Source: a virus. From it: a stretch of DNA of 64,000 nt. Under the pieces are notes generated by a model. It worked only from the letters and a program-made list of their open reading frames with translations, did not search any database and was not told the DNA's origin. Positions 1 to 64,000 of the stretch are shown piece after piece. A program made the position numbers and the translations under genes. Each line of letters begins with the position of its first letter. Within the stretch, counting starts at the first letter, position 1. The DNA lies in IMG/VR virus record IMGVR_UViG_3300025816_000008, positions 25,976 through 89,975 of that record; one strand, written 5' to 3'.

Positions 1-2
1 TT

Positions 3-3000
3 GATAGTTTTGTTGTAAGACCAACTGGTGGACTTATTCCAATTCTAGAAAATCATTTAGATTCTGCATATGTTCAAGAAAGAGTTTCTATTGATAACTT
101 CTGGGCATTAAAAGGTGGCAATCAGCTTATTAATCACCAAAGCCCTAGAACAAATCCAATCGTAATTAATAAAAATAATATAGATGCTGATGCTGGTTAT
201 GAAGATATCGACGCGGCTGGTAATGCAAGATGGAAATTCCAGCTTGATATGGATGGTATAGCTAGAATAGATATTCCAGCTGCTTATGCTTCTAGACCAA
301 TTGAAGACGTGGCTTCACGTCAAGCTGCAGTTGATCATAAATCTCCTATTATTACTACATCTAATAATGATAATCCGGTTGCTTGGCCAACTGAAGAATA
401 TCTTGCAACGATTGTTACTAATGATTATGTAAAAAAGAGAATGAATATTGACTCGGCAGTTATTTCTTCTGTTATTGATTCTGGTTATATGAAAACTATT
501 ATTAGTCCTAACTATATTCTTCATCATGCTAATGATAGTTCACATTGGAGAAGATCCGCTGATGGTCATACTCTTTATTTTGGTGGCCTTGGATTTAATG
601 CTGATACTCAAGTCGCAATTGGTGCAGATAGCGCTCCTATTGATCGTCCAGGATCTAGATTATATGTTAGAGGTGATGTAAGAGTTGATTCTGGATTTAG
701 TGCTGGTGGACATAGTATTATTGAAGGATCTAAGGTAACAGTAGATTCAGAATACATATTTAATTTTACTGTAAATGCAGCTGATAGCTATTTCATCACA
801 CATCCTAATTCAATAATTTATGATCAAACAGGAATTACTAATGCATTTGTAAACAATACTGATGTTGGTATGGCATATGGTGAATCCGCAGCTGTGTTTT
901 CTATCAGTGGAACGCCAACTCTAGACTCAGATTTTATGAGTGTGATGTTAGTTACTCCTAAAGACGTCAATAACCCATTAACTAGTGGGTTCGATTCTAC
1001 ACCTTTAACAAAAGGAACGTATAACGCTGTTGGAAATGGAATAGCTACCGGCGATTGGGTTTGGCAGAATGGCACTCAAATTCAAATACGTGAGCAATCT
1101 GTTCCTGGATATGACAGTATAGGTCAAGGGGCTCCGTTGACACATACTCATTCTATTGACATTATTAATAGAGGTTTACATACTACAAACTTAACTACAA
1201 GTGGTAATACACTCAGCGTATTAAGACTTCAAGATACTGATAATTCAACTCCACGCAATGTTCTTGAATATATTAAAAATGGTTTAACACAAATATTTAT
1301 TAATAGCGGATCGGGATTTATTGAACTTGACTCTGGTGGAGAGAAATGGGAAGAAGTAACTAACTCTCTCATACACATTTATGATTCAGAAGCTAATACA
1401 AGATTGGCAGTCGGCGATCAGATTAAAGTTAAAACAAGAAGCAGAAAGAATGATGCATCTCTTACAGTTAAAGGTCCTCTTTCTGTTATTGCTGATAGAA
1501 ATCTTCGCAATCCACCAATTTTATTAAGTGGTAATTTAAATATTGCTAGCGAAGGTGATAGTGGATCAGCAAAAGCTACTACACGGTTTACATTTGAAGA
1601 TAGCGCTATATTTAAAATTGGATTTACATTAGACAGCGGTATTGGTAAAATCCAAAATGGCGGATTGTTATTTAGTTACAAAGAGCGCAGGGCCGATGAA
1701 GCTTGGCGAACATTATATGGTGGAGCTGTTTGGGATTCTATTGGACAAACCATGACATCTGGCGAATCTGCTGAATTCTATTTTGGTCCATATTATCCTG
1801 CATCTTATGATTCAGCAAAAGGTTTTAATTTGGTTAATCCTTATGTTGGAAGATCTTTTGATTCTAATATTATAAGAATTGTCAATGATGATTATATTGG
1901 ATCAAGAATTACTGATCCTTGGAATAGAATAGGCACATCTCCATATCAACAAATATACTATGATGAAGAAGGCGGCGTGATTATCGGTAAAAAAGATATG
2001 ATCGATCCATTTGATCAAACTAGATTTGCCGTAGATTCTGGTAATGTATTATTCTTAAGCTCAATCCTAATTGATAGCTCTGAGCATCCAAAAGCAGGCG
2101 TAGTTCCAAGAACAGGCACTGGCGAACAGCTTGATTCTGGTGCAAGATTAATGTGGATTCCTGGATATGGATCCTTTAGAGCTGGTTATGCCGATGGTAC
2201 AAATGTAACTTGGGATAGTGGAGAAGTTGGTATATTCTCACAAGGTATTGGTGCAAATGTTTTAGCTACTGATCATTCAACAGCTATCGGCTATAATGTA
2301 TCTGCTGGTAACGTTGATTATGCTGCTAATGGCCGTACAAAACAACCATTACACACTACTAGAGTTGTTTCAATAGGACATACAATTACCAATCCTGGAC
2401 AATTTAGTGTTGCGGTAGGTAAAGATATTACAAATAGCAATAAGCAAAATTCGCTATCTCTTGGTATTGGTATCACTAACGTAGGAGCAAAGGGTACATC
2501 TAAAACAGATGAAGGTGGAGTTGCAATTGGTAAAACACTTGAAACTGGCCGTGGAGTTGTAATTGGTAGAGATATTACTGGCGATGATGGCAATGTTGCT
2601 TCTTATGTAAATAATACTGCTATTGGATCTTTACTTGTTAATACAAATAAAAATGCTGTATCAATTGGATATAATTTAACAGGCGGAGAAGCAGGATTAA
2701 ATATTGGTAGAGATAATTATCCTACCAGCTCAAGCGCAGCACCCGGTAAAAACTCTATTTTAATAGGTCAAAATAATACTACTGGTGCTGGTGGTATGGC
2801 AATAGGTCATAGTTCGGCTGCAGGAAAAACCGCAGTAGCAGTAGGTTCAAGTGTGGTAGCAAGTGGTTCCACATCTACCGCGATTGGTATTGGAAGTAAA
2901 TCGTCTGGTAATAACTCAGTTGCAATTGGTATTAATACTCAAGCAACTGGAAGAAGTTCTATATCTTACGGTGTATCTAATAAAGCAAATGGCAACACCT

Positions 3001-6000
3001 CCACTGTCTTTGGTAAAGATAATGTTGGATCTGGTAATGGATCAGTTACATTTGGAGTTAGTAATACTACTGGTAAAAATTCTCAGATCTTTGGTAGCAA
3101 TAATACTAGTATCTCTGAAACAAAGGTGTTTGGTTCTGCTAATTTATCTACATTTAAAAATGCTAAAATTTATGGTGATGCAAATGAGACTGTAAACAAC
3201 GCGGCTAAAGTTTATGGCAATGAAAATAAAAATATTGTATATAATTCAGAAGTATATGGCTCTTCTAATGAGAATTGGTATGGAACAAGGGTATATGGTT
3301 CAGACAACGTAAATCTTACTGGTAGAAACAGTTCCGCAAATGGGGGACAAGGTAACTATATATTTGGTGGTCAAAATATACAAACCAAAGGCGGGAATAT
3401 TTACGGTACTCGTAATAACATTACTGGATTTGGTGATGCTTACGGTAAAGACAATATAATTACTGATTTTGGTTGGGCTTATGGCGATCTAAATACTATT
3501 GTTAATGGAGGTCACGCTTATGGTTACGAGAATACAGTCGACGGTGGCACATCTAATCTTGCTTATGCATTTGGTAGTAAAAATAATGTAGGCGAAAATG
3601 GGTTTGGATTTGGTAAAGAAAATACTGTCAGTAATGGTGGTATGGCTTTAGGTTCATATGCTCAAGCTTCGGGTAACGGTGCAATATCGATAGGTTCCGG
3701 TGTATCTGTAACTGGAACAAATTCTGTTGCAATTGGTTCATATACAAGTAGTTCTGTACAAGCAACTGTTGCAGATAATAATGTCATAGCTCTGATGGGT
3801 GGAACAGTAGGGATTAATAAAGTAAGTCCTAATACGACTTATATGGTAGATATTGACGGAAGCATAAATTGGTCGGGTGATGCATATCATCAAGGTCAAA
3901 CTCTTTATCATTACATTAGAAACAATGTTGCTAATCAATCTTGGATAAGATTTAATGCTGATGCTGCGTGGGTACAATCACATATTGATCCTACACACTA
4001 TCGGGCAACCATGCCAACATCAATGTATTTTTACAATGATGCAACCACTAATTATCTTTATACAACTGCTCCAAGAGTCGGGATTAAAACTACATCACCT
4101 AGTTACGATTTGGATGTTAATGGTAGTGTTAACGTACAATCGCTGTATTGGCAAGGTGATAAGATTCTTGATTCACATCAAGGAAATCAAGTTTATCTCA
4201 CTCATCAAACTGCACAATTTTATATTGGTCCAGATTCTGCTACAGATTATTTTGATTCTGACTACGTATATGAAAGACAACAAAATCATGGATTTTCAAA
4301 AGGTCAAACCTATCAACAGGCGATTGATCAAAACTATATTATGTCAAATCTTGATGATACCGCATTTTTAAATTCGGATGAAGGAATTGGTTTAGTCAAT
4401 CAAATATTAACCACTAACAATTATATGAGGCGTGAACTTAGTGGTGTATTTAATGGTAATCTTCCTGGCTTTAAAATGGGTATAGGCGCAATTGCTGATC
4501 CTAATTATCATTTACTAGTTTCCGGCAATGCAAAAATTCAGCCTGGTAATGGTAAAGCAGGAAATTTAGAAATTGGGAATATCGGAGATAACTCTCAAAT
4601 AATATTAAATGGTGTGGCTCTAAATACATCAAATGTTTTATCACAAGAAATTGGTGGCTATATAATTGACCCACTCGCTACAACGACTCGGTTACCAATA
4701 CTTTATGATCTAACTTCTTCACCTGGCAATTATGCAATTGACATAGGCACAGATTATTCGGGTCCAGGTCCTGCAAAATCCGGTATTAATATCGCTCAAG
4801 ATATGAAATATTACATTAATGGTGTTGATATTGTTGACGGCATTATGGATTCAGCCTTTATTAACAGAAGAGTGCAATTGCCAGATTTAACTGCTGATGG
4901 TAAACTCGACTCAGATCATTTTAAATTTATTATTAATTCTGAATATATTAAATCAATTGCTGATAGCGATTATGTTAAAACAGTAGCTGATAGTGATTAT
5001 ATTAGATCAATAGCTGATAGCGATTATATTAAAACGGTAGCTGACAGTGATTACATTAAATTTATTGCTAATGATGTTTATATTAAATCAATAGCTGATA
5101 GTGATTACATTAAATCAGTAGCAGATTCAGATTATGTAAAATCAATAGCTGACAGCGATTACATTAAATCAGTAGCAGATTCAGATTATGTAAAATCAAT
5201 AGCTGATAGTGACTATATTAAAGGAATCATTGATAGCGATTATGTTAAAGCAATTGCAGATTCAGATTATGTAAAATCAATTGTAGATTCAGATTATGTA
5301 AAATCAATTGTAGATAGCGATTATATTAAGTTTGTAGCTGATAGTGATTATATTAAATCAATAGCTGATAGCGCTCATGTTAATCTAATAACTGGAATAG
5401 GCAGTAGACCAGTTGATTTTGGTAGCCATAATATTACATTTAAATCGAGTGCATCCAATACTGGTGCATTACCTAATGCCGCTACGCATACTGGTATGGT
5501 TGCAGTTACTACAGGTGATAATACTGCAAGAATAGCAAAAGGTGGAAATTGGCAAGGAATTCCATTAGAAAATACTGACGTAACATTTAACACTATTCTT
5601 CCGGCCGGAGATAAATTATTTGATCTCGGTAGTTCAACTGCTGCATGGAGAGATTTATATTTAAGTGGTTCAACTATCCATCTTGGTGGAATAAGAATTA
5701 AAGAAAGTAATGGTGTATTTACTACTACTGATTCTTTAGGTGTGGCTCTTCCAATTGATCTAAGTGGAGCAACTACAAAGAATCTTACTGAAGATTCAAA
5801 TCTATATTATACAGATTTACGAGTTGATAGCAATATTACCGGTAAAGATCTGGATATGGGCACGAATAAAATCCTATATTCTAATGTTTATTCAGCGCTA
5901 AGTGATCTTCCAAGTGCTTCATCTTATCACGGTATGTTTGCTCATGTACATGCAACTGGTAAAGCATATTTTGCTCATGCTGGTTCTTGGGTAGATCTTG

Positions 6001-8012
6001 CTTCTGGCGCTGATATTACAACCGCTATTAATAATTTAATTGATGGCGCTCCAGCTGCAATGGATACTTTAAATGAGTTTGCAACTGCACTTGGAAATGA
6101 TGCTAATTTCTCAACTACCATTACAGCTCTTATTGGAGAAAAATATGATTCTGTCGGCGTAAGAACATTAGTCGATTCAGCATATGTTCAAGCAAGAGTT
6201 GTTCCACAGGGAATTGATAGTTCAGCCGTAAGCGGGATGGTTGATTCAGCATATGTTCAAGCAAGGCAAACATTATCATCATTTGATTCTGCTGAAGTTC
6301 TTCAGTTAATTGATAGTGATTATATCCTTGCAAGATCTTCAGCTGGAGTAACAACGCTCGGCGCTCTTACAGATGTTAATGCCCCATCTCCAACAGATGG
6401 TCAGGCATTAGTATATAATACCGCATCAAGTAAATGGATTCCAGGTGCTGCTTCAGGCGGTGGTGGTTCTGCCGATAGTGCGACAATACTAGCTTTAATT
6501 GATAGTGATTATATTATCGCGCGGACAGGGCAATCTGAGTATTCTAACTTTAGATTTACTGCAACTGCCAATCAAACATCATTTACTGGAAATGATGTTG
6601 CTGGTAATACACTTGCTATAAATTCTACGGGAGTGCAAGCATATCTAAATGGTTTCCACTTATTAAAAGGTATTGATTATACTGTATCTGGAACAACTAC
6701 GCTAGTTCTTACTACAGGAGCCGCCATAGGAGATGACTTAGTTATTACTAATCTTAGTGCTATAATTGGCACAGGAGGTCTCAGTAGTAGTGATGTTGTT
6801 AATATAGTCGATTCAGCAGTTACTGCTCTAGTAGATGCTGCTCCTGCTACATTAAATACTTTAAATGAATTAGCTGCCGCTCTTGGCGATGATGCGAATT
6901 ATGCTGCTACTACAGCAACAGCTCTTGGAACAAAATTAGATAATACATCTTCAATTACTTCATTAGCTGATGTTCATACAACTGCGCCAACTGAAGGTCA
7001 GATATTAATTTGGGATAATGGAAATAGTTATTGGGCTCCAGGTGTGTTACCGGCAGGAACAGACTCAGCTGCAGTAACTGGAATGATTGATAGTGCATAC
7101 GTTGCAGCTCGAGCATCTGCTAATACATTTACCAATGCTGTTAACTTTGCTAATTATTATTATGTAGCAGATTCTGGTCAAACAGTATTCTCTGGAAATG
7201 ATGCTAATGGATTACCTCTAGCAATTGATACTGCTAATTATCAAGTATTTAATAATGGTATTCGATTAGTATCTGGTGTAGATTATACAGTTAATGCTGC
7301 AGCAAATTCAGTAACATTAAATGGATTTACTGCTGACTCAGGTGATGATCTTGTAATTAATACTTTATCACAAACTGTTACACAATCGCATATAGTTGTT
7401 GGCGATACATTTATGAACACCTTTAAGTTTATCGCTACAAACGGTCAAACAGCGTTTACTGGTGCTGATGCTAATTCTAAAACATTAGGAATTGATTCAA
7501 GTAACTTTAATGTATTCCAAAATGGTATTAAACTTATGGATTCAGATGACTTTACATCTAATCCAATAACAAATACTATAACACTTACTTCTGCTGCTGA
7601 TTCATCTGATGAAATTGTAATCACTACAATTGAAAATAAAGCAGGTAATGTTACTGTTAATGAACAAGCATTACAGGGATTAGTTGATAGTGCATATATT
7701 GCAGCAAGAGTTAATCTTCCTGCAGCATGGGCAGAGATTACTACAACACCGATTACTGCGGTCGCTGGGCAAAGATTAATTATTGATACAAGCACTACTA
7801 AAACAGTTAATCTTCCAGTAGCCGCATCGCTTGGAGATGAAATTAGAATTATTGATGGAACTGGTCAGGCTGCTACAAACGCTATCACAATTGGAAGAAA
7901 TGGTCATAAAATTGAAGGCGGTGATTCTGATTTAACAATTGATGTTAATAGAGCAGCATTTGGATTGGTATATTATAACGTAGCTAATGGTTGGTTATTC
8001 ACAGAGAAATAA
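3..8012 (+). CDS. Giant tail-fibre/adhesin-like virion protein (>2660 aa, 5' end outside window)
   Basis: The frame is open from nt 3 (DSFVVRPTGG...), upstream of the listed ATG at 249. It contains YadA/Hep-Hag-like xxAIG/xxSVAIG repeats, 9-aa ADSDY(V/I)KS(I/V) repeats, two 'GAPxxLxTLNExAxALGxDAN' fibre motifs, three 'ATxxQTxFTGxD...DYT' repeats and a gp34-like C-terminal domain ending LVYYNVANGW. Confidence 0.85.
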   Translation, partial: DSFVVRPTGGLIPILENHLDSAYVQERVSIDNFWALKGGNQLINHQSPRTNPIVINKNNIDADAGYEDIDAAGNARWKFQLDMDGIARIDIPAAYASRPIEDVASRQAAVDHKSPIITTSNNDNPVAWPTEEYLATIVTNDYVKKRMNIDSAVISSVIDSGYMKTIISPNYILHHANDSSHWRRSADGHTLYFGGLGFNADTQVAIGADSAPIDRPGSRLYVRGDVRVDSGFSAGGHSIIEGSKVTVDSEYIFNFTVNAADSYFITHPNSIIYDQTGITNAFVNNTDVGMAYGESAAVFSISGTPTLDSDFMSVMLVTPKDVNNPLTSGFDSTPLTKGTYNAVGNGIATGDWVWQNGTQIQIREQSVPGYDSIGQGAPLTHTHSIDIINRGLHTTNLTTSGNTLSVLRLQDTDNSTPRNVLEYIKNGLTQIFINSGSGFIELDSGGEKWEEVTNSLIHIYDSEANTRLAVGDQIKVKTRSRKNDASLTVKGPLSVIADRNLRNPPILLSGNLNIASEGDSGSAKATTRFTFEDSAIFKIGFTLDSGIGKIQNGGLLFSYKERRADEAWRTLYGGAVWDSIGQTMTSGESAEFYFGPYYPASYDSAKGFNLVNPYVGRSFDSNIIRIVNDDYIGSRITDPWNRIGTSPYQQIYYDEEGGVIIGKKDMIDPFDQTRFAVDSGNVLFLSSILIDSSEHPKAGVVPRTGTGEQLDSGARLMWIPGYGSFRAGYADGTNVTWDSGEVGIFSQGIGANVLATDHSTAIGYNVSAGNVDYAANGRTKQPLHTTRVVSIGHTITNPGQFSVAVGKDITNSNKQNSLSLGIGITNVGAKGTSKTDEGGVAIGKTLETGRGVVIGRDITGDDGNVASYVNNTAIGSLLVNTNKNAVSIGYNLTGGEAGLNIGRDNYPTSSSAAPGKNSILIGQNNTTGAGGMAIGHSSAAGKTAVAVGSSVVASGSTSTAIGIGSKSSGNNSVAIGINTQATGRSSISYGVSNKANGNTSTVFGKDNVGSGNGSVTFGVSNTTGKNSQIFGSNNTSISETKVFGSANLSTFKNAKIYGDANETVNNAAKVYGNENKNIVYNSEVYGSSNENWYGTRVYGSDNVNLTGRNSSANGGQGNYIFGGQNIQTKGGNIYGTRNNITGFGDAYGKDNIITDFGWAYGDLNTIVNGGHAYGYENTVDGGTSNLAYAFGSKNNVGENGFGFGKENTVSNGGMALGSYAQASGNGAISIGSGVSVTGTNSVAIGSYTSSSVQATVADNNVIALMGGTVGINKVSPNTTYMVDIDGSINWSGDAYHQGQTLYHYIRNNVANQSWIRFNADAAWVQSHIDPTHYRATMPTSMYFYNDATTNYLYTTAPRVGIKTTSPSYDLDVNGSVNVQSLYWQGDKILDSHQGNQVYLTHQTAQFYIGPDSATDYFDSDYVYERQQNHGFSKGQTYQQAIDQNYIMSNLDDTAFLNSDEGIGLVNQILTTNNYMRRELSGVFNGNLPGFKMGIGAIADPNYHLLVSGNAKIQPGNGKAGNLEIGNIGDNSQIILNGVALNTSNVLSQEIGGYIIDPLATTTRLPILYDLTSSPGNYAIDIGTDYSGPGPAKSGINIAQDMKYYINGVDIVDGIMDSAFINRRVQLPDLTADGKLDSDHFKFIINSEYIKSIADSDYVKTVADSDYIRSIADSDYIKTVADSDYIKFIANDVYIKSIADSDYIKSVADSDYVKSIADSDYIKSVADSDYVKSIADSDYIKGIIDSDYVKAIADSDYVKSIVDSDYVKSIVDSDYIKFVADSDYIKSIADSAHVNLITGIGSRPVDFGSHNITFKSSASNTGALPNAATHTGMVAVTTGDNTARIAKGGNWQGIPLENTDVTFNTILPAGDKLFDLGSSTAAWRDLYLSGSTIHLGGIRIKESNGVFTTTDSLGVALPIDLSGATTKNLTEDSNLYYTDLRVDSNITGKDLDMGTNKILYSNVYSALSDLPSASSYHGMFAHVHATGKAYFAHAGSWVDLASGADITTAINNLIDGAPAAMDTLNEFATALGNDANFSTTITALIGEKYDSVGVRTLVDSAYVQARVVPQGIDSSAVSGMVDSAYVQARQTLSSFDSAEVLQLIDSDYILARSSAGVTTLGALTDVNAPSPTDGQALVYNTASSKWIPGAASGGGGSADSATILALIDSDYIIARTGQSEYSNFRFTATANQTSFTGNDVAGNTLAINSTGVQAYLNGFHLLKGIDYTVSGTTTLVLTTGAAIGDDLVITNLSAIIGTGGLSSSDVVNIVDSAVTALVDAAPATLNTLNELAAALGDDANYAATTATALGTKLDNTSSITSLADVHTTAPTEGQILIWDNGNSYWAPGVLPAGTDSAAVTGMIDSAYVAARASANTFTNAVNFANYYYVADSGQTVFSGNDANGLPLAIDTANYQVFNNGIRLVSGVDYTVNAAANSVTLNGFTADSGDDLVINTLSQTVTQSHIVVGDTFMNTFKFIATNGQTAFTGADANSKTLGIDSSNFNVFQNGIKLMDSDDFTSNPITNTITLTSAADSSDEIVITTIENKAGNVTVNEQALQGLVDSAYIAARVNLPAAWAEITTTPITAVAGQRLIIDTSTTKTVNLPVAASLGDEIRIIDGTGQAATNAITIGRNGHKIEGGDSDLTIDVNRAAFGLVYYNVANGWLFTEK
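2280..3790 (+). repeat. YadA head-like (Hep/Hag) Gly-periodic beta-roll repeats within the fibre gene
   Basis: Long run of ~12-14 aa units such as STAIG, SVAIG, AKVYG and GFGFG-xxNxx. Confidence 0.75.
4905..5390 (+). repeat. 18 x 27-bp coding tandem repeat (9 aa, consensus ADSDY[IV]KS[IV])
   Basis: Seen directly in the translation. It includes an exact 50-bp duplication at 5103-5152 and 5157-5206. Confidence 0.95.
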
Positions 8013-8024
8013 AGGACGAAAGTA

Positions 8025-9641
8025 ATGGTATCGAAAGCAGCTCTTGTTTCAAAGGCATTTGGTAAAACTGGCGCATTAGCATCAATAGCTGATGAGTCAT
8101 TAACTGCAGAAAATAGAAAAATAACAGCTGATTCTATGGCAGAAGGTGCTACTGGGATGAGAACTGTCACTGCATTTAGTGAATTATCATCATTAACAGG
8201 AATGAAAGCTGGTGATAATGTTCTTGTAACTAATACTGATAAATTATATATTTTTGATGGTGTTGGTTGGTATTTAATTGCTACTATTACAAATGCATCT
8301 CCATCCGCAATTTCAGGAGTTGACGCAACATATGATTTAGCATCTGATGGTACAGCAACTACTATTACTGCAGTTTCTACTGATCCAGAAGGATTCCCGC
8401 TTACATGGTCCTATGCAGTTACAACAGGATCGCTCGGTTCTACAGCAACAGTATCTCAAGCTGATAACGTATTTACTATTACACCTTCAACAACTGAAGC
8501 TCATGCTGGAACTTTTAGTTTAACATTTAGTGTGACTGATGGAGTTAATGGATCGGTAAGTGCAGTAAGTGGATTTACATTAGCATTTGCAAGTTGGGCA
8601 ACACCAACTACTGCTTTAGAAACGACGGCTGGTGCCCATAATGGCACCACTTTTTCTCTCAGTACTGATGGTAATAAATTTTGTATTGGAGGCCAAAGCG
8701 GAACTTCCTACCCTGCTACAAAATTTTTCATATATGAACGTGCAAATTCTGGGACAAATCACTCATTAGCGCACACCGTTTCATCTACTCATTATGGAGC
8801 CCGGCAAGCAGATATGAGTGCAAATGGATTATATGCTGCTGCTATGCATGAGGATAATCAATATCTTGAAATATGGTATTACAATGGTTCGTCATGGACT
8901 CAACAATTTAATGCAGACATTTCATCATATACTAATTACGCACAGAGAGCAGCTATTTCTGGTGATGGTTCAACAGTTATGGTAGTAGATCACCAAAGTA
9001 GTACTTTTGGAAACAGAGCAGGAGCAATTATAGTTTATAAAAGAACTGGTACTAATTGGGCATATGAGGCAAAATTTGGACCTCATAGTTTTGTTGATAA
9101 TGCACAAATGGGCGGTGATAATTCCTTTTCCTATTTTAACTCTGGAATAAGTTTTGACGGTAATGTAATTCATAGTGCATATATGTATCAGGCTCGTGCA
9201 GGAGAACACACTATTGCAACTCGCAGTGGATCAACTTGGACGACCAGAGCCGCCATTTATAATTCTGGGACAGGATTAAACGGTGCTATTTCTGGTGATG
9301 GTAACACATTTGCGTATGGCAATAAAATTTATGTAACAACAGACAATTGGGTTACCAACTCTTTACAAGCAACTCTTACTCTTAACCAAACAACAGAAAT
9401 TCGTCCAGATTTAAGTAATGATGGAAATGTCGCTGCATTTGGCCAACAGGGTGGTGGCGCATCATCAAATGGTATAGTAGAATTTTTTAGGCGATCCGGA
9501 TCAACTTGGACTAAAGAAGGCACTTATACGGGTCCAGCAAACACACAAATGGGGAGAGATGTGCGATTAAGTGGAGATGGATTGACTGCTTGTGTTTATG
9601 GAATTGGATCAGGAGATCTTATGAAAGTGTTAGTTCAATAG
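8025..9641 (+). CDS. Virion structural protein: Ig/cadherin-like domain plus FG-GAP-like beta-propeller
   Basis: DPEGFPLTWSY...LTFSVTDG Ig-like motif; repeated (I/L)SGDGxT and RSGSTWT blades. Confidence 0.65.
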   Translation: MVSKAALVSKAFGKTGALASIADESLTAENRKITADSMAEGATGMRTVTAFSELSSLTGMKAGDNVLVTNTDKLYIFDGVGWYLIATITNASPSAISGVDATYDLASDGTATTITAVSTDPEGFPLTWSYAVTTGSLGSTATVSQADNVFTITPSTTEAHAGTFSLTFSVTDGVNGSVSAVSGFTLAFASWATPTTALETTAGAHNGTTFSLSTDGNKFCIGGQSGTSYPATKFFIYERANSGTNHSLAHTVSSTHYGARQADMSANGLYAAAMHEDNQYLEIWYYNGSSWTQQFNADISSYTNYAQRAAISGDGSTVMVVDHQSSTFGNRAGAIIVYKRTGTNWAYEAKFGPHSFVDNAQMGGDNSFSYFNSGISFDGNVIHSAYMYQARAGEHTIATRSGSTWTTRAAIYNSGTGLNGAISGDGNTFAYGNKIYVTTDNWVTNSLQATLTLNQTTEIRPDLSNDGNVAAFGQQGGGASSNGIVEFFRRSGSTWTKEGTYTGPANTQMGRDVRLSGDGLTACVYGIGSGDLMKVLVQ

Positions 9642-9672
9642 CTAAACCTTAATATATTATCCATTCTAAGTA

Positions 9673-9680
9673 TATAAATA
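9673..9680 (+). promoter_or_regulatory. T4-type late promoter TATAAATA
   Basis: Exact gp55 consensus in the intergenic gap before the 9709 gene. Confidence 0.8.
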
Positions 9681-9708
9681 GTAGAAAATACTATTAAGGA
9701 ATGTATGA

Positions 9709-12700
9709 TTGGTTAATTATATTAAAAATTTAATAAGTGATTTATCGCTTCCATCAGATCCGGCTGATATCGATACAGTAGCGTTTGTTAAAGAAGATGG
9801 ATCTATTAGAACTAAATTAAATTTAAACATACTTCCTAGTAGGAGTATGTTCTTTTCTGGTCATGATTTGGCCAATCCAATTGGTGCTCACTTAAGAATT
9901 GATAGTGCATTTAAAGTTCCAATTACTGGTTACGATCAAATTACTGATAATTTTAGTATAGATTTTTGGCAATTTACTACTTTAGATACACAAGATCACG
10001 CAGCAGTTATTTTTGATATTGTAGAAAATGATTCAAGTCTTGGTGAGCCAATAAATTTAATTCCAGATAGAAGTCATTCAATTGAAATAGCGGGTGGTGA
10101 AGTACAAATTGATAGAGGAGTTAATCCTTACAGCGATTCTTGGGGAGGAAGCTCATATTTATTTGGAAAAAGTTTACACGCCACCACATCACATCCTTCA
10201 GGTATATATACAACCCCTTCAATTTCTCCTATAACAGATGTTGTTCATGAAAGAGCATCTCCGGATGGAAAAGACTCTGGGATGTATGCCATATTTTCAT
10301 CTGATGCACTAAGTTCATCTAAATCAACTCACACTACAATGGGTGCTTGGTATAGAAAAAATGATAATTCAATATCAAATACAACAGTTGGCGATAATAA
10401 ACATACTTATAATACTTCTAATTTTTCTTATCAAAGTCTAGACGACGGCTTAGATAATATTGCAATGGTACATACAAATGGTATTCGTATTAGAGGTTTA
10501 GACTGGTCTTATCACGATAGCGCACCATATGAATATAGAATTGGAAATAATTTAAAATGGGAGCAAATTACTACTGATATAGATATGGCAGCTCCAAAAA
10601 TGGGTTATCTTTCTGTTAGCGATCCTGTTAAAACATATGATTATCTCAGTGGCGGGTATTTGGTTCCTGACAGTGATAGACTATATGCCACAAATGATGT
10701 TATGAATAGTTCTTATCTTACCGGTAAACGCAATATTATTACTAACAATTTTGATGTTTATAACGATGCAACTTTTGCTGGGTATTTTTGGATCGACAGT
10801 TCACCTATTAATGATAAACTTTTATTTAAAGCTGGAGGTGATACTGAGGCTTTAGAGCTAAAAGTAATCAATTCTGGTGGCGCATCTAAATTAAATCTTT
10901 CTGCTGGAAACGGGGCTTTAGCATGTGAGTTACCTTTACCAACTACTTCAGGTAATAATAATATTGAAATAGATTCTGATTACACTGGATATCCAGTTCC
11001 GGCCGGAACTTCTAAAAGAAAAAGAGGAAATAGATGGCATGAAGTAAGATTTTCTGTTAAGTTATTCCCAGCAGAAGTAACTTTAATGACTAAAAAAATT
11101 GGTAATTTGCCAAGTCAACTAGGCTCAAAAAAATATTATCCGAATGGCGGAGACGATATAAGAATATCTAGCCACCGACCTAATAGTTCTTCAGGATTAT
11201 TAAGATGGGCTAATAATAATGCTGGAATAAGTGAATTTAAAGTTTTAACAAATCAAGCAAATATGGGTGTTAAACATGAAGGAGATAAAAGAACATATAC
11301 ATCTGGAACTGATGCACTATTAGAGATACACACTGGTCTTCCAGGACGAGATCCCTTTAGAACAGATAATGTTGGTAATTTATTTTTAAGGCTATTTGAA
11401 AAAACCAATTTTGGATATTCTATTTTAAAAAGTGATGGCGGAGGCAACGATAAAATATTATTAAGTGATTGCGGAACAACATCTAGCCCAAATTCAACTG
11501 GTAGAATAATTTATTTTGAAATACATAATAAAAATAGTGCAGGTGATCAAGGAGTAACCGTAACTGGTATTTCAGATATAATGCGTTTTATACCGTTTAT
11601 TGCTTCTACTAATATGGTACATCAAGATACTCCATCTAATGCAGCCGATACTGTTAATGTAAGAAATCCGAATTCAGCTGGACACTTTGGGGCAGAAATA
11701 TTAGATAACACATCTGCTCCAAATTCATATTTATTTCCTTATACTAATACCGTTACTAAATCTCTAAAAGAATCGTTAAGTAGTTTTATAATTGATGAAC
11801 AAACTGGACAGTTACATACCTTTAAAGACGGGGCTTATGTAGGAAGTAAAGATTTTAATCTAAATCCAGGAACTGATACCGCTATGGAATTAGGATTTCA
11901 ATTTAGAAATACATGGTTTTCCTCACGTTATCATATAAATCCTATTGGTAGTCTTACAAGTGCGATTCAAAGTGTAATTGGCACTAGCTATCATCCAGAT
12001 CCTGCAGTAGTGTTTGATCCTCCAATATCATATAATAGTGGATATAAAAGTTCAAGTGGAAACCCTGCTCCAAACGGCTATAGAAATTTTTTTGCTGATG
12101 AAGGAGGAAGATATGAAGCAAAAGTTGCACTTTTAGCAAGGGATTGGGTTTATGATCCAGCTAAATTAATTAACGCGGCGAGAACAGCTACTGGTACTCC
12201 AGCTTTTGTTAATGATGGAATATTTAATTCTACTACCGGTAATACAAATCCCAATGATATTAATCCATTCATAGATCCTAGCGTAGCGCCAAATACAAAT
12301 GTAAGAGATTTTTATTTAAAAAATAGCATATGGGGAACTGGTAAATTTTCTTGGCCACTAGCTGATCACTTAATATACTATAAAGAAGCATATAATCCAG
12401 CTATTAGCACAGGAACAATTACCAATTTAACAGGTGAAACTGATGAATATAAAAATGCTCGAGCTAGTTGGGCCGGAAGAGTAGCAACACATAAAGGAAC
12501 TGATCATGGAATTAATAAAGCTAGGGCATATATTTTAAGAACTGGTGGAAGTATAGTAAATCATTCTACACCTGGAGATATAACTTCTGTTATATCAGGA
12601 TTAGCGGATGGTAATTGTTTATTATTAGAACCAGGTAATTATAGCATTACCGCGTCTCCAGGTGGAGCTTTTGGTATGACCACTAGTGTGGCCGACACAT

Positions 12701-14913
12701 CTCAACCTAGAGGTACAGAAAGTTTATCTACGCCGTTTGGTATAAAAAATATTATGATATGTGGTAATACTAATGATATTGCGGGCGTACATATTAATTA
12801 TGTAGCGAGTGGAAATAATTATGATGGAATTTCTCCTATATTTGGTCCAAATCAAGACGAAAATACAGAATTAGCATTTTTAACATTTAAGAAATTTATA
12901 CAGACAAAGAAAAATGAAGCCGTTGGTGAAACAGCATTATGTTATGCTTCAACTGGATCAAAAGCATATAAAGTACATTTTGATTTTTCTGGTGCTGATC
13001 TTTTCAGTTGGTCATGGGCTTTAATAAATAATAAGTTTAAACCAGGTACTCAAAATGTATTTGAAAAATGTGTGTTTTCAAACTATAAGAATGTAAAAGA
13101 TGAAGAAGATTATTATACTGGCAAACCATATACGAACGCTAAAGTTATAGATCCAATATTTTCTAAGGGAAGCGGCATTTCTAATCAGATTCTTGATGGT
13201 GTAGATCAGCCAAAATTTGACCATACCGAGCTAGAACCTTGGTGGAATACTAATGATTTTAGTTCAATTAATGATTCAAATTTTGTAACGTCGCCATTTA
13301 AAGGCCATATGAAAGATTTTCATTTATTTAATGATATTGCTGATAATAGAATTTCTAGTGGTAAAGCTGGTGGTTGGAATGTAGTGAATTCAGGAATTAA
13401 TTTTCATCAACAACTTGACTCATATGTAGTTTATTCATACATTAGATCTCCTAATAGCGGCTCAGAAATTGGACTTTCAGATGATAGTTATGCCTCTTTT
13501 CATATTAATAACTGGAATAATGATTTATCTGGTATCGCTTCAAAGGATTCTTCATTACAAATAATGGGTGGAATCCAAGCGAAAGGTGGAGGAGAATTTA
13601 AAGGTGGGCCATTACTTTCTTTTGACACATTAGGTCAGATAGTTGTAGCTAGAAACATAAACTATAATTATACTGTAGATCAGCGCGAATTGCTGACGAT
13701 TCATGCTCAAGATTCTACTTCAACGGCATATGGAGCAGGAGCAAAATGGTGTCATAATGCAATAGTAGTTGAGCAGGATAAAATAAGATTATGGAAAGAC
13801 GGTGTGCAATTTGACAGTGCTAATGGCCGAGCTCCATATGGACCATTTATGACTACACACGTTCCAATAAAAAATTCTAGATTATTTATTGGAGCCGGAA
13901 ATCAAGTTAAAGGCCGACCGTTTAATAGTGTACCTAAAATAGCCGGAAATGAACCTAATTTATTTAGAACATATCAAGGTAATATAAAAGATTTTAGAAT
14001 ACAAACCGGAATACAATTTACTGGTGATAGTTTCGATCTACCTATTACTGATCAAATCACAGCAGTAGGTAATACATTTGCTTTTAATACTACTGTAAAT
14101 ATACCGGGCATTATACCAAATTCGGGTGTAAGTATTTTTAATCCTACTAGTAATATAAAAAGAGATACTACTACAGGTGATATAGTAAGAGGGATGGACT
14201 GGAGTCCATTTGGTGATGGGGGTTCAACAATAGACTGGTTTAAGATTGGGGTTATTAATAAAAATAATATAGATTTTAATGCTGCTGGTGTAGTGTCTAA
14301 AACTGATAATCCATTAGATGGTTTTGGTTTAGATGTACCAGATGACTCATATGGTTATTTACATATTACAAGATCTGATAGCGATTATCCAAGCTGGGAA
14401 GAGCTAAAAGAATCTGGAGAAATTGGATATATACCAGGTTTACAATTAAAGCTCAGTATGTATAATAAAGATGATAATCAACAACGGATTGATTGGCAGA
14501 TACAAACCTCACAGCTTTTTGAACCAATAGTTGAAACTATTCGAGATAGCATAACTGATTATACTAATTTCTATTTTAATGATTATTTTAGCTCGACTGA
14601 TTCATTTGCCTCTAGACCTATAGACGCATTTTCAGCTATTACTGGAAAGAATAAAAGTACAGGTGAAATGCCAGTATTATATGTAGATACTTTCGGCACA
14701 AAAATGGCAGGCGAAGAAGTAATAATCAATACCGCATATAATAGAAATGAGTTTAAAATAGTAAGCACTCCAAGCCAATATACATTAAAACTTATGTCTA
14801 TGGATCAAATATCTCAAGGAGGATTTGTTGCAGAAGGAATTAGTGGTTTTGACGCTTATGAAGAAGGCGGCGCATTCTTTGGTATTGCAGATAGTTTTGG
14901 AGATCTATTATGA
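9709..14913 (+). CDS. Large virion protein with probable LamG/concanavalin-like domains (TTG start)
   Basis: 1734 aa, under a late promoter. FSIDFW, WCHNAIV...IRLWKDG and YQGNIKDFRI are LamG-like motifs. Confidence 0.6.
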   Translation: MVNYIKNLISDLSLPSDPADIDTVAFVKEDGSIRTKLNLNILPSRSMFFSGHDLANPIGAHLRIDSAFKVPITGYDQITDNFSIDFWQFTTLDTQDHAAVIFDIVENDSSLGEPINLIPDRSHSIEIAGGEVQIDRGVNPYSDSWGGSSYLFGKSLHATTSHPSGIYTTPSISPITDVVHERASPDGKDSGMYAIFSSDALSSSKSTHTTMGAWYRKNDNSISNTTVGDNKHTYNTSNFSYQSLDDGLDNIAMVHTNGIRIRGLDWSYHDSAPYEYRIGNNLKWEQITTDIDMAAPKMGYLSVSDPVKTYDYLSGGYLVPDSDRLYATNDVMNSSYLTGKRNIITNNFDVYNDATFAGYFWIDSSPINDKLLFKAGGDTEALELKVINSGGASKLNLSAGNGALACELPLPTTSGNNNIEIDSDYTGYPVPAGTSKRKRGNRWHEVRFSVKLFPAEVTLMTKKIGNLPSQLGSKKYYPNGGDDIRISSHRPNSSSGLLRWANNNAGISEFKVLTNQANMGVKHEGDKRTYTSGTDALLEIHTGLPGRDPFRTDNVGNLFLRLFEKTNFGYSILKSDGGGNDKILLSDCGTTSSPNSTGRIIYFEIHNKNSAGDQGVTVTGISDIMRFIPFIASTNMVHQDTPSNAADTVNVRNPNSAGHFGAEILDNTSAPNSYLFPYTNTVTKSLKESLSSFIIDEQTGQLHTFKDGAYVGSKDFNLNPGTDTAMELGFQFRNTWFSSRYHINPIGSLTSAIQSVIGTSYHPDPAVVFDPPISYNSGYKSSSGNPAPNGYRNFFADEGGRYEAKVALLARDWVYDPAKLINAARTATGTPAFVNDGIFNSTTGNTNPNDINPFIDPSVAPNTNVRDFYLKNSIWGTGKFSWPLADHLIYYKEAYNPAISTGTITNLTGETDEYKNARASWAGRVATHKGTDHGINKARAYILRTGGSIVNHSTPGDITSVISGLADGNCLLLEPGNYSITASPGGAFGMTTSVADTSQPRGTESLSTPFGIKNIMICGNTNDIAGVHINYVASGNNYDGISPIFGPNQDENTELAFLTFKKFIQTKKNEAVGETALCYASTGSKAYKVHFDFSGADLFSWSWALINNKFKPGTQNVFEKCVFSNYKNVKDEEDYYTGKPYTNAKVIDPIFSKGSGISNQILDGVDQPKFDHTELEPWWNTNDFSSINDSNFVTSPFKGHMKDFHLFNDIADNRISSGKAGGWNVVNSGINFHQQLDSYVVYSYIRSPNSGSEIGLSDDSYASFHINNWNNDLSGIASKDSSLQIMGGIQAKGGGEFKGGPLLSFDTLGQIVVARNINYNYTVDQRELLTIHAQDSTSTAYGAGAKWCHNAIVVEQDKIRLWKDGVQFDSANGRAPYGPFMTTHVPIKNSRLFIGAGNQVKGRPFNSVPKIAGNEPNLFRTYQGNIKDFRIQTGIQFTGDSFDLPITDQITAVGNTFAFNTTVNIPGIIPNSGVSIFNPTSNIKRDTTTGDIVRGMDWSPFGDGGSTIDWFKIGVINKNNIDFNAAGVVSKTDNPLDGFGLDVPDDSYGYLHITRSDSDYPSWEELKESGEIGYIPGLQLKLSMYNKDDNQQRIDWQIQTSQLFEPIVETIRDSITDYTNFYFNDYFSSTDSFASRPIDAFSAITGKNKSTGEMPVLYVDTFGTKMAGEEVIINTAYNRNEFKIVSTPSQYTLKLMSMDQISQGGFVAEGISGFDAYEEGGAFFGIADSFGDLL

Positions 14914-17492
14914 GTATCATTGATATAGCAAAAGTAAAAGAAAATGGTGGAATAGTTTTTTCTAAAAAAGAAAAACAAATTTATCAATATAACGAATTAT
15001 CTAATAGCTGGGTTTCAGTGGGGATAATTAATCCACAGCATATAAGTAGTAGTGTAGGACCTAATGGTTTAAATTTTGGTTACGATTCAAATTTTGATGC
15101 TTTAAAAAGATCAATGTCATCTGGAATAAATTTGATTGGTGTTGATAGCGACGGAAATACTATTACTTGGACGCCTACTATTATAGATGATCCAGCTAAT
15201 GTTATAGTAGATATTAGTGGAACTTCTCCAAGTTTTGATTTGGTGCCGAAAAAAAATCTTGGTGATACTTCATTATCGAATCAAATTGTATTTAATGGTG
15301 TAATTAATGTGTCTGGAGTAGATTCAGCTCCTAGATTTAAAGAAATTAATTTTTTACCACTTTTTGATAGTGCATTTACCGCAGATTCATTAGGATTAAG
15401 AAGTAATTTTATAGATAAACTTGAAATACAATATTTTTATAATTGGGAACAAACAAGCATTTCTGGTTTTAATCATGATAAAGCCATAGAGCTTTCTACA
15501 TTTACAGTTCCAGATGTACAATTTTTAGAAATTAAAGATGCGCCAAGAACTACTGATCAATATGTTGATATGCAAATTGCAACAGGAAGTTCTGCTGGGT
15601 CAATTATCTTTTTATTGGATGATAATCAAAATAGGCTATTATCTTATCCAATGACTAATCCATATTCTTTAAGAGAAATTGATTATACACAAGAAAAAAC
15701 ATTAAATTTAAAGAATGATAGCTGGAATGCTGAAAATCCATCGGCATTTAAATTTAATAATACTGGTTATAGATTATTTATTTTAGACAAAACATTAAAT
15801 CAAATAGCAGAATATTGGTTACTTACACCATGGGATATACACACTGCTATTAGAAAAGACAATTTTAAAACTAATACCACTGAGTTAAAAAATATTGAAG
15901 ATACTTACGTAAGTCCTGATGGAAAGTATTATTATACATTAGAAACACCAGTCATATCTCTTGAGCCTGATGGAACGATTAATAGCTTCGAAGGTAGTAG
16001 AGGTATGCCTAAATCTGTTAATGCTGGTACAATCAAAAGATATACTTTATACGATTCTGGTCAAATACATACGCTATCAGTTGACTCAAATGCTATAACA
16101 AAATCTTTTGAAACAGGATTTTACACACATACGTTTGCCGAAGATGAAGTGATGTTGAGTTCTGCTGGGATAGCTAGCAAAGCTCAAGCCGGCGCACGTA
16201 TAAGAAGTATCTTTAATTATTCCGGACGTACCTACATAGCTACATTTGAACATTATGGTTTGCCTCAATCTATGTGTTTTAATTATGATGGAACTAAAAT
16301 GTATACCGGTGAAGCTATAGCAGCAATGGATGGAAAATTTAGACAATATACTCTAACATCACCGTGGGATGTTAGTACTGCAGTTGCATTTGATTCTGCA
16401 ACACATGAAATAGGCACTAAAATGAACAGTCTATCTATAGAAGATCCAAGTCCTGATTTTGGATTAGATATATCACAGCCAGATGGATTTGCAACTAGAA
16501 GACCTCACGGACCAGAGTCTATAAGATTTAATCCAGATGGAAATAAATTTTATGTATTAAATAAAAAACTAAATCAAATTTATCAATATAATTTAAACAT
16601 AACAACTGATTCTGATTTATTTAATATATCACAATTAACTCAGCCTATTACATCTTTAAGTAAAGAAATTAGTGATGGAGGATGGGATTTAAAAATAGAA
16701 TTAAATTCTTTAGGTTCTTCTACATCTAAAATTGGACAAGATCTTGGAACATTTAATACTATTAATATTATAGACTCAAATAAAATGATAGTATCCGGAG
16801 ATAAGTATTTACATACAGTTCAATTGAATCAATTTAATTTAGTATCCAGTCTCATACAATCTGATTCTAACGTAAGTATGGATTCTTCAAATTCTATTTT
16901 TGGGGTTAATATTGTTGGCGACAAAATATTAGTTCATGACGATAGTGGAACAATTAATCAGTGGAAGATGACGACAGTAAATGATCCATCAACTGCTGTA
17001 AGAGAACATACAAATAAAATTAAAACATTAAATGTAGGAACTGGTGGGTATATTATTGGAGCAAGTGGTTTAGCAATCGATAGCGATCGTTCTAAATTTT
17101 ACATCGGCGCAAATTTTGGATTTGAAATACACAAGTATAGCTTCAATGCTAATGCTGGTGTTTCTAGCATGTCTCTTGATAGTATGTGGGAAGAAGACTC
17201 TTTAGGTATTGTTGGTATATCAGCCCTAAATTTAAGAAATAACACTTTAAATTTTTCTAGTGAAAATAAAATACGTGAAATAGATATTAATCATAATATA
17301 CTTAATAGTAGTGTGTTAGATTCTGCTATTTTAACTCTTGCCTCTCCATCTCAAGCAGCAGCATTTGGTGTTGATTGGAACGGTAATGGTTCTGAATTAA
17401 TTACTACTGGAAGATCCGATTTATCTTCTACTGCAACAAGTTCAGTTCAAAGCTTTGGTGTTAAAAATAATTATAGTATTAAAAGTGTATAA
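14910..17492 (+). CDS. Virion protein, beta-propeller repeats
   Basis: Repeated FNxDGxK(M/F)Y and YxLxxPWD(I/V)xTA blades; coupled to the upstream gene by an ATGA overlap. Confidence 0.6.
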   Translation: MSIIDIAKVKENGGIVFSKKEKQIYQYNELSNSWVSVGIINPQHISSSVGPNGLNFGYDSNFDALKRSMSSGINLIGVDSDGNTITWTPTIIDDPANVIVDISGTSPSFDLVPKKNLGDTSLSNQIVFNGVINVSGVDSAPRFKEINFLPLFDSAFTADSLGLRSNFIDKLEIQYFYNWEQTSISGFNHDKAIELSTFTVPDVQFLEIKDAPRTTDQYVDMQIATGSSAGSIIFLLDDNQNRLLSYPMTNPYSLREIDYTQEKTLNLKNDSWNAENPSAFKFNNTGYRLFILDKTLNQIAEYWLLTPWDIHTAIRKDNFKTNTTELKNIEDTYVSPDGKYYYTLETPVISLEPDGTINSFEGSRGMPKSVNAGTIKRYTLYDSGQIHTLSVDSNAITKSFETGFYTHTFAEDEVMLSSAGIASKAQAGARIRSIFNYSGRTYIATFEHYGLPQSMCFNYDGTKMYTGEAIAAMDGKFRQYTLTSPWDVSTAVAFDSATHEIGTKMNSLSIEDPSPDFGLDISQPDGFATRRPHGPESIRFNPDGNKFYVLNKKLNQIYQYNLNITTDSDLFNISQLTQPITSLSKEISDGGWDLKIELNSLGSSTSKIGQDLGTFNTINIIDSNKMIVSGDKYLHTVQLNQFNLVSSLIQSDSNVSMDSSNSIFGVNIVGDKILVHDDSGTINQWKMTTVNDPSTAVREHTNKIKTLNVGTGGYIIGASGLAIDSDRSKFYIGANFGFEIHKYSFNANAGVSSMSLDSMWEEDSLGIVGISALNLRNNTLNFSSENKIREIDINHNILNSSVLDSAILTLASPSQAAAFGVDWNGNGSELITTGRSDLSSTATSSVQSFGVKNNYSIKSV

Positions 17493-17495
17493 ATA
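17488..17495 (+). promoter_or_regulatory. Late promoter TATAAATA
   Basis: Exact consensus overlapping the stop codon of the previous gene. Confidence 0.75.
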
Positions 17496-17525
17496 GAGTT
17501 AACTAAGTAAAATAGGATTTAAAGT

Positions 17526-18107
17526 ATGTCAACTAGAGGTAGGTTATTAGCTAATTTAACACTGCATGGATCATTAATTCCAGATGCAGATTCTGCATAT
17601 GATTTAGGATCGCCTTCAAAAAAATTTAGATCTCTTTACTTAAGTCCTAATACTTTACACTTAGGTGATGCAAGTTTAAGTTCGGATGGTACTGGTATCA
17701 TTATTCCTGCTGGGTCAAAAGTTGGCGATGATTCTGTTATTGTTGGCAACGACTTAACAAATAAAGTTAAAGGAGATACTCCATATAATATCACTTTGAA
17801 TCAATCAGGAGACTTAAAACTTTTAACCGGAACCCAAAGATGGTATTCGCCATTTAACGCACAAATCAGTGGTATTACATCTAGATTAGGTACAGCACCT
17901 ACAGGTTCATCTGTAGGAATCAGAGTTAATATAAATGATTCAGCTGAAACAACTTGGACTTTTGCAGCTGGATCGGCAACTGCGTCAATTGCTGATCAAA
18001 CAATAAATTTAAGTACTGGTGATTATCTTACAGTCGATATTACAAGTATTGGTAGTGGAACCGCCGGGGCGGATTTATATACACAATTTGTCTATAAACA
18101 AACATAA
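17526..18107 (+). CDS. Small virion/fibre-associated protein
   Basis: YDLGSPSKKFRSLYLSPNTLHLG matches the fibre motif FDLGSSTAAWRDLYLSGSTIHLG in the giant gene. Confidence 0.6.
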   Translation: MSTRGRLLANLTLHGSLIPDADSAYDLGSPSKKFRSLYLSPNTLHLGDASLSSDGTGIIIPAGSKVGDDSVIVGNDLTNKVKGDTPYNITLNQSGDLKLLTGTQRWYSPFNAQISGITSRLGTAPTGSSVGIRVNINDSAETTWTFAAGSATASIADQTINLSTGDYLTVDITSIGSGTAGADLYTQFVYKQT

Positions 18108-18112
18108 ACATT

Positions 18113-18120
18113 TATAAATA
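18113..18120 (+). promoter_or_regulatory. Late promoter TATAAATA
   Basis: Exact consensus, intergenic. Confidence 0.75.
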
Positions 18121-18137
18121 GAATAAACGGAGTTAAA

Positions 18138-18365
18138 ATGCAATTTACAAAAACATATGAAGATTTTGATGATAGTGACAATGCAATAACAATAACTCGC
18201 ACATTTGATGCGGTTCTTAATGGAACAACATTGGAAATTTCAGAAACTGTGGATGGTACAAAAAAACCTTGTCTAACTCAACCTTGGAAAACAAATCCAG
18301 ATGGAAGTAGAAGTGATTGGGTTGATATAAATGAAGCAATTGAATGGTATAAACTTCAAGCATAA
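18138..18365 (+). CDS. Hypothetical late protein
   Basis: ORF with SD (GGAG) after a late promoter. Confidence 0.6.
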   Translation: MQFTKTYEDFDDSDNAITITRTFDAVLNGTTLEISETVDGTKKPCLTQPWKTNPDGSRSDWVDINEAIEWYKLQA

Positions 18366-18379
18366 AGTAGGATAAAGAT

Positions 18380-20242
18380 ATGGCACTAATTAAAAAGGGA
18401 TACCAAGCACATAAATTTGCTGTAGTGGAGAGTCCACATGCAGGAAGTACTATGATCTATCTGTATCAACAACCCCATGATAAAAACACGCTTGCTCCTA
18501 TAATGGCTGAAGAAGCAGTATTACAACAGACCCACAGTTATCCACAAATGGCGTTTGGTGTAACAGGTTGGCATGTGGATGCTTATGGCCTTAGTGGTTT
18601 AAATGTAGTAAATAATAATGAATCTTCAATAAGTACTTCTACTTTCAGGGCTGGTGGAGGTTTTACAATATTCCTTCCAAAAATGACAGCAGGAACTAAT
18701 TATGGCGCAGTCGTAGGTGGGCATAATGACTCTTATTGGTCAAATGTGGACCCTTGCCCATTTATGAGTATGGATGAAACTGTTGAAAATGCTAGAATGC
18801 GTAGAATAGTTGATGGTAGTGATGAATTAGTGGTAATGTTAGGAAATGAGGGCTGGAATTCAAACTATCATTGTAATGTTAGTTGGTATAATAAAGGTTC
18901 TAATTACAATTTAAATGATTCACCACCTTCAAATGATTATTACTTTGTCAATCACAGCAGTAGTTATATTCCGATTCCTTATATGTCAACTGTAAAAGTC
19001 GGAAATTATGTTTCTGGAATATACGGTTATTATCGCTACTCTTATGCATATCAATATGTCCAGATTGGAAGAACCTTGTTTTCTGATCATCATTACGCTA
19101 ATCAAGAAATGATTACAGCATCACGTAGGAATTATTATACTTTACAATATATAGGTAATGCAAGTGATGGAAATCCGCTATACTTATATAATTTAAGCAC
19201 AGATGATCATCAACAATATATTACAAAACATAATGTTGCTTCAAATACTATAACTGACTTGCATACTTTTACTGCTGCACCTGGTGCAACAGGAACAAGT
19301 GCGGGTGGAACAAGAGCAACAACTGCATTTGAGACAATTTCAAAAATGGCAAGTCATGTATTTGATGATCCAGCAAGTTCGGGAAATAAAGCATTTTATG
19401 TACCATATTTTGATACTAGTATGAATTATCATCCTTTTTGTTTTAAATGGAATACTTCATCTGATACTTTTACCAGAGATCAATGTTCAACTATTACTGG
19501 AACTTTAAGTAGTGGAATGTTAAATAATATGGATGGCACTGCGGCTTATAGAGCCAGGCTTAAAGGAATTGCAATAAATGAAACCTTTGTTAATAGCGGA
19601 AATAGGTATTTAACGGTATTTCCTTTACAAGGCCAAAAAGACGTAACTACTAGTGATGCGACTAAAAGAACATTTGTAACTTATGCTGTAAGTGGTTCCG
19701 ACGCTACAGCATTAACATATCATAGTAACGTAATATCATCTACTCAAATATACCAAATTATATGGTTAAATGATACTAGAACTAAATTAGGAACTTTTAG
19801 TGAAAATGCATTTAAAATTTATGCTTGGGATAATACTAATGGATGGGTGCTAACTGCTACAGTTAATGAATCATTTAATGCGGTGGGAAGAGATTCAACA
19901 GATAGAATTTGGGCTGTTGGTGCAGATCAAGATGATGTTCCAGTTAATATTCATTTACTATCTAATGCAACTCCAGTGAGAGTGACAGTAACACCTGCTT
20001 CTAGTAGTTATAACTATTCTGGTTCAGATATAAATTCTACTGTTGGAATTAGTGCATATGATATGGATGGTGCTAGAATGGCAGTAAGTGTTAATCTAAC
20101 TATTCAAGGAAGTACAATGACTTTCAGTGGCGGTGGGGCAACAGCAACGGTAACTACTAGCACATCAGCTGATGTGAACCAAGCAATTGTTATAACTGGA
20201 TCTGGTACAAGTGATATATTAACAAACGTGCAACTGTCATAG
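18380..20242 (+). CDS. Virion structural protein (Tyr/Ser/Thr-rich, possible propeller + Ig-like C-terminus)
   Basis: 620 aa in the late structural cluster; composition typical of adhesins. Confidence 0.55.
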   Translation: MALIKKGYQAHKFAVVESPHAGSTMIYLYQQPHDKNTLAPIMAEEAVLQQTHSYPQMAFGVTGWHVDAYGLSGLNVVNNNESSISTSTFRAGGGFTIFLPKMTAGTNYGAVVGGHNDSYWSNVDPCPFMSMDETVENARMRRIVDGSDELVVMLGNEGWNSNYHCNVSWYNKGSNYNLNDSPPSNDYYFVNHSSSYIPIPYMSTVKVGNYVSGIYGYYRYSYAYQYVQIGRTLFSDHHYANQEMITASRRNYYTLQYIGNASDGNPLYLYNLSTDDHQQYITKHNVASNTITDLHTFTAAPGATGTSAGGTRATTAFETISKMASHVFDDPASSGNKAFYVPYFDTSMNYHPFCFKWNTSSDTFTRDQCSTITGTLSSGMLNNMDGTAAYRARLKGIAINETFVNSGNRYLTVFPLQGQKDVTTSDATKRTFVTYAVSGSDATALTYHSNVISSTQIYQIIWLNDTRTKLGTFSENAFKIYAWDNTNGWVLTATVNESFNAVGRDSTDRIWAVGADQDDVPVNIHLLSNATPVRVTVTPASSSYNYSGSDINSTVGISAYDMDGARMAVSVNLTIQGSTMTFSGGGATATVTTSTSADVNQAIVITGSGTSDILTNVQLS

Positions 20243-20251
20243 GTAATTGTA

Positions 20252-20611
20252 ATGTCATCTATTGTTAATCAACTCACTAGAATAAGCGTAAGTCAAAAAC
20301 CAGATATTAAAGCATTTAGTGATAGGTTTAATATTAAAGTTAATGATACAAATTCTAGTTGGGCATATTCTGCGAATAATACGATATTACAAATAAACGG
20401 TGATAGTCATACAATTAATAGTGCTGGTGGTAGTAATGTAAATAATGTTAGTCTTAATACAACATTTGTTTCTCGCGATTCTGATTTTTTCTCAGACTCT
20501 GCTGGAAAATATACTCCTGATTTAATAGGACATAATATAATTAAAGTGAGTTCTATATTTCCATCATCAGTAATTTCTGAAGGTGGTGGCCCGGATCAAA
20601 GTTGGTATTAA
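20252..20611 (+). CDS. Hypothetical virion-associated protein
   Basis: ORF tiles the late operon. Confidence 0.55.
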   Translation: MSSIVNQLTRISVSQKPDIKAFSDRFNIKVNDTNSSWAYSANNTILQINGDSHTINSAGGSNVNNVSLNTTFVSRDSDFFSDSAGKYTPDLIGHNIIKVSSIFPSSVISEGGGPDQSWY

Positions 20612-20634
20612 ATATTTTTTGTAGTTTAAAACTA

Positions 20635-20642
20635 TATAAATA
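20635..20642 (+). promoter_or_regulatory. Late promoter TATAAATA upstream of g13
   Basis: Exact consensus. Confidence 0.8.
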
Positions 20643-20672
20643 GTACAAAGACTATTTAAATAGGATGTCAAT

Positions 20673-21437
20673 ATGGCTATAGTAACCACACGAACTGAAT
20701 TAGAGGAATATTGTTTACGTAAATTAGGGGCTCCTGTAATTGATATTAATGTTGCTGATGAGCAAATTGATGATAGAATCGATGAAGCTCTTGAAGTATA
20801 TCAAGAATATCATTCTGATGCTACTGTTAAAACATACTTTAAACATTTAGTTACTGCAGCTGATGTTACAAATAAATATATTCCAGTTCCAGATAATATT
20901 ATTTTTGTAACTCATTTATTCCCATTAAGACCAGGAAGTTCTAGTTCAGCGGGTATGTTTGATATTAAATATCAAATGATGCTAAATGATATGATTAATA
21001 TGAATAATTTTTCAGGTGGGCTAAACTACTATACTCAGATGCAGCAATATTTAGAACTATTAAATATGGCATTATCTGGAACTCCTCAAGTTGCTTATCA
21101 ACGAAGACAGAATAGATTACATATTTTTGGTGATTTTGGAACAGGAGATATTATAGCTGGAAGTTATCTTGTAGCTGAAGCTTATGCTTTAGTCGATCCG
21201 TCAAGTACATCTGGAACAAAATCTATTTTTAATGATCTTTGGTTAAAGGCTTATGCAACTGCTCTTATTAAAAAGCAGTGGGGTTCTAACCTTATGAAGT
21301 TTGAAGGTATGACTCTTCCGGGTGGAGTGATGTTAAACGGGAGACAGATATATGATGATGCTACTGTTGAGATACAAGCATTAGATGAAAAACTTAGGCT
21401 AGAATATGAGTTACCGATTGACTTTTGTATAGGATAA
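20673..21437 (+). CDS. g13: Neck protein gp13
   Basis: YCLRKLGAPVIDINV and KKQWGSNLMKFEGMTLPGGVMLNG motifs; synteny. Confidence 0.95.
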   Translation: MAIVTTRTELEEYCLRKLGAPVIDINVADEQIDDRIDEALEVYQEYHSDATVKTYFKHLVTAADVTNKYIPVPDNIIFVTHLFPLRPGSSSSAGMFDIKYQMMLNDMINMNNFSGGLNYYTQMQQYLELLNMALSGTPQVAYQRRQNRLHIFGDFGTGDIIAGSYLVAEAYALVDPSSTSGTKSIFNDLWLKAYATALIKKQWGSNLMKFEGMTLPGGVMLNGRQIYDDATVEIQALDEKLRLEYELPIDFCIG

Positions 21438-21440
21438 TCC

Positions 21441-22499
21441 ATGGCAAAGAATCATTTTTTTGCTGATAAGCCGGCAAATGAGCAAAATTTATATGAAGAT
21501 ATTATCATAGAATCTTTAAAGATCTATGGTCAAGATGTTTATTACATGCCGCGTGAAATCGTCAATGAAGATAAAATTTTTGGTGAAGATGTTCCATCTA
21601 AATTTTCAACCGCTTATAAAATTGAAATGTATATTGAGAATCAACAGGGATTTGATGGAGAAGGAGACCTCTTTACAAAGTTCGGCGTTGAGATTAGAGA
21701 TGCTGCAACATTTGTAGTTTCTAGAAGACGCTGGCGGCACACTATTCAGCAAAATAATAATACTATTAGTTCTGTACGCCCTCGAGAGGGTGATGTACTA
21801 TATCTCCCTTTATCTAATTCAATGTTTGAGATTATGCATGTTGAACACGAAATGCCATTTTATCAATTGAACAATGTTCCAACATATAATTTGCGGTGTG
21901 AGTTGTTTGTATATAGTGATGAAGATCTTGATACTGGAATAGAAATAATTGATGGTATTGAAAATGATGCAGCAAATGTAACGATTGTTCTTGATTCCGC
22001 AAGAGACCAAAATGGTGTACTAAAATCAGATACTCTATCCGATGAGGGTGGCGTTGATTTTTGGGTTGGTGAAACTGTGTATCAAATTGATTCGTCACTT
22101 AGATCTATTACTGGAAAACATCCTAGAATATTGGGTGAAGTTATTGAATATAGACCCGATATTAAAACACTAACACTCGGCCATATTAGTGTGGATAGTG
22201 CACTTGATTCTACCGGCACTGGCGTGACTGGATTAATTGGATTTACTGTTGGTAAGAAAATTATAAATGATAGGGTGAGTGATCAACATATATTCCCATT
22301 CAATGCATTCTACGGAAGAAACGTAGATTCAAATGCGTTCTTATATGCTAGAGTTAGAACTATTTTATCAATTGACGATGATACTGGGTATATTTCAAGT
22401 CAAAACGATACGTTTGATGCTAATAACCAAACTGGTACTCTTGTGGACTTTTTAGACTTCTCCGAAGGTAATCCGTTTGGCGATGCGGAGGACAATTAA
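21441..22499 (+). CDS. g14: Neck protein gp14 with C-terminal insertion
   Basis: ESLKIYGQDVYYMPRE, FTKFG, RPREGD and DFSEGNPFG motifs. Confidence 0.95.
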   Translation: MAKNHFFADKPANEQNLYEDIIIESLKIYGQDVYYMPREIVNEDKIFGEDVPSKFSTAYKIEMYIENQQGFDGEGDLFTKFGVEIRDAATFVVSRRRWRHTIQQNNNTISSVRPREGDVLYLPLSNSMFEIMHVEHEMPFYQLNNVPTYNLRCELFVYSDEDLDTGIEIIDGIENDAANVTIVLDSARDQNGVLKSDTLSDEGGVDFWVGETVYQIDSSLRSITGKHPRILGEVIEYRPDIKTLTLGHISVDSALDSTGTGVTGLIGFTVGKKIINDRVSDQHIFPFNAFYGRNVDSNAFLYARVRTILSIDDDTGYISSQNDTFDANNQTGTLVDFLDFSEGNPFGDAEDN

Positions 22500-23296
22500 T
22501 GTTTCAATATTTTTATCACGAAAGAATTAGAAAAGCTGTAGCAACGTTCGGTACAATATTTAATGATATCCATGTTCAAAGAACTAATAAAAATGGCGCT
22601 ATCATTGATCAAGTAAAAGTTCCATTGGCTTACGCTCCTAGAGCAAAATATTTAGAAAGAATTAGAGAAAATCCAACTCTTACTGAGGATACAAAGGTTG
22701 CGTTAAAGCTTCCTAGAATGTCATTTGAAATTACTTCGTTAGCATATGATGTAGAAAGAGTTTTGCCAAAAAATAATCATTATAATAAAGTACATGGGTC
22801 AAGTATTACTGAAGCAAATAAAATATATTCCCCAGCGCCTTATTCAATATTTTTCCAGTTAAACGTTTATGCTAAGTTACAGGATGATGCTCTACAGATT
22901 GTAGAGCAAATAGTTCCGTATTTTAATCCACAATATACTTTAACAATAAAACCATTTAATAATTTAAGTGACGTAAAAGAAGATGTACCAATTACTTTGC
23001 AGTCAATAGCGTTTACTGACGATTTTGAAGGATCTTTAGAACAAAGACGCACAATTATATACACCTTAGATTTTGGAATGAAAATTAATTTTCATGGACC
23101 ATTTAGACAAACTAAGATTATTAATAAAGCTATTACTAATATGCATATAGATAAAACTTCGTTGACCTCTACCGGAGCTGATTCTGATGGATTATACACA
23201 AGAGCTACTATCGTACCAAAACCTTTAAATGCGTCACCATTTAGTGATTTTGGATTTACAACTAATATGGAATATTTTGGCGACTCGTCACAATAA
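22499..23296 (+). CDS. g15: Tail sheath stabiliser/terminator gp15
   Basis: FGTIFNDI, KVPLAYAP, LPRMSFE and QIVEQIVPYFNP motifs. Confidence 0.95.
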   Translation: MFQYFYHERIRKAVATFGTIFNDIHVQRTNKNGAIIDQVKVPLAYAPRAKYLERIRENPTLTEDTKVALKLPRMSFEITSLAYDVERVLPKNNHYNKVHGSSITEANKIYSPAPYSIFFQLNVYAKLQDDALQIVEQIVPYFNPQYTLTIKPFNNLSDVKEDVPITLQSIAFTDDFEGSLEQRRTIIYTLDFGMKINFHGPFRQTKIINKAITNMHIDKTSLTSTGADSDGLYTRATIVPKPLNASPFSDFGFTTNMEYFGDSSQ

Positions 23297-23313
23297 TTTT
23301 AAAGGAAAATAAA

Positions 23314-23853
23314 ATGTTAACATTTAAAGCATATACTACGGCATTAGATGAAGGTAAAGTAGCTAATTTTGCCGGAAGAGCAGCAACAACAGCTGGTGGT
23401 TCATATGCGGGTGGTGTAGCCGGATCCTATGTTGGCGGTAAAATCGGCGGGCATTTAGCTAGATCTATGAGTCCAACTAGATATATTATGACTAAAGAAT
23501 TTGATCCTGCATATAAGGCTGGAAAAGCAGTAGGTTCAACTTTAGGCGGATATGTTGGTAATGCAGTAGGCGGACTAGCCGGCGATAAATTAGCAAAAAA
23601 AGTTATTCACCATAAAAAGAAACATATGAAAAAAGAAGATATTAATATGAGTACTGAATCATTTGGAGTTGGAGGTGTTTCAATGATGTCTCCATATGGG
23701 CCAAACCATAAACCTGGAGAAGAAACTCCAAAGCCAAGAAAATCAAAAGATATGGTTATACTGTCACCTCAGGCAAAAGCTGCAATGGCAGCACAACAAA
23801 GAGCCGCAACGTCAAGTCCTCAAGCTATGGCAAAAAGGATTGGGAAAAGATAA
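23314..23853 (+). CDS. Glycine-zipper protein, possible internal head (ejected) protein
   Basis: N-terminus MLTFKAYTTALDE resembles a T4 capsid-targeting/gp21 cleavage leader; GxxxG zipper segments; basic C-terminus. Confidence 0.5.
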   Translation: MLTFKAYTTALDEGKVANFAGRAATTAGGSYAGGVAGSYVGGKIGGHLARSMSPTRYIMTKEFDPAYKAGKAVGSTLGGYVGNAVGGLAGDKLAKKVIHHKKKHMKKEDINMSTESFGVGGVSMMSPYGPNHKPGEETPKPRKSKDMVILSPQAKAAMAAQQRAATSSPQAMAKRIGKR

Positions 23854-24245
23854 TGTCCGATTGGAAAAAGTCAGACAATTTACCGGATGATGACTTTGAT
23901 TATTCTCGTAGAACTTATTACGATTTAATCGAAAAAGGTAATGCTGCACTTGAAGATATGATTGAAGTAGCTAGAGCTTTAGAACACCCTCGAGCTTTTG
24001 AAGTTGTGTCTGGTATGATTAAAAATGTTTCAGATGTAAACGATAGACTTATGGATTTACATAAGAAAAAGAAAGAATTTGAAAAGAAAGATGTTTTGCA
24101 GGTGACAGCTCCTGAGGGAACCACAAATAATTTATTTGTAGGATCTACAGTAGATTTGCAAAGAATGTTACAAGATATGAATAACTCTGTTAAGAATGAT
24201 AACGTAATTGATATTACAGATAGATTAGATGATGGAAAAGAATGA
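23853..24245 (+). CDS. g16: Terminase small subunit gp16
   Basis: DFDYSRRTYY, HPRAFEV and NNLFVGST motifs. Confidence 0.95.
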   Translation: MSDWKKSDNLPDDDFDYSRRTYYDLIEKGNAALEDMIEVARALEHPRAFEVVSGMIKNVSDVNDRLMDLHKKKKEFEKKDVLQVTAPEGTTNNLFVGSTVDLQRMLQDMNNSVKNDNVIDITDRLDDGKE

Positions 24246-25851
24246 TTCTTATTTAGGCAACCCAAGTGTTAAACGTGATGGTGTTGTTACTAATTGGACA
24301 AATGATGAAGTTAAAGAATATGCTAAATGCATGCAAGATCCTGCATATTTTGCGAGAACATATTGTAAAGTAATTCACCTTGATAAAGGTTTAGTTCCAT
24401 TTGATCTATACCCGTATCAAGAAAAAATGTTTAATCATTTTAATACAAATAGATTTAATATTGTTTTAGCATGCCGGCAATCTGGTAAATCTATTTCATC
24501 AGTGGCATATCTACTTTGGTTTGCACTTTTTAATAGCGAAAAAGTTATTGCCGTTATGGCAAACAAAGGTGCTACCGCTCGTGAGATGCTTGGAAGAGTT
24601 ACACTCATGCTAGAAAACTTACCATTCTTTTTACAGCCTGGATGCAAAGCTCTTAATAAAGGATCTATTGAATTTAGTAATAATTCAAGGATTGTTGCTG
24701 CTGCGACATCGGGATCATCTATTCGTGGTATGTCTGTTAACCTACTCTATCTCGATGAGTTTGCATTTGTTGAACGAGCAGCAGAGTTTTATACATCAAC
24801 TTATCCAGTTGTATCATCTGGTAAAGATACAAAAGTTATTATTACATCTACAGCAAACGGTTTAGGTAATGTTTTTCATAAATTATGGGAAGGTGCAATA
24901 CAAGAAACAAATGAATTTATTCCATTTAGAGTTGACTGGTGGGACGTTCCAGGAAGAGACGAAGAATGGAAAAAAGCTACAGTAGCTAATACTTCGCCTG
25001 TACAATTTGATCAAGAGTTTGGAAACACATTCTTTGGTACTGGTGATACTCTTATTAATGCTAATACTCTGCTTGAATTAAGAAGACACGCCCCGCTAAG
25101 AATTTCTAAAGATGAAGTAAAAGTTTATAATGATCCAATTAAAGATCACAATTACGTGATGTTAGTTGATGTTGCTAAAGGAAGAGGACAGGACTATAGT
25201 ACTTTTAGTGTAATCGATATTAGCGCGGAGCCGTTTAAGCAGGTTGCTGTATATCGCAATAATCTTATCTCTCCCCTCCTCTTCCCTAATATTATATATA
25301 AGTATGCAAATTCCTATAATCAAGCGATGGTTGTAATAGAATCAAATGATGCTGGAATGGTTGTGTGTAATGGTTTATATCATGATTTAGAATATGAAAA
25401 TATGTTTGTTGAATCATCTATTAAAGCAGATGCACTTGGTATTCTTATGACTCGTAAAGTAAAACGAATTGGATGTTCTTCATTTAAAGATTTACTAGAA
25501 AATAATAAACTTGAAATTGTAGATGAAGATACAATCATAGAAATTTCTACATTTACTGCAAGAGGCCAGTCGTATGAAGCATCAGATGGTAATCATGATG
25601 ATATTGTTATGAATTTAGTTATGTTTGGATATTTTGCCGGTACTAGTGCATTTGGTGAATTAACTGATATTAGTATACGAGATCTTATGTTTCAACAGAG
25701 AATGAAAGAAATAGAAGATGATGTTTTGGATTGGGGATTCGTCGACGATGGATTAGGACCAGCTCCTATAACAACTCCAGCTGATACACCTTGGGCACTA
25801 GATCCGTTAGATCGAGGCATTCAAATTGAAGAATGGGGTAATAAGTGGTAG
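24229..25851 (+). CDS. g17: Terminase large subunit gp17
   Basis: RQSGKS Walker A, LLYLDEFAF Walker B, ITST, and HDD nuclease motifs. Confidence 0.97.
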   Translation: MMEKNDSYLGNPSVKRDGVVTNWTNDEVKEYAKCMQDPAYFARTYCKVIHLDKGLVPFDLYPYQEKMFNHFNTNRFNIVLACRQSGKSISSVAYLLWFALFNSEKVIAVMANKGATAREMLGRVTLMLENLPFFLQPGCKALNKGSIEFSNNSRIVAAATSGSSIRGMSVNLLYLDEFAFVERAAEFYTSTYPVVSSGKDTKVIITSTANGLGNVFHKLWEGAIQETNEFIPFRVDWWDVPGRDEEWKKATVANTSPVQFDQEFGNTFFGTGDTLINANTLLELRRHAPLRISKDEVKVYNDPIKDHNYVMLVDVAKGRGQDYSTFSVIDISAEPFKQVAVYRNNLISPLLFPNIIYKYANSYNQAMVVIESNDAGMVVCNGLYHDLEYENMFVESSIKADALGILMTRKVKRIGCSSFKDLLENNKLEIVDEDTIIEISTFTARGQSYEASDGNHDDIVMNLVMFGYFAGTSAFGELTDISIRDLMFQQRMKEIEDDVLDWGFVDDGLGPAPITTPADTPWALDPLDRGIQIEEWGNKW

Positions 25852-25870
25852 GCTTCTAAAATCAAATGTA

Positions 25871-25878
25871 TATAAATA
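25871..25878 (+). promoter_or_regulatory. Late promoter TATAAATA upstream of g18
   Basis: Exact consensus. Confidence 0.8.
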
Positions 25879-25943
25879 TAACTAATTGAACATAACCGTA
25901 TTATGAAACTTATAATTTCTATTAGATTGGAAAAGGAAACGAC

Positions 25944-27692
25944 ATGGCAATATACACACCATCAGAGTCTCCGGCAGTAGTTACAAGAGAAATTGACTTA
26001 ACAAATGGCGTACCCAACGTACCTACTTCTACAGGTGTTATTGTGGGCGATTTTCGTTGGGGTCCATGTAACGAACCGATTCTCGTAAACAATGAAGGAA
26101 CACTAGTAGCCACATTTGGAACACCAGATGACACAACTACAGTCGACTTTCATAGTGCCGCTTATTATTTGAGATACTCTAATGATCTTCTGGTCATAAG
26201 AGCTATGGACTCAGATACAGGCAAAAACGCGTTTGAAACTGGCGGGACTAGAACAGCACCAACAGTTGAAAATCAAGCAGAATTTGAAGCCACAGAGGGT
26301 GCTCTAGATTCTGATACTCATACATTTATAGCTAAATATCCGGGTGCCTTGGGCAATAGTATATCAATAGAAGTAGTTGGATCAAATCAAAATACTCCCG
26401 CTACTGTAGGATATCACTTAGATTTTGATGCTTGGGCATATAAAAATAATTTTGATACCGGACCAGGTACATCAGCGCATACCGCTAGTATTGGTGGTAC
26501 AAATGATGAAGTTCATGTAATTGTTAAAGATACAACCGGAGAGCTTAGCGGAACTAAAAATACAGTTCTAGAAACATATCCATATGTTTCACAAGCTAAA
26601 GGTGCTCAAAATGCTGATGGAACTAATAACTATATTGTAGATGTTATTAATCAAAGATCACAGTATATTAAAATGATAAACTTTGCATCTGGATTTGGTA
26701 CTGGTGCTGGTGCTGCAGCTACTTCAACATCAAATATGAAACTAGCAGCAAAGATTACAACTAACTTAACTGGTGGAGCTAACTCTGGTATTCCTGGAAC
26801 TGATGACTGGATAAATGGATATAATACGGTTGAAGATACTGCTCAGTATTTAATCGATTTTCTTATCGCACCAAGTCTAAATAGTTCTACTGATCATACG
26901 ACTTTAGTCAATCATTTAGTTACTATTGCTGGATCGACTAGAAAAGATTGTATGGTATTTGCATCTCCAAATAGATCTGCGGTTGTTAATAGCCCAGCAA
27001 CAGCAAATGCTAATATTCTTACCGGAGTTGCTAACTTTACACGAAGTTCATATCTATCTGTAGATAACAACTTCTTGAAAGTATATGACAAATATAACGA
27101 TAAATATATCTTTATTCCAGCGGCTTCATCTACTGCTGGCTTATGCGCAGCTACTGATAACAATTTTGCTCCTTGGGTGTCACCAGCCGGTACTCGAAGG
27201 GGTCAATATTTTGGCGTAACTGGACTAGCTTATTCACCAAACAAATCTCAAAGAGATCAGCTTTATAGAGCTGGTATTAACCCGGTTACTAATATACCAG
27301 GAAATGGGATTCTGTTATTTGGTGATAAAACACACTTAGACAGGCCATCAGCATTTGACAGAATTAATGTTCGTAGACTCTTCTTGGTTATCGAAAGAGC
27401 CATTGCAGAAGCTGCTAAAAATATTCTGTTCGAATTCAATGATGAATTTACGAGGGCAGAATTCGTAAATATTGTTGAACCACTTTTGAGAGATATAAAG
27501 GGTCGAAGAGGTATTACAGATTTTAGGCTAGTTGCCGACGAAACTAATAACACCCCATCGATTATTGATACAAATCAATTTGTAGCAAGTCTCTTTATTA
27601 AACCAGCACGGTCCATTAACTTCATCACTCTTAACTTCGTTGCAGTTCGCACGGGCGTTTCGTTTGAAGAAGTTGTTGGTCAGGCTACATAA
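25944..27692 (+). CDS. g18: Contractile tail sheath gp18
   Basis: SPAVVTREID, PWVSPAG, FDRINVRRLF and IKPARSINFI motifs. Confidence 0.97.
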   Translation: MAIYTPSESPAVVTREIDLTNGVPNVPTSTGVIVGDFRWGPCNEPILVNNEGTLVATFGTPDDTTTVDFHSAAYYLRYSNDLLVIRAMDSDTGKNAFETGGTRTAPTVENQAEFEATEGALDSDTHTFIAKYPGALGNSISIEVVGSNQNTPATVGYHLDFDAWAYKNNFDTGPGTSAHTASIGGTNDEVHVIVKDTTGELSGTKNTVLETYPYVSQAKGAQNADGTNNYIVDVINQRSQYIKMINFASGFGTGAGAAATSTSNMKLAAKITTNLTGGANSGIPGTDDWINGYNTVEDTAQYLIDFLIAPSLNSSTDHTTLVNHLVTIAGSTRKDCMVFASPNRSAVVNSPATANANILTGVANFTRSSYLSVDNNFLKVYDKYNDKYIFIPAASSTAGLCAATDNNFAPWVSPAGTRRGQYFGVTGLAYSPNKSQRDQLYRAGINPVTNIPGNGILLFGDKTHLDRPSAFDRINVRRLFLVIERAIAEAAKNILFEFNDEFTRAEFVNIVEPLLRDIKGRRGITDFRLVADETNNTPSIIDTNQFVASLFIKPARSINFITLNFVAVRTGVSFEEVVGQAT

Positions 27693-27709
27693 GGGGATAG
27701 GAGAATAAA

Positions 27710-28264
27710 ATGGCAATTTTAGGTGTAGACCAATTTAAAGCAAAATTAGCAGGTGGAGGCGCTCGCCCGAATCTGTTTAAAATCACTCTCGCTTATCCAA
27801 GAATCATGACTGGTGATGTTGAACTAACATCGTTTATGTGTAATGCCGGACAACTACCGGCATCAACCATGGCGACGGTTTTAATTCCGTACAGAGGTAG
27901 ACAAACGTTTATGGCTGGTGACAGAACATTTGATCCTTGGAGCGTTAACGTAATCAACGATACTAACTTTGAAGTAAGACGTAGTATGGAAACTTGGATG
28001 AACTCCATGAATGCGCACCAGTCAAACACTGGTGTAACTTCTCCATTAGATTATACTGCTGATCTTACAGTAGATCAATTAGATAAGAATGAAACAATAC
28101 TTTATACTTATAAATTTAGAGGTTGTTTCCCAACTAACGTTTCAGCTATTCAGCTTTCTTATGCAACTAATGATCAAATCGAAGAGTTTTCAGTTGATTT
28201 TAGGATTGATTACTGGGAGAGTTTCTCTGGCGGAGAAGCTAGTGGTGCAAAAGTTACTTCTTAA
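27710..28264 (+). CDS. g19: Tail tube gp19
   Basis: GGGARPNLF, AGDRTFDPW and IEEFSV motifs. Confidence 0.95.
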   Translation: MAILGVDQFKAKLAGGGARPNLFKITLAYPRIMTGDVELTSFMCNAGQLPASTMATVLIPYRGRQTFMAGDRTFDPWSVNVINDTNFEVRRSMETWMNSMNAHQSNTGVTSPLDYTADLTVDQLDKNETILYTYKFRGCFPTNVSAIQLSYATNDQIEEFSVDFRIDYWESFSGGEASGAKVTS

Positions 28265-28298
28265 TTGAGTAATAAATAGTACTAATTGAAAGGGTACA

Positions 28299-28320
28299 GG
28301 GGGGAATTGATCCCCCCTTA
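28299..28320 (+). terminator. GC hairpin between g19 and g20
   Basis: GGGGGAA-TTGA-TCCCCC inverted repeat; weak U-tract. Confidence 0.5.
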
Positions 28321-28343
28321 CTATAGTTATTAAAGGATTAATT

Positions 28344-29975
28344 ATGGCAGACAATAATAACACGATAAAGCTTTTTGGTTTTGAAATCAAAAGAGCTGGA
28401 TCGAAAGATAAAGATGAAAAGCTTAAATCAGTTGTCACCGCAAAAGATGATGACGGTGCAGGTTACGTAACTGCGTCAGGGGCTGGACATTATGGTCAGT
28501 ATGTTGATATTGATGGAACTGGAGCCAAAGATAATTATCAATTAATAATGAAATATCGTGGAGTTTCTGAGCATCCAGAATGTGATGCAGCTATTGAAGA
28601 TATTGTTAATGAATCAATCGTTATTGACGATGAGACACCAGGTGTTAGTCTTGTATTAGATGATATTGAAGCTAGTGGGAAAATTAAAAACGAGATTACA
28701 GAAGAATTTTCTAATATTTTAAGAATGTTAAATTTTGCAGAAGATGGCCATGATATCTTCCGAAGATGGTATATTGATGGAAAAATTTATCATCACTTAG
28801 TGGTAGATCCAAGTAATGAAAAAGTCGGTATTCAAGATATTCGATTTATTGATGCTCCAAAAATGCGTAAAGTAAAAGAGATTAAGAAGAAAAAAGATCA
28901 GCTAACAAATGCTGATATTATTGAAAATGTAAAAGAATATTATGTATATCAAGAAGCTCCTGGAGGACAGCATAAACAGGCAGTAAAATTTACTGAAGAT
29001 TCTATTAGTTATCTTACTTCAGGATTACTTGATCATCAAAGAAAGAAGGTTCTTTCGCATTTACAAAAGGCTATTAAGCCAGTTAATCAATTAAGAATGA
29101 TGGAAGACTCGCTTGTCATTTATAGACTAGCTCGAGCACCGGAGAGAAGAATTTTTTATATTGATGTTGGCAACCTTCCGAAGGGTAAAGCCGAAGAATA
29201 CATGAAAAATATTATGGCTAAATATCGTAATAAACTAGTATACGATGCTAATACAGGTGACTTACGAGATGATCGTAAACATATGTCAATGCTTGAGGAT
29301 TTTTGGTTACCACGCCGAGAAGGTAATAGAAGTACTGAGATTTCAAGTCTTCCAGGTGGCGATAACCTAGGACAGATTGATGACATCATTTACTTTCAAA
29401 AACGTTTATATAAGTCTCTTAATGTTCCAATCGCACGGTTAGAACAAGAAAGTCAGTTTTCATTAGGACGATCAACTGAAATCAGTAGAGACGAAGTAAA
29501 ATTTCAAAAGTTTATTGATAGACTTCGCAATAGGTTTTCTCAATTGTTTCTTCGAATTCTTGCTAAACAGCTTGTACTTAAGAAAGTTATAACTGAAGCT
29601 GATTGGTCTAAGTGGGAAAGAGATATTAAAATTGATTATAATAAAGATAATCATTTTGCCGAATTAAAAGAGACAGAAATTCTAAAAGAAAGACTTGGTA
29701 CACTTGACATGGTTAACCCATATGTTGGAGACTATTTCACTAAAGATTGGATTATGAAAAAAGTTCTTAAATTAAGTGAAGAAGAAATGAAAGACTTAGA
29801 GGACGAAGTAGAAAAAGAAAACGAAGAAAATGCAAATCAAATGGCTCAACAGCAGCCAGAGATGGATCCTAACCAGCAGATGCCACAAGAAGATCCAAAT
29901 CAAATGGCTCAACAGCAGCCACAGGCACCGCCTCAAGGTCAAAATGTAGTTGCTGCGCGTAAACAATCTAAATAA
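28344..29975 (+). CDS. g20: Portal protein gp20 with Gln/Pro-rich tail
   Basis: IYRLARAPERRIFYIDVGNLP and EDFWLPRREG motifs. Confidence 0.97.
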   Translation: MADNNNTIKLFGFEIKRAGSKDKDEKLKSVVTAKDDDGAGYVTASGAGHYGQYVDIDGTGAKDNYQLIMKYRGVSEHPECDAAIEDIVNESIVIDDETPGVSLVLDDIEASGKIKNEITEEFSNILRMLNFAEDGHDIFRRWYIDGKIYHHLVVDPSNEKVGIQDIRFIDAPKMRKVKEIKKKKDQLTNADIIENVKEYYVYQEAPGGQHKQAVKFTEDSISYLTSGLLDHQRKKVLSHLQKAIKPVNQLRMMEDSLVIYRLARAPERRIFYIDVGNLPKGKAEEYMKNIMAKYRNKLVYDANTGDLRDDRKHMSMLEDFWLPRREGNRSTEISSLPGGDNLGQIDDIIYFQKRLYKSLNVPIARLEQESQFSLGRSTEISRDEVKFQKFIDRLRNRFSQLFLRILAKQLVLKKVITEADWSKWERDIKIDYNKDNHFAELKETEILKERLGTLDMVNPYVGDYFTKDWIMKKVLKLSEEEMKDLEDEVEKENEENANQMAQQQPEMDPNQQMPQEDPNQMAQQQPQAPPQGQNVVAARKQSK

Positions 29976-29999
29976 AATGATAACTCAAAGATTAAAAAG

Positions 30000-30007
30000 T
30001 ATAAATA
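30000..30007 (+). promoter_or_regulatory. Late promoter TATAAATA
   Basis: Exact consensus before the prohead core genes. Confidence 0.75.
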
Positions 30008-30031
30008 TAACTAAAGCAATTGGAGAATAAC

Positions 30032-30289
30032 ATGGATCCCGAACTTGAAATTGATGATGAAATTGAAACTACAGCAGAAGAAGATATGGATATTGATGAA
30101 ACAGAAGAAGAACAAAATCCAATATTAGATATGGTAAATGCTATTGGTGAAGAGGATTATAGTTCGGCTGCAGATATATTTTCTTCATCATTAAATGATA
30201 GATTAAATGATGCAATTGAGCAATCTAGAGTTAATATAGCTTCAAGTATGTATGGGAACGAACAGGAAACAGTAGATGCAGACATTTAA
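30032..30289 (+). CDS. Prohead core protein gp67-like (acidic)
   Basis: Acidic small ORF after the portal gene; the SD GGAG favours the ATG at 30032. Confidence 0.65.
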   Translation: MDPELEIDDEIETTAEEDMDIDETEEEQNPILDMVNAIGEEDYSSAADIFSSSLNDRLNDAIEQSRVNIASSMYGNEQETVDADI

Positions 30290-30488
30290 AGATCTAAAAG
30301 GTAAACTTTTACTTGGATCTACAATTGTTAAAAAAGTAAAGATTGACCGCAAAAATGTAGTCATTCATAAACTTGCACATAATAAATTTAAAACAATGAT
30401 TGACGGCGATGAATTAGACACATATCCAAATGAAAAAGAAGCTATGGCAATGGCTAAAGAATTCATTAAGCAGTATAAAGGAAGATAA
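30276..30488 (+). CDS. Small basic prohead-region protein (gp68-like position)
   Basis: Synteny only; MQTFKDL leader. Confidence 0.45.
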   Translation: MQTFKDLKGKLLLGSTIVKKVKIDRKNVVIHKLAHNKFKTMIDGDELDTYPNEKEAMAMAKEFIKQYKGR

Positions 30489-30489
30489 T

Positions 30490-30759
30490 ATGACAATGGT
30501 TACACTCATGGGTTCAGAAGTAAATGCGGCTATTACGCATGGAGCTGCAACCAATCTTTCCAGCGCAAAATGTGTAAGGGTATTCAATAGCCATACTGCT
30601 AGTCTTTTAGTAACACGTTGTACAGCAGCGGGTGTTACTATTGGAACTGCTACTATTGGACCAAAAGAAGTAATTTACTTATATAAAAATTCTGACGAGA
30701 AAATATTCGCGGCAGCAACAACAGTTAAATTAGTGCCAGTTGGATATCTTGGAGGATAA
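30490..30759 (+). CDS. Hypothetical head-region protein
   Basis: ORF between the core genes and g21; ATG at 30490 after GGAAG. Confidence 0.55.
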   Translation: MTMVTLMGSEVNAAITHGAATNLSSAKCVRVFNSHTASLLVTRCTAAGVTIGTATIGPKEVIYLYKNSDEKIFAAATTVKLVPVGYLGG

Positions 30760-30761
30760 AA

Positions 30762-31412
30762 ATGAAATTAATTGCAGAATACCAAGATCAAGAAATATCT
30801 TATATGACAGAAGCTACCGAAGCCGGTGGAAAAAATCATGTGATTAAAGGTATTTTTGCGCAAGCTGAAAGCAAGAACCGTAATGGTAGGATTTATCCAA
30901 GACCGGTTATGGAAAAAGCAGTAGCAAAGTATAATAAGGAACAAATAATTCCTAAGAGAGCAGTCGGTGAATTGAACCATCCAGATGGTCCCACTGTAAA
31001 CTTAGACAAAGTATCCCATCGCATTACCGAACTAAATTGGGACGGTAATAACGTGATGGGTAAGGCACTTATATTAGACACTCCGATGGGGCAGATCGTT
31101 AAAGGTTTACTCGATGGTGGCGTTCAACTAGGTGTATCAACTCGTGGTATGGGAAGTCTAGAGAATCGTAATGGAACCAACTATGTAAAAGATGATTTTA
31201 TGTTAGCAACGGTTGACATTGTTCAAGATCCATCCGCCCCAGAAGCTTTTGTTAATGGCATTATGGAGGGGGTCGATTGGGTATGGAACAATGGTGTGAT
31301 AGAAGCTCAAGACATTGAAAAGATTGAGACTGAAATTAAGAAAGCTCCACGATCGGGATTGTATGAAGTACAAACTCGTGAGTTTAAGAATTTCCTCTCG
31401 TTGCTTAAATAA
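30762..31412 (+). CDS. g21: Prohead protease gp21
   Basis: NRNGRIYP, GELNHP, GVSTRGMGS and DIVQDPSAP motifs. Confidence 0.97.
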   Translation: MKLIAEYQDQEISYMTEATEAGGKNHVIKGIFAQAESKNRNGRIYPRPVMEKAVAKYNKEQIIPKRAVGELNHPDGPTVNLDKVSHRITELNWDGNNVMGKALILDTPMGQIVKGLLDGGVQLGVSTRGMGSLENRNGTNYVKDDFMLATVDIVQDPSAPEAFVNGIMEGVDWVWNNGVIEAQDIEKIETEIKKAPRSGLYEVQTREFKNFLSLLK

Positions 31413-31427
31413 TAGAGGAGTCAAAAC

Positions 31428-32585
31428 ATGACTGATCAAAATTACGAACAGGATGTCGACCTCGATGAAGCAACGGAAGTTGTGGACGAGGCTAAGGCAC
31501 CAACTACAAAAGGTAAGGCACCAGAGCCTGATCATACCGAAAACGATGGTATGAAAAAGACTAAACCTGATGTCGAAACTAAAAAAGGCGCAGGCGGAAC
31601 TAAAGCTAAACAAGCAAAAGTTGGCGATACTTCCGGTCAAGACCCGATGCAAAAACTGAATGCTAGTTACGGAAACAAAATGGAAAATATGACTAAGTTG
31701 GCAGCTTTGCCGGCCGATGTTATTAATACATTGTATCAAGAAGCATTTGGCGCTGACTTGGATCTAGATGAGTCCGATGAAGAATTGGTAGAGTATAACT
31801 TTGATGACGATCTGGAAGCTTTGGTTGAATCCGAAGCAACTCTTTCAGACGACTTTAAAGGTAAAGCTTCTACAATTTTTGAAGCTGCTGTTAATTCCAA
31901 AATTATGGAAAAAGCTGCAGATATGGAACTTGTCACTGCAACCCTTATCGCCGAAAAAGTTGAAGAGCTAGAAGAGCAATATACCTCCGAAATCTCTGAA
32001 GCTGTCACAGAAGCACGTGAAGAGCTTGTCGAAAAAGTCGATAGTTACTTAAATTACGTTGTTGAAACATGGATGGAAGAAAATAGACTGGCGGTTGAAA
32101 CCGGTCTTAGAACTGAAATCGCTGAGACATTTATGAGCAGTTTGAAAGATCTGTTCACCGAGTCTTATATTGAAGTTCCAGAGTCCAAAGTTGATCTTGT
32201 CGATGATCTTGCCGAGCAAGTTGTTGCTCTGGAAGAAAAACTCAATAAAGAAACAGCTACTATCATTGAAATGAGAGCTGGCATGCAGCAAATGGAACGT
32301 CAGGCGATTATCGCTAATGCGTCTTATGGTCTTGCCGGAACTCAAGCCGATAAACTAACCAAACTTGCAGAATCGATTGATTTCGAATCAGCTGAAGCAT
32401 TTGCAAATAAAGTAGATACGCTAGTCGAATCTTACTTTTCAGAAACCACTCCAGTAGAAGCTCCTATGGCTGCTACAATGACTTCTATTACTGAAGAAGT
32501 TCACAGTGAAGATGGTGATGATCTTGTAGAAGCTACAACTGGTCGTATGGAACAATATCTGACTGCAATCAGATCAAATAACTAA
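31428..32585 (+). CDS. g22: Prohead scaffold gp22
   Basis: FKGKASTIFEAAV and VDSYLNYVVETWMEEN motifs; synteny. Confidence 0.93.
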   Translation: MTDQNYEQDVDLDEATEVVDEAKAPTTKGKAPEPDHTENDGMKKTKPDVETKKGAGGTKAKQAKVGDTSGQDPMQKLNASYGNKMENMTKLAALPADVINTLYQEAFGADLDLDESDEELVEYNFDDDLEALVESEATLSDDFKGKASTIFEAAVNSKIMEKAADMELVTATLIAEKVEELEEQYTSEISEAVTEAREELVEKVDSYLNYVVETWMEENRLAVETGLRTEIAETFMSSLKDLFTESYIEVPESKVDLVDDLAEQVVALEEKLNKETATIIEMRAGMQQMERQAIIANASYGLAGTQADKLTKLAESIDFESAEAFANKVDTLVESYFSETTPVEAPMAATMTSITEEVHSEDGDDLVEATTGRMEQYLTAIRSNN

Positions 32586-32596
32586 GGAGACAAAAG

Positions 32597-33937
32597 ATGT
32601 CTAACGCATACAAATCGCTTACTGAAAAGTGGGCACCGGTTCTGAACGAAGAATCAGCCGGTACAATTCATGATCAATATAGAAAGTCGGTAACGGCTGT
32701 TGTTCTTGAAAACCAAGAAAAAGCTCTTCAAGAAGCCCGTGCTGCTCAGGCAGGTTACTTGACAGAAGATGCACCTGGTGGTGCAAATACTGGTTCGATC
32801 GATAAATGGGATCCAATCCTTATTTCGCTCGTACGTCGTGCAATGCCTAACATGATGGCATATGACGTCTGTGGTGTTCAGCCAATGACTGGTCCAACTG
32901 GCCTGATCTTTGCGATGAAATCACGTTTCAATGGTGGTAAAACAACTAACGACGAAGCACTGTTTAACGAAGCAAATAGCGCGTTCTCTGGTGATTCTGC
33001 TGCAGCAAATGCTCAAACCGGTGATACTTCTGGTTTAGGTTCAGTAGGCGCAGGCGGAGCTGTTGACTCAGCTGGTACTGCAGCTCAACATGGTATCGGT
33101 ATGGATACAGCAAACGGTGAAGGTCTTGGTACTACTGGTACTGGTCCAAACTCCGCATTCGCTGAAATGGGTTTCACTATTGAGAAATCAACCGTGTCAG
33201 CCAAAACACGTGCATTGAAAGCAGAATATTCGCTTGAACTCGCACAGGATCTGAAAGCAATCCACGGTCTGGACGCTGAAAGCGAACTAGCTAACATTCT
33301 TTCGACTGAAATCCTTGCTGAAATCAACCGGGAAGTAATTCGTACCATTAACGCTCAAGCGAAAACTGGTGCTTCTACATCTCAAACAGCTCTTAATGGT
33401 ATTTTTGATCTGAAAAATGATGCTGATGGTCGTTGGAGTGTTGAGAAGTTTAAAGGTCTCATGGTTCAAGTCGAGCGTGAAGCAAACCAAATTGCAAAAG
33501 ATACTCGTAGAGGTCGTGGTAACTTCATCATTACTTCTTCTGATGTTGCTTCCTGCTTGTCTGCTACTGGAATGTTGGACTATGCTCCAGCTCTGAAAGA
33601 TAGCCTGACAGTTGATGATACTGGTAATACTTTTGCTGGTGTTCTTAATGGTCGTACCAAAGTATACATCGATCCGTATGCAACTGTAGACTATATTAAC
33701 GTTGGATACAAAGGTACCAATGCTTATGATGCAGGTCTCTTCTATTGCCCATACGTACCGCTGACCATGGTCCGTGCCGTAGGTGAGAATGACTTCCAGC
33801 CACGTATCGGGTTCAAAACTCGTTATGGTATGGTGTCAAACCCATTTGTTGGAAACAATCCAGCAAACGGTCTTGCTACTTCAAGAACTAACCAGTACTA
33901 CAGAATCTTCCGCGTAGACAATATCCTCGACACATAA
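32597..33937 (+). CDS. g23: Major capsid protein gp23
   Basis: GVQPMTGPTGLIFAM, ELAQDLKAIHGLDAE and FQPRIGFKTRYG motifs. Confidence 0.99.
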   Translation: MSNAYKSLTEKWAPVLNEESAGTIHDQYRKSVTAVVLENQEKALQEARAAQAGYLTEDAPGGANTGSIDKWDPILISLVRRAMPNMMAYDVCGVQPMTGPTGLIFAMKSRFNGGKTTNDEALFNEANSAFSGDSAAANAQTGDTSGLGSVGAGGAVDSAGTAAQHGIGMDTANGEGLGTTGTGPNSAFAEMGFTIEKSTVSAKTRALKAEYSLELAQDLKAIHGLDAESELANILSTEILAEINREVIRTINAQAKTGASTSQTALNGIFDLKNDADGRWSVEKFKGLMVQVEREANQIAKDTRRGRGNFIITSSDVASCLSATGMLDYAPALKDSLTVDDTGNTFAGVLNGRTKVYIDPYATVDYINVGYKGTNAYDAGLFYCPYVPLTMVRAVGENDFQPRIGFKTRYGMVSNPFVGNNPANGLATSRTNQYYRIFRVDNILDT

Positions 33938-33978
33938 GAAAAAAGAGAGGAACCAACCTCTCTCTAAGAATAACTAAC

Positions 33979-34010
33979 AAGGGCGCTTTCGGGCGCCCTT
34001 TATTTTTTTT
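33979..34010 (+). terminator. Rho-independent terminator after g23
   Basis: AAGGGCGCT-TTCG-GGCGCCCTT stem followed by a T-tract. A second hairpin, AGAGAGG-AACCAA-CCTCTCT (33944-33963), lies just upstream. Confidence 0.9.
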
Positions 34011-34024
34011 ATTATAAACCGCAT

Positions 34025-34060
34025 TTAACTGTGTACATTGCTTTAGAACTGTGTTATAAA
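34025..34060 (+). promoter_or_regulatory. Early (sigma70-like) promoter TGTACA-17-TATAAA
   Basis: 17-bp spacer with extended TG; near-identical 29-bp copy at 53073. Confidence 0.75.
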
Positions 34061-34083
34061 GAATATAACAAAAGGAGAATATC

Positions 34084-34431
34084 ATGACTAAGTTCAACAA
34101 AAAAGACTTTACATACCATGGCGGCTATTTGCACTACACTGGCGACTATGAGGGTCGTCCCGTTTGGCCATCAGTTACAAAAAATGGTGTAAATGTTTAT
34201 CCTAGTCTTGTTGGTAAAGGAAAAGACCTTTTTATAGCTCGTTTCAAGTATGGTGGTCCTTTCACTAAAGCAAAGTTTATGAAAGAATTGATGAAATCTT
34301 TCACAGTTGAAGAATATGTTACAGAGCAGAATAAAGAGGGTCTTAATAGTTCTCCCTTGCAGATACTAAAAAATAAAAATGAAGATTGGTACAACACAAT
34401 AATTCAAACCTGGAAAATGAAAAGGATATAA
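34084..34431 (+). CDS. Hypothetical early protein
   Basis: Strong SD (AAGGAG) after the early promoter. Confidence 0.75.
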   Translation: MTKFNKKDFTYHGGYLHYTGDYEGRPVWPSVTKNGVNVYPSLVGKGKDLFIARFKYGGPFTKAKFMKELMKSFTVEEYVTEQNKEGLNSSPLQILKNKNEDWYNTIIQTWKMKRI

Positions 34432-34433
34432 TT

Positions 34434-34652
34434 ATGTGGGAACTCAGAGGACAATTCAGCGTTAGGCAATTCGATGAAACTACAGGAAAACCTAGAACTG
34501 AAGGTCCTCTTGAGTGGTCTGCAATAACAGTTAACACTCAAGAAGAAGCGGAAGAGTGGTGGAAATGTAGAACTAGTACTGATTGCAAAGTAAATAGAGT
34601 TAGTACTATGTTTGATCCAAATGGTAATGTTGTTAAAGTAGCATTTAACTAA
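34434..34652 (+). CDS. Hypothetical early protein
   Basis: SD AAGGA before the ATG at 34434. Confidence 0.6.
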   Translation: MWELRGQFSVRQFDETTGKPRTEGPLEWSAITVNTQEEAEEWWKCRTSTDCKVNRVSTMFDPNGNVVKVAFN

Positions 34653-34678
34653 TAAGATTAATATTTTACTAATATAAT

Positions 34679-34707
34679 AAAGGGTCCTTTTTAGGATCCT
34701 TTTTTTT
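34679..34707 (+). terminator. Terminator closing the early cassette
   Basis: AAGGGTCCT-TTTT-AGGATCCTT stem plus T-tract. Confidence 0.8.
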
Positions 34708-34708
34708 A

Positions 34709-34716
34709 TATAAATA
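34709..34716 (+). promoter_or_regulatory. Late promoter TATAAATA upstream of g3
   Basis: Exact consensus. Confidence 0.8.
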
Positions 34717-34736
34717 CTAGTAACAGGGAGTTTAAC

Positions 34737-35240
34737 ATGGCAAAATTAACATCTAATATAAATTATCTCCAGAGTACACAGTTTAAAGTTATAATTGATA
34801 GAAAGCAGTTTGCAAATCTAGAATTTTTTGCTCAAAGCTTTTCACATCCTGGAGTTACTCTAACTTCTGCACCAATGGCTTATAAACGAATTGCATCTGT
34901 CGGATTACCAGGTGATACGTTGACTATAGATGAGTTACAATTGCAAATTATTGTAGATGAAAATATGCAATCGTATATTGAAATGTATAACTGGGCGGAA
35001 CTACTTACTCAGGAGAGAACTAATCTTGGTCCTGATGTAGTGCCTATACCAAAAGTAAGTCACGAGGCTGATATAAGTATTTTACTTATGACAAACTCAA
35101 ATAAACTTGTCAAAACAATCAGATATATAGATTGTGTACCGACAGGACTTGGTAATTTAAATTTTGCTTCATCTACAAATGAACCGCAAATGGTTACGTT
35201 TAATGCTTCGTTTAGATCGGAGTATTTTATTATAACTTAA
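34737..35240 (+). CDS. g3: Tail completion/tube terminator gp3
   Basis: NYLQSTQFK, PGDTL and IVDENMQSYIEMYNW motifs; synteny before uvsY. Confidence 0.85.
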   Translation: MAKLTSNINYLQSTQFKVIIDRKQFANLEFFAQSFSHPGVTLTSAPMAYKRIASVGLPGDTLTIDELQLQIIVDENMQSYIEMYNWAELLTQERTNLGPDVVPIPKVSHEADISILLMTNSNKLVKTIRYIDCVPTGLGNLNFASSTNEPQMVTFNASFRSEYFIIT

Positions 35241-35274
35241 CGTATATATATTTTTTATATTATGGAGAAATGAT

Positions 35275-35721
35275 TTGTTAACACTTGAAAATATACTTGA
35301 ACAATGGAAAAATGACAGTGAAATTGACGAGCATAATTTAGATAGGAGCTCAATCGATATTGTCAAGCTTCATGCAAAATATCTAGAAATGCTTTCTATC
35401 ACAAAACTTAAGTTGAAAAAAACTGAGTTAAATCAAAAAATCTTACTGAAAGACAAGTGGCTTTACTACAATGGGAAGCTAACTGAAGACGAGCTAATTG
35501 AAAAAGGGTGGGAATACGATCCTTTTCGCGGTATGAAAATCATGAAAGGTGATATGAATAAGTACTATGATTCTGATATAGATATACAACAGAGTGAAGA
35601 AAAGGTAACATACTATAAAACTATAGTTGAGACTTTATCTGAAATAGTTGATACACTTCGATGGAGACATCAAACAATTAGTAATATTATAAAATGGAAG
35701 CAGTTTCAAGCCGGTGGATAG
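35275..35721 (+). CDS. uvsY: Recombination mediator UvsY
   Basis: WKNDSEID, LHAKYL, YYNGK and ISNIIKWKQF motifs. Confidence 0.9.
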   Translation: MLTLENILEQWKNDSEIDEHNLDRSSIDIVKLHAKYLEMLSITKLKLKKTELNQKILLKDKWLYYNGKLTEDELIEKGWEYDPFRGMKIMKGDMNKYYDSDIDIQQSEEKVTYYKTIVETLSEIVDTLRWRHQTISNIIKWKQFQAGG

Positions 35722-37219
35722 AATAATAATACAGAAGAAAAACGAAGCATTTCTATTACTAGGATGTGATAGTGGCATAGCAATGGAATTAAGTGATTTC
35801 TTTTCATTCTTTGTTCCAGGCTATAAGTATATGCCGCTCTATCGTAATAAAGTATGGGATGGCAAAGTTAGATTGTTTAATCCAGCAAACTACGAGCTAC
35901 CGGTAGGTTTGTTATCGTATGTAAAAGAGTTTGCAGAAAAAAGAAATTATGATGTAGAATATGAAGACGGGCCGTACGGAGCTCCAGAATCGTTTAACAA
36001 AGTTGATGCGCGAGATATTATGGATTTTATAAAATCACTTAATATCCATAGTAAAGGCACGCCAATTGAAGTAAGAGATTATCAGTTTAATGCTATATGT
36101 GAAGGTATTCGAAAGAAAAGAACTATCATGTTATCTCCCACGGGCTCGGGAAAGTCTTTAATAATTTATATTTTAATGCGATGGTATATGGCTAATCATG
36201 ATGATAAAGTCCTTGTAATTGTACCTACTACTTCTTTAGTCCAACAGATGATGTCTGACTTTGGTGATTATTCATCTAATGATGATGAATTTTCAAGTGA
36301 ACATGATTGTCATGCGATATTCTCAGGACAAGCTAAAATGAATATATCTGAGAATGTTTTTATTAGTACTTGGCAATCAATATATAAGTTACCTCCGACA
36401 TGGTTTGGTCAATTTGGAATTATATTTGGTGATGAGGTTCATGGATTTAAATCAAAGTCGTTATCAAATATCATGAATAAGTCAAAAAATACTGCATATC
36501 GATTTGGAACTACCGGTACATTGGATGGAACTCAGACACACAAATTAGTATTAGAAGGCTTATTTGGCAAAGTGATGAAAGTCACTACTACTAAAGAATT
36601 ACAGGAAAAGGATACGTTAGCTGCTCTTGATATTTTTATTTTAAGATTGGAGCATGGTGATGATGTAAGACAATTAATAAGTGGAAGCACATACCAACAA
36701 GAAATAAATTTTATAATAGGAAATGAAAAAAGAAATCAGTTTATAAGAAATCTGGCTGTTGATCAAAAGGGCAATTCCCTTGTATTATTCCAATATGTTG
36801 AAAAACATGGTAAGATATTATATGATTTAATTAAGTCTAAGGCAGATATAAATAGAAAAGTATTCTTTGTTAGTGGTGCAACAGAAGCTACTGATAGAGA
36901 AGCTATTAGAAAAATAACAGAGAATCAAAAAGATGCTATTATCGTGGCAAGTCTGGGAACTTTTAGTACAGGGATTAATATACGGAATTTACACAACATC
37001 ATTTTTGCGAGTCCGTCAAAATCACAAATCAAAGTTTTACAAAGTATAGGAAGAGGTTTAAGAAAAAGTGATAATGGTGTAACAACCAAACTATATGATA
37101 TATCTGATGATATTCAGCATAAGTCAAAGAAAAATTATACTTTGCTTCACTCTGAAGAAAGAATCAAAATTTATAGACGAGAGAGATTTAATTTTAAGAT
37201 TTATAAAATAAAGGTTTAA
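35714..37219 (+). CDS. uvsW: UvsW SF2 helicase
   Basis: SPTGSGKS, DEVH, GTTGT and QSIGRGLR motifs. Confidence 0.95.
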   Translation: MDRIIIQKKNEAFLLLGCDSGIAMELSDFFSFFVPGYKYMPLYRNKVWDGKVRLFNPANYELPVGLLSYVKEFAEKRNYDVEYEDGPYGAPESFNKVDARDIMDFIKSLNIHSKGTPIEVRDYQFNAICEGIRKKRTIMLSPTGSGKSLIIYILMRWYMANHDDKVLVIVPTTSLVQQMMSDFGDYSSNDDEFSSEHDCHAIFSGQAKMNISENVFISTWQSIYKLPPTWFGQFGIIFGDEVHGFKSKSLSNIMNKSKNTAYRFGTTGTLDGTQTHKLVLEGLFGKVMKVTTTKELQEKDTLAALDIFILRLEHGDDVRQLISGSTYQQEINFIIGNEKRNQFIRNLAVDQKGNSLVLFQYVEKHGKILYDLIKSKADINRKVFFVSGATEATDREAIRKITENQKDAIIVASLGTFSTGINIRNLHNIIFASPSKSQIKVLQSIGRGLRKSDNGVTTKLYDISDDIQHKSKKNYTLLHSEERIKIYRRERFNFKIYKIKV

Positions 37220-37223
37220 GTCA

Positions 37224-37643
37224 ATGGTCGAAGATAATATAAAACAGATTAAAATGGTAAATGGTGATGAATTATTATGCGAGGTTTTAGAAGAGCTTGA
37301 TGAAGACCTGATTATAAGATATTGCCTTATTATCGATAGATTAAATCCGTCGACTATAGATGATATTAAAGAAGAAATGCACTCCTATTATACGCTAAGA
37401 CCATGGATGACGTATATTGAACATCATGATGAAGTAGTAACTTTATCAAAATATCATTGTATGGCCTTCACTATGCCTCACTCTGATCTATTAAACCAGT
37501 ATGGTTTAGCATTAAAAAAACTAATCGAACTTTCAGAAGAAGAAATTTTAGACAAAAAAATAAGTAATATTTTGGAAGCAACAGAAGAAAAAGAAGAAAA
37601 CGTGGTATCAATTTTCGAGAAGTCAAAGAATAAACTTCATTAG
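37224..37643 (+). CDS. Conserved hypothetical protein between uvsW and g55
   Basis: IKMVNGDELLC...LRPWM pattern recalled from this position in marine T4-likes. Confidence 0.7.
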   Translation: MVEDNIKQIKMVNGDELLCEVLEELDEDLIIRYCLIIDRLNPSTIDDIKEEMHSYYTLRPWMTYIEHHDEVVTLSKYHCMAFTMPHSDLLNQYGLALKKLIELSEEEILDKKISNILEATEEKEENVVSIFEKSKNKLH

Positions 37644-37675
37644 GTACTATCCCCCCTGTTAAGAGGTACTCTCTT

Positions 37676-37705
37676 ATTATACCACGGTTTGAGGTGGTTG
37701 TACAC
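37676..37705 (-). promoter_or_regulatory. Minus-strand early-type promoter GTGTACA-17-TATAAT (extended TG)
   Basis: The reverse complement reads GTGTACA ACCACCTCAAACCGTGG TATAAT, a perfect match to this phage's promoter consensus. Confidence 0.75.
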
Positions 37706-37737
37706 AGCTAATTTAGCTGCGTATCAATTATTATTTT

Positions 37738-37767
37738 GTGTACATCTCCTTGAAAATATGATATAAT
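37738..37767 (+). promoter_or_regulatory. Early-type promoter for g55, GTGTACA-17-TATAAT
   Basis: 17-bp spacer with TG extension. Confidence 0.8.
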
Positions 37768-37795
37768 TGTTAATATAAAGTGGAGACAATACTAT

Positions 37796-38386
37796 ATGGC
37801 TAAGAAATCTAAAAATGTACATTATGTAAATAATGCAGAATTTTCACAATCAGTTGTCAAATATGTAGAAACAGTAGCAAAAGCAAAGGCTGAAAAAAGT
37901 GAACTTCCAATAGTTCCTGATGATATTGCTATATCTTTTTTAAAAATTGCTGAAAATCTTTCACATAAATCTAATTTTATTCGATACACTTATCGTGAAG
38001 AGATGGTTATGGACGCAGTTGAAAATTGTCTTAAAGCTGTAGAAAACTACAGAATTGATGCAGCAACACGATCTGGTAAACCAAATGCTTTCGCGTACTT
38101 CACTCAAATTATTTGGTTTGCTTTTCTTCGTAGAATTACGAAAGAGAAAAAGCAGCAAGAGATTAAAGAAAAATATATGCTCCAATCTGGTATTGAAGCT
38201 TTCATTACATCTTCAGAAGAAAAAGGATCAACACAAGTAGCTACACATTTTGTTGATACTTTAAAAGATAGGATTGATAAAGTAAAAGCATATGATACTG
38301 AAATAAAAACTTTTGCAAAATCAAATAAAATTCCAAAGAAAAGAGCTCGTAATGTTGATTCAGACTTACAGGATTTCTTAGAATGA
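37796..38386 (+). CDS. g55: Late-transcription sigma factor gp55
   Basis: HYVNNAEF, NFIRYTYREEM and NAFAYFTQI..FAFLRRI motifs. Confidence 0.95.
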   Translation: MAKKSKNVHYVNNAEFSQSVVKYVETVAKAKAEKSELPIVPDDIAISFLKIAENLSHKSNFIRYTYREEMVMDAVENCLKAVENYRIDAATRSGKPNAFAYFTQIIWFAFLRRITKEKKQQEIKEKYMLQSGIEAFITSSEEKGSTQVATHFVDTLKDRIDKVKAYDTEIKTFAKSNKIPKKRARNVDSDLQDFLE

Positions 38387-38604
38387 GTAAGATACAAGAA
38401 AGGATTAAACTTCATATGGATGCTATCCAAGCTATTATGGAGTCACCTGGACAAGATCATTTGATAGAAGGCAAAACTGATCTACTAAATCAAATGGCTA
38501 AAGTTAGTTTATTTGCTGTGCATATGAACGACGAAGACAAAGATTATTATCAAGCAGTACAATGGACTCTTGAAGAAAAAGAAGATTGGGACGTTAAAAA
38601 ATGA
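38383..38604 (+). CDS. Hypothetical protein
   Basis: Coupled to both neighbours by ATGA/overlaps. Confidence 0.7.
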   Translation: MSKIQERIKLHMDAIQAIMESPGQDHLIEGKTDLLNQMAKVSLFAVHMNDEDKDYYQAVQWTLEEKEDWDVKK

Positions 38605-39662
38605 AAATAGCAGTCTTGAATGATACCCATTGTGGTATTAGAAATAGCTCAGACGTTTTTCTAGATAATGCTAACAAATTTTACAGTAATGTATTTTTCC
38701 CTTATTGTGAAAAGCATAACATAAAACAAATTCTTCATTTAGGTGATTATTACGATCATAGAAAATTTGTCAATTTTAAAGCACTAAATTCTAATAGAAA
38801 ACATTTTCTAAATAAATTGCGTGACCTTGGTATGGCCATGGATATTATGCCTGGTAATCATGATACATTTTATAAAAATACTAATGATTTAAATTCTCTT
38901 AAAGAATTGCTTGGTCACTTTATGAATGAAATTCATATTATAATGAAGCCTACGGTCATGGAATATGGCACTATGAAAATAGCTCTTCTTCCATGGATTA
39001 CTTCAGAAAATTATGATGAATCTATAAAATTTGTAAAAAATTGTAAAGCAGATTGGCTTGGAGGACATCTAGAACTATCTGGATTTAATCTTATGCAGGG
39101 CGTGATTAATCAACATGGCATGGATCATACGCTTTTTAACCGATTTGAAAAAGTATTATCTGGTCATTTTCATACTAAATCACAAAAAGACAACGTCATG
39201 TATCTTGGTTCGCAAATGGAATTCTTTTGGAATGATGCACATGACAAAAAATATTTTCACGTCATTGATACTGACACACGTGAAATAGAAGCTATTAGAA
39301 ACCCATATACATTGTACGAGCGTATTATATACGATGATAGTGACTATAACTATTTGGATATGAATCTTGATCATTTAGATCATAAGTTTGTCAAAATAGT
39401 CGTAAAAAATAAAAAAGATCTATTTACATTTGATCGATTTGTTGATAGAATACAGAATAGGAAGATACATGAGCTAAAAATCGCTGAGAACTTTGACGAG
39501 TTTATTGGCGAAAACGTAGAAGACGAAAGCATTTCACTTGAAGATACTTCTACATTATTAGATAGCTATGTTGAATCTGTTGACACTGAACTAGATAAAG
39601 ATCGGATAAAGGTTGATATGAGAAAACTTTTGACTGAAGCACAGGCACTTGAAATAGTATGA
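38601..39662 (+). CDS. g47: Recombination nuclease gp47 (Mre11-like)
   Basis: DTHCG, LGD, GNHD and SGHFH phosphoesterase motifs. Confidence 0.95.
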   Translation: MKIAVLNDTHCGIRNSSDVFLDNANKFYSNVFFPYCEKHNIKQILHLGDYYDHRKFVNFKALNSNRKHFLNKLRDLGMAMDIMPGNHDTFYKNTNDLNSLKELLGHFMNEIHIIMKPTVMEYGTMKIALLPWITSENYDESIKFVKNCKADWLGGHLELSGFNLMQGVINQHGMDHTLFNRFEKVLSGHFHTKSQKDNVMYLGSQMEFFWNDAHDKKYFHVIDTDTREIEAIRNPYTLYERIIYDDSDYNYLDMNLDHLDHKFVKIVVKNKKDLFTFDRFVDRIQNRKIHELKIAENFDEFIGENVEDESISLEDTSTLLDSYVESVDTELDKDRIKVDMRKLLTEAQALEIV

Positions 39663-41374
39663 TTATATTTAAAAACTTACGTTGGAAAAACTTCTTATCG
39701 ACTGGTGATAAGTGGACAGAAATTAACTTAAATAAAATATCATCAACATTAATTGTTGGTCAGAATGGCTCTGGCAAATCAACTATGCTTGATGCCTTAT
39801 CTTTTGCCTTATTTGGTAAGCCTCATCGTAACATTAATAAACCACAATTAGTTAATAGTATTAACAATCGTGATTGTATTGTTGAGGTAAATTTTACTAT
39901 AGGAAAGTATGAATATAAGGTTATACGTGGAATTAAGCCACAAATCTTTGAAATCTGGAGGAATGATTCTTTATTAAATCAATCATCTCATGCAAAGGAA
40001 TATCAAAAAATACTTGAGCAAAATCTTCTTAAATTGAACCATAAATCTTTTCATCAGATCGTTGTGTTAGGTAGCAGCTCGTTCATTCCATTCATGCAAC
40101 TACCGGCTCAACATCGTAGAGATGTAATTGAAGACTTACTTGATATTAACATATTTTCAAAGATGAATATGCTTATTAAAGAAAAGAACAGTATTGTAAA
40201 AGAAAAACTAAAAGATCTTAATTATAACTTGGATATCGTAAAAAATAAAATAGAATCTCAAAAAAAATATATTAGAGACATAACTCAAATTAATACGGAT
40301 GAGATCAATGATAAAGAAGAAAAAATTAAAGAAGTACAAGAGATCATCAAAGACCTACAATTATCTAATTCCGAACTTTCATCTTTTATTCAAGAGTATG
40401 CCGAAAAATGTTCCACGGCGCTCAAAACAGCAAATGATAAAAAACAGATCATTTTGTCAGATAAGGCTACAACATCATCTTCCATTAAAAACGTCGTTAT
40501 CGCTTCGAAATTTTACAAAGAGAATGACACATGTCCTACCTGTACACAGACTATCGAACCGAATTTTAAGCAGGGGAAGGTTGATAGTCTCAAAACCGAA
40601 GCAATCGAGCTTAAGCAAACGATGGATACGTTACAGGAACAAGCCGAAGAGATAACAGAGAATTTAGATAAGTGGACAAAAGCACACGAAGAAATAAGAG
40701 AAAAACAATCAACATTGCATTCTAATAATAAAAACATTGAAATATATCAAGATCAAATTAGCGAATATAATAATGATATTTCTAGACTAACATCTAGAGA
40801 AGGTGATCTTTCCACTGCTAATTCCGATTTACTTGATATGCGTACTCAGCACGATCAATACATGGAATCACGTTTTGAATTAAATGAACAATATTCCTAT
40901 AATAGTGTTATGAGTGAAATGCTTAAAGATACTGGGATTAAGACAAAGGTCATCAAACAATATATTCCTGTTATCAACAAACTGGTTAATCAGTATCTTC
41001 AGGTTCTAGATTTCTTTGTTCATTTTAATCTAGATGAAAGCTTTCAAGAAACTATTAGATCACGTCATCGTGACGCCTTTTCATATGATTCGTTTTCTGA
41101 AGGTGAGAAACAGCGTATTGATCTGGCATTATTGTTTACTTGGAGAATGATTGCTAAGATGAAGAACTCAGTTGCTACTAATCTTTTGATTCTTGATGAG
41201 ACATTTGACAGCTCACTTGATCATGATGGTGTAGATAACCTGATGAAAATATTACATACCTTAGATGATGATACAAACGTGTTTGTTATCTCTCATAAGG
41301 GAGAGATCCTTGATGGAAAATTCAAAGAAAAACTTGAATTCTATAAAGACAAAAACTTTAGTAAAGTAAAATAA
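39659..41374 (+). CDS. g46: Recombination ATPase gp46 (Rad50-like)
   Basis: GQNGSGKS, CPTC zinc hook, FSEGEK and LILDE motifs. Confidence 0.96.
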   Translation: MIIFKNLRWKNFLSTGDKWTEINLNKISSTLIVGQNGSGKSTMLDALSFALFGKPHRNINKPQLVNSINNRDCIVEVNFTIGKYEYKVIRGIKPQIFEIWRNDSLLNQSSHAKEYQKILEQNLLKLNHKSFHQIVVLGSSSFIPFMQLPAQHRRDVIEDLLDINIFSKMNMLIKEKNSIVKEKLKDLNYNLDIVKNKIESQKKYIRDITQINTDEINDKEEKIKEVQEIIKDLQLSNSELSSFIQEYAEKCSTALKTANDKKQIILSDKATTSSSIKNVVIASKFYKENDTCPTCTQTIEPNFKQGKVDSLKTEAIELKQTMDTLQEQAEEITENLDKWTKAHEEIREKQSTLHSNNKNIEIYQDQISEYNNDISRLTSREGDLSTANSDLLDMRTQHDQYMESRFELNEQYSYNSVMSEMLKDTGIKTKVIKQYIPVINKLVNQYLQVLDFFVHFNLDESFQETIRSRHRDAFSYDSFSEGEKQRIDLALLFTWRMIAKMKNSVATNLLILDETFDSSLDHDGVDNLMKILHTLDDDTNVFVISHKGEILDGKFKEKLEFYKDKNFSKVK

Positions 41375-41379
41375 AGTTA

Positions 41380-41408
41380 TTTACAAATACAATAAAATAT
41401 GATATAAT
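41380..41408 (+). promoter_or_regulatory. Early-type promoter TTTACA-17-TATAAT
   Basis: Consensus with TG extension, before g45. Confidence 0.8.
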
Positions 41409-41437
41409 TAATATAATTGAAACATGGAGAATATATA

Positions 41438-42115
41438 ATGGAACTAACTGAAAACACTTTACAAATCTTAAAGAACTTTTCAGCAATTAATTCTAATATT
41501 GTTATTAGGGAAGGCAATACGGTTCAAACTATTGCTGAAGCTAAAAATCTTTTGGCTAAAGCTGAAGTAACCGAACGCTTTCCTCAAGATTTTGGTGTGT
41601 ATGATCTCAGTGAATTTTTAGGGGTTCTCGGTCTTGTAGATCAACCGCAGCTTGAGTTTAGTGATGAATATGTCACAATTGCTGATTCAACCGGTAGATC
41701 AAAGGTTAAGTATTTCTTTGCTGATCCAGATATGCTTACAACAGTATCAAAGGAAGTTAAATTTCCAGGCGCTGACATTAAGCTTACTCTAGATAATACT
41801 ACACTAGGTCGTATTAAAAGGGCGGCAGCGGCGCTTGGTCATAACGAGCTTGTTATTACACCAGATGGCGATGGCACTGCTATGTTAACCGTAACTACTT
41901 CTAATAACTCGACATCAAATACTTATTCTATTAGCATACCAGTTGAGTCAACTGAGAGTATATATAAACTTGTATTTAATATTTCTAATATTAAAATTTT
42001 AGCCGGAGATTATGATGTTGAAATTTCATCAAAACTAATCTCTAAATTTACTAATTCAGCTAATTCTATGAATTACTGGATTGCACTTGAAAAAACGTCA
42101 ACATACGGAGAATAA
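41438..42115 (+). CDS. g45: Sliding clamp gp45
   Basis: LKNFSAIN, FGVYDLSEFL and YWIALE motifs; the SD favours the ATG at 41438. Confidence 0.95.
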   Translation: MELTENTLQILKNFSAINSNIVIREGNTVQTIAEAKNLLAKAEVTERFPQDFGVYDLSEFLGVLGLVDQPQLEFSDEYVTIADSTGRSKVKYFFADPDMLTTVSKEVKFPGADIKLTLDNTTLGRIKRAAAALGHNELVITPDGDGTAMLTVTTSNNSTSNTYSISIPVESTESIYKLVFNISNIKILAGDYDVEISSKLISKFTNSANSMNYWIALEKTSTYGE

Positions 42116-42120
42116 TAATT

Positions 42121-42315
42121 ATGGCTGACCATAAGAAATCTTACGACCTCATGAATCAAATCTCGCGATCTTCTATTGCGATTATCGATACCATTACACA
42201 GCGAGGCGGCTTTCGTGGAGAAGAACTTTCCACTATCGGTCAACTTCGAGACCAATGTGCTCAAGCAGTACAAGTGGTAGAATCTTGGAAGCAAGAAGAA
42301 TCGGAAGCTGAATAA
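42121..42315 (+). CDS. Hypothetical protein
   Basis: IDTITQRGGFRGEELSTIG; good SD. Confidence 0.7.
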   Translation: MADHKKSYDLMNQISRSSIAIIDTITQRGGFRGEELSTIGQLRDQCAQAVQVVESWKQEESEAE

Positions 42316-42339
42316 TAACCTTTAAGGATAGACTATATA

Positions 42340-43284
42340 ATGAATCTTGATAATGAATTTCTGTGGGTTGAAAAATATCGCCCACAAACGATTGAACAAA
42401 CTATCCTACCTTCTGAATTAAAATCAACATTTTTAGAAATTGTCAAGACCGGTGAACTCCCAAATATGTTATTTACGGGGTCTGCCGGCCTAGGCAAAAC
42501 TACTGTTGCAAAAGCATTATGTAATTCTCTTGACTTAGATTACATTTTAGTGAATGGTTCTGAAGAAGGTAACATTGATACCCTTCGTGGTAAAATAAAA
42601 CAATTTGCTTCATCATTATCTTTACAGGGTGGCTACAAAGTAGTCATCCTTGATGAAGCTGATTACTTAAACGCTCAATCAACTCAACCGGCTTTAAGGG
42701 CTTTTATTGAAGAGTTTTCTAACAATTGTCGGTTTATCTTAACCTGTAATTTTAAAAATCGTATTATTGAACCACTTCATTCTCGATGTGGTGTATATGA
42801 ATTTAATACTTCAAAGAAAGATCTAAGCGAATTGGCTAAAGATTTTTTTAGGCATACTCGTAATATTCTTGAACAAGAAAATATTACATATGATGCAAAA
42901 GATCTTGTTAATATAATTATGAAACATGCTCCAGATTGGAGGAGAGTCTTAAATGAACTTCAAAGACGATCAGTGGGTGGTAGTTTTAGTAGTAGTGGTT
43001 CTTCTAGTTCTTCTATCACTGAAATTGACTTACTCTTGAAATGTATTAAAGAAAAAGATTTTAAGAAAATGAGAAGCTGGGTTGTTAATAATATTGACAC
43101 CGATGCTTCTGCTATTTTTCGTGGAATTTATGATCGCATGTATAATCATATGAAACCAAATTCTGTTCCGCAGGTTGTTCTTATTCTTGCGGACTATCAA
43201 TATAAACAAGCTTTTGTCGCTGATCAAGAACTGAATGTGGTTGCTTGTATGACAGAGCTAATGGCTAACGTGGAGTTCCAATAA
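42340..43284 (+). CDS. g44: Clamp loader large subunit gp44
   Basis: LWVEKYRP, GLGKTT, DEAD and SRC motifs. Confidence 0.97.
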   Translation: MNLDNEFLWVEKYRPQTIEQTILPSELKSTFLEIVKTGELPNMLFTGSAGLGKTTVAKALCNSLDLDYILVNGSEEGNIDTLRGKIKQFASSLSLQGGYKVVILDEADYLNAQSTQPALRAFIEEFSNNCRFILTCNFKNRIIEPLHSRCGVYEFNTSKKDLSELAKDFFRHTRNILEQENITYDAKDLVNIIMKHAPDWRRVLNELQRRSVGGSFSSSGSSSSSITEIDLLLKCIKEKDFKKMRSWVVNNIDTDASAIFRGIYDRMYNHMKPNSVPQVVLILADYQYKQAFVADQELNVVACMTELMANVEFQ

Positions 43285-43868
43285 TGGATAATGCTGTAGT
43301 ATATGACTTTGAAACGTTATCTCAAGATGCGGTAAATGGTGTAGTAATTTCTTTTGCTATGTTATCATTTGACGAATCACGATTTATTACTAAGCCATAT
43401 GAGTATGAAGAACTGTTAAAGAATTGTCACATGATTAAATTTAATGTTGATGAACAAGTCAAAGAATATGGTAGATCTGTTCAAAAGGATACTATTGAGT
43501 GGTGGAAGAATCAGCCTAAAGAAGCACAGTTGCAACTTAAACCGTCTGAAGATGATGTGTCAATTGTTGAGCTATATGATTTTTTTGTTGAGCATCAACC
43601 TAGCAATCTTAAAAAGCTATACACACGTGGTAATACTTTTGATCCTGTTTTCTTTGATTATATTATGAAAGATACTGATAATATTACACCATATCCATGG
43701 TGGATAGTCCGTGATACACGGTCGCTTATTGATGGTATGGCATGGGGTACAGATCTAAATAACAAGTTCATGCCGCCCACGGTCGGGGATAAATTTATTC
43801 ATCATGATCCAAAGCACGATATTGCGGTTGATGTTATGAGAATTCAAACCGTGGCTCAATCACTATGA
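43284..43868 (+). CDS. dexA: DexA-like DEDDh 3'-5' exonuclease
   Basis: YDFETL, RGNTFD, RDTRS and HDPKHD motifs. Confidence 0.8.
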   Translation: MDNAVVYDFETLSQDAVNGVVISFAMLSFDESRFITKPYEYEELLKNCHMIKFNVDEQVKEYGRSVQKDTIEWWKNQPKEAQLQLKPSEDDVSIVELYDFFVEHQPSNLKKLYTRGNTFDPVFFDYIMKDTDNITPYPWWIVRDTRSLIDGMAWGTDLNNKFMPPTVGDKFIHHDPKHDIAVDVMRIQTVAQSL

Positions 43869-44245
43869 GTCCCTTTGATTATCTAAACAGTATAAACACA
43901 TCAAAGAAAGACATTATGTCTGATGATCTTGATGAAAAAGACTATGCAGCCTTTGTAATTAATAGAACTCTATCATATTTTAATGATACCGTCTTGATGG
44001 CAAATGAAATGAATTTAAATGCTCATCTGGACAATAGACTTCAATATGATTTTTATCGACAAATCGTCAGACAGCGTAAACGATTTTCTAAATGGACAAA
44101 GGAAGATAAGTCAAAAGACATTGATGCTATTAAAGAATACTATGGATATTCAAAAGAAAAAGCTTACCAAGTACTCTCACTTATTAATAAAGAGCACCTT
44201 GATAAAATTCATTCAGCAATTAGTAAAGGTGGTAAAACCCGCTAA
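43865..44245 (+). CDS. g62: Clamp loader small subunit gp62
   Basis: PFDYLNSIN, NEMN, RKRFSKW and KEYYGYS motifs. Confidence 0.93.
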   Translation: MSPFDYLNSINTSKKDIMSDDLDEKDYAAFVINRTLSYFNDTVLMANEMNLNAHLDNRLQYDFYRQIVRQRKRFSKWTKEDKSKDIDAIKEYYGYSKEKAYQVLSLINKEHLDKIHSAISKGGKTR

Positions 44246-44257
44246 AAATTTAATTAG

Positions 44258-44265
44258 TATAAATA
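44258..44265 (+). promoter_or_regulatory. Late promoter TATAAATA upstream of regA
   Basis: Exact consensus. Confidence 0.65.
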
Positions 44266-44320
44266 TAGCTATCATGAGTACATTATCGTGAATAGAATAT
44301 ATTAGAAGTGAGTTGAAAAA

Positions 44321-44734
44321 ATGAATGAAGAAGCTACTTTAGTAGACTGGTCTCCTGATTCAATGTTGGAGATTACTCTTAACGATCCAGATGATTTTCT
44401 AAAAGTTAGAGAAACTCTTACACGCATTGGCGTGGCATCCCGAAAAGAAAAAAAACTATTTCAATCTTGCCATATTTTACATAAGCAAGGTCGTTATTTT
44501 ATTGTACATTTTAAGGAATTGTTTTTACTTGATGGTAAAAAATCCACATTAGAAGAAAGTGATGTTGCTAGACGAAATACTATTGCAACATTAATTTCTG
44601 ATTGGGGTTTAATCACCATCGACAATTCTGAAAAAGCTAAACCAGTTGCTCCCTTAAGACAGATTAAAATTATATCTTTTAAGGATAAAGATCAGTGGGA
44701 GCTTTGTCCAAAGTATAATATTGGCCGAAAATAA
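44321..44734 (+). CDS. regA: Translational repressor RegA
   Basis: DFLKVRETLTRIG and QSCHILHKQGRYFIVHFKELF motifs. Confidence 0.97.
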   Translation: MNEEATLVDWSPDSMLEITLNDPDDFLKVRETLTRIGVASRKEKKLFQSCHILHKQGRYFIVHFKELFLLDGKKSTLEESDVARRNTIATLISDWGLITIDNSEKAKPVAPLRQIKIISFKDKDQWELCPKYNIGRK

Positions 44735-44791
44735 TATTTTTTTGATATAGCCTATTTACTTTTTTAAATAAAGTACTATATATACTATAGA

Positions 44792-44881
44792 GGCAATTCG
44801 TAGGAATTGTCCAAATACGGCGGGATGCAGAACAATCTGGTCCCAGAACATTCTTGCTTGGAAGAGGAGAACACCAAAATG
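44792..44881 (+). promoter_or_regulatory. Three-hairpin 5'UTR, ROSE-like RNA thermometer
   Basis: Hairpins at 44792-44811, 44822-44844 and 44851-44869. The last has UUGCU pairing with the AGGAG SD and a bulged G. Confidence 0.65.
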
Positions 44882-45349
44882 ACAGGCATACAAACACTAT
44901 TTCCGCGATCATCTTTTGTAGGATTCGATCATCTGTTTAATGAAATGGAACACACCGTTCGTCACGCAGCTGATCATTATCCACCCCATAATATTATTAG
45001 AGCATCTGAGCACGAGTATCTTATTGAACTCGCAGTTGCTGGTTTTTCAAAAGATGAATTATCAATCGAAGTTAAAGATAGAACTTTAATGATAACAGGA
45101 GAACACGTAAGTAAAGGGAGAGACTTTATTCATCGTGGTATTAGTACCAAGAAGTTTAAACGTACTTTTCGATTGTCTGAACACGTTCAAGTAAACGGAG
45201 CAGATATTCAAGATGGCATACTTGCTGTAGAACTGAAGTATGAAATCCCAGAAGAAATGCGTCCTCGTAAAATCAAAATTGGTCAAACGAGGAAAACAAA
45301 TGACACAAGTAATATTAACAGCACACAACTACTCAACGAAAGCAATTGA
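44879..45349 (+). CDS. hsp20: Small heat-shock protein Hsp20 (IbpA-like)
   Basis: YPPHNI, IELAVAGF, HRGIS..F.R.F.L and DGIL..PEEMRPRKI motifs; start reassigned to the ATG after the SD. Confidence 0.93.
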   Translation: MTGIQTLFPRSSFVGFDHLFNEMEHTVRHAADHYPPHNIIRASEHEYLIELAVAGFSKDELSIEVKDRTLMITGEHVSKGRDFIHRGISTKKFKRTFRLSEHVQVNGADIQDGILAVELKYEIPEEMRPRKIKIGQTRKTNDTSNINSTQLLNESN

Positions 45350-45578
45350 GCTAATTATTGAATCACTATCTTCATTTTGGAAGCATCTAAAATTTAGAAA
45401 TGGAGTTAGAGAAACACGTAATGAACTTAAATCATTAAATGATAAAGAATTACGTGATATTGGTATCACAAGAGGTGATATTGAAGCAATTGCACGAGGT
45501 GACTGGGAATTTGTTCGAAGAGCAAACTATCGTTATTCCGAACCAGCATCCAATCCTAATTTAAAAGGATGGAGCTAA
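45300..45578 (+). CDS. DUF1127 (YjiS-like) small protein
   Basis: R..R.TRNEL.SL.DKELRDIGITRGDI signature. Confidence 0.85.
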   Translation: MTQVILTAHNYSTKAIELIIESLSSFWKHLKFRNGVRETRNELKSLNDKELRDIGITRGDIEAIARGDWEFVRRANYRYSEPASNPNLKGWS

Positions 45579-45751
45579 TGGCAACAAGTATAGCATCTAC
45601 TATATTTTCGCCATTGTCGGGATTTTGGTCTGCATTCGAACGCTTCAGCTTGGCGATGGGATATTCCAGGGCAGCGGCGGAACTCGCACGAATGGGATAT
45701 TACGAGGAATCGAAAAAATGTATGATGGAAATGCAAAAATTGCGTAGCTAA
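45578..45751 (+). CDS. Small hypothetical protein
   Basis: TAATG overlap with the DUF1127 gene; GYSRAAAELARMGY helix. Confidence 0.65.
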   Translation: MATSIASTIFSPLSGFWSAFERFSLAMGYSRAAAELARMGYYEESKKCMMEMQKLRS

Positions 45752-45753
45752 CA

Positions 45754-45777
45754 AAAAAGGGCAGAAATGCCCTTTTT
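45754..45777 (+). terminator. Terminator (bidirectional-type) after the hsp20 operon
   Basis: AAAAAAGGGCA-GAAA-TGCCCTTTTT. Confidence 0.85.
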
Positions 45778-45804
45778 AACTTTTTAACATAAAGGAACAC
45801 ACAC

Positions 45805-46026
45805 ATGACACAGAAAAACCCTTTTGAAATTAGAGCTGAAATGCTTCAAATGGCTAAAGACTATATGGATCAACAATATAAAATGAATATTCAACTTGCT
45901 ACCGATATGTATGATCAAGGCCAAAAGAATATGACTGAATTGCAAGATGCGTACAAAATGTATTCAGTTGAAGATATGATGGCAAAGGCCAAAGAAATGT
46001 ATTCTTTTGTCTCGAAGAAAGATTAA
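45805..46026 (+). CDS. Hypothetical protein
   Basis: KNPFEIRAEMLQMAKDY...AKEMYSFV; SD AAGGA. Confidence 0.75.
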   Translation: MTQKNPFEIRAEMLQMAKDYMDQQYKMNIQLATDMYDQGQKNMTELQDAYKMYSVEDMMAKAKEMYSFVSKKD

Positions 46027-46029
46027 AGG

Positions 46030-46058
46030 TTTACATTACCTCTATATTATGTTATAAT
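46030..46058 (+). promoter_or_regulatory. Early-type promoter TTTACA-17-TATAAT for g43
   Basis: Consensus match. Confidence 0.8.
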
Positions 46059-46081
46059 TACTCCAATGACGGAGGAATGTT

Positions 46082-48685
46082 TTGAATAATTTTTATACAT
46101 CTATCAATCGCCATAAAGGTGAAATTTTGTATCGTGGTTATACTGCTAATGGTACTCGGATTGAAAAACGTGAAAAGTTCGGTCCAACATTTTTTTTACC
46201 ATCAAAGGATCCATCTAAATACCGATCCCTTGATGGTAATTATTTAAACTCATATCAGTTTGATACAATGTATCAAGGTAAAGAATTTCTAGACACATAC
46301 AAAGATATGGAAGGCGTGAAAGTCTACGGAACTAGGAATTACGTTCATCAATATATTACTGATAACTTTCCAACTGATATAGAATTTAATCAGAAACATA
46401 TTAATATAGTTAATTTTGATATTGAAGTTGCATCAGATGATGGATTTCCTAGTCCGGATGTGGCATTACATCCAGTTATTTCAATAGCTTTAAAATCCAG
46501 TAAGTCATCTATATATCAAGTTTGGGGTTTAGACGAATACGATCCTGCTAAGACTGAACTAGATATGGCTGGCAATCATATCAAATATCATAAATGTAAT
46601 ACTGAAACTGAGTTATTAGTTTCGTTTATAAACTATTGGACTAAAAATTATCCAGACATCGTTACTGGATGGTATATCCGCCAATTTGATATTCCGTATT
46701 TAGTTAATAGAATCTGTAGACTTGCCGGAGAAATACCAGGTGAAGATGGCCAAATAAAATGTAAACCGGCTCGGAGACTTTCTCCGTGGAATAATGTCGG
46801 AACAGGTACATCTCGAGGTCAAAAAAGTGCGAAATATGGTTATGAGTTAGAAGGCATTCAAATTGCTGACTATATTGAATTATTTAAAAAGTTTGGTTAT
46901 TCTTACGGACCTCAAGAGTCTTATAAGCTAGATCATATTGCTTATACCGTACTAGGTGAAAACAAATTATCATATGAAGAGCATGGCAATCTTCACAACT
47001 TATACAAAGCAGACCATCAAAAATTTATTGATTATAATATTAAGGATGTTCAGCTTGTTGACCGCATCGATAGTAAGATGGGTCTTATTAACTTAGTTTT
47101 AACTATGGCCTATAAAGGTGGTGTTAATGTAAGTGATACTTTTGGCACTACGGCTATATGGGAATCAATTATCTATCGCCGCCTTCTTAAAAATGGTGTG
47201 ATACCACCAGTTGAACAGATTTCTCAATGTATGTACGGCTTAGTCGGTAATCCAGACAATCAAACCTATGACGCTAATGGTGCTAAACAAGCTCAGCGTA
47301 CAATTGCAGGTGGTTATGTAAAGTCGCCTCGACCAGGCGCTTATGATTGGGTAGTGTCTTTTGATTTAAATTCACTGTATCCAAATATTATTGTACAATC
47401 TAATATATCGCCTGAGACTATTATTAAAGACAAAACATGGGATCATTTTACTCAAGGTGTTAATCATTATTTAAATAATGATGATATTCAGACCGATGAT
47501 TATTCATTATGTGCTAGTGGCGTGCCATTCAGTAAAAAGAAGCAAGGTATTATTCCAGAGCTTATTGTTGAGTACTATGCAGAACGCAGTGTGATTAAAC
47601 AAAAAATGTTGAAAGTAAAACAAGAATATGAAGAAACAAAAAACAAATCTCTAGAGTCTGAAATCAATCAACTTGAAAATAATCAGATGGCTATTAAAAT
47701 CCTACTTAACTCATTATACGGTGCAATGGCAAATAAGTACTTTAAGTTCTTTGATAATGCTCTTGCAGAGAGCGTTACACTTACCGGTCAACTTTCTATT
47801 AAATGGGCTGAACGGGCTATTAACAATGAAATGAATAAGGTACTTAAAACTAAAGGAAAAGATTATGTTATTGCTATTGACACTGACTCAGTCTATATTA
47901 ATTTTGGTCCTCTTGTTGCTCAACTGGCGCCAGCAGATCCTGTTAAAGCATTGGACAAAATTTGTAAGACACACTTCGAGCCAATGATTGCATCTGCTTA
48001 TGATGAATTATTTCATAAGTTAAATGCGTACACTCCTCGCATGGAAATGGGTAGAGAAGTCATAGCAGATCGTGGTATCTGGACAGCAAAGAAAAGATAT
48101 ATTCTAAATGTGCACAATAATGAAGGTGTGCAATATGCTGAACCGAAACTTAAAATCATGGGTATTGAAGCTATCAAGTCTAGTACTCCTGAAGTCGTCC
48201 GTGATAAATTTAAAGAGATATTTAAGGTTATTATCAAAGGTAATGAATTAAGTACTCGTAAGTTTATAAATGATTTTAAACAAGAATTCAAATCGTTATC
48301 GGCAGAAAAAGTTTCGTTTCCGCGTGGTGTATCTGAACTTGACAAATGGAAAGATCGTCGAACTATCTATAAAAAAGGCACTCCCATACACGTTCGTGGA
48401 GCCTTATTATATAATAATCAAATTAAAGAAAAGTCTCTTGATAAAAAACATGATATGATTCAAAAAGGTGAAAAGATTAAATTTACTTATCTTAAAGTTC
48501 CGAATCCTATTAGGGAAAACGTCATTTCGTTTCCAGATTATTTGCCAGATTCGCTGCATCTAAACAAATATATAGATTATGACAAACAGTTTGAGAAAAC
48601 ATTCATCGAGCCACTTGAACCGATATTAGATGCAGTTGGGTGGTCAGTAAATGAGCAAGCAACATTAGAGGATTTCTTTGGATGA
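46082..48685 (+). CDS. g43: Family B DNA polymerase gp43
   Basis: FDIE exonuclease, [22 protein letters not shown] and KKRY motifs. Confidence 0.98.
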
Positions 48686-49914
48686 CAAATATTAATATTA
48701 AAACAAATCCAACAGGCCGAAGCCCTGAAAACAAATATTTCTTTGGAGAAAAAACAAAGTGTTTAGATAAGACTCGACCAAAGTATTATAAAGTTGGAAA
48801 GATGGAAGACTTTCTTCAATTTGCAGATCTGATGATACCTAGGTTAATATCTCAATCGATTTATAAAAAACCACTATATCTTGAAACATGTAATATTAGA
48901 TTTAAAATAAATACTAATGATGAAAGACATGAACAATTTGTTAAAAATATGTTTGATGTATTGCCTAATGGTTTTGATCCTAAAGTTTATCCACATAGCG
49001 CACATGATTCTGATTGGACAATTTGGCATAACACGGAATTGAAGGTTGATGAGCCAAAAATCTATGTAAATCTTGATACTAAAACTATGTTAATTGCTGG
49101 GACAACATTTCTAGGTGAAATCAAAAAAGGTATATTTGGTGTAGTTAGTTTTGAACTGCCGAGATATGATATTTTACCAATGCATTGTAGTGCTTTTACA
49201 TATAATGATACGACTAACTTAATGTTTGGATTAAGCGGTACCGGTAAAACTACCCTTAGTAGCGACCCAGATTATAGATTAATTAGTGATGACGAAGTAT
49301 CTTGGAATCACGATGGAATTGAAATGATCGAAACAGGCTGTTATGCAAAAAGCGAAGGGTTAACACCAGAGACACATAAAACTATATTTGATGCAGTAGA
49401 GAAAGCAAGAAATAGTGACTGTTTAGTTGTAGAAAATCCAGGTGTACCAAACGCAAGATTAAGTTATCCTATCACTTGTGTTGAAAACGCGTATCATGAA
49501 CCCCAACAATTTAATCATCCAACTAATATCTTTTTTCTTACTATGGATGCAAAAGGCGTGTTTCCTCCGGTATCTAAAATTTCTGGTGAGACTGTACGAC
49601 GTTTCTTTGAAACTGGATACACGAGCCAAATGCCTGGAACTGAACAGGGAGCAACAGAAATCAAGCCACTTTTTAGTCCTTGTTATGGTTCTCCCTTTAT
49701 GCCAAGACCAATACATGTTTATAGTGATTTACTAATGCAAAAAATTCAGTCTAATGATTGTAACGTATATCTTATTAATACTGGTATGGATAAAGCTGGT
49801 CATAGATACTCATTAGACTTTACTAGAAATTGTGTCAAAGAAGCAATTAACCATGGCACCCGTGACGATAGTAAAAACGTGTTAAATATCTTAGAAAGCT
49901 TAATAAATGAATAA
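48682..49914 (+). CDS. pckA: ATP-dependent PEP carboxykinase, shortened
   Basis: [38 protein letters not shown] and FSPCYGSPF motifs. Confidence 0.88.
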
Positions 49915-51001
49915 ATATATCTTTACAAGTGAATCAGTAAGTGATGGCCACCCCGATAAGGTTGCTGATCAAATAAGCGATGCACTGGTCGATGCTGGAT
50001 TATATAAAGGTGACGAAACTACAAGGGTAGCTATTGAAACTCTAGTGACAACAAACAGTGTGACTATTGCTGGTGAAGTAAAGAATTATAATGTAGGCTT
50101 TTTAGAAAGAGCTGATATTGTTCGTGATGTTATAAAACAAATAGGTTATGAACAAGAAGGCTTTCATCATAAAAACGTAATTATAAGTGATATGATACAT
50201 GAGCAAAGTGATGATATTGCACTAGGAACAGATGATTTCGGCGCAGGCGATCAAGGCATTATGTTTGGATATGCTTGTAATCACACAAAAAGTATGATGC
50301 CAGCACCTATACATTATAGTCATGCGGTGTTAAAGAACTTAAAAACAAAACGTGGAGACATTTTAGGTCCTGATGCTAAGTCTCAAATTAGTGTAGAGTA
50401 TGATGGCGCAAGGCGTGACGGAGTAATTAAGCGTATTGCACAAATTGTTATTAGTACACAACATACAGAAGGTAACGTAGAAGAAGCAAGAAACCTCTGT
50501 AGACTTGCTGCAACGGAAGAACTAGGAGATTTAGTAGATGAAAATACAGTATGGCATCTTAATCCTACAGGTAACTTTGTTATTGGTGGGCCTGATGGTG
50601 ATGCCGGTGTTACAGGACGTAAAATTATTGTTGATACCTATGGCGGTTTTGCTCCTCACGGCGGAGGTGCTTTCAGCGGTAAAGATCCAACAAAGGTTGA
50701 TCGTAGTGCAGCATATATGGCCCGTTGGATTGCTAAGAACGTAGTAGCAGACGAAATGGCAGACTGGTGTAACATACAATTAAGCTATGCTATTGGCGTT
50801 AAAGAACCTACAAGCATTTACATTGACTCGAACGGACACAATAGATCAATTGCTAGTTTCATTCAAAAAGAAATTGATTTAACACCCAAAGGAATTATTG
50901 ATAGATTTGATTTGTTTAATTTTTATGAATACAGTAAGAACTGTACATACGGGCACTTTGGTGACAAAGAAGTGCCATGGGAGAGGTTGGGTTGGAAATG
51001 A
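49907..51001 (+). CDS. metK: S-adenosylmethionine synthetase
   Basis: FTSESV.GHPDK, GAGDQG and GGGAFSGKDPTKVDRS motifs. Confidence 0.97.
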   Translation: MNKYIFTSESVSDGHPDKVADQISDALVDAGLYKGDETTRVAIETLVTTNSVTIAGEVKNYNVGFLERADIVRDVIKQIGYEQEGFHHKNVIISDMIHEQSDDIALGTDDFGAGDQGIMFGYACNHTKSMMPAPIHYSHAVLKNLKTKRGDILGPDAKSQISVEYDGARRDGVIKRIAQIVISTQHTEGNVEEARNLCRLAATEELGDLVDENTVWHLNPTGNFVIGGPDGDAGVTGRKIIVDTYGGFAPHGGGAFSGKDPTKVDRSAAYMARWIAKNVVADEMADWCNIQLSYAIGVKEPTSIYIDSNGHNRSIASFIQKEIDLTPKGIIDRFDLFNFYEYSKNCTYGHFGDKEVPWERLGWK

Positions 51002-51714
51002 TTCATTATATTTTTGATGTTGACGGTACACTTACTCCAAGCAGAGGTAAAATGGATGAGGAGTTTTCAAAGTTTTTCTTTGATTTTTGTACTTTAAATA
51101 AAGTGTATTTAGTAACAGGTAGTGATATTCAAAAAACACGAGAGCAAGTTGGAGAAGTTATTTGGGGAATGACTAAGCGTAACTATCAATGTTCTGGTAA
51201 TGATGTATGGGAACGTGGTAAGAATGTTCGTACTTCTACTTTAAAGTTACCGGATGAAATGTGGGGCTATTTAAATAAGGCAATCACTGATAGTTCATTT
51301 CCAGTTCAAAATGGACAACACATTGAAGAACGTCCGGGTCTATATAACTTGTCTATTCCAGGAAGAAATATAGGCAATCGTACTCGAATTCAATATGTAG
51401 CATATGACAATTATACTAACGAAAGAAATAATATTGCTGCTAAGTTACGAGAGCAATTTCCATTGTTTGAATTTAAAGTTGCTGGTGAAACCGGTATAGA
51501 TATTACTGCTAAAGGAAATAATAAATCACAAATTCTTGATGATTTTGATTCTTCAGATGTTATCTATTTCTTTGGAGATAAGTGTGATAAAGGTGGAAAT
51601 GATCATGAACTTGCATTAGCTGTACATGATCGTGGAGGAGAAAATAGTACATATCAAGTAAATAGTTGGGAAGACACATTTTCTTATTTACAAGCTGTTA
51701 AAAATGTGGTATAA
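50998..51714 (+). CDS. HAD IIB hydrolase, eukaryote-type phosphomannomutase-like
   Basis: FDVDGTLT, VTGSD and FFGDK..GGND motifs. Confidence 0.8.
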   Translation: MIHYIFDVDGTLTPSRGKMDEEFSKFFFDFCTLNKVYLVTGSDIQKTREQVGEVIWGMTKRNYQCSGNDVWERGKNVRTSTLKLPDEMWGYLNKAITDSSFPVQNGQHIEERPGLYNLSIPGRNIGNRTRIQYVAYDNYTNERNNIAAKLREQFPLFEFKVAGETGIDITAKGNNKSQILDDFDSSDVIYFFGDKCDKGGNDHELALAVHDRGGENSTYQVNSWEDTFSYLQAVKNVV

Positions 51715-51715
51715 T
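51687..51715 (+). promoter_or_regulatory. Early-type promoter TTTACA-17-TATAAT
   Basis: Consensus with TG extension. Confidence 0.75.
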
Positions 51716-51740
51716 TACATATATAATGAAGGAGAATATA

Positions 51741-52154
51741 ATGAGCGATAACTGGGTTGACGACATTGAAGGTATGCACCATAAATTTGGTGTAGACGAA
51801 TGGTTTGAAAAAAATAAACACGATAAAGAACTCATGAAAAAATTTATTCAATTTCGTATGTTAATGATTTATGAAGAACTCGGCGAAACGATGTCAGCCA
51901 TAAATAATTCGGATAGCGAAGAAATTGTTGATGGTCTTATTGATTTGTGCGTATTTGCTATAGGCACATTAGATATATTTAAGGTTGATGCTAATGCAGC
52001 ATGGAATAAAGTCTTAAAAGCTAATATGGAAAAAGAGCCAGGAGTAAAACCAGGTCGACCAAATAGATTTGGTTTGCCAGATCTTCTTAAACCACACGGT
52101 TGGACACCACCAAATCATAGAGGTAATCATGGAAGTCTCCGCGACGTTCTTTAA
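51741..52154 (+). CDS. All-alpha (MazG/dUTPase-like) dNTP pyrophosphatase; candidate dCTPase
   Basis: EELGE...EEIVDGLID...V..ANM.K...DL.KP.GW motifs. Confidence 0.75.
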   Translation: MSDNWVDDIEGMHHKFGVDEWFEKNKHDKELMKKFIQFRMLMIYEELGETMSAINNSDSEEIVDGLIDLCVFAIGTLDIFKVDANAAWNKVLKANMEKEPGVKPGRPNRFGLPDLLKPHGWTPPNHRGNHGSLRDVL

Positions 52155-53064
52155 GTCTATATATGATAACAAAACTAATCGTAAAATAAAATTCAACAGC
52201 TTCTCTCAATTTGAGAAGCTGTTGTACAAACTATCAGAAATACCAAGAGGAGGCAAAAGCGATGCTGAACTTATATCACCGGCTAGTTATATTAATGATA
52301 CAACTCGGGCAAACAAAAATGTTTTGGATTGGTCAGGTTGGGCTGCTGTTGATGTTGATGATCATGAGTTTCAAGGAAACCTAGAGAATGAGTTACGTAA
52401 TCGTTTCGGCGGTCTTTCTTATGTTTGCTATAGTACTGCTAGTAGTTCCAATAGTCATCCAAAGTTTAGACTTGTCTTCCCGCTTAGTGAGCCAGTTGAA
52501 TCTATTAAAATCAAGCATTTCTGGTTCTCTCTCAATAAAGAACTCGGTGAAATCGGAGATGGACAGACTAAAGATTTATCTCGAATGTATTACATCCCTG
52601 CAGCGTATGCTGGGGCTAACAATTTTATATTCAGTAATATTGGTGCTAACATTGATCCTCACGAGTTAATGGCAAAACATGCTTACGCTGAAAAGCGAGG
52701 TTCGTCATTCATGGATAGATTATCTCCGGAAATGCAAACACAGATTATTGAACATCGTAAGACTAAGATGGAAAATACTAATGTAGTTTGGTCTGGATAT
52801 CGAGACTGTCCATTTGTTAACAAGAATCATATTAAGGAATGGTTTACTATATCTGGTACTGATAACTCAGGCCGATACGCTATGATATATAAAATTATGG
52901 TATCAACAGCATTAAGTGCTATTAAAAAACAATATCCGATATCAGCGTACGAGATAGAGCAATTAGTAAGAGAGCTTGATAATGAAACGACCCGTAAATA
53001 TGAAAAAAGACCACTTAATGTAGAAGCTGATAGGGCTATAGAATATGCATATAAAAACGCATAA
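52129..53064 (+). CDS. AEP/PrimPol-like protein
   Basis: AAVDVDD (DxD), YSTAS, KFRLVFPL, then D..R.YY.P, and a helical C-terminal domain. Confidence 0.6.
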   Translation: MEVSATFFKSIYDNKTNRKIKFNSFSQFEKLLYKLSEIPRGGKSDAELISPASYINDTTRANKNVLDWSGWAAVDVDDHEFQGNLENELRNRFGGLSYVCYSTASSSNSHPKFRLVFPLSEPVESIKIKHFWFSLNKELGEIGDGQTKDLSRMYYIPAAYAGANNFIFSNIGANIDPHELMAKHAYAEKRGSSFMDRLSPEMQTQIIEHRKTKMENTNVVWSGYRDCPFVNKNHIKEWFTISGTDNSGRYAMIYKIMVSTALSAIKKQYPISAYEIEQLVRELDNETTRKYEKRPLNVEADRAIEYAYKNA

Positions 53065-53072
53065 AGATGAAA

Positions 53073-53108
53073 TTAACTGTGTACATTGCCTTAAAACTGT
53101 GATAGTGT
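53073..53108 (+). promoter_or_regulatory. Early promoter TGTACA-17-TAGTGT
   Basis: 29-bp near-identical repeat of 34025-34053. Confidence 0.7.
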
Positions 53109-53131
53109 AGTATCATATAAAGGAGATACTT

Positions 53132-53320
53132 ATGAACTCATTCACTCAAACAATCGCTAATCAAATACCTATAGGTCTTGATCGTTACGGTCAAATCTTC
53201 GCTGCTAAGAAACTCATTCTTGCATCAGACTCTCCCCTTCTAGCTACATGCAGAGAGACTCTAGAAGAAATCGAAGAAATCATCTTTCAACGAGACAGAA
53301 AGGAATTGCCAAATGCATAA
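53132..53320 (+). CDS. Hypothetical early protein
   Basis: SD AAGGAG. Confidence 0.7.
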   Translation: MNSFTQTIANQIPIGLDRYGQIFAAKKLILASDSPLLATCRETLEEIEEIIFQRDRKELPNA

Positions 53321-53471
53321 AGCTGAAATTGAAAATCTAGTAAAAGACTATCTTAATAAAGGTGGTAAAATCGTTAAATGCCGTCCTGGATATGCTAAAA
53401 CTGAACCTCGGCGTTTTAAATATTCTGTTGCAAATCAAGGCCGTAAAACAGTAACTTTGAAAGGTTATTAA
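53313..53471 (+). CDS. 52-aa protein with SutA-like motif (not in ORF track)
   Basis: Hand translation: MHKAEIENLVKDYLNKGGKIVKCRPGYAKTEPRRFKYSVANQGRKTVTLKGY*. It exactly fills the gap between its neighbours. Confidence 0.65.
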   Translation: MHKAEIENLVKDYLNKGGKIVKCRPGYAKTEPRRFKYSVANQGRKTVTLKGY

Positions 53472-53843
53472 ATGAAAGATAAGTATTCAATTAGATTTCT
53501 GCAAAAGTGTGCAGAAGTACAAATCAAAAAAAGTAATGACTATCAAAATCCTAACTCTAGAGTAAAGCAGGCCGATTACTATCCTCGCGGCTGTGCTACT
53601 ATTCTTGATACAATGGCTGCGAAAGTCCTTCGTATGCAATCTGTTCTTGAAGCAATGGAAATGGATCCAACTTATCAACCGAACTTTGAGTCACTCGAAG
53701 ACTCTTGTGTTGATATTACTAATTATGCATCATTCTTTGCTGCTTATATGAATGGCGCCATTGATGGCCAGACAGGCGATCGTGATTTTCTAAATCGTCC
53801 TATAGCACCCAAAGGAAAACCAAATGAGATCGTTCAGTCTTAA
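53472..53843 (+). CDS. DUF1599/nucleotide-modification-associated domain-like protein
   Basis: KKSNDY...K..R...EDS..D..NY helical pattern. Confidence 0.55.
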   Translation: MKDKYSIRFLQKCAEVQIKKSNDYQNPNSRVKQADYYPRGCATILDTMAAKVLRMQSVLEAMEMDPTYQPNFESLEDSCVDITNYASFFAAYMNGAIDGQTGDRDFLNRPIAPKGKPNEIVQS

Positions 53844-54303
53844 AGATATAAATTTGATAGAACTCTTGGCCAAAGCAAAGGCTGAGAGTCAACTTATCTT
53901 TGATAAAGAGTCTACTCGTAAAGGTAGAACTCTTGATGATATTACTGTTACCAATATGTACGGTTTAGCAGCTGAACAGTTTCTTATTGAAAAATGTAAT
54001 TTCACTGATAATCCTTTACCATATCAGGATGTAATATCTCCAGAAGGTATTGATGTTGAAGTAAAAGTAACAAAAGTTTTTAATTATATTCCTAATGTAT
54101 TATATCGTTTAAAAGAAAAGCGTAAAAAGTATCCTAGTTTATATCAGCCTGATTGGGTTTTTATATATTTAAATGATAAAAAAACTCGTGATTATGTTTT
54201 TGCTGGTACATATAAATGGAATGGCAAAACATATGTTACTAAAGATTGGTCTTTAGAAATTGATAGAGAATTTCTTGCTAACTATGAAGGAGTAAACAAT
54301 TGA
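53824..54303 (+). CDS. Putative PD-(D/E)xK nuclease
   Basis: G.AAE...YQD(V)...VEVK pattern. Confidence 0.5.
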   Translation: MRSFSLKDINLIELLAKAKAESQLIFDKESTRKGRTLDDITVTNMYGLAAEQFLIEKCNFTDNPLPYQDVISPEGIDVEVKVTKVFNYIPNVLYRLKEKRKKYPSLYQPDWVFIYLNDKKTRDYVFAGTYKWNGKTYVTKDWSLEIDREFLANYEGVNN

Positions 54304-54659
54304 AAGCTGGTAAAGTCTGGGGAATGACTGAACTCATTGAAGCCAATGGTACTTTAGAATTTCATCGTATTGAAATGGAAGCTACGGGAGTATGCTCAAA
54401 ACATCTTCATGAATATAAATGGAATGGCTTTTATATCGAGTCAGGAATAATGCTCATCCGTGTATGGCAAAAAGATTACGATTTAATTGATGAAACTATT
54501 TTACAAGCAGGTGAATATACTAAAGTAAAACCAGGAGTTTATCATCAATTTGAATGTATTGAACCCGGTGTGGCCTTTGAGTTATATTGGGCTGAGTTTA
54601 ACCATAATGATATTATAAGAGAAACTGTAGGGAGATCGGACAATGAGAGAATTTATTAA
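54300..54659 (+). CDS. Cupin (sugar-phosphate isomerase-like)
   Basis: KVWG, SKHLH..K.N.FY..SG and PGVYHQF motifs; TTG start. Confidence 0.75.
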   Translation: MKAGKVWGMTELIEANGTLEFHRIEMEATGVCSKHLHEYKWNGFYIESGIMLIRVWQKDYDLIDETILQAGEYTKVKPGVYHQFECIEPGVAFELYWAEFNHNDIIRETVGRSDNERIY

Positions 54660-54948
54660 TGATGCTTGGAACAGTGTCATGGATGCAGATATTAATCCTT
54701 TAAGAAATATACCAAATCTTCAAGTTAGACATTTAATTATGCAAATACTTGCTTGGATGTGGGTATCTGTATGCTCTATGTACATAGGAAGCATTATGTT
54801 TTGGGGCGTTAACGCAATCGTTCATACATTGTTATTAGCAGCAATTGTGATTACAGTTGGTACATTTGATACCGCAAAGCGCAATCCTAAACTTTTCGAT
54901 AGAATTGATGGATATAATGGTCGTAGAAATAATGGAGAACACGACTAA
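54643..54948 (+). CDS. Small membrane protein
   Basis: Two hydrophobic helices. Confidence 0.7.
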   Translation: MREFINDAWNSVMDADINPLRNIPNLQVRHLIMQILAWMWVSVCSMYIGSIMFWGVNAIVHTLLLAAIVITVGTFDTAKRNPKLFDRIDGYNGRRNNGEHD

Positions 54949-55355
54949 TGAAAGTTGGATTTACTTGTAGTACTTTTGATTTACTTCATGCTGGACATGT
55001 ATCTATGCTCAGAGAAGCAAAGTCACAATGTGACTATTTGATCTGCGGTCTGCAAGTAAATCCTAATATTGATCGTAAGGAAAAGAATTCTCCGATACAA
55101 AATATTGTGGAAAGACAAGTACAGCTTTCTGCAATAAAATATGTTGATGAGATCATTATTTATTGTACAGAAGCCGATTTACTTGATATAATAAACATGT
55201 ATCCAATTAATGTTAGGATACTTGGTGAAGAGTATAGAAGCAAGGATTTTACTGGTAAAGATGAATGTCGCAACCGTGGAATTGATTTATACTTTAACAA
55301 ACGTGATCATCGCTTTTCAACAAGCGATCTAAGAAAGAGAGTATGTGAGCAATGA
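54948..55355 (+). CDS. Cytidylyltransferase (TagD/RfaE-like)
   Basis: TFDLLHAGH (HxGH), ER, YVDE and R....STS motifs. Confidence 0.88.
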   Translation: MKVGFTCSTFDLLHAGHVSMLREAKSQCDYLICGLQVNPNIDRKEKNSPIQNIVERQVQLSAIKYVDEIIIYCTEADLLDIINMYPINVRILGEEYRSKDFTGKDECRNRGIDLYFNKRDHRFSTSDLRKRVCEQ

Positions 55356-56041
55356 AAATGAATTCTGTAAAAGATGTTCGTCAATTCTTTGTTGATGAAT
55401 TAAATGATGAAGCATTCACTATTGATAAAACCGGAGCACGAACTATTGAGATGATCGGCGCATCATTTATTGCTGATGAACCATCTATATTCGGTAAACC
55501 GTCTCTTTCATATATTCAAAAAGAATTAGATTGGTATGATAACCAGTCGACTAATATCTTTGATATTAATAAAGAGTCTGGTGAAGATGCGCCTGCGGCT
55601 TGGAAATATGCTGCTAATACGCATGGTGAAATTAATTCAAACTATGGTCATCTGATTTATGCTAATAAATATTTTGATCAATATCAAAATGCATTGTCTG
55701 AACTAGACAAAAATCCCGATGGTAGGCGTGCTTCTATGATCTATAATCGGCCTTCTATTTGGGTGGAGTTTGACGAAAATGGAAAATCTGATTTCATTTG
55801 TACTAACGCTGTCACTTACTATATTCGTGATAATTTACTTCATTGTGTAGTCCAAATGCGGTCTAATGATGTAGTATTTGGCTATAAGAATGATTATGCT
55901 TGGCAACGACATGTACAAAATAAACTAGTAGAAGATTTAAATAATATCTATAGAGTTAAAGATCCGGTTAGTGCTGGTATGATGATCTGGCAGGTACAAA
56001 ATCTTCACGTATATGAAAGGCATTTTAATCTTGTCACATAA
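55352..56041 (+). CDS. g42: dCMP hydroxymethylase gp42-like (thymidylate synthase fold)
   Basis: SDFICTN (catalytic Cys), MRSNDVVFGYKNDYAWQ and NLHVYERHF. It has Asp at the base-specificity position where dUMP enzymes have Asn. A separate thyX is present. Confidence 0.88.
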   Translation: MKMNSVKDVRQFFVDELNDEAFTIDKTGARTIEMIGASFIADEPSIFGKPSLSYIQKELDWYDNQSTNIFDINKESGEDAPAAWKYAANTHGEINSNYGHLIYANKYFDQYQNALSELDKNPDGRRASMIYNRPSIWVEFDENGKSDFICTNAVTYYIRDNLLHCVVQMRSNDVVFGYKNDYAWQRHVQNKLVEDLNNIYRVKDPVSAGMMIWQVQNLHVYERHFNLVT

Positions 56042-56492
56042 TACTAATCGTCAACACAAATGGGATCTAAGATATTTAGAGCTGGCTAAAACTATTGCTG
56101 GATGGTCTAAGGATCCTTCAAGTCAGATTGGAGCTATTGCTGTAGGTTCAAAAGGACAAGTCTTAGCTCAGGGATATAATGGATTTCCTCGAGGAATGCT
56201 TGATAGTCCTAACTTATATAGTAACCGAGAAGAGAAATATGTCAGAATTGTTCATGCTGAAATGAACATGATTTATAATGCATCTTTTAATGGTGTGTGT
56301 TTAAATAAATCAACTGTTTACGTATCAGGTCTTCCTACTTGTTCTGATTGTGCAAAAGGACTTATTCAAGTAGGAGTTGCTGAACTAGTCATGCCACGAC
56401 AAAAGATTGATGAAAAATGGCATGACTCATGGCAAAGATCTAAGTCATATTACAAAGAAGCTGGTCTAAAATATAGGTGGGTAACAATATGA
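56013..56492 (+). CDS. cd: dCMP deaminase (likely TTG start at 56031)
   Basis: SKDPS, GYNG, HAEMN and PTCSDC motifs. Confidence 0.92.
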   Translation: MKGILILSHNTNRQHKWDLRYLELAKTIAGWSKDPSSQIGAIAVGSKGQVLAQGYNGFPRGMLDSPNLYSNREEKYVRIVHAEMNMIYNASFNGVCLNKSTVYVSGLPTCSDCAKGLIQVGVAELVMPRQKIDEKWHDSWQRSKSYYKEAGLKYRWVTI

Positions 56493-57460
56493 AAGTCATA
56501 ACGAATCCAATTAGCAATATTCCAGTAAATGCTAAGTCACATACTCTTGGTTGGTCACAGTTATGGCGCGATCAGCTTGACGCTTATATAGATAATAAGT
56601 GTACACCTAATGTTAGAAAAGCTAATACTGTTTATATTGATCATGGAGCTAACTTTGGAGGAACGTTAAATCTATTTGGCGGCGCCAATAAAGAAGTTTA
56701 TGATAAGTTGAATATAATTGCATCATGTAAAGATGTGGTCTCACTTGATTGGGACATGCCTGATTATGGAGCTATGTTAAAAAAAAGACTAAGCGCTAAG
56801 ACTACATACGAAGGAATCACTGAAGACTGGTGTGATTTACTATCCAGAAGGTTTAAAAATGTTAAATCACTTAAACAAGAAGAATTGGAATTAAATGATG
56901 CCATTATTGGAGACAGTCATACTTTGTCTTTTAGTGATAGTCGCGATATGGTTTTGCGTCATGACGGCAAGACTCTTTTTGGCTGTCTTAGGACCGGCCT
57001 TGGAAGTCTTACTCGGGGCATTAATACTGATAATTTCAATCGTATTACTTTCTGTTTGGGTTCAATAGATATTCGTCATCATCTACTTCGGCATCCTTTA
57101 GACATCGATTCTTTAATTAATTCTTATTACGAACAAGCTATGAAATATAGCAGTGATTCAACTGATGTTTGGTTTACTGCTCCAGTACCGGTAGAATTTG
57201 AGGGTCGACGCATTCCTAAATCTGGATTCTTTAAAAAAGAACCGTTTTACGGTAGCTGTGAACAGCGTAGAGATGTTACAGATATGTTTATAGCAGCTTT
57301 GTACAAACGAACTAGCAATGTTATACAACCACCAGCTGATTGGTATAACATGGATCCTCAAAAATATGCTGAAACTTATATGGAGCATGGTAGTAGTTTT
57401 CATATAGCTCCACCATTTTATAAAAGAAATAACTGGGGAGCATCAGTTTTTGCCACATAA
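56489..57460 (+). CDS. Putative DNA-modifying enzyme: beta-glucosyltransferase-like N-domain + SGNH-fold domain
   Basis: N-terminal LNLFGG...SLDWD; C-terminal IIGDSH, GKTLFG, LGSID and SFHI (SGNH blocks I, II, III, V). Confidence 0.5.
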   Translation: MKVITNPISNIPVNAKSHTLGWSQLWRDQLDAYIDNKCTPNVRKANTVYIDHGANFGGTLNLFGGANKEVYDKLNIIASCKDVVSLDWDMPDYGAMLKKRLSAKTTYEGITEDWCDLLSRRFKNVKSLKQEELELNDAIIGDSHTLSFSDSRDMVLRHDGKTLFGCLRTGLGSLTRGINTDNFNRITFCLGSIDIRHHLLRHPLDIDSLINSYYEQAMKYSSDSTDVWFTAPVPVEFEGRRIPKSGFFKKEPFYGSCEQRRDVTDMFIAALYKRTSNVIQPPADWYNMDPQKYAETYMEHGSSFHIAPPFYKRNNWGASVFAT

Positions 57461-58349
57461 TAATCACGTAATTGACTTAATCAATAAAGATTATCCTTTC
57501 CCTTGGAGTAGTCCTGAGGAAACTAAGGATTATTATTTAGAATTAGCAAAGGATTGGGAAGATCCTTATGGCCCTCCTGTAATTAAAGTACATGAGGGCA
57601 TTCGTGTTGTTAGAGACGATTACTTAGTTGGTAGTAAGGTTCGAGGTGGTGACTGTCTTATATCTTCTTTACCAGAAAATATAGACACCGTTGTTTATGT
57701 TCAACCAAGAACTGGTTTAGCCGGAGTAAGTATACTCGATGTAGCAAAAAGACATAATCTAAAAGTTAAACTTTTTATGCCTTCATCAAAAAAAATATCA
57801 CCACATCAGGCTTGTTGCATTGAACGTGGAGCGATAGTAGAATTTCATAGAATTGCTGCTATGCCTAATTTAAATGCCATTGCAAAGAAGTGGTCTGATG
57901 CACGATCTAATTGTTTCTTTGTTCCACTCGGATTAAAGCATGAATTGGTTACAGCTGGCATCGTTAAAGTTGCATCAAAAATTGATCCACCTGATGAGGT
58001 TTATACTGCCACGTCCACGGGCGTGCTCACACGGGGGCTTCAAATTGCTTGGCCAAATGCTAAATTTACATCAGTTTGTGTGTCAAGAAATATGAAAGCC
58101 GGAGAGCTTGGTATTGCTGAGGCAATATCCGAGCCGTTAGCATTTACAGCATCTGAGAAAAAAGATAAGCTTCCGCCATTTCCTAATATAGATACTTATG
58201 ATGGTAAAGCTTGGAAGTATATCCCAAAGAATTCAGATAAAGATATTTTATTTTGGAATGTAGGTGCAGAGCCAATATTGAATCGTTGGGCTATTATTGA
58301 TGAAACAAATTCTTATAGGAAGTGGCCAAAAGATGAGCTGGTTAAATGA
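57450..58349 (+). CDS. PLP-dependent enzyme, fold type II (TrpB/cysteine synthase-like)
   Basis: VVRDD..GSK(V)R Schiff-base Lys, STG.L.RG phosphate loop and LFWNVG; TTG start. Confidence 0.75.
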   Translation: MPHNNHVIDLINKDYPFPWSSPEETKDYYLELAKDWEDPYGPPVIKVHEGIRVVRDDYLVGSKVRGGDCLISSLPENIDTVVYVQPRTGLAGVSILDVAKRHNLKVKLFMPSSKKISPHQACCIERGAIVEFHRIAAMPNLNAIAKKWSDARSNCFFVPLGLKHELVTAGIVKVASKIDPPDEVYTATSTGVLTRGLQIAWPNAKFTSVCVSRNMKAGELGIAEAISEPLAFTASEKKDKLPPFPNIDTYDGKAWKYIPKNSDKDILFWNVGAEPILNRWAIIDETNSYRKWPKDELVK

Positions 58350-59352
58350 AGAAGCCCTAGACATTTTTGTCAACTATTATTATCCAAAAGCAAAGTGGCT
58401 TCAAAATAATGTTAATTGGGGTCCATTAGATTATGAAGGTCCAGAGGCAGCAAAAGCCATTGACGATCCTTTAATGCAAAAGATTGACATATACGACTGC
58501 TTTACTCGTAATGCAGCAGGATTTTCTAATGTACTTCAGGATCTTAGATTTGGATCTAAAACTCCAAAATGGAGATGGCAAAATAAAACACGTAGAGAAT
58601 TAAATACTAAAAATGATTCTATTAAATGGGACACTAAAACTTGGATGTATGTATTTTTAAGCCACCGCGTTACTGGTTCCGGCGCTTCATTTGAGAATGA
58701 TCATGGATATAGAAATAATATTATTCAGTTTTGGGGAAAGCATCGTGATATTAAAGACATGTCTGAGGACCTAGTTAGCGCTAAAGCTACTGGCAAACCT
58801 CTTTTTACATCAATCGGAAATCAACCACCTGCTCCAAAAAAGGGAGTATCTAATGTTGATTTTCTTGTTAAAGAGCTTCCAGACGTCATAGATAGATTAG
58901 GTGACTGGATTGTAAAAAGCAAAAGAGGTCATAAAGAAATTGTAGACTTTCTAAATGTTTATAACAAATCTGCCGGACACAGGAAATTTAATTTTCAATA
59001 TGCTGCCTTCTCAATGGATTGTTCTGATTATTTTCCAGAATATGCTGATGTTGATAGCCATACATACTTAGGTAATAACGCTATTCGGTGTATGAAAAAA
59101 CTGTCTGGTGGGTGGAAGCCGGATAGTTTTATGGATTTATTGAGAGAACAAACCGGCGGAAAACCAAAAGATTTAGAAGATGTAATGTGCGACTTTGTCA
59201 GGTTTGGGCAAAATTATGTTCCTAGAGGAAATGGAACCTTCGATCATATACCATCAACGTTAGCAAATAATTCGGGGTGGAATTCTGGCTGGGAACAGCG
59301 GCAGGGTACACCACCTCAAAAAGGTATACAATTAGAGGATTTTATGGTATAA
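58333..59352 (+). CDS. aGPT-Pplase/5-hmdU DNA kinase helical-domain-like DNA base-modifying protein
   Basis: DDPLMQ....D...R, F....D...Y.P, LGNNA and DLEDVMCDFVRF resemble the family pattern (DPIL..N..R / G.GA / E..LCE..K). Confidence 0.5.
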   Translation: MSWLNEEALDIFVNYYYPKAKWLQNNVNWGPLDYEGPEAAKAIDDPLMQKIDIYDCFTRNAAGFSNVLQDLRFGSKTPKWRWQNKTRRELNTKNDSIKWDTKTWMYVFLSHRVTGSGASFENDHGYRNNIIQFWGKHRDIKDMSEDLVSAKATGKPLFTSIGNQPPAPKKGVSNVDFLVKELPDVIDRLGDWIVKSKRGHKEIVDFLNVYNKSAGHRKFNFQYAAFSMDCSDYFPEYADVDSHTYLGNNAIRCMKKLSGGWKPDSFMDLLREQTGGKPKDLEDVMCDFVRFGQNYVPRGNGTFDHIPSTLANNSGWNSGWEQRQGTPPQKGIQLEDFMV

Positions 59353-60173
59353 TGGCTAAAAAATTAAAAATATCCGTGATCGGTTGTGGTTTTGTAGGCA
59401 CAGCTGTTATTAATGGTTTTGATAAAAAATTATGTGATATTGCACCAATTGACATTAAGTATAATACCACAGTGTCAGATACTGATCCATTTTGTGATGT
59501 ATTTTTTGTGTGTTTACCTACACCAAGCGAGGATGATGGATCAGTTAACGCTGCACTTGTAATTGAAACTGTTAAATGGTTAAAGCTTAATAGAGCTGGA
59601 CACATCGTAATAAAATCAACCGTCACACCTGATATTATAGATAAACTTTCTGGTGATAGAGTAGTTTATAATCCTGAATTTTTAACTGAAAAATCTGCAG
59701 ATGAAGATTTCATTAATTCGGCAATGCATATATTTGGAGGGCATATTAAAGATACAAACAATATTGAAAAAATATATAAAAAATATAGTAAATGTAAACC
59801 TTGCCCATGCCACCATGTGACATTAAAAGAAGCAAGTTTTATTAAATACGGAGTTAATTGTTTTCTTGCCACAAAAGTATTATGGTTTAATCAATTCTAT
59901 AATATAATACAAAAACACGATTGTAATTTTGATGAGATTACTTATGCAATGAGATCAGATCCAAGGATTGGTAACTCTCATACGAGTGTTCCAGGATTTG
60001 ATGGCAAAATGGGTTTTGGTGGAGCTTGTTTTCCAAAAGATACTTCAGCATTTTTAGATTTTGCAATATCATTTTCAGTCCTAAATGAGGTAATACAAGC
60101 AAATAATAAGATTAGATCTGAATATACGAAAGATAAAAGAGAGCTTGAGCAAAATGTCTCTTTTAGTAAATAA
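59352..60173 (+). CDS. UDP-glucose/GDP-mannose 6-dehydrogenase family, lacking the C-terminal domain
   Basis: GCGFVG, IKSTV, YNPEFL, KY..N.FLA.K and GFGGACFPKD motifs. Confidence 0.88.
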   Translation: MAKKLKISVIGCGFVGTAVINGFDKKLCDIAPIDIKYNTTVSDTDPFCDVFFVCLPTPSEDDGSVNAALVIETVKWLKLNRAGHIVIKSTVTPDIIDKLSGDRVVYNPEFLTEKSADEDFINSAMHIFGGHIKDTNNIEKIYKKYSKCKPCPCHHVTLKEASFIKYGVNCFLATKVLWFNQFYNIIQKHDCNFDEITYAMRSDPRIGNSHTSVPGFDGKMGFGGACFPKDTSAFLDFAISFSVLNEVIQANNKIRSEYTKDKRELEQNVSFSK

Positions 60174-60176
60174 CTA

Positions 60177-60205
60177 TTTACATTACTTTCTTTCTATGTT
60201 ATAAT
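60177..60205 (+). promoter_or_regulatory. Early-type promoter TTTACA-17-TATAAT for uvsX
   Basis: Consensus match. Confidence 0.8.
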
Positions 60206-60230
60206 AGTCCAATAATCAAAGGAGATATAA

Positions 60231-61283
60231 ATGTCGATTATGGATAAACTTAAAAAGAATTCAAAGCTTAAGGCCACTGAAGTTCTTTCTGAGTCTAAAT
60301 TTTTTAATGAAAAAGATATGATTTCAACTAGCGTACCAATGGTAAACGTTGCGCTATCTGGATCTATGGATGGTGGAATGACACCTGGACTAACGGTTTT
60401 GGCTGGTCCATCTAAACACTTCAAAACATCGTTTGCGCTTCTTATGGCAAGTGCTTATCTTAAATCTAAAAAGACGCAGGTAATGCTATTTTATGATTCA
60501 GAGTTTGGTTCACCTCAAGCGTACTTTGAGCAATTTGATATTGATACATCACGTGTTCTTCATACTCCAATTACAAATGTAGAAGAGCTTAAATTTGATA
60601 TGATTGCTCAGCTTGAAGGTCTAGAGTCTAAAGATGATGTCATTATTGTTATTGACTCTATTGGTAATCTTGCTTCGAAGAAAGAATTAGATGATGCTCA
60701 GAATGAAAAGTCTGTTGCTGATATGTCGAGAGCTAAAGCACTTAAAGGTTTATTTCGTATGGCAACACCCTATCTTGCTATGAAAAATATCGTAATGCTT
60801 GCAGTTAATCATACATATCAAGAGATTGGTTTATTTCCTAAAGCAGTAGTATCGGGTGGCACTGGGATTTATTATAGTGCTAATAATATTTGGATCCTTG
60901 GCCGCCGCCAAAATAAAAAAGGCACGGAAATTACTGGTTATGACTTTGTTATTAATATCGAGAAATCACGATTTGTAAAAGAAAAGTCTAAGATCCCTAT
61001 CTCAGTTTCATGGGAAGGTGGCGTAGAAGAATATTCTGGTTTACTAGAAGTAGCAATGGCGGGTGGCTATGTTGTTAAGCCGTCTAATGGTTGGTATTCT
61101 TCTGTCGATATGTCCACTGGTGAAGTGTCTGAAAAGAAAGTTCGTGAAGCAGGTACTCTTGAGAAAGAATTCTGGGATCCAATCTTTACTAATACAGATT
61201 TTAAAGACTTTATAAAAAAGCAATTTACTATTGGTTACAAATCTGATATAGATATGGATGAGATCTTAGAAATGGAGGCGTAA
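60231..61283 (+). CDS. uvsX: RecA-like recombinase UvsX
   Basis: AGPSKHFKT, YDSEFG, IDSIGNLAS and EKSR motifs. Confidence 0.97.
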   Translation: MSIMDKLKKNSKLKATEVLSESKFFNEKDMISTSVPMVNVALSGSMDGGMTPGLTVLAGPSKHFKTSFALLMASAYLKSKKTQVMLFYDSEFGSPQAYFEQFDIDTSRVLHTPITNVEELKFDMIAQLEGLESKDDVIIVIDSIGNLASKKELDDAQNEKSVADMSRAKALKGLFRMATPYLAMKNIVMLAVNHTYQEIGLFPKAVVSGGTGIYYSANNIWILGRRQNKKGTEITGYDFVINIEKSRFVKEKSKIPISVSWEGGVEEYSGLLEVAMAGGYVVKPSNGWYSSVDMSTGEVSEKKVREAGTLEKEFWDPIFTNTDFKDFIKKQFTIGYKSDIDMDEILEMEA

Positions 61284-61576
61284 TGCAGTACATTGAAAAT
61301 AAAGATTATGAATTTATTCCAGGAAATAATGATGATTGGCAAATTAGATTTTTAACCGGAGATTTTATAGAAAGTGTTATACAATATGGTACTATTCGTA
61401 TGGAAGATGGTGAACAGATGACGTTTGACTTTCATGTAGAAAATAGTCCAGATGAAACATTAAATTCAGAAAATGAAGAATTACAAAAACATGCTGGTGA
61501 TATTTTGATTTCTATTATTGAAGATGCTATTGAAAATAAAGCAAGTGATTTACACATTAATGAGGTAAAAGAGTGA
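61283..61576 (+). CDS. gp40-like protein (by position)
   Basis: Lies between uvsX and g41 as in T4; acidic, 97 aa. Confidence 0.45.
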   Translation: MQYIENKDYEFIPGNNDDWQIRFLTGDFIESVIQYGTIRMEDGEQMTFDFHVENSPDETLNSENEELQKHAGDILISIIEDAIENKASDLHINEVKE

Positions 61577-62955
61577 ACACAAATATAGAACAAGTTGTTC
61601 TTAAAAACATTCTGACTAATGAAAAATATATGAGAAAGGTTTTGCCTTTTATTAAGGCAGAATATTTTGAAGGTATCTATAAAGAACTCTTCAAACAATC
61701 CGGCAAATTTGTTGCCAAATATAATAAACTACCGTCAGCAGAATCATTTAAAATCGAGATTGATTCTGCTGATAAGTTTAGTGATGATCAATATCGGCAA
61801 GCGGTAGAAATTATTCCAGAATTATTTACTGAAGAAGTGAGTGACGAAGATTGGTTACTTGATGCCACTGAAAAGTGGTGTCAAGATAGAGCTTTATTCA
61901 ATGCTGTTATGGAATCGATTAGTATTATTGACGGTAAGCACCAAACCTTATCAAAAAATGCTTTACCTGATATTCTGACTAAAGCTCTTGGTGTATCATT
62001 TGATACGAATGTTGGCCACGATTATCTTGAAGCATTTCAAGAACGTTATGAGTTTTATCATCGTGATGAAGAACGTATTCCTTTCGATATTGATCTGCTT
62101 AACGAAATTACAAAAGGCGGTTTACCACGTAAAACATTGAACATTATTTTGGCTGGAACCGGCGTAGGTAAGTCACTAGCAATGTGTCACTTTGCATCAG
62201 CCAACTTAACCGATGGTAAAAATGTTTTATACATTACTGCTGAAATGGCTGAAGAGCGTATCGCTGAACGTATTGATGCTAATCTTCTTAATATTCAAAT
62301 AGATCAATTGACCGATTTAAGTCAGTCAATGTTTGCCGAAAAGGTCCACAATCTTTCAACAAAAACAAATGGTAAACTTATTGTAAAAGAATACCCGACC
62401 GGCTCTGCTAATGTCGGTCATATGAGGGCGCTACTAAGTGAACTAAAGCTTAAAAAATCATTTATACCAGATATTATCTATATTGATTATTTAAATATTT
62501 GTGCTTCTTCTAGAATGAAAGGTATGGGCGGTGCTATTAATTCATATAATTATATTAAAGCAATTGCGGAAGAGTTTCGTGGATTGGCAGTTGAATTCGA
62601 TGTCCCGATTGTCTCTGCAACGCAAACGACGCGTAGTGGTTACGGTAACTCGGATGTTGGGCTTGAAGATACGTCTGAGTCTTTTGGATTACCCGCTACG
62701 GCAGATTTAATGATTGCTCTCATTGCAACTGAAGAACTTGAACAAATGAGTCAAATTGCTGTTAAACAATTAAAGAATAGATACAATGATCCAACGTTCC
62801 ATAAAAGATTTGTCATTGGTGTTAATAGAGCTAAAATGAGATTATTTGATGCCGATGAAAGTTCTCAAACATTAATGAATGATACTCCGGTATTTGATAA
62901 TTCATCTATTGGTGAAAGAATTGCTAATAGCAGTTTTGAAGGATTTAAATTATGA
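61573..62955 (+). CDS. g41: Replicative helicase gp41
   Basis: AGTGVGKS, IDYLN, ATQTTRSG, SESFGLPATAD and KQLKNRY motifs. Confidence 0.96.
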   Translation: MNTNIEQVVLKNILTNEKYMRKVLPFIKAEYFEGIYKELFKQSGKFVAKYNKLPSAESFKIEIDSADKFSDDQYRQAVEIIPELFTEEVSDEDWLLDATEKWCQDRALFNAVMESISIIDGKHQTLSKNALPDILTKALGVSFDTNVGHDYLEAFQERYEFYHRDEERIPFDIDLLNEITKGGLPRKTLNIILAGTGVGKSLAMCHFASANLTDGKNVLYITAEMAEERIAERIDANLLNIQIDQLTDLSQSMFAEKVHNLSTKTNGKLIVKEYPTGSANVGHMRALLSELKLKKSFIPDIIYIDYLNICASSRMKGMGGAINSYNYIKAIAEEFRGLAVEFDVPIVSATQTTRSGYGNSDVGLEDTSESFGLPATADLMIALIATEELEQMSQIAVKQLKNRYNDPTFHKRFVIGVNRAKMRLFDADESSQTLMNDTPVFDNSSIGERIANSSFEGFKL

Positions 62956-63209
62956 AACAAACCGAAGCCGAATGTCTTGTTGTAGCAAGTGAGGAGTGTG
63001 CTGAGCTAACTAAAGAATGTATGAAAATTTTACGGTTTGGTATGAGCGATAAGCACAAAGAAAATCTTATAAATGAAATGGGTGATGTTCAATGTATGTT
63101 AGATTTATTAGGTGATTATTTTAATATTTCTAGTGATAATATTTTAGAGGCATCTACAGCCAAAAGAGAAAAACTAAAAAAATATAGCAACTTAATTGGA
63201 GATAAATAA
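62952..63209 (+). CDS. Small MazG-like pyrophosphatase
   Basis: EECAEL...EMGDV motif. Confidence 0.7.
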   Translation: MKQTEAECLVVASEECAELTKECMKILRFGMSDKHKENLINEMGDVQCMLDLLGDYFNISSDNILEASTAKREKLKKYSNLIGDK

Positions 63210-63466
63210 TGGGTAAAGAAACATCACAGGGTATTCACAGTACTGTGAGTAAATCAATTCGTAAAGCTATGAGGAGAGACTATATGTCTTCAGGAGACAG
63301 GTTTATGAATCAAATGAAAGCTTTAGCACAAGGTAAAGATGTAGTATTTACAATTGAAAATCCAAACAAAGAAGAAACAAATAAGCGTTTTATTAGACAA
63401 AAGGTGTCTGGTAAAAACTACTTGAATTCACGAAAAGGAACTTTTATAATGAAGGACGCACAATAA
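63209..63466 (+). CDS. Hypothetical basic protein
   Basis: TIENPNKEETNKRFIR motif; TAATG coupling. Confidence 0.7.
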   Translation: MGKETSQGIHSTVSKSIRKAMRRDYMSSGDRFMNQMKALAQGKDVVFTIENPNKEETNKRFIRQKVSGKNYLNSRKGTFIMKDAQ

Positions 63467-63663
63467 TGAAAATTGAAATTAGTGATGACGAAGCATTTGC
63501 GCTAGTTCATAGGACTCTTATGCAAATCGAAGAAGATATGCCTCAAAGTAAAAAACTAACAAAAGCTATCAAACGAATTAATCATAATATTATGATCCCA
63601 ACAGATTGGGAAGAAATGTACGAAGAAGATTTTGTTGAATATGATACTGGAGAATATAAGTAA
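63466..63663 (+). CDS. Hypothetical protein
   Basis: Coupled ORF. Confidence 0.6.
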   Translation: MKIEISDDEAFALVHRTLMQIEEDMPQSKKLTKAIKRINHNIMIPTDWEEMYEEDFVEYDTGEYK

Positions 63664-64000
63664 TGAAAGCCAAATTGATAGGATACACACAAGTTTATGA
63701 TATGCCAGAAATTGGTGATGTTCAAGATCTTATTGCTTTTTGTGCAAGAGTGTCAAATCCTACAAATCAAATTAATAGTGCAACCAGCGAAAAGCTTATT
63801 AAATACCTAATTAAGCATAAGCACTGGTCTCCTCTTGAAATGGCTTCAGCCACTATGGAAATTGAAACTACTCGAGACATTGCTAGACAGCTTTTAAGAC
63901 ATAGATCATTTTCATTCCAAGAATTTAGCCAAAGGTATGCTAATCCAAGTGATATGGATGAAACCTTTGTTTTATCAGAAGCAAGATTACAAGATCATAA
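63663..64000 (+). CDS. thyX: Flavin-dependent thymidylate synthase ThyX (partial, runs off window)
   Basis: Hand translation: MKAKLIGYT...AFCARVSNP...HWSPLEM...RDIARQLLRHRSFSFQEFSQRYA, which carries the RHRx7S motif. Confidence 0.93.
   Translation, partial: MKAKLIGYTQVYDMPEIGDVQDLIAFCARVSNPTNQINSATSEKLIKYLIKHKHWSPLEMASATMEIETTRDIARQLLRHRSFSFQEFSQRYANPSDMDETFVLSEARLQDH

What the first reader, a model, noticed from the sequence alone, without database searches (positions are those of the whole stretch)
54948..60173. Candidate new cytosine-hypermodification pathway at the T4 g42/beta-gt locus
Seen: a translationally coupled run of cytidylyltransferase, gp42-like enzyme, dCMP deaminase, SGNH-containing protein, PLP enzyme, aGPT-Pplase-like protein and UDP-sugar dehydrogenase, lying between g43 and uvsX. 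The TS-fold enzyme has the dCMP-type Asp (GYKNDYAWQ), and dTMP synthesis is covered by a separate thyX. Known: in T4 this interval holds g42 and beta-gt. PLP enzymes and aGPT-Pplase-family proteins are known from THYMIDINE (5-hmdU) hypermodification in ViI/M6-type phages. Inference: this phage pairs a hydroxymethyl-cytosine precursor with hmU-style hypermodification enzymes and has no intact glucosyltransferase here. That suggests an undescribed modified cytosine (phospho-, amino-acid-, acyl- or sugar-acid-decorated) for defence evasion.
Basis: partly seen in the sequence, partly recalled or inferred. Interest (0 to 1): 0.92.

Follow-up and report, generated by a model that had tools for sequence, protein, structure and literature searches.

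The report
Hydroxymethylcytosine hypermodification cassette, marine T4-like phage
A widespread but uncultured marine T4-like phage makes T4's hydroxymethylcytosine, and where T4 keeps its glucose-adding enzyme it carries three conserved enzymes (an esterase-fold protein, a distant relative of amino-acid:DNA transferases, and a relative of a vitamin-B6 decarboxylase) that most likely turn that base into a DNA modification nobody has described.

Summary
A tightly overlapping + strand gene run lies between g43 (46082-48682) and uvsX (60231-61283).

The conserved core is four genes:
- a T4-type dCMP hydroxymethylase;
- ORF4, a two-domain protein with an SGNH fold;
- a PLP enzyme in the same PHROG as the DNA-base decarboxylase M6 gp52;
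- ORF6, a helical protein whose best solved-structure match is the amino-acid:DNA transferase PaMx11 gp46.

These four stay together in at least three gene orders across about 70 viral contigs. ORF4 and ORF6 also occur fused into one protein.

No 5-hmdU DNA kinase, glucosyltransferase or T4-type dNMP kinase was found, so this is a kinase-less variant aimed at cytosine.

The cytidylyltransferase, cupin and UGDH-like genes sit in only 9 of 37 loci and are accessory. An all-alpha NTP pyrophosphatase upstream (36 of 37 loci) is a likely dCTPase stand-in.

The ORF4 family also accompanies hydroxymethylase-type TS homologues in phages that lack ORF6 and PLP. These include the cultured Aeromonas phages 44RR2.8t, 31 and 25, which gives a bench system.

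The product is unknown and the chemistry is inferred. This scan has noted the same cassette before on other DNA. No paper in the searchable library describes it.

The parts
51726..52154 (+). All-alpha NTP pyrophosphohydrolase (PRA-PH/MazG-like). Candidate stand-in for the T4 gp56 dCTPase.
   Evidence: PF01503 E=5.3e-8, above cut-off; phrog_671 E=2.4e-22. It lies upstream of gp42 in 36 of 37 loci, including loci where the cassette has moved behind gp41. It is absent from the g43-uvsX interval of C48C1. The best promoter-like site is at 51687-51715. The dCTPase role is inferred.
53472..53843 (+). Small conserved ORF upstream of gp42, function unknown.
   Evidence: phrog_18404 and phrog_1485, E about 1e-8. 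Present in 27 of 37 loci.
54300..54659 (+). Cupin (accessory, sub-lineage only).
   Evidence: Cupin_2 E=9e-6; WbuC-like E=2.4e-4. Present in 9 of 37 loci.
54643..54948 (+). Small hydrophobic protein (accessory or unknown).
   Evidence: No family hit. The hydrophobic stretch is visible in the translation. Its position varies in relatives.
54948..55355 (+). Cytidylyl/adenylyltransferase-like protein (accessory).
   Evidence: PF01467 E=1.4e-11. RfaE domain II and glycerol-3-P cytidylyltransferase models score below their cut-offs. Present in 9 of 37 loci.
55352..56041 (+). T4 gp42-type dCMP hydroxymethylase (5hm-dCMP synthase).
   Evidence: 50% identity to T4 gp42, E=4e-79. Signature residues Glu60, Asp145, Cys148, Asp171 and Asp179 are all present. 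The controls behave as expected: M6 gp58 has Asn179 and RB69 gp48 has Asn171.
56013..56492 (+). dCMP deaminase.
   Evidence: PF00383 E=2.4e-15; phrog_174 E=3e-34. HAE and PCxxC zinc motifs are in the translation. In some relatives it is relocated behind gp41.
56489..57460 (+). ORF4: N-terminal alpha/beta domain plus C-terminal SGNH-fold domain. Proposed to act on the hmC hydroxymethyl group, taking the place of the kinase.
   Evidence: AF2 model pLDDT 84.3. Residues 133-322 match SGNH/GDSL esterases and acyltransferases at Z 9-10; the top 40 hits are all SGNH. GDSH, G(N/S)ID and His309 are invariant. It is fused to ORF6 in 7 representative proteins. The whole length is homologous to the N-terminus of the 795-aa Aeromonas phage 44RR2.8t ORF233c. 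The ORF listing start is the GTG at 56477; the ATG at 56489 fits the N-termini of homologues better.
57450..58349 (+). Fold-type-II PLP enzyme, relative of the M6 gp52 / ViI gp226 DNA-base amino-acid decarboxylases.
   Evidence: phrog_7093 E=1.4e-32. M6 gp52 hits the same PHROG at 2e-159. hhalign against M6 gp52 gives probability 92%, E=5e-7, with Lys63 aligned on Lys36 in SK[VI]RG. A homologous domain is fused to an N6/N4 DNA methylase in Erythrobacter phage R6L gp1.
58333..59352 (+). ORF6: divergent member of the AADT / aGPT-Pplase (HhH-glycosylase-fold) superfamily. Proposed group transferase acting at C5 of hmC in DNA.
   Evidence: AF2 model pLDDT 85.8. BFVD hit to an AADT-domain protein: E=3.6e-13, TM 0.79. 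The top of 48,161 PDB representatives is the PaMx11 gp46 glycinyltransferase 8z2m (Z 8.6), and the next 12 hits are all HhH glycosylase-type. Glu282, Cys286 and Asp287 are >=90% conserved over 71 relatives. The only hhalign-aligned stretch with ADDT puts Glu282/Cys286 on M6 gp51 Glu243/Cys247. There is no Pfam ADDT match.
59352..60173 (+). Short NDP-sugar dehydrogenase-like protein (accessory or backbone).
   Evidence: PF03721 and PF00984 only; the C-terminal UDP-binding domain is missing. The GGACFPKD catalytic-Cys motif is present. Present in a minority of module-bearing loci, and also in C48C1, which lacks gp42.
60231..61283 (+). uvsX recombinase (right-hand landmark).
   Evidence: PF21134 and RecA; phrog_97 E=9e-85. 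A promoter-like site lies at 60177-60205.
46082..48682 (+). gp43 DNA polymerase (left-hand landmark).
   Evidence: tblastn with T4 gp43, E=7e-118.
63663..64000 (+). thyX, cut by the window end. A separate route to dTMP.
   Evidence: PF02511 E=9.9e-25, above cut-off.

Best explanation
The window carries a DNA hypermodification pathway aimed at cytosine.

Shown by homology: the gp42-type enzyme makes 5-hydroxymethyl-dCMP.

Inferred steps:
1. The upstream all-alpha NTP pyrophosphatase and the dCMP deaminase shape the nucleotide pool.
2. 5hmC is incorporated during replication.
3. ORF4 and ORF6 then work on the DNA as one unit; they are a single fused protein in other viruses. ORF6 is a helical protein with the HhH-glycosylase / AADT fold. 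It holds the flipped base and uses its conserved Cys286/Glu282 to create an electrophilic C5 exocyclic methylene, as AADTs do on phosphorylated hmU.
4. ORF4, through its SGNH Ser147/His309 site, does the job that the ATP-dependent 5-hmdU DNA kinase does in thymidine systems. It either turns the hydroxyl into a leaving group (for example an ester) or delivers an acyl or aminoacyl donor.
5. The PLP enzyme decarboxylates, or otherwise trims, the attached amino acid.

There is no radical-SAM isomerase, so the ViI-like route (O-linked serine, then decarboxylation) is the closest analogy. It predicts a 5-(2-aminoethoxy)methyl-cytosine-like base, with a nucleoside mass near 300 Da. The purpose would be protection from host nucleases.

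The cytidylyltransferase, cupin and UGDH-like genes are lineage-specific extras.
For: gp42 identity and all five signature residues are present, and the dUMP and 5-hydroxy controls behave as expected (rules from PMC13326640).

The four-gene core is kept together in three gene orders and two genome positions: 55 or more loci and 15 more divergent loci.

There are Rosetta-stone ORF4::ORF6 fusions: 7 cluster representatives of 639-790 aa, with each half scoring E<=1e-21. Fused loci L094-L096 appear.

PLP enzyme: same PHROG as M6 gp52, the Lys aligns, and hhalign gives 92%. The biochemistry of gp52 is in PMC8989533.

ORF6: fold and motif. The essential Cys/Glu of AADTs is described in PMC8989533.

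ORF4: SGNH fold with invariant catalytic residues.

ORF4-family genes travel with TS homologues of the dCMP-hydroxymethylase signature even without ORF6 or PLP. They also sit near an HMUDK_hel-type helical protein (L101). The gt-less gp42 phages 44RR2.8t, 31 and 25 carry one (PMC2993671).

The PLP domain is fused to a DNA methylase in another phage.

No glucosyltransferase family was found.
Against: No product has been measured, so every step after gp42 is inference.

ORF6 fails the Pfam ADDT and HMUDK_hel models. Only 1 of 71 relatives gives a borderline ADDT hit. Profile-profile probability against ADDT is 0.5%, and the structural Z of 8.6 is middling for a helical protein.

No T4 gp1-type dNMP kinase, thymidylate kinase or gp56-type dCTPase was found in this contig or in related contigs that are 77-86% complete. 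How hm-dCMP reaches the triphosphate is therefore unexplained.

An SGNH enzyme that activates a DNA base has no precedent.

The SGNH block-V Asp is replaced by Ser.

Many ORF4 homologues (52 of 80 loci) have no ORF6 or PLP within 8 kb, so ORF4 does not depend on them.
Confidence: 0.6

Rival explanations
1. The final modified base is a thymine analogue, not a cytosine. The adjacent dCMP deaminase would convert hm-dCMP to hm-dUMP. 5hmU would then enter DNA and be hypermodified by the AADT-like and PLP enzymes, as in ViI and M6.
For: The dCMP deaminase overlaps the gp42 gene in this window and in many relatives. The nearest characterised relatives of the PLP enzyme and ORF6 all act on hmU derivatives.
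Against: T4 itself has both cd and gene 42 and makes hmC. In about 20 loci the deaminase sits behind gp41, away from the cassette. thyX supplies ordinary dTMP. Known hmU phages use an Asn-type dUMP hydroxymethylase directly (M6 gp58). ORF6 is far from hmU-acting AADTs in sequence, which fits a changed substrate. No 5-HMUDK was found.
Confidence: 0.1
2. The decoration is not derived from an amino acid. ORF4 alone would be the hmC-modifying enzyme, for example by O-acylation, or by transfer of a sugar, polyol or phospho group supplied by the nucleotide-sugar-type genes. ORF6 would be only its DNA-binding partner, and the PLP enzyme would make or trim the donor.
For: ORF4 occurs with hydroxymethylase-type TS genes without ORF6 or PLP. 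In L101 it sits beside an inositol-1-phosphate-synthase-like gene and an HMUDK_hel protein. This window adds cytidylyltransferase-, cupin- and UGDH-like genes. SGNH enzymes are esterases or acyltransferases.
Against: The nucleotide-sugar-type genes are in only 9 of 37 loci. ORF6 keeps the Glu/Cys pair that is catalytic in AADTs across relatives down to 20% identity. The PLP enzyme groups with a decarboxylase that acts on base-linked amino acids. No glycosyltransferase family was found.
Confidence: 0.15
3. The DNA carries only plain hmC, or ordinary C. ORF4, the PLP enzyme and ORF6 would then work on a small molecule or RNA, for instance a hydroxymethyl-pyrimidine metabolite as in the MilA-type nucleoside antibiotic pathways, or they would have an unrelated role.
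For: No dNMP kinase or gp56-type dCTPase was found. All assignments after gp42 are remote. TS-fold CMP hydroxymethylases exist in secondary metabolism (MilA, cited in PMC13326640).
Against: The cassette sits in the replication gene block, in T4's gp42/beta-gt slot. The enzyme is 50% identical to T4 gp42. ORF6 has a DNA-glycosylase-type fold. PLP-domain relatives are fused to a DNA methylase. The set is conserved in lytic T4-like phages over wide divergence.
Confidence: 0.1

Closest known systems
Salmonella phage ViI pathway to 5-(2-aminoethoxy)methyl-dU (dUMP hydroxymethylase, 5-HMUDK gp67/gp243, AADT gp247, PLP decarboxylase gp226; PMC8989533)
   Same: A TS-fold hydroxymethylase supplies a 5-hydroxymethyl pyrimidine. 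Both have a helical AADT-fold protein with a conserved Glu/Cys pair and a fold-type-II PLP enzyme of the gp52/gp226 kind. Neither has a radical-SAM step.
   Different: Here the base is cytosine (Asp instead of Asn at the specificity position). There is no P-loop DNA kinase. A two-domain SGNH-fold protein, often fused to the helical protein, takes its place. ORF6 does not match Pfam ADDT.
Pseudomonas phages M6 and PaMx11 (5-HMUDK, glycine:DNA transferase gp51/gp46, PLP gp52 plus rSAM gp53, or FAD lyase plus acetyltransferase)
   Same: The PLP enzyme shares PHROG 7093 with M6 gp52, and the Lys aligns. The top solved-structure match of ORF6 is PaMx11 gp46 (8z2m).
   Different: The window has no kinase, rSAM, FAD lyase or GNAT acetyltransferase. 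Sequence similarity of ORF6 to gp51 is limited to the E-x-V-x-C motif.
T4 gp42 / gp56 / gp1 / alpha- and beta-glucosyltransferase system (glucosyl-hmC)
   Same: Same hydroxymethylase (50% identity) and the same genome slot between g43 and uvsX. A dCMP deaminase is present.
   Different: No glucosyltransferase, no gp1-type kinase and no gp56-type dCTPase were found. A PRA-PH/MazG-like pyrophosphatase travels with the cassette instead.
RB69 / DLP3 arabinosyl-5-hydroxycytosine system (5ho-dCMP synthase, NDP-arabinose genes, arabinosyltransferases; PMC13326640)
   Same: A TS homologue with Asp at the N177 position sits in the g43-uvsX interval of a T4-like phage, with sugar-nucleotide-type genes nearby.
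   Different: The diagnostic D169N change is absent here, and identity to RB69 gp48 is 25%. No glycosyltransferases were found, and the partners are the AADT-like and PLP enzymes.
Aeromonas phages 44RR2.8t, 31 and 25 (gene 42 and gene 56 present, no gt genes; PMC2993671)
   Same: They encode a hydroxymethylase-type gp42 and a full-length ORF4 homologue.
   Different: There, ORF4 is the N-terminus of a 795-aa protein. Its C-terminus gives only a weak HMUDK_hel hit. No PLP or ORF6 homologue was detected.

Membership tests
T4-type dCMP hydroxymethylase (gp42) | Thymidylate-synthase fold with the catalytic Cys (T4 Cys148) and Glu60 | tested here: met
   PF00303 E=1e-13; 50% identity to T4 gp42; Cys and Glu align.
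T4-type dCMP hydroxymethylase (gp42) | Asp at the E. coli ThyA N177 position (dCMP rather than dUMP) | tested here: met
   KNDYAW aligns with T4 RNDYAW (Asp179). The dUMP enzyme M6 gp58 shows Asn in the same column.
T4-type dCMP hydroxymethylase (gp42) | Acidic residue at the ThyA L143 position (hydration to hydroxymethyl) | tested here: met
   Asp in SDFICTN aligns with T4 Asp145. The rule is from PMC13326640.
5-hydroxy-dCMP synthase (RB69 gp48 / DLP3 gp80 type) | Asn at the ThyA D169 position (D169N) | tested here: not met
   The window and all sampled relatives have MRSND (Asp). RB69 gp48 has MRSQN.
Amino acid:DNA transferase (Pfam PF18724 ADDT, formerly aGPT-Pplase2) | Match to the family profile | tested here: not met
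   No hit at E<=10 for ORF6. No hit in the six-frame search of the contig at E<=1. 1 of 71 relatives scores E=1e-3. hhalign against an ADDT alignment gives probability 0.5%.
Amino acid:DNA transferase (Pfam PF18724 ADDT, formerly aGPT-Pplase2) | HhH-glycosylase-like helical fold resembling a solved AADT | tested here: met
   8z2m (PaMx11 gp46) ranks first of 48,161 chains: Z 8.6, rmsd 4.0, 203 residues aligned. The next 12 hits are all HhH glycosylase-type. BFVD AADT-domain model: E=3.6e-13, TM 0.79. Z is middling for a helical protein.
Amino acid:DNA transferase (Pfam PF18724 ADDT, formerly aGPT-Pplase2) | Essential Cys with a neighbouring essential Glu | tested here: inconclusive
   E282-D-V-M-C286 matches M6 gp51 E243-T-V-L-C247. 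Both residues are >=90% conserved in 71 relatives. The aligned stretch is short (E=0.13), and no superposition at residue level was available.
Thymidine hypermodification system (5-HMUDK + AADT) | P-loop 5-hmdU DNA kinase (PF18748) that phosphorylates the hydroxymethyl group | tested here: not met
   No match at E<=1 in this contig or in five related contigs up to 86% complete. The contigs are incomplete.
M6 gp52 / ViI gp226 PLP-dependent decarboxylases of base-linked amino acids | Membership of the same protein family, with the Schiff-base Lys conserved | tested here: met
   phrog_7093 E=1.4e-32, against 2e-159 for M6 gp52. hhalign 92%, with Lys63 on Lys36. Lys63 is invariant in 19 relatives. 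Pfam PALP is below its cut-off (20.1 against 35 bits).
M6 gp52 / ViI gp226 PLP-dependent decarboxylases of base-linked amino acids | Decarboxylation of an amino acid attached to a DNA base | not testable with these tools
   Needs enzymology.
SGNH/GDSL hydrolase-acyltransferase superfamily (ORF4 C-terminal domain) | SGNH fold with block I GDS(x) Ser, block III G-x-N/S-D and block V His | tested here: met
   Z 9-10 over residues 133-322; the top 40 hits are all SGNH. GDSH, G(N/S)ID and His309 are invariant. The block V Asp is Ser, so the site may be a dyad rather than a triad. No Pfam Lipase_GDSL hit.
T4 beta-glucosyltransferase (idea that the ORF4 N-terminal domain is a beta-gt acceptor domain) | Sequence-profile similarity to T4 beta-gt / PF09198 | tested here: not met
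   hhalign probability 1.6%, with only a 13-residue NxFGG stretch aligned. PF09198 finds nothing in the contig at E<=1. The fold of the N-terminal domain alone could not be searched.

The most novel reading that the evidence does not exclude
ORF4 plus an AADT-fold helical protein, found separate, fused or neighbouring, would be a previously unrecognised two-part DNA-base transferase. It would derivatise 5hmC without ATP-dependent phosphorylation, using SGNH Ser/His ester chemistry. On this reading the ORF4 family is the general hmC-modifying enzyme of gp42 phages that lack glucosyltransferases, including Aeromonas phages 44RR2.8t, 31 and 25 and jumbo-size marine phages. With ORF6 and the PLP enzyme it would build an amino-acid-derived, probably cationic, cytosine in a globally distributed marine phage group.
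Probability: 0.3. Interest if true: 0.9.

Novelty: new variant of a known kind. Interest (0 to 1): 0.8.

Why it matters
All non-sugar pyrimidine hypermodifications worked out so far sit on thymine, and known cytosine hypermodifications are sugars on 5hmC or 5hoC. This cassette predicts an amino-acid-type or acyl-type cytosine.

It occurs in phages whose near-identical DNA turns up in marine metagenomes of more than ten studies between 2014 and 2024. If the prediction holds, three things follow:
- A new DNA base, and a new kinase-free way to activate 5hmC. That would interest people who build hmC-labelling and sequencing chemistry.
- An explanation of how gt-less gp42 phages protect their DNA. 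Petrov et al. raised this question in 2010.
- Possible bias in the recovery of such phages in viromes and in restriction- or CRISPR-based assays.

The Aeromonas phages with an ORF4 fusion make part of it testable now.

Tried and rejected
- Megablast of the region, and tblastn of ORF6, against 50,697 phage records gave no match. No cultured phage in that collection carries ORF6.
- HMM searches of PDB sequences with the ORF6 and ORF4 profiles found nothing meaningful.
- Foldseek of ORF6 against PDB gave only weak AGOG hits, E about 0.6.
- hhalign of the ORF6 alignment against single M6 gp51 gave probability 0.1%. Against 44RR ORF233c it gave 1.5%.
- The ORF6 profile found nothing in the 44RR2.8t genome. 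The C-terminal half of ORF233c is therefore linked to this superfamily only by a sub-threshold HMUDK_hel hit.
- hhalign of ORF4 against T4 beta-gt gave 1.6%.
- ESM Atlas on ORF4 residues 1-135 gave no usable hit.
- T4 gp56, gp1 and beta-gt by tblastn or HMM, and Pfam DNMK, Thymidylate_kin, AGT and T4-Gluco-transf, all gave no match in this contig or in the related contigs G001 and G002. All of these contigs are incomplete.
- The search for related loci with the single fused protein P0150 found nothing.
- Contigs from three marine metatranscriptome libraries cover most of 51000-61500. RNA libraries can hold DNA and contigs give no strand or level, so I do not count this as proof of expression.
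No ORF4-ORF6 complex test was run.
- The paper that first defined aGPT-Pplases (Iyer et al. 2013) is not held.
- Searches for hydroxymethylcytosine + SGNH + phage and for pelagimyophage + hydroxymethylase found no paper holding those terms together. The other searches turned up no paper that describes this cassette.

Full report
WHAT IS THERE

The window is the 3' 64 kb of a 90-kb IMG/VR viral contig, estimated about 53% complete. Its nearest cultured relative is the marine Kyanoviridae phage C48C1, with uvsX 76% identical.

From 54300 to 60173 the + strand holds ten overlapping or abutting ORFs.
- a cytidylyltransferase-like protein;
- a thymidylate-synthase-fold protein;
- a dCMP deaminase;
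- two ORFs with no Pfam hit (ORF4 and ORF6);
- a weak PALP protein;
- a nucleotide-sugar dehydrogenase lacking its C-terminal domain;
- then uvsX.

g43 lies at 46082-48682. thyX is cut by the window's end. The two strongest promoter-like sites in 51000-61500 sit in front of the pyrophosphatase gene at 51726 and in front of uvsX, although the total number of such sites is not above chance.

THE HYDROXYMETHYLASE

The TS-fold protein is 50% identical to T4 gp42 over 224 residues.

A 2026 paper showed that some gp42 homologues (RB69 gp48, DLP3 gp80) are flavin-dependent 5-hydroxy-dCMP synthases. The diagnostic residue is Asn at the ThyA D169 position. Asp at the N177 position selects dCMP, and an acidic residue at the L143 position goes with hydroxymethylation (PMC13326640).

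In my alignment the window protein, T4 gp42 and every sampled relative have Asp at all three positions. RB69 gp48 shows Asn at the D169 position. The dUMP hydroxymethylase M6 gp58 shows Asn at the N177 position. The enzyme is therefore of the 5hm-dCMP type.

THE PLP ENZYME

ORF5 hits phrog_7093 at E=1.4e-32. M6 gp52 is the enzyme shown biochemically to decarboxylate glycine attached to thymine in DNA (PMC8989533), and it hits the same PHROG at 2e-159.

Profile alignment of 19 ORF5 relatives against gp52 gives 92% probability. It places the invariant Lys63 of ORF5 (SKVRG) on gp52 Lys36 (SKIRG), the proposed Schiff-base lysine.

The only tblastn hits in cultured phages are domains fused to an N6/N4 DNA methylase in Erythrobacter and Microcystis phages. 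That is a second link to DNA.

ORF6

ORF6 has hundreds of metagenomic relatives and no Pfam, PHROG or cultured-phage match.

Its AlphaFold model (pLDDT 85.8) matches viral models named 'Amino acid:DNA transferase domain-containing protein' at E=3.6e-13 and TM 0.79. Weaker matches go to aGPT-Pplase1 and 5-hmdU DNA kinase helical-domain proteins.

In an all-against-all comparison with 48,161 PDB representatives, the top chain is the 5-phosphomethyl-dU glycinyltransferase gp46 of phage PaMx11 (8z2m, Z 8.6). It ties with archaeal AGOG glycosylases, and the next hits are all HhH-type glycosylases or the queuine salvage enzyme.

By sequence the link is thin:
- Pfam ADDT and HMUDK_hel find nothing in the contig.
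- One of 71 relatives gives a borderline ADDT hit.
- hhalign against an ADDT alignment reports 0.5% probability.

Even so, the single stretch hhalign aligns puts ORF6 E282-D-V-M-C286 on M6 gp51 E243-T-V-L-C247. Both residues are invariant in the ADDT alignment and at least 90% conserved among 71 ORF6 relatives down to 20% identity. The Cys and the neighbouring Glu are the residues whose mutation kills M6 gp51 and ViI gp247.

I therefore file ORF6 as a distant member of the superfamily, not as a member of Pfam ADDT.

ORF4

The model (pLDDT 84.3) has an N-terminal alpha/beta domain and a C-terminal domain, residues 133-322. The C-terminal domain matches SGNH/GDSL esterases and acyltransferases at Z 9-10, and the top 40 hits are all of that superfamily. 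GDSH, G(N/S)ID and His309 are invariant across very divergent relatives.

Profile comparison does not support that. I could not fold the domain alone.

CONSERVATION AND LINKAGE

Among 80 IMG/VR loci found with ORF6, the four genes gp42, ORF4, PLP and ORF6 are together wherever the contig reaches far enough. They occur in the order gp42-(dCD)-ORF4-PLP-ORF6 or gp42-ORF6-PLP-ORF4. They usually sit beside uvsX, but in five loci they sit behind gp41.

A profile search of 1.84 billion cluster representatives found seven proteins of 639-790 aa that contain a full ORF4 followed by a full ORF6.

A second set of 80 loci was found with these fusions. Fifteen of them are divergent loci ordered ORF4-ORF6-PLP-gp42, and three of those are fused. 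Gene fusion plus retention through three rearrangements is strong evidence that the four act together.

By contrast, the cytidylyltransferase, cupin and UGDH-like genes occur in 9 of 37 loci with enough upstream sequence. A UGDH-like gene also flanks uvsX in C48C1, which has no gp42.

An all-alpha NTP pyrophosphatase (PF01503, phrog_671; window 51726-52154) precedes gp42 in 36 of 37 loci. It moves with the cassette when the cassette relocates, and it is missing from the C48C1 interval. It is a reasonable stand-in for the gp56 dCTPase, but that role is inference.

A WIDER PATTERN AROUND ORF4

Fifty-two of the 80 loci of the second set carry a stand-alone ORF4 with no gp42, PLP or ORF6 within 8 kb, and 12 carry gp42 with ORF4 only.

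In four of five large contigs of the stand-alone type (145-236 kb), a TS homologue with the full dCMP-hydroxymethylase signature lies elsewhere. No PLP or ORF6 homologue was detected in them.

In locus L101 the gene order is: hydroxymethylase, DUF6378, dUTPase-like, ORF4, inositol-1-phosphate-synthase-like, a small ORF, a 487-aa protein with an above-threshold HMUDK_hel domain, then DNA polymerase.

The Aeromonas phages 44RR2.8t, 31 and 25 have long been noted for having genes 42 and 56 but no glucosyltransferase (PMC2993671). They encode a 795-aa protein whose first 334 residues are a full ORF4 homologue (hhalign 100%). Its tail gives a sub-threshold HMUDK_hel hit, and their gp42 has the hydroxymethylase signature.

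ORF4 thus looks like the commonest partner of dCMP hydroxymethylases in phages without glucosyltransferases. It is repeatedly paired with a helical protein of the aGPT-Pplase superfamily.

WHAT IS MISSING

I found none of the following in this contig or in related contigs that are 77-86% complete:
- 5-hmdU DNA kinase;
- T4 gp1-type dNMP kinase;
- thymidylate kinase;
- gp56-type dCTPase;
- alpha- or beta-glucosyltransferase.

All of these contigs are fragments. Even so, the repeated absence of a DNA kinase inside an otherwise complete cassette suggests the pathway really is kinase-less. The route from hm-dCMP to the triphosphate is unexplained.

MECHANISM

Shown by homology: synthesis of 5hm-dCMP. 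Everything after that is inferred.

In outline, 5hmC is incorporated into DNA. ORF6 flips the base and attacks C6 with Cys286 to form an exocyclic methylene. ORF4 supplies what the kinase supplies in thymidine systems, either a leaving group on the hydroxyl or an activated donor, through its Ser/His site. A nucleophile, most simply an amino acid, adds to the methylene, and the PLP enzyme decarboxylates it.

Because no radical-SAM isomerase is present, an O-linked serine route as in ViI is the closest analogy. It predicts an aminoethoxymethyl-cytosine-like product. I put about 0.6 on 'post-replicative hypermodification of 5hmC by these three proteins', and much less on the exact product.

Three rivals remain: a thymine product by deamination of hm-dCMP, a decoration not derived from an amino acid and made mainly by ORF4, and a function that does not involve DNA.

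NOVELTY AND CONTEXT

The papers I could search tie AADTs to thymidine hypermodification, and tie cytosine hypermodification to sugars. None of them mentions this cassette or an SGNH partner.

Earlier agents of this scan reached the same reading on other contigs, so this window is another instance. The additions made here are:
- the D169 test against the 2026 literature;
- the PaMx11 gp46 structure match;
- the PLP lysine alignment;
- the ORF4::ORF6 fusions;
- the wider ORF4-hydroxymethylase association, including cultured Aeromonas phages;
- the travelling pyrophosphatase;
- the demotion of the nucleotide-sugar-type genes to accessories.

Near-identical DNA occurs in marine metagenomes of more than ten studies. 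Contigs from three metatranscriptome libraries also cover the region, but I do not count that as proof of expression.

Noticed in passing
window 48682-49914, 49907-51001, 50977-51714: Directly after g43 come three metabolic genes. The first is a 410-aa PEP carboxykinase (PF01293 E=3.9e-91). The second is a full SAM synthetase metK (TIGR01034 E=7.7e-126, above cut-off). The third is a HAD-IIB hydrolase (phrog_29277). PEPCK and HAD appear in only 2 of 37 related loci.
   Followed up: partly
window 52129-53064: An AEP/primase-like protein (phrog_9765 E=4.5e-51, no Pfam hit) is conserved between the pyrophosphatase and gp42 in 33 of 37 loci. It is also present in C48C1, where it is annotated 'DNA primase'.
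   Followed up: partly
L087 (Erythrobacter phage vB_EliS_R6L gp1, KY006853.1): An 807-aa 'DNA modification methylase' combines an N6_N4 methylase domain with a PALP domain about 32% identical to the window's PLP enzyme. A PAPS-reductase-like gene lies nearby. This may be another uncharacterised DNA modification enzyme.
   Followed up: partly
L101:5225-14717: A different hmC-type cluster: hydroxymethylase-signature TS, DUF6378, dUTPase/dCTP-deaminase-like, ORF4 homologue, myo-inositol-1-phosphate-synthase-like, and a 487-aa HMUDK_hel protein, next to a family-B DNA polymerase. It suggests another donor chemistry.
   Followed up: partly
L086:4995-7382 (Aeromonas phage 44RR2.8t ORF233c): A 795-aa protein made of a full ORF4 homologue plus about 460 uncharacterised residues (weak HMUDK_hel hit at 679-762). 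It lies beside a sodium:solute symporter gene, in a phage with gp42 and gp56 but no glucosyltransferases.
   Followed up: partly
window 59352-60173 and L002:10082-11041 (C48C1): The UGDH-like proteins of these phages keep the NAD-binding and central domains and the catalytic Cys motif, but lack the C-terminal UDP-binding domain. In C48C1 the gene is paired with an NDP-sugar epimerase and a DNA methyltransferase instead of the gp42 cassette.
   Followed up: no
window 56477-57460 relatives: ORF4 comes in two sequence types, about 60% and about 33-36% identical to the window's copy. PLP and ORF6 stay above 60% identical in the same loci. ORF4 is therefore evolving faster, or has been exchanged.
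   Followed up: no

What the first reader, a model, noticed from the sequence alone, without database searches (positions are those of the whole stretch)
58333..59352. Divergent aGPT-Pplase/5-hmdU-DNA-kinase-like protein in an hmC context
Motif spacing resembles the helical, glycosylase-like family that activates 5-hmdU in DNA, with an extra HRVTGSG...DHGY segment. Its neighbour makes hm-dCMP rather than hm-dUMP, so it may activate or derivatise hmC in DNA. The adjacent PLP enzyme could then process the adduct or make the donor.
Basis: inference. Interest (0 to 1): 0.7.

Follow-up and report, generated by a model that had tools for sequence, protein, structure and literature searches.

The report
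Kinase-less hydroxymethylcytosine DNA-modifying transferase-like enzyme
This marine T4-like phage gene encodes a DNA-glycosylase-fold protein related to the enzymes that attach amino acids to thymine in other phages, but here it is tied to hydroxymethylcytosine and to an esterase-fold and a vitamin-B6 enzyme, so the phage DNA probably carries a cytosine decoration that has not been described.

Summary
The ORF at 58333-59352 (339 aa) is real and conserved: about 130 clusters at 50% identity and 430 IMG/VR contigs. No Pfam, PHROG, NCBIfam or PDB sequence profile hits it. Its AlphaFold model (pLDDT 94.5) has the helix-hairpin-helix glycosylase fold. The best solved match is the PaMx11 gp46 amino-acid:DNA transferase (Z 9.2), statistically tied with archaeal 8-oxoguanine glycosylases. 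A motif E282-x3-C286-x-F is kept in 183-184 of 185 relatives and has the same pattern as the catalytic Glu/Cys motif of gp46. The gene travels with an SGNH-fold protein and a fold-type-II PLP enzyme, beside a T4 gp42-type dCMP hydroxymethylase, in T4-like and T7-like phages. In some phages the SGNH protein and this protein are one polypeptide. No 5-hmU-DNA-kinase-type kinase was found, and a positive control worked. The chemistry, including substrate, donor and the SGNH role, is inferred. This scan has already flagged the same cassette on other DNA (notes from at least 29 genomes). I found no paper describing it.

The parts
58333..59352 (+). Target gene: 339-aa all-alpha HhH-glycosylase-fold protein of the aGPT-Pplase/AADT/HMUDK-helical superfamily
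   Evidence: ORF. Homologues. AF2 model pLDDT 94.5. Fold matches.
58663..58710 (+). Codons for residues 111-126 (HRVTGSGASFENDHGY), the most conserved loop. It lies between helices 101-113 and 130-136.
   Evidence: Invariant or near-invariant H111, R112, G115, S116, G117, G125. Secondary structure.
59176..59196 (+). Codons for residues 282-288 (E-D-V-M-C-D-F): candidate catalytic Glu/Cys motif in the last helix
   Evidence: E282 in 184/185 and C286 in 183/185 relatives. Same E-x3-C-x-[FW] pattern as invariant E243/C247/W249 of the gp46 clade and as 'EIACCQF' in Aeromonas phage 31 ORF233c.
57450..58349 (+). Fold-type-II (PALP) PLP enzyme, 299 aa, with invariant Lys63 in GSKVRGG
   Evidence: PF00291 at E 4.4e-4, below its cut-off. 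phrog_7093 at E 1.4e-32. Invariant residues. A homologue at 32% identity in Erythrobacter phage ZS04 passes the PALP cut-off.
56477..57460 (+). Two-domain protein (327 aa from GTG 56477; homologues suggest the ATG at 56489). It has an N-terminal alpha/beta domain plus a C-terminal SGNH/GDSL-fold domain, and is fused to the target family in other phages.
   Evidence: phrog_13881 at E 4.7e-87. AF2 model pLDDT 91.6. SGNH fold at Z 12.0 over residues 139-319. Invariant G145-D-S147-H148 and H309. Fusion proteins.
55352..56041 (+). T4 gp42-type dCMP hydroxymethylase
   Evidence: E 1.9e-68 to PDB 1B49, with motif RSNDVVFGYKND.
56013..56492 (+). dCMP deaminase (nucleotide supply, not a constant member of the cassette)
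   Evidence: PF00383 at E 2.4e-15. Elsewhere or absent in many related loci.
51726..52154 (+). MazG/PRA-PH-type NTP pyrophosphohydrolase, a candidate dCTPase for hmC replacement
   Evidence: PF01503 at E 5.3e-8. Present near the cassette in 43 of 80 related loci.
54300..55355 (+). Variable accessory genes: cupin, small membrane protein, TagD/RfaE-type cytidylyl/adenylyltransferase
   Evidence: Present in only 12-14 of 80 related loci.
59352..60173 (+). Truncated nucleotide-sugar dehydrogenase-like gene (variable accessory). It is also present in the relative C48C1, which lacks the cassette between primase and uvsX.
   Evidence: Present in 22 of 80 loci.

Best explanation
The gene encodes a catalytic, base-flipping enzyme of the aGPT-Pplase / amino-acid:DNA-transferase (AADT) superfamily that acts on 5-hydroxymethylcytosine already built into the phage DNA. 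The gp42 homologue, with a MazG-type pyrophosphatase, supplies hm-dCTP, so the DNA contains hmC. After replication, this protein works with the SGNH-fold protein (one polypeptide in some phages) and the fold-type-II PLP enzyme. By analogy with AADTs, Cys286 adds to C6 of the flipped hmC and Glu282 acts as a general acid. The C5 substituent leaves to give an exocyclic methylene, and a nucleophile, most likely an amino acid or amine, is captured. The cassette has no DNA kinase. The leaving group is therefore either water itself or an ester installed by the SGNH enzyme, which would stand in for the kinase. The PLP enzyme then tailors the adduct or makes the donor. Shown here: the fold, the conserved motif, the gene linkage and fusion, the hmC-type hydroxymethylase and the absence of a 5-HMUDK-type kinase. 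Inferred: the substrate, the catalytic roles of C286 and E282, the role of the SGNH protein, and the identity of the product.
For: Fold. The AF2 model has pLDDT 94.5. Its best solved match is PaMx11 gp46 AADT 8z2m, at Z 9.2 and rmsd 3.8 A over 205 residues. The next 17 hits are all HhH glycosylase-fold proteins. In BFVD, family members are named AADT domain-containing (E 9e-16, TM 0.82), and Pplase1 and HMUDK helical domains follow. The nearest ESM Atlas clusters carry PF18723 and PF18724 in 10-36% of members. One aligned relative hits PF18724 at E 1e-3 and another hits PF18723 at E 0.01.

Motif. E282 is kept in 184/185 relatives and C286 in 183/185. The pattern E-x3-C-x-[FW] matches invariant E243/C247 of the gp46 clade. 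C247 contacts the target nucleoside (PMC11472151), and the Cys and the nearby Glu are essential in M6 gp51 and ViI gp247 (PMC8989533).

Linkage. In 80 IMG/VR loci the PLP gene is present in 74, the SGNH gene in 64 and gp42 in 57. Many of these contigs are truncated at one end, so these counts are lower bounds. Gene order varies, and the sugar-type genes are present in only 12-22 loci. The trio is also found in T7-like podovirus loci beside a dCMP-type TS homologue.

Fusion. Proteins of 719-790 aa carry the SGNH protein at the N-terminus and the target family at the C-terminus.

hmC context. The gp42 orthologue has Asp at both diagnostic positions.

No kinase. PF13671 detects the PaMx11 gp49 5-HMUDK as a positive control. 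It finds nothing over its cut-off in this record or in four cassette-bearing records, one of them 93% complete.
Against: No Pfam, PHROG, NCBIfam or PDB sequence profile hits the protein itself. hhalign between the family and the gp46 clade is not significant (probability 3.5%). Its top local alignment pairs the gp46 Cys helix with residues 200-212, not 282-286. The Z of 9.2 for gp46 is within 1 unit of AGOG, QNG1 and OGG (8.1-8.5), so the solved-structure search alone cannot separate transferase from glycosylase. I could not superpose coordinates, so the equivalence of C286 with gp46 C247 is inferred from pattern and position only. No acyl donor or nucleophile is known. No DNA from such a phage has been analysed.
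Confidence: 0.6

Rival explanations
1. The protein is a non-catalytic DNA-binding, base-flipping partner that presents hmC to the SGNH enzyme. This would mirror the clade-1 Pplase (HMUDK_hel) domain that accompanies the P-loop 5-hmU DNA kinase. The chemistry would be done by the SGNH and PLP enzymes alone.
For: Relatives are fused C-terminally to the SGNH protein, as HMUDK_hel is fused to the kinase in SP10 (row 9). The nearest ESM clusters carry PF18723 more often than PF18724. Aeromonas phage 31 ORF233c has the same SGNH-plus-helical architecture, with a weak PF18723 hit at E 0.0036.
Against: The polar residues R59, H111, R112, D229, E282, D283, C286 and D287 are almost invariant, which suggests an active site rather than a mere binding surface. 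The Glu/Cys pattern equals that of catalytic AADTs. In most loci the gene is separate from the SGNH gene.
Confidence: 0.2
2. It is a true HhH DNA glycosylase or nucleoside hydrolase (AGOG/OGG/QNG1-like) that removes a base, for example from host cytosine DNA or from a salvage substrate.
For: Fold matches to AGOG, OGG, Mag1, EndoIII and QNG1 at Z 6-8.5, tied with gp46 within 1 Z unit. Foldseek's top PDB hits are AGOG.
Against: There is no sequence-profile match to any solved glycosylase. The gene is constantly linked with gp42, a PLP enzyme and an SGNH enzyme, and is fused to the latter. The nearest named viral relatives are AADT and Pplase proteins, not glycosylases. The conserved Cys is not a glycosylase feature (established knowledge of HhH-GPD enzymes, which use Asp with or without Lys).
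Confidence: 0.07
3. It acts on hydroxymethyluracil rather than hmC. The hmU would come from deamination of hm-dCMP by the neighbouring dCMP deaminase, or from hmC in DNA. The pathway would then be an ordinary thymidine-type hypermodification.
For: A dCMP deaminase gene sits between gp42 and the SGNH gene. All characterised AADTs act on hmU-derived bases (PMC8989533).
Against: The deaminase is absent from the cassette neighbourhood or lies elsewhere in many loci, including the T7-like ones. No 5-HMUDK kinase is present. A ThyX gene at the window end suggests that the deaminase serves dTMP supply, as in T4.
Confidence: 0.08

Closest known systems
Amino-acid:DNA transferases (AADT, aGPT-Pplase clade 2, Pfam PF18724): PaMx11 gp46/PUGT (PDB 8z2m/8z2n), M6 gp51, ViI gp247, PhiW-14 gp109
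   Same: Both have the two-lobed all-alpha HhH-glycosylase-like fold; gp46 is the best solved match at Z 9.2. Both have a conserved Glu-x3-Cys-x-aromatic motif in a C-terminal helix. Both have a PLP enzyme next door and a thymidylate-synthase-fold hydroxymethylase nearby. Fusion to the preceding pathway enzyme occurs in both systems (PMC8989533).
   Different: The PF18724 HMM does not hit the target, and profile-profile comparison is not significant. The base supply is hm-dCMP, not hm-dUMP. There is no 5-hmU DNA kinase; an SGNH-fold protein is the constant partner. The PLP partner is fold-type II (PALP), not the decarboxylase type described for ViI and M6.
5-hmdU DNA kinase helical domain (HMUDK_hel, PF18723, aGPT-Pplase clade 1)
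   Same: It has the same fold superfamily. It is found as the C-terminal partner of a catalytic domain. Some family members and the Aeromonas phage 31 fusion give weak HMM hits.
   Different: The partner is an SGNH-fold protein, not a P-loop kinase. The PF18723 HMM does not hit the target.
HhH-GPD DNA glycosylases (AGOG, OGG, EndoIII, AlkA/Mag) and the queuosine hydrolase QNG1 (DUF2419)
   Same: The overall fold matches at Z 5-8.5.
   Different: There is no sequence relationship. The genomic context is DNA modification, not repair. The conserved Cys/Glu motif is absent from glycosylase catalytic sets (established knowledge).
T4 hmC glucosylation (alpha-gt, beta-gt)
   Same: It uses the same precursor pathway (gp42) and occupies a similar genome region between the replication genes and uvsX. 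It presumably serves the same purpose, protecting hmC DNA from restriction.
   Different: No T4-type glucosyltransferase was detected in the record. The enzyme folds are different, and the nucleotide-sugar genes are only variable accessories.

Membership tests
AADT / aGPT-Pplase clade 2 (PF18724 ADDT) | Match to the Pfam PF18724 profile above its gathering score | tested here: not met
   No hit at E<=10 by hmmscan and none in the six-frame search of the record. gp46 itself scores 97 bits. One aligned relative reaches E 1e-3.
AADT / aGPT-Pplase clade 2 (PF18724 ADDT) | Two-helix-bundle HhH-glycosylase-like fold, as in PaMx11 gp46 | tested here: met
   8z2m_A at Z 9.2, rmsd 3.8 A, 205 residues aligned, model 10-300 against chain 8-268. 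This is tied within 1 Z unit with AGOG, QNG1 and OGG.
AADT / aGPT-Pplase clade 2 (PF18724 ADDT) | Essential active-site Cys with a nearby essential Glu | tested here: inconclusive
   The E282-x3-C286-x-F288 motif is present and kept in 183-184 of 185 relatives. It has the same pattern as gp46 E243-x3-C247-x-W249. Residue-level structural equivalence could not be checked because no coordinates were available, and hhalign does not align the two motifs.
AADT / aGPT-Pplase clade 2 (PF18724 ADDT) | Works on 5-phosphomethyl-dU made by a P-loop 5-hmU DNA kinase | tested here: not met
   PF13671 finds the PaMx11 gp49 kinase. It finds nothing over its cut-off in this record or in four cassette-bearing records, one of them 93% complete.
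AADT / aGPT-Pplase clade 2 (PF18724 ADDT) | Accompanied by a dUMP hydroxymethylase (Asn at the pyrimidine-specificity position) | tested here: not met
   The TS-fold gene is a gp42 orthologue with Asp at that position. The T7-like loci show the same.
AADT / aGPT-Pplase clade 2 (PF18724 ADDT) | Transfers an amino acid or amine to C5-methylene of a pyrimidine in DNA | not testable with these tools
   This needs biochemical reconstitution.
HMUDK_hel (PF18723, aGPT-Pplase clade 1) | Match to the PF18723 profile | tested here: not met
   No hit. 10-36% of the members of the nearest ESM clusters carry it. One relative reaches E 0.01.
HMUDK_hel (PF18723, aGPT-Pplase clade 1) | Fused to or paired with a P-loop 5-hmU DNA kinase | tested here: not met
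   Relatives are fused to an SGNH-fold protein instead.
HhH-GPD DNA glycosylases | HhH fold | tested here: met
   AGOG Z 8.5, OGG Z 8.3, Mag1 Z 7.2, EndoIII Z 6.0.
HhH-GPD DNA glycosylases | Catalytic Asp (with or without Lys) following the HhH Gly/Pro-rich loop, and sequence-profile similarity to glycosylases | tested here: inconclusive
   The family profile finds no PDB glycosylase at E<=10. An invariant D229 exists, but its structural position was not mapped.

The most novel reading that the evidence does not exclude
The SGNH, AADT-like and PALP trio is a self-sufficient, kinase-independent route that converts hmC in DNA into a chemically new amino-acid-derived cytosine base. The SGNH enzyme esterifies the hydroxymethyl group to make a leaving group. 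The AADT-like enzyme, through Cys286, substitutes it. The fold-type-II PLP enzyme performs a beta-replacement or elimination step directly on the DNA-bound adduct. This base would be widespread in ocean T4-like and T7-like phages, and a related one would occur in the cultured Aeromonas phages 44RR2.8t and 31.
Probability: 0.3. Interest if true: 0.85.

Novelty: new variant of a known kind. Interest (0 to 1): 0.72.

Why it matters
All characterised AADT-type hypermodifications start from hydroxymethyluracil and need a DNA kinase. A cytosine-directed, kinase-less version would be a new branch of DNA hypermodification chemistry and would probably yield a new natural DNA base. It would also explain how gp42-encoding phages without glucosyltransferases protect their hmC DNA. 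The cassette is common in marine viromes: I counted 430 IMG/VR contigs, from T4-like and T7-like phages. It could therefore affect restriction and CRISPR sensitivity, sequencing bias in viromics, and enzyme tools for hmC labelling. The Aeromonas phages 44RR2.8t and 31 are cultured, encode gp42 and lack glucosyltransferases (PMC2993671). They carry a fused SGNH-helical protein with the same Glu/Cys pattern, which offers a bench-accessible relative.

Tried and rejected
**Searches on the target that found nothing**
- Pfam at E<=10, PHROGs at E<=1, NCBIfam, and phmmer or profile search against PDB sequences.
- tblastn against 50,697 phage records.
- Six-frame searches of the record with PF18724, PF18723 and PF09198.

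**Comparisons that were not significant or not informative**
- hhalign of the family against gp46 alone and against a 40-sequence gp46-clade alignment was not significant. A forced global hhalign was uninformative.
- An HMM of the gp46 clade against all family members gave only weak local hits.
- A scan of ten longer relatives to find the member that hits PF18724 did not find it.
- hhalign of the family against Aeromonas phage 31 ORF233c and against phiAS4 ORF0025 and ORF0026 found no similarity. ORF0025 turned out to be a UDP-galactopyranose mutase.
- The C-terminal half of ORF233c has only near-identical relatives in cultured phages, so no profile could be built.
The family profile finds no BGT in the PDB, and PF09198 does not hit the record.

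**Other limits**
Gene context came from IMG/VR loci instead, and no complex test was run.
- The Iyer et al. 2013 paper that defined aGPT-Pplases is not held.
- Full-text literature searches for an hmC-directed AADT or SGNH system found none.
Full report
**What is there**

The finding covers one ORF on the + strand. It starts at ATG 58333 and stops at TAA 59350-59352, giving 339 aa. An AGGA lies 11 nt upstream of the start. The start overlaps the end of the preceding gene by 17 nt, and the stop overlaps the next start as TAATG. The gene therefore sits in a tightly packed, probably translationally coupled run. Consensus promoter-like sites with 11 of 12 matches lie only at 51687-51715 and 60177-60205, and no convincing + strand terminator lies between them. 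The total number of such sites is not above chance, so the operon reading is an inference.

The window is a 34% GC fragment of a T4-like marine myovirus. The record is 89,975 bases and is estimated to be 53% complete. The nearest named relative is the Kyanoviridae phage C48C1. In C48C1 the primase-to-uvsX interval holds only two nucleotide-sugar genes.

**Is it a real, conserved gene?**

Yes. The protein has 173 relatives at 90% clustering in the word-based search, the closest at 99% identity and the same length. An exhaustive HMMER search finds 130 clusters at 50% identity. In IMG/VR, 430 viral contigs encode a relative. In 185 full-length relatives the residues R59, H111, R112, G115, S116, G117, G125, N128, G162, F221, D229, G247, N249, E282, D283, C286 and D287 are invariant or nearly so.

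**What family is it?**

Sequence profiles are silent. Pfam at E<=10, PHROGs, NCBIfam, PDB sequences searched with both the single sequence and the family profile, and tblastn against cultured phages all return nothing. Six-frame searches of the record with PF18724 (ADDT) and PF18723 (HMUDK_hel) also find nothing.

The fold gives an answer. An AlphaFold2 model built on a 68-sequence alignment has mean pLDDT 94.5 and pTM 0.91, with 14 helices. The full-PDB aligner puts PaMx11 gp46, the 5-phosphomethyl-dU glycinyltransferase (AADT), first at Z 9.2, rmsd 3.8 A and 205 residues. It is followed by AGOG, QNG1/DUF2419, OGG, Mag1, NTHL1, AlkA, EndoIII and MutY. The first 18 rows are all helix-hairpin-helix glycosylase-fold proteins.

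Three other results favour the phage modification branch:
- In BFVD the three best hits (E 4e-16 to 8e-15, TM 0.75-0.84, 27-29% identity) are members of the target's own family. One of them is named 'Amino acid:DNA transferase domain-containing protein'. The next hits are another AADT-domain protein, two 'Pplase1' proteins and several '5-hmdU DNA kinase helical domain' proteins, including those of SP10 and PhiW-14.
- In the ESM Atlas, 10-36% of the members of the nearest clusters carry PF18723 and 12% carry PF18724.
- When all 68 aligned relatives were scanned, one hit PF18724 at E 1e-3 and one hit PF18723 at E 0.01.

The family is thus an outlying branch of the aGPT-Pplase superfamily that current Pfam models barely reach. 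Profile-profile comparison with a gp46-clade alignment is not significant.

**A shared catalytic-type motif**

The gp46 clade has invariant Q240, E241, E243, T244, L246, C247 and K250. C247 turns toward the target nucleoside in the crystal structure (PMC11472151). The conserved Cys and neighbouring Glu are essential in M6 gp51 and ViI gp247, where Cys attack at C6 creates an exocyclic C5 methylene (PMC8989533).

The target has E282-D-V-M-C286-D-F288 in its last helix. This is the same E-x3-C-x-aromatic pattern as gp46 E243-T-I-L-C247-K-W249. It is kept in 184 and 183 of 185 relatives. The C-terminal region of Aeromonas phage 31 ORF233c also has E-I-A-C-C-Q-F, inside a stretch that weakly matches PF18723 (E 0.0036).

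I could not superpose coordinates, and hhalign does not align the motifs. Equivalence is therefore inferred from the pattern and from the position near the C-terminal end of the aligned range.

**Genomic company**

I ran tblastn with the window's proteins on 80 IMG/VR loci whose target homologues share 60-100% identity. Many of these contigs are truncated, so the counts below are lower bounds.

| Gene | Loci with the gene (of 80) |
|---|---|
| PLP gene | 74 |
| SGNH-type gene | 64 |
| gp42 | 57 |
| UDP-sugar dehydrogenase-like gene | 22 |
| Cytidylyltransferase | 14 |
| Cupin | 12 |

Gene order differs between loci (SGNH-PLP-target or target-PLP-SGNH). The conserved unit is therefore gp42 plus the trio, and the sugar-type genes are accessories.

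The trio recurs at 30-46% identity in T7-like podovirus loci. These also carry an integrase, T7 RNA polymerase, SSB, endonuclease I and a dNMP kinase. Their TS homologue again has Asp at the pyrimidine-specificity position, with exact R-S-x-D +8 spacing.

Proteins of 719-790 aa carry the SGNH protein at the N-terminus (30-31% identity, E 1e-31 to 3e-45) and the target family at the C-terminus. This is a Rosetta-stone fusion and argues that the two act together.

**The partners**

*SGNH protein.* The upstream 327-aa protein belongs to phrog_13881. Its model has pLDDT 91.6. Its C-terminal domain (residues 139-319) has an SGNH/GDSL fold at Z 12.0. The match list includes the peptidoglycan O-acetyltransferases PatB and OatA as well as many esterases. 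G145-D-S147-H148, G195-x-I-D198 and S307-x-H309 are invariant, so a Ser/His site is intact.

*PLP protein.* It matches PALP only below the Pfam cut-off (E 4.4e-4). It matches phrog_7093 at E 1.4e-32. It shares 32% identity with a domain of Erythrobacter phage ZS04 gp7 that passes the PALP cut-off and is fused to an N6/N4 DNA-methylase domain. Lys63 in GSKVRGG and S189-T-G191 are invariant. This fits a fold-type-II PLP site, although no solved structure matches significantly.

*gp42 homologue.* It matches T4 dCMP hydroxymethylase at E 1.9e-68. It keeps Asp at the position equivalent to ThyA D169; that position is Asn in the recently described 5-hydroxy-dCMP synthases (PMC13326640). It also keeps Asp at the N177-equivalent position. 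The base supplied should therefore be hmC.

*No kinase.* PF13671 detects the PaMx11 gp49 5-hmU DNA kinase in a control search. It finds nothing over its cut-off in this record or in four other cassette-bearing records, one of them a 93%-complete T7-like genome.

**Mechanism proposed**

I judge it 60% likely that the protein is the group-transfer enzyme of a post-replicative hmC hypermodification pathway. It would flip hmC out of the helix. Cys286 would add to C6, Glu282 would protonate the leaving group, and a nucleophile would add to the exocyclic methylene. Because there is no kinase, one of two routes applies. Either the hydroxyl leaves directly, which is chemically the reverse of the last step of gp42-type catalysis (an inference from established TS-family chemistry). 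Or the SGNH enzyme first esterifies it and so replaces the kinase. The PLP enzyme would tailor the adduct or make the donor. Only fold, motif, linkage, fusion and context are shown here; the rest is inference.

The rival readings are:
- a non-catalytic base-flipping helper of the SGNH enzyme (0.2);
- action on hmU (0.08);
- a true glycosylase or hydrolase (0.07).

**Comparison and novelty**

The system resembles the thymidine hypermodification pathways of M6, PaMx11, ViI, PhiW-14 and SP10. It fails three of their defining features: an HMM match, the kinase, and dUMP hydroxymethylase. It is therefore not a member of PF18724 as currently defined. It is a new variant of the same kind.

Aeromonas phages 44RR, 31 and 25 encode gp42 and gp56 but no glucosyltransferase (PMC2993671). 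Phages 44RR and 31 carry the 795-aa SGNH-helical fusion, which gives a cultured test system.

My full-text searches found no description of an hmC-directed AADT or SGNH system. Notes of this scan show that the same cassette was flagged earlier in at least 29 other genomes, with follow-up readings that agree with mine ('kinase-less hydroxymethylcytosine hypermodification cassette'). I treated those notes as leads only.

Noticed in passing
L087:5402-6925 (Aeromonas phage 31 ORF234c): A 507-aa sodium:solute symporter gene (PF00474, E 7e-53) lies directly upstream of the SGNH-helical fusion ORF233c in a T4-like phage. A phage-encoded importer beside a putative DNA-modification enzyme could supply the donor molecule.
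   Followed up: no
L088:2326-4764 (Erythrobacter phage ZS04 gp7; similar in vB_EliS_R6L and Microcystis phage Mae-JY30): An 812-aa protein fuses an N6/N4 DNA-methylase domain with a PALP-type PLP domain homologous to the window's PLP enzyme (32% identity), plus about 200 unassigned C-terminal residues. It suggests that this PLP clade acts on DNA bases more widely.
   Followed up: partly
L094:2787-6059 (Aeromonas phage phiAS4 ORF0025-0027): In phiAS4-type phages the stand-alone SGNH two-domain protein (phrog_13881) sits next to a UDP-galactopyranose mutase and an unassigned 358-aa protein. The SGNH family therefore also occurs in a sugar (galactofuranose?) context, without the AADT-like or PLP genes.
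   Followed up: partly
L091:357-2160 and L092:1535-4387: The SGNH, AADT-like and PLP trio occurs in T7-like podovirus contigs. These also carry an integrase, T7 RNA polymerase, SSB, endonuclease I, a dNMP kinase and a dCMP-type TS homologue. One contig is 93% complete at 37 kb.
   Followed up: yes
window 51687-51715 and 60177-60205: Two 11/12 sigma-70-like promoter matches with extended -10 TG bracket the whole island, before the MazG-like gene and before uvsX. No clear + strand terminator lies between them.
   Followed up: no
window 56477-56492: The SGNH gene's listed GTG start (56477) gives 327 aa. Homologues are 316-325 aa, so the ATG at 56489 is the likelier start. Either way it overlaps the end of the dCMP deaminase gene.
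   Followed up: partly
window 53472-53843 and 53824-54303: Two small conserved ORFs (123 and 159 aa) without Pfam hits travel with gp42 in many related loci: 37 and 23 of 80. In one arrangement the 123-aa ORF directly precedes gp42.
   Followed up: partly
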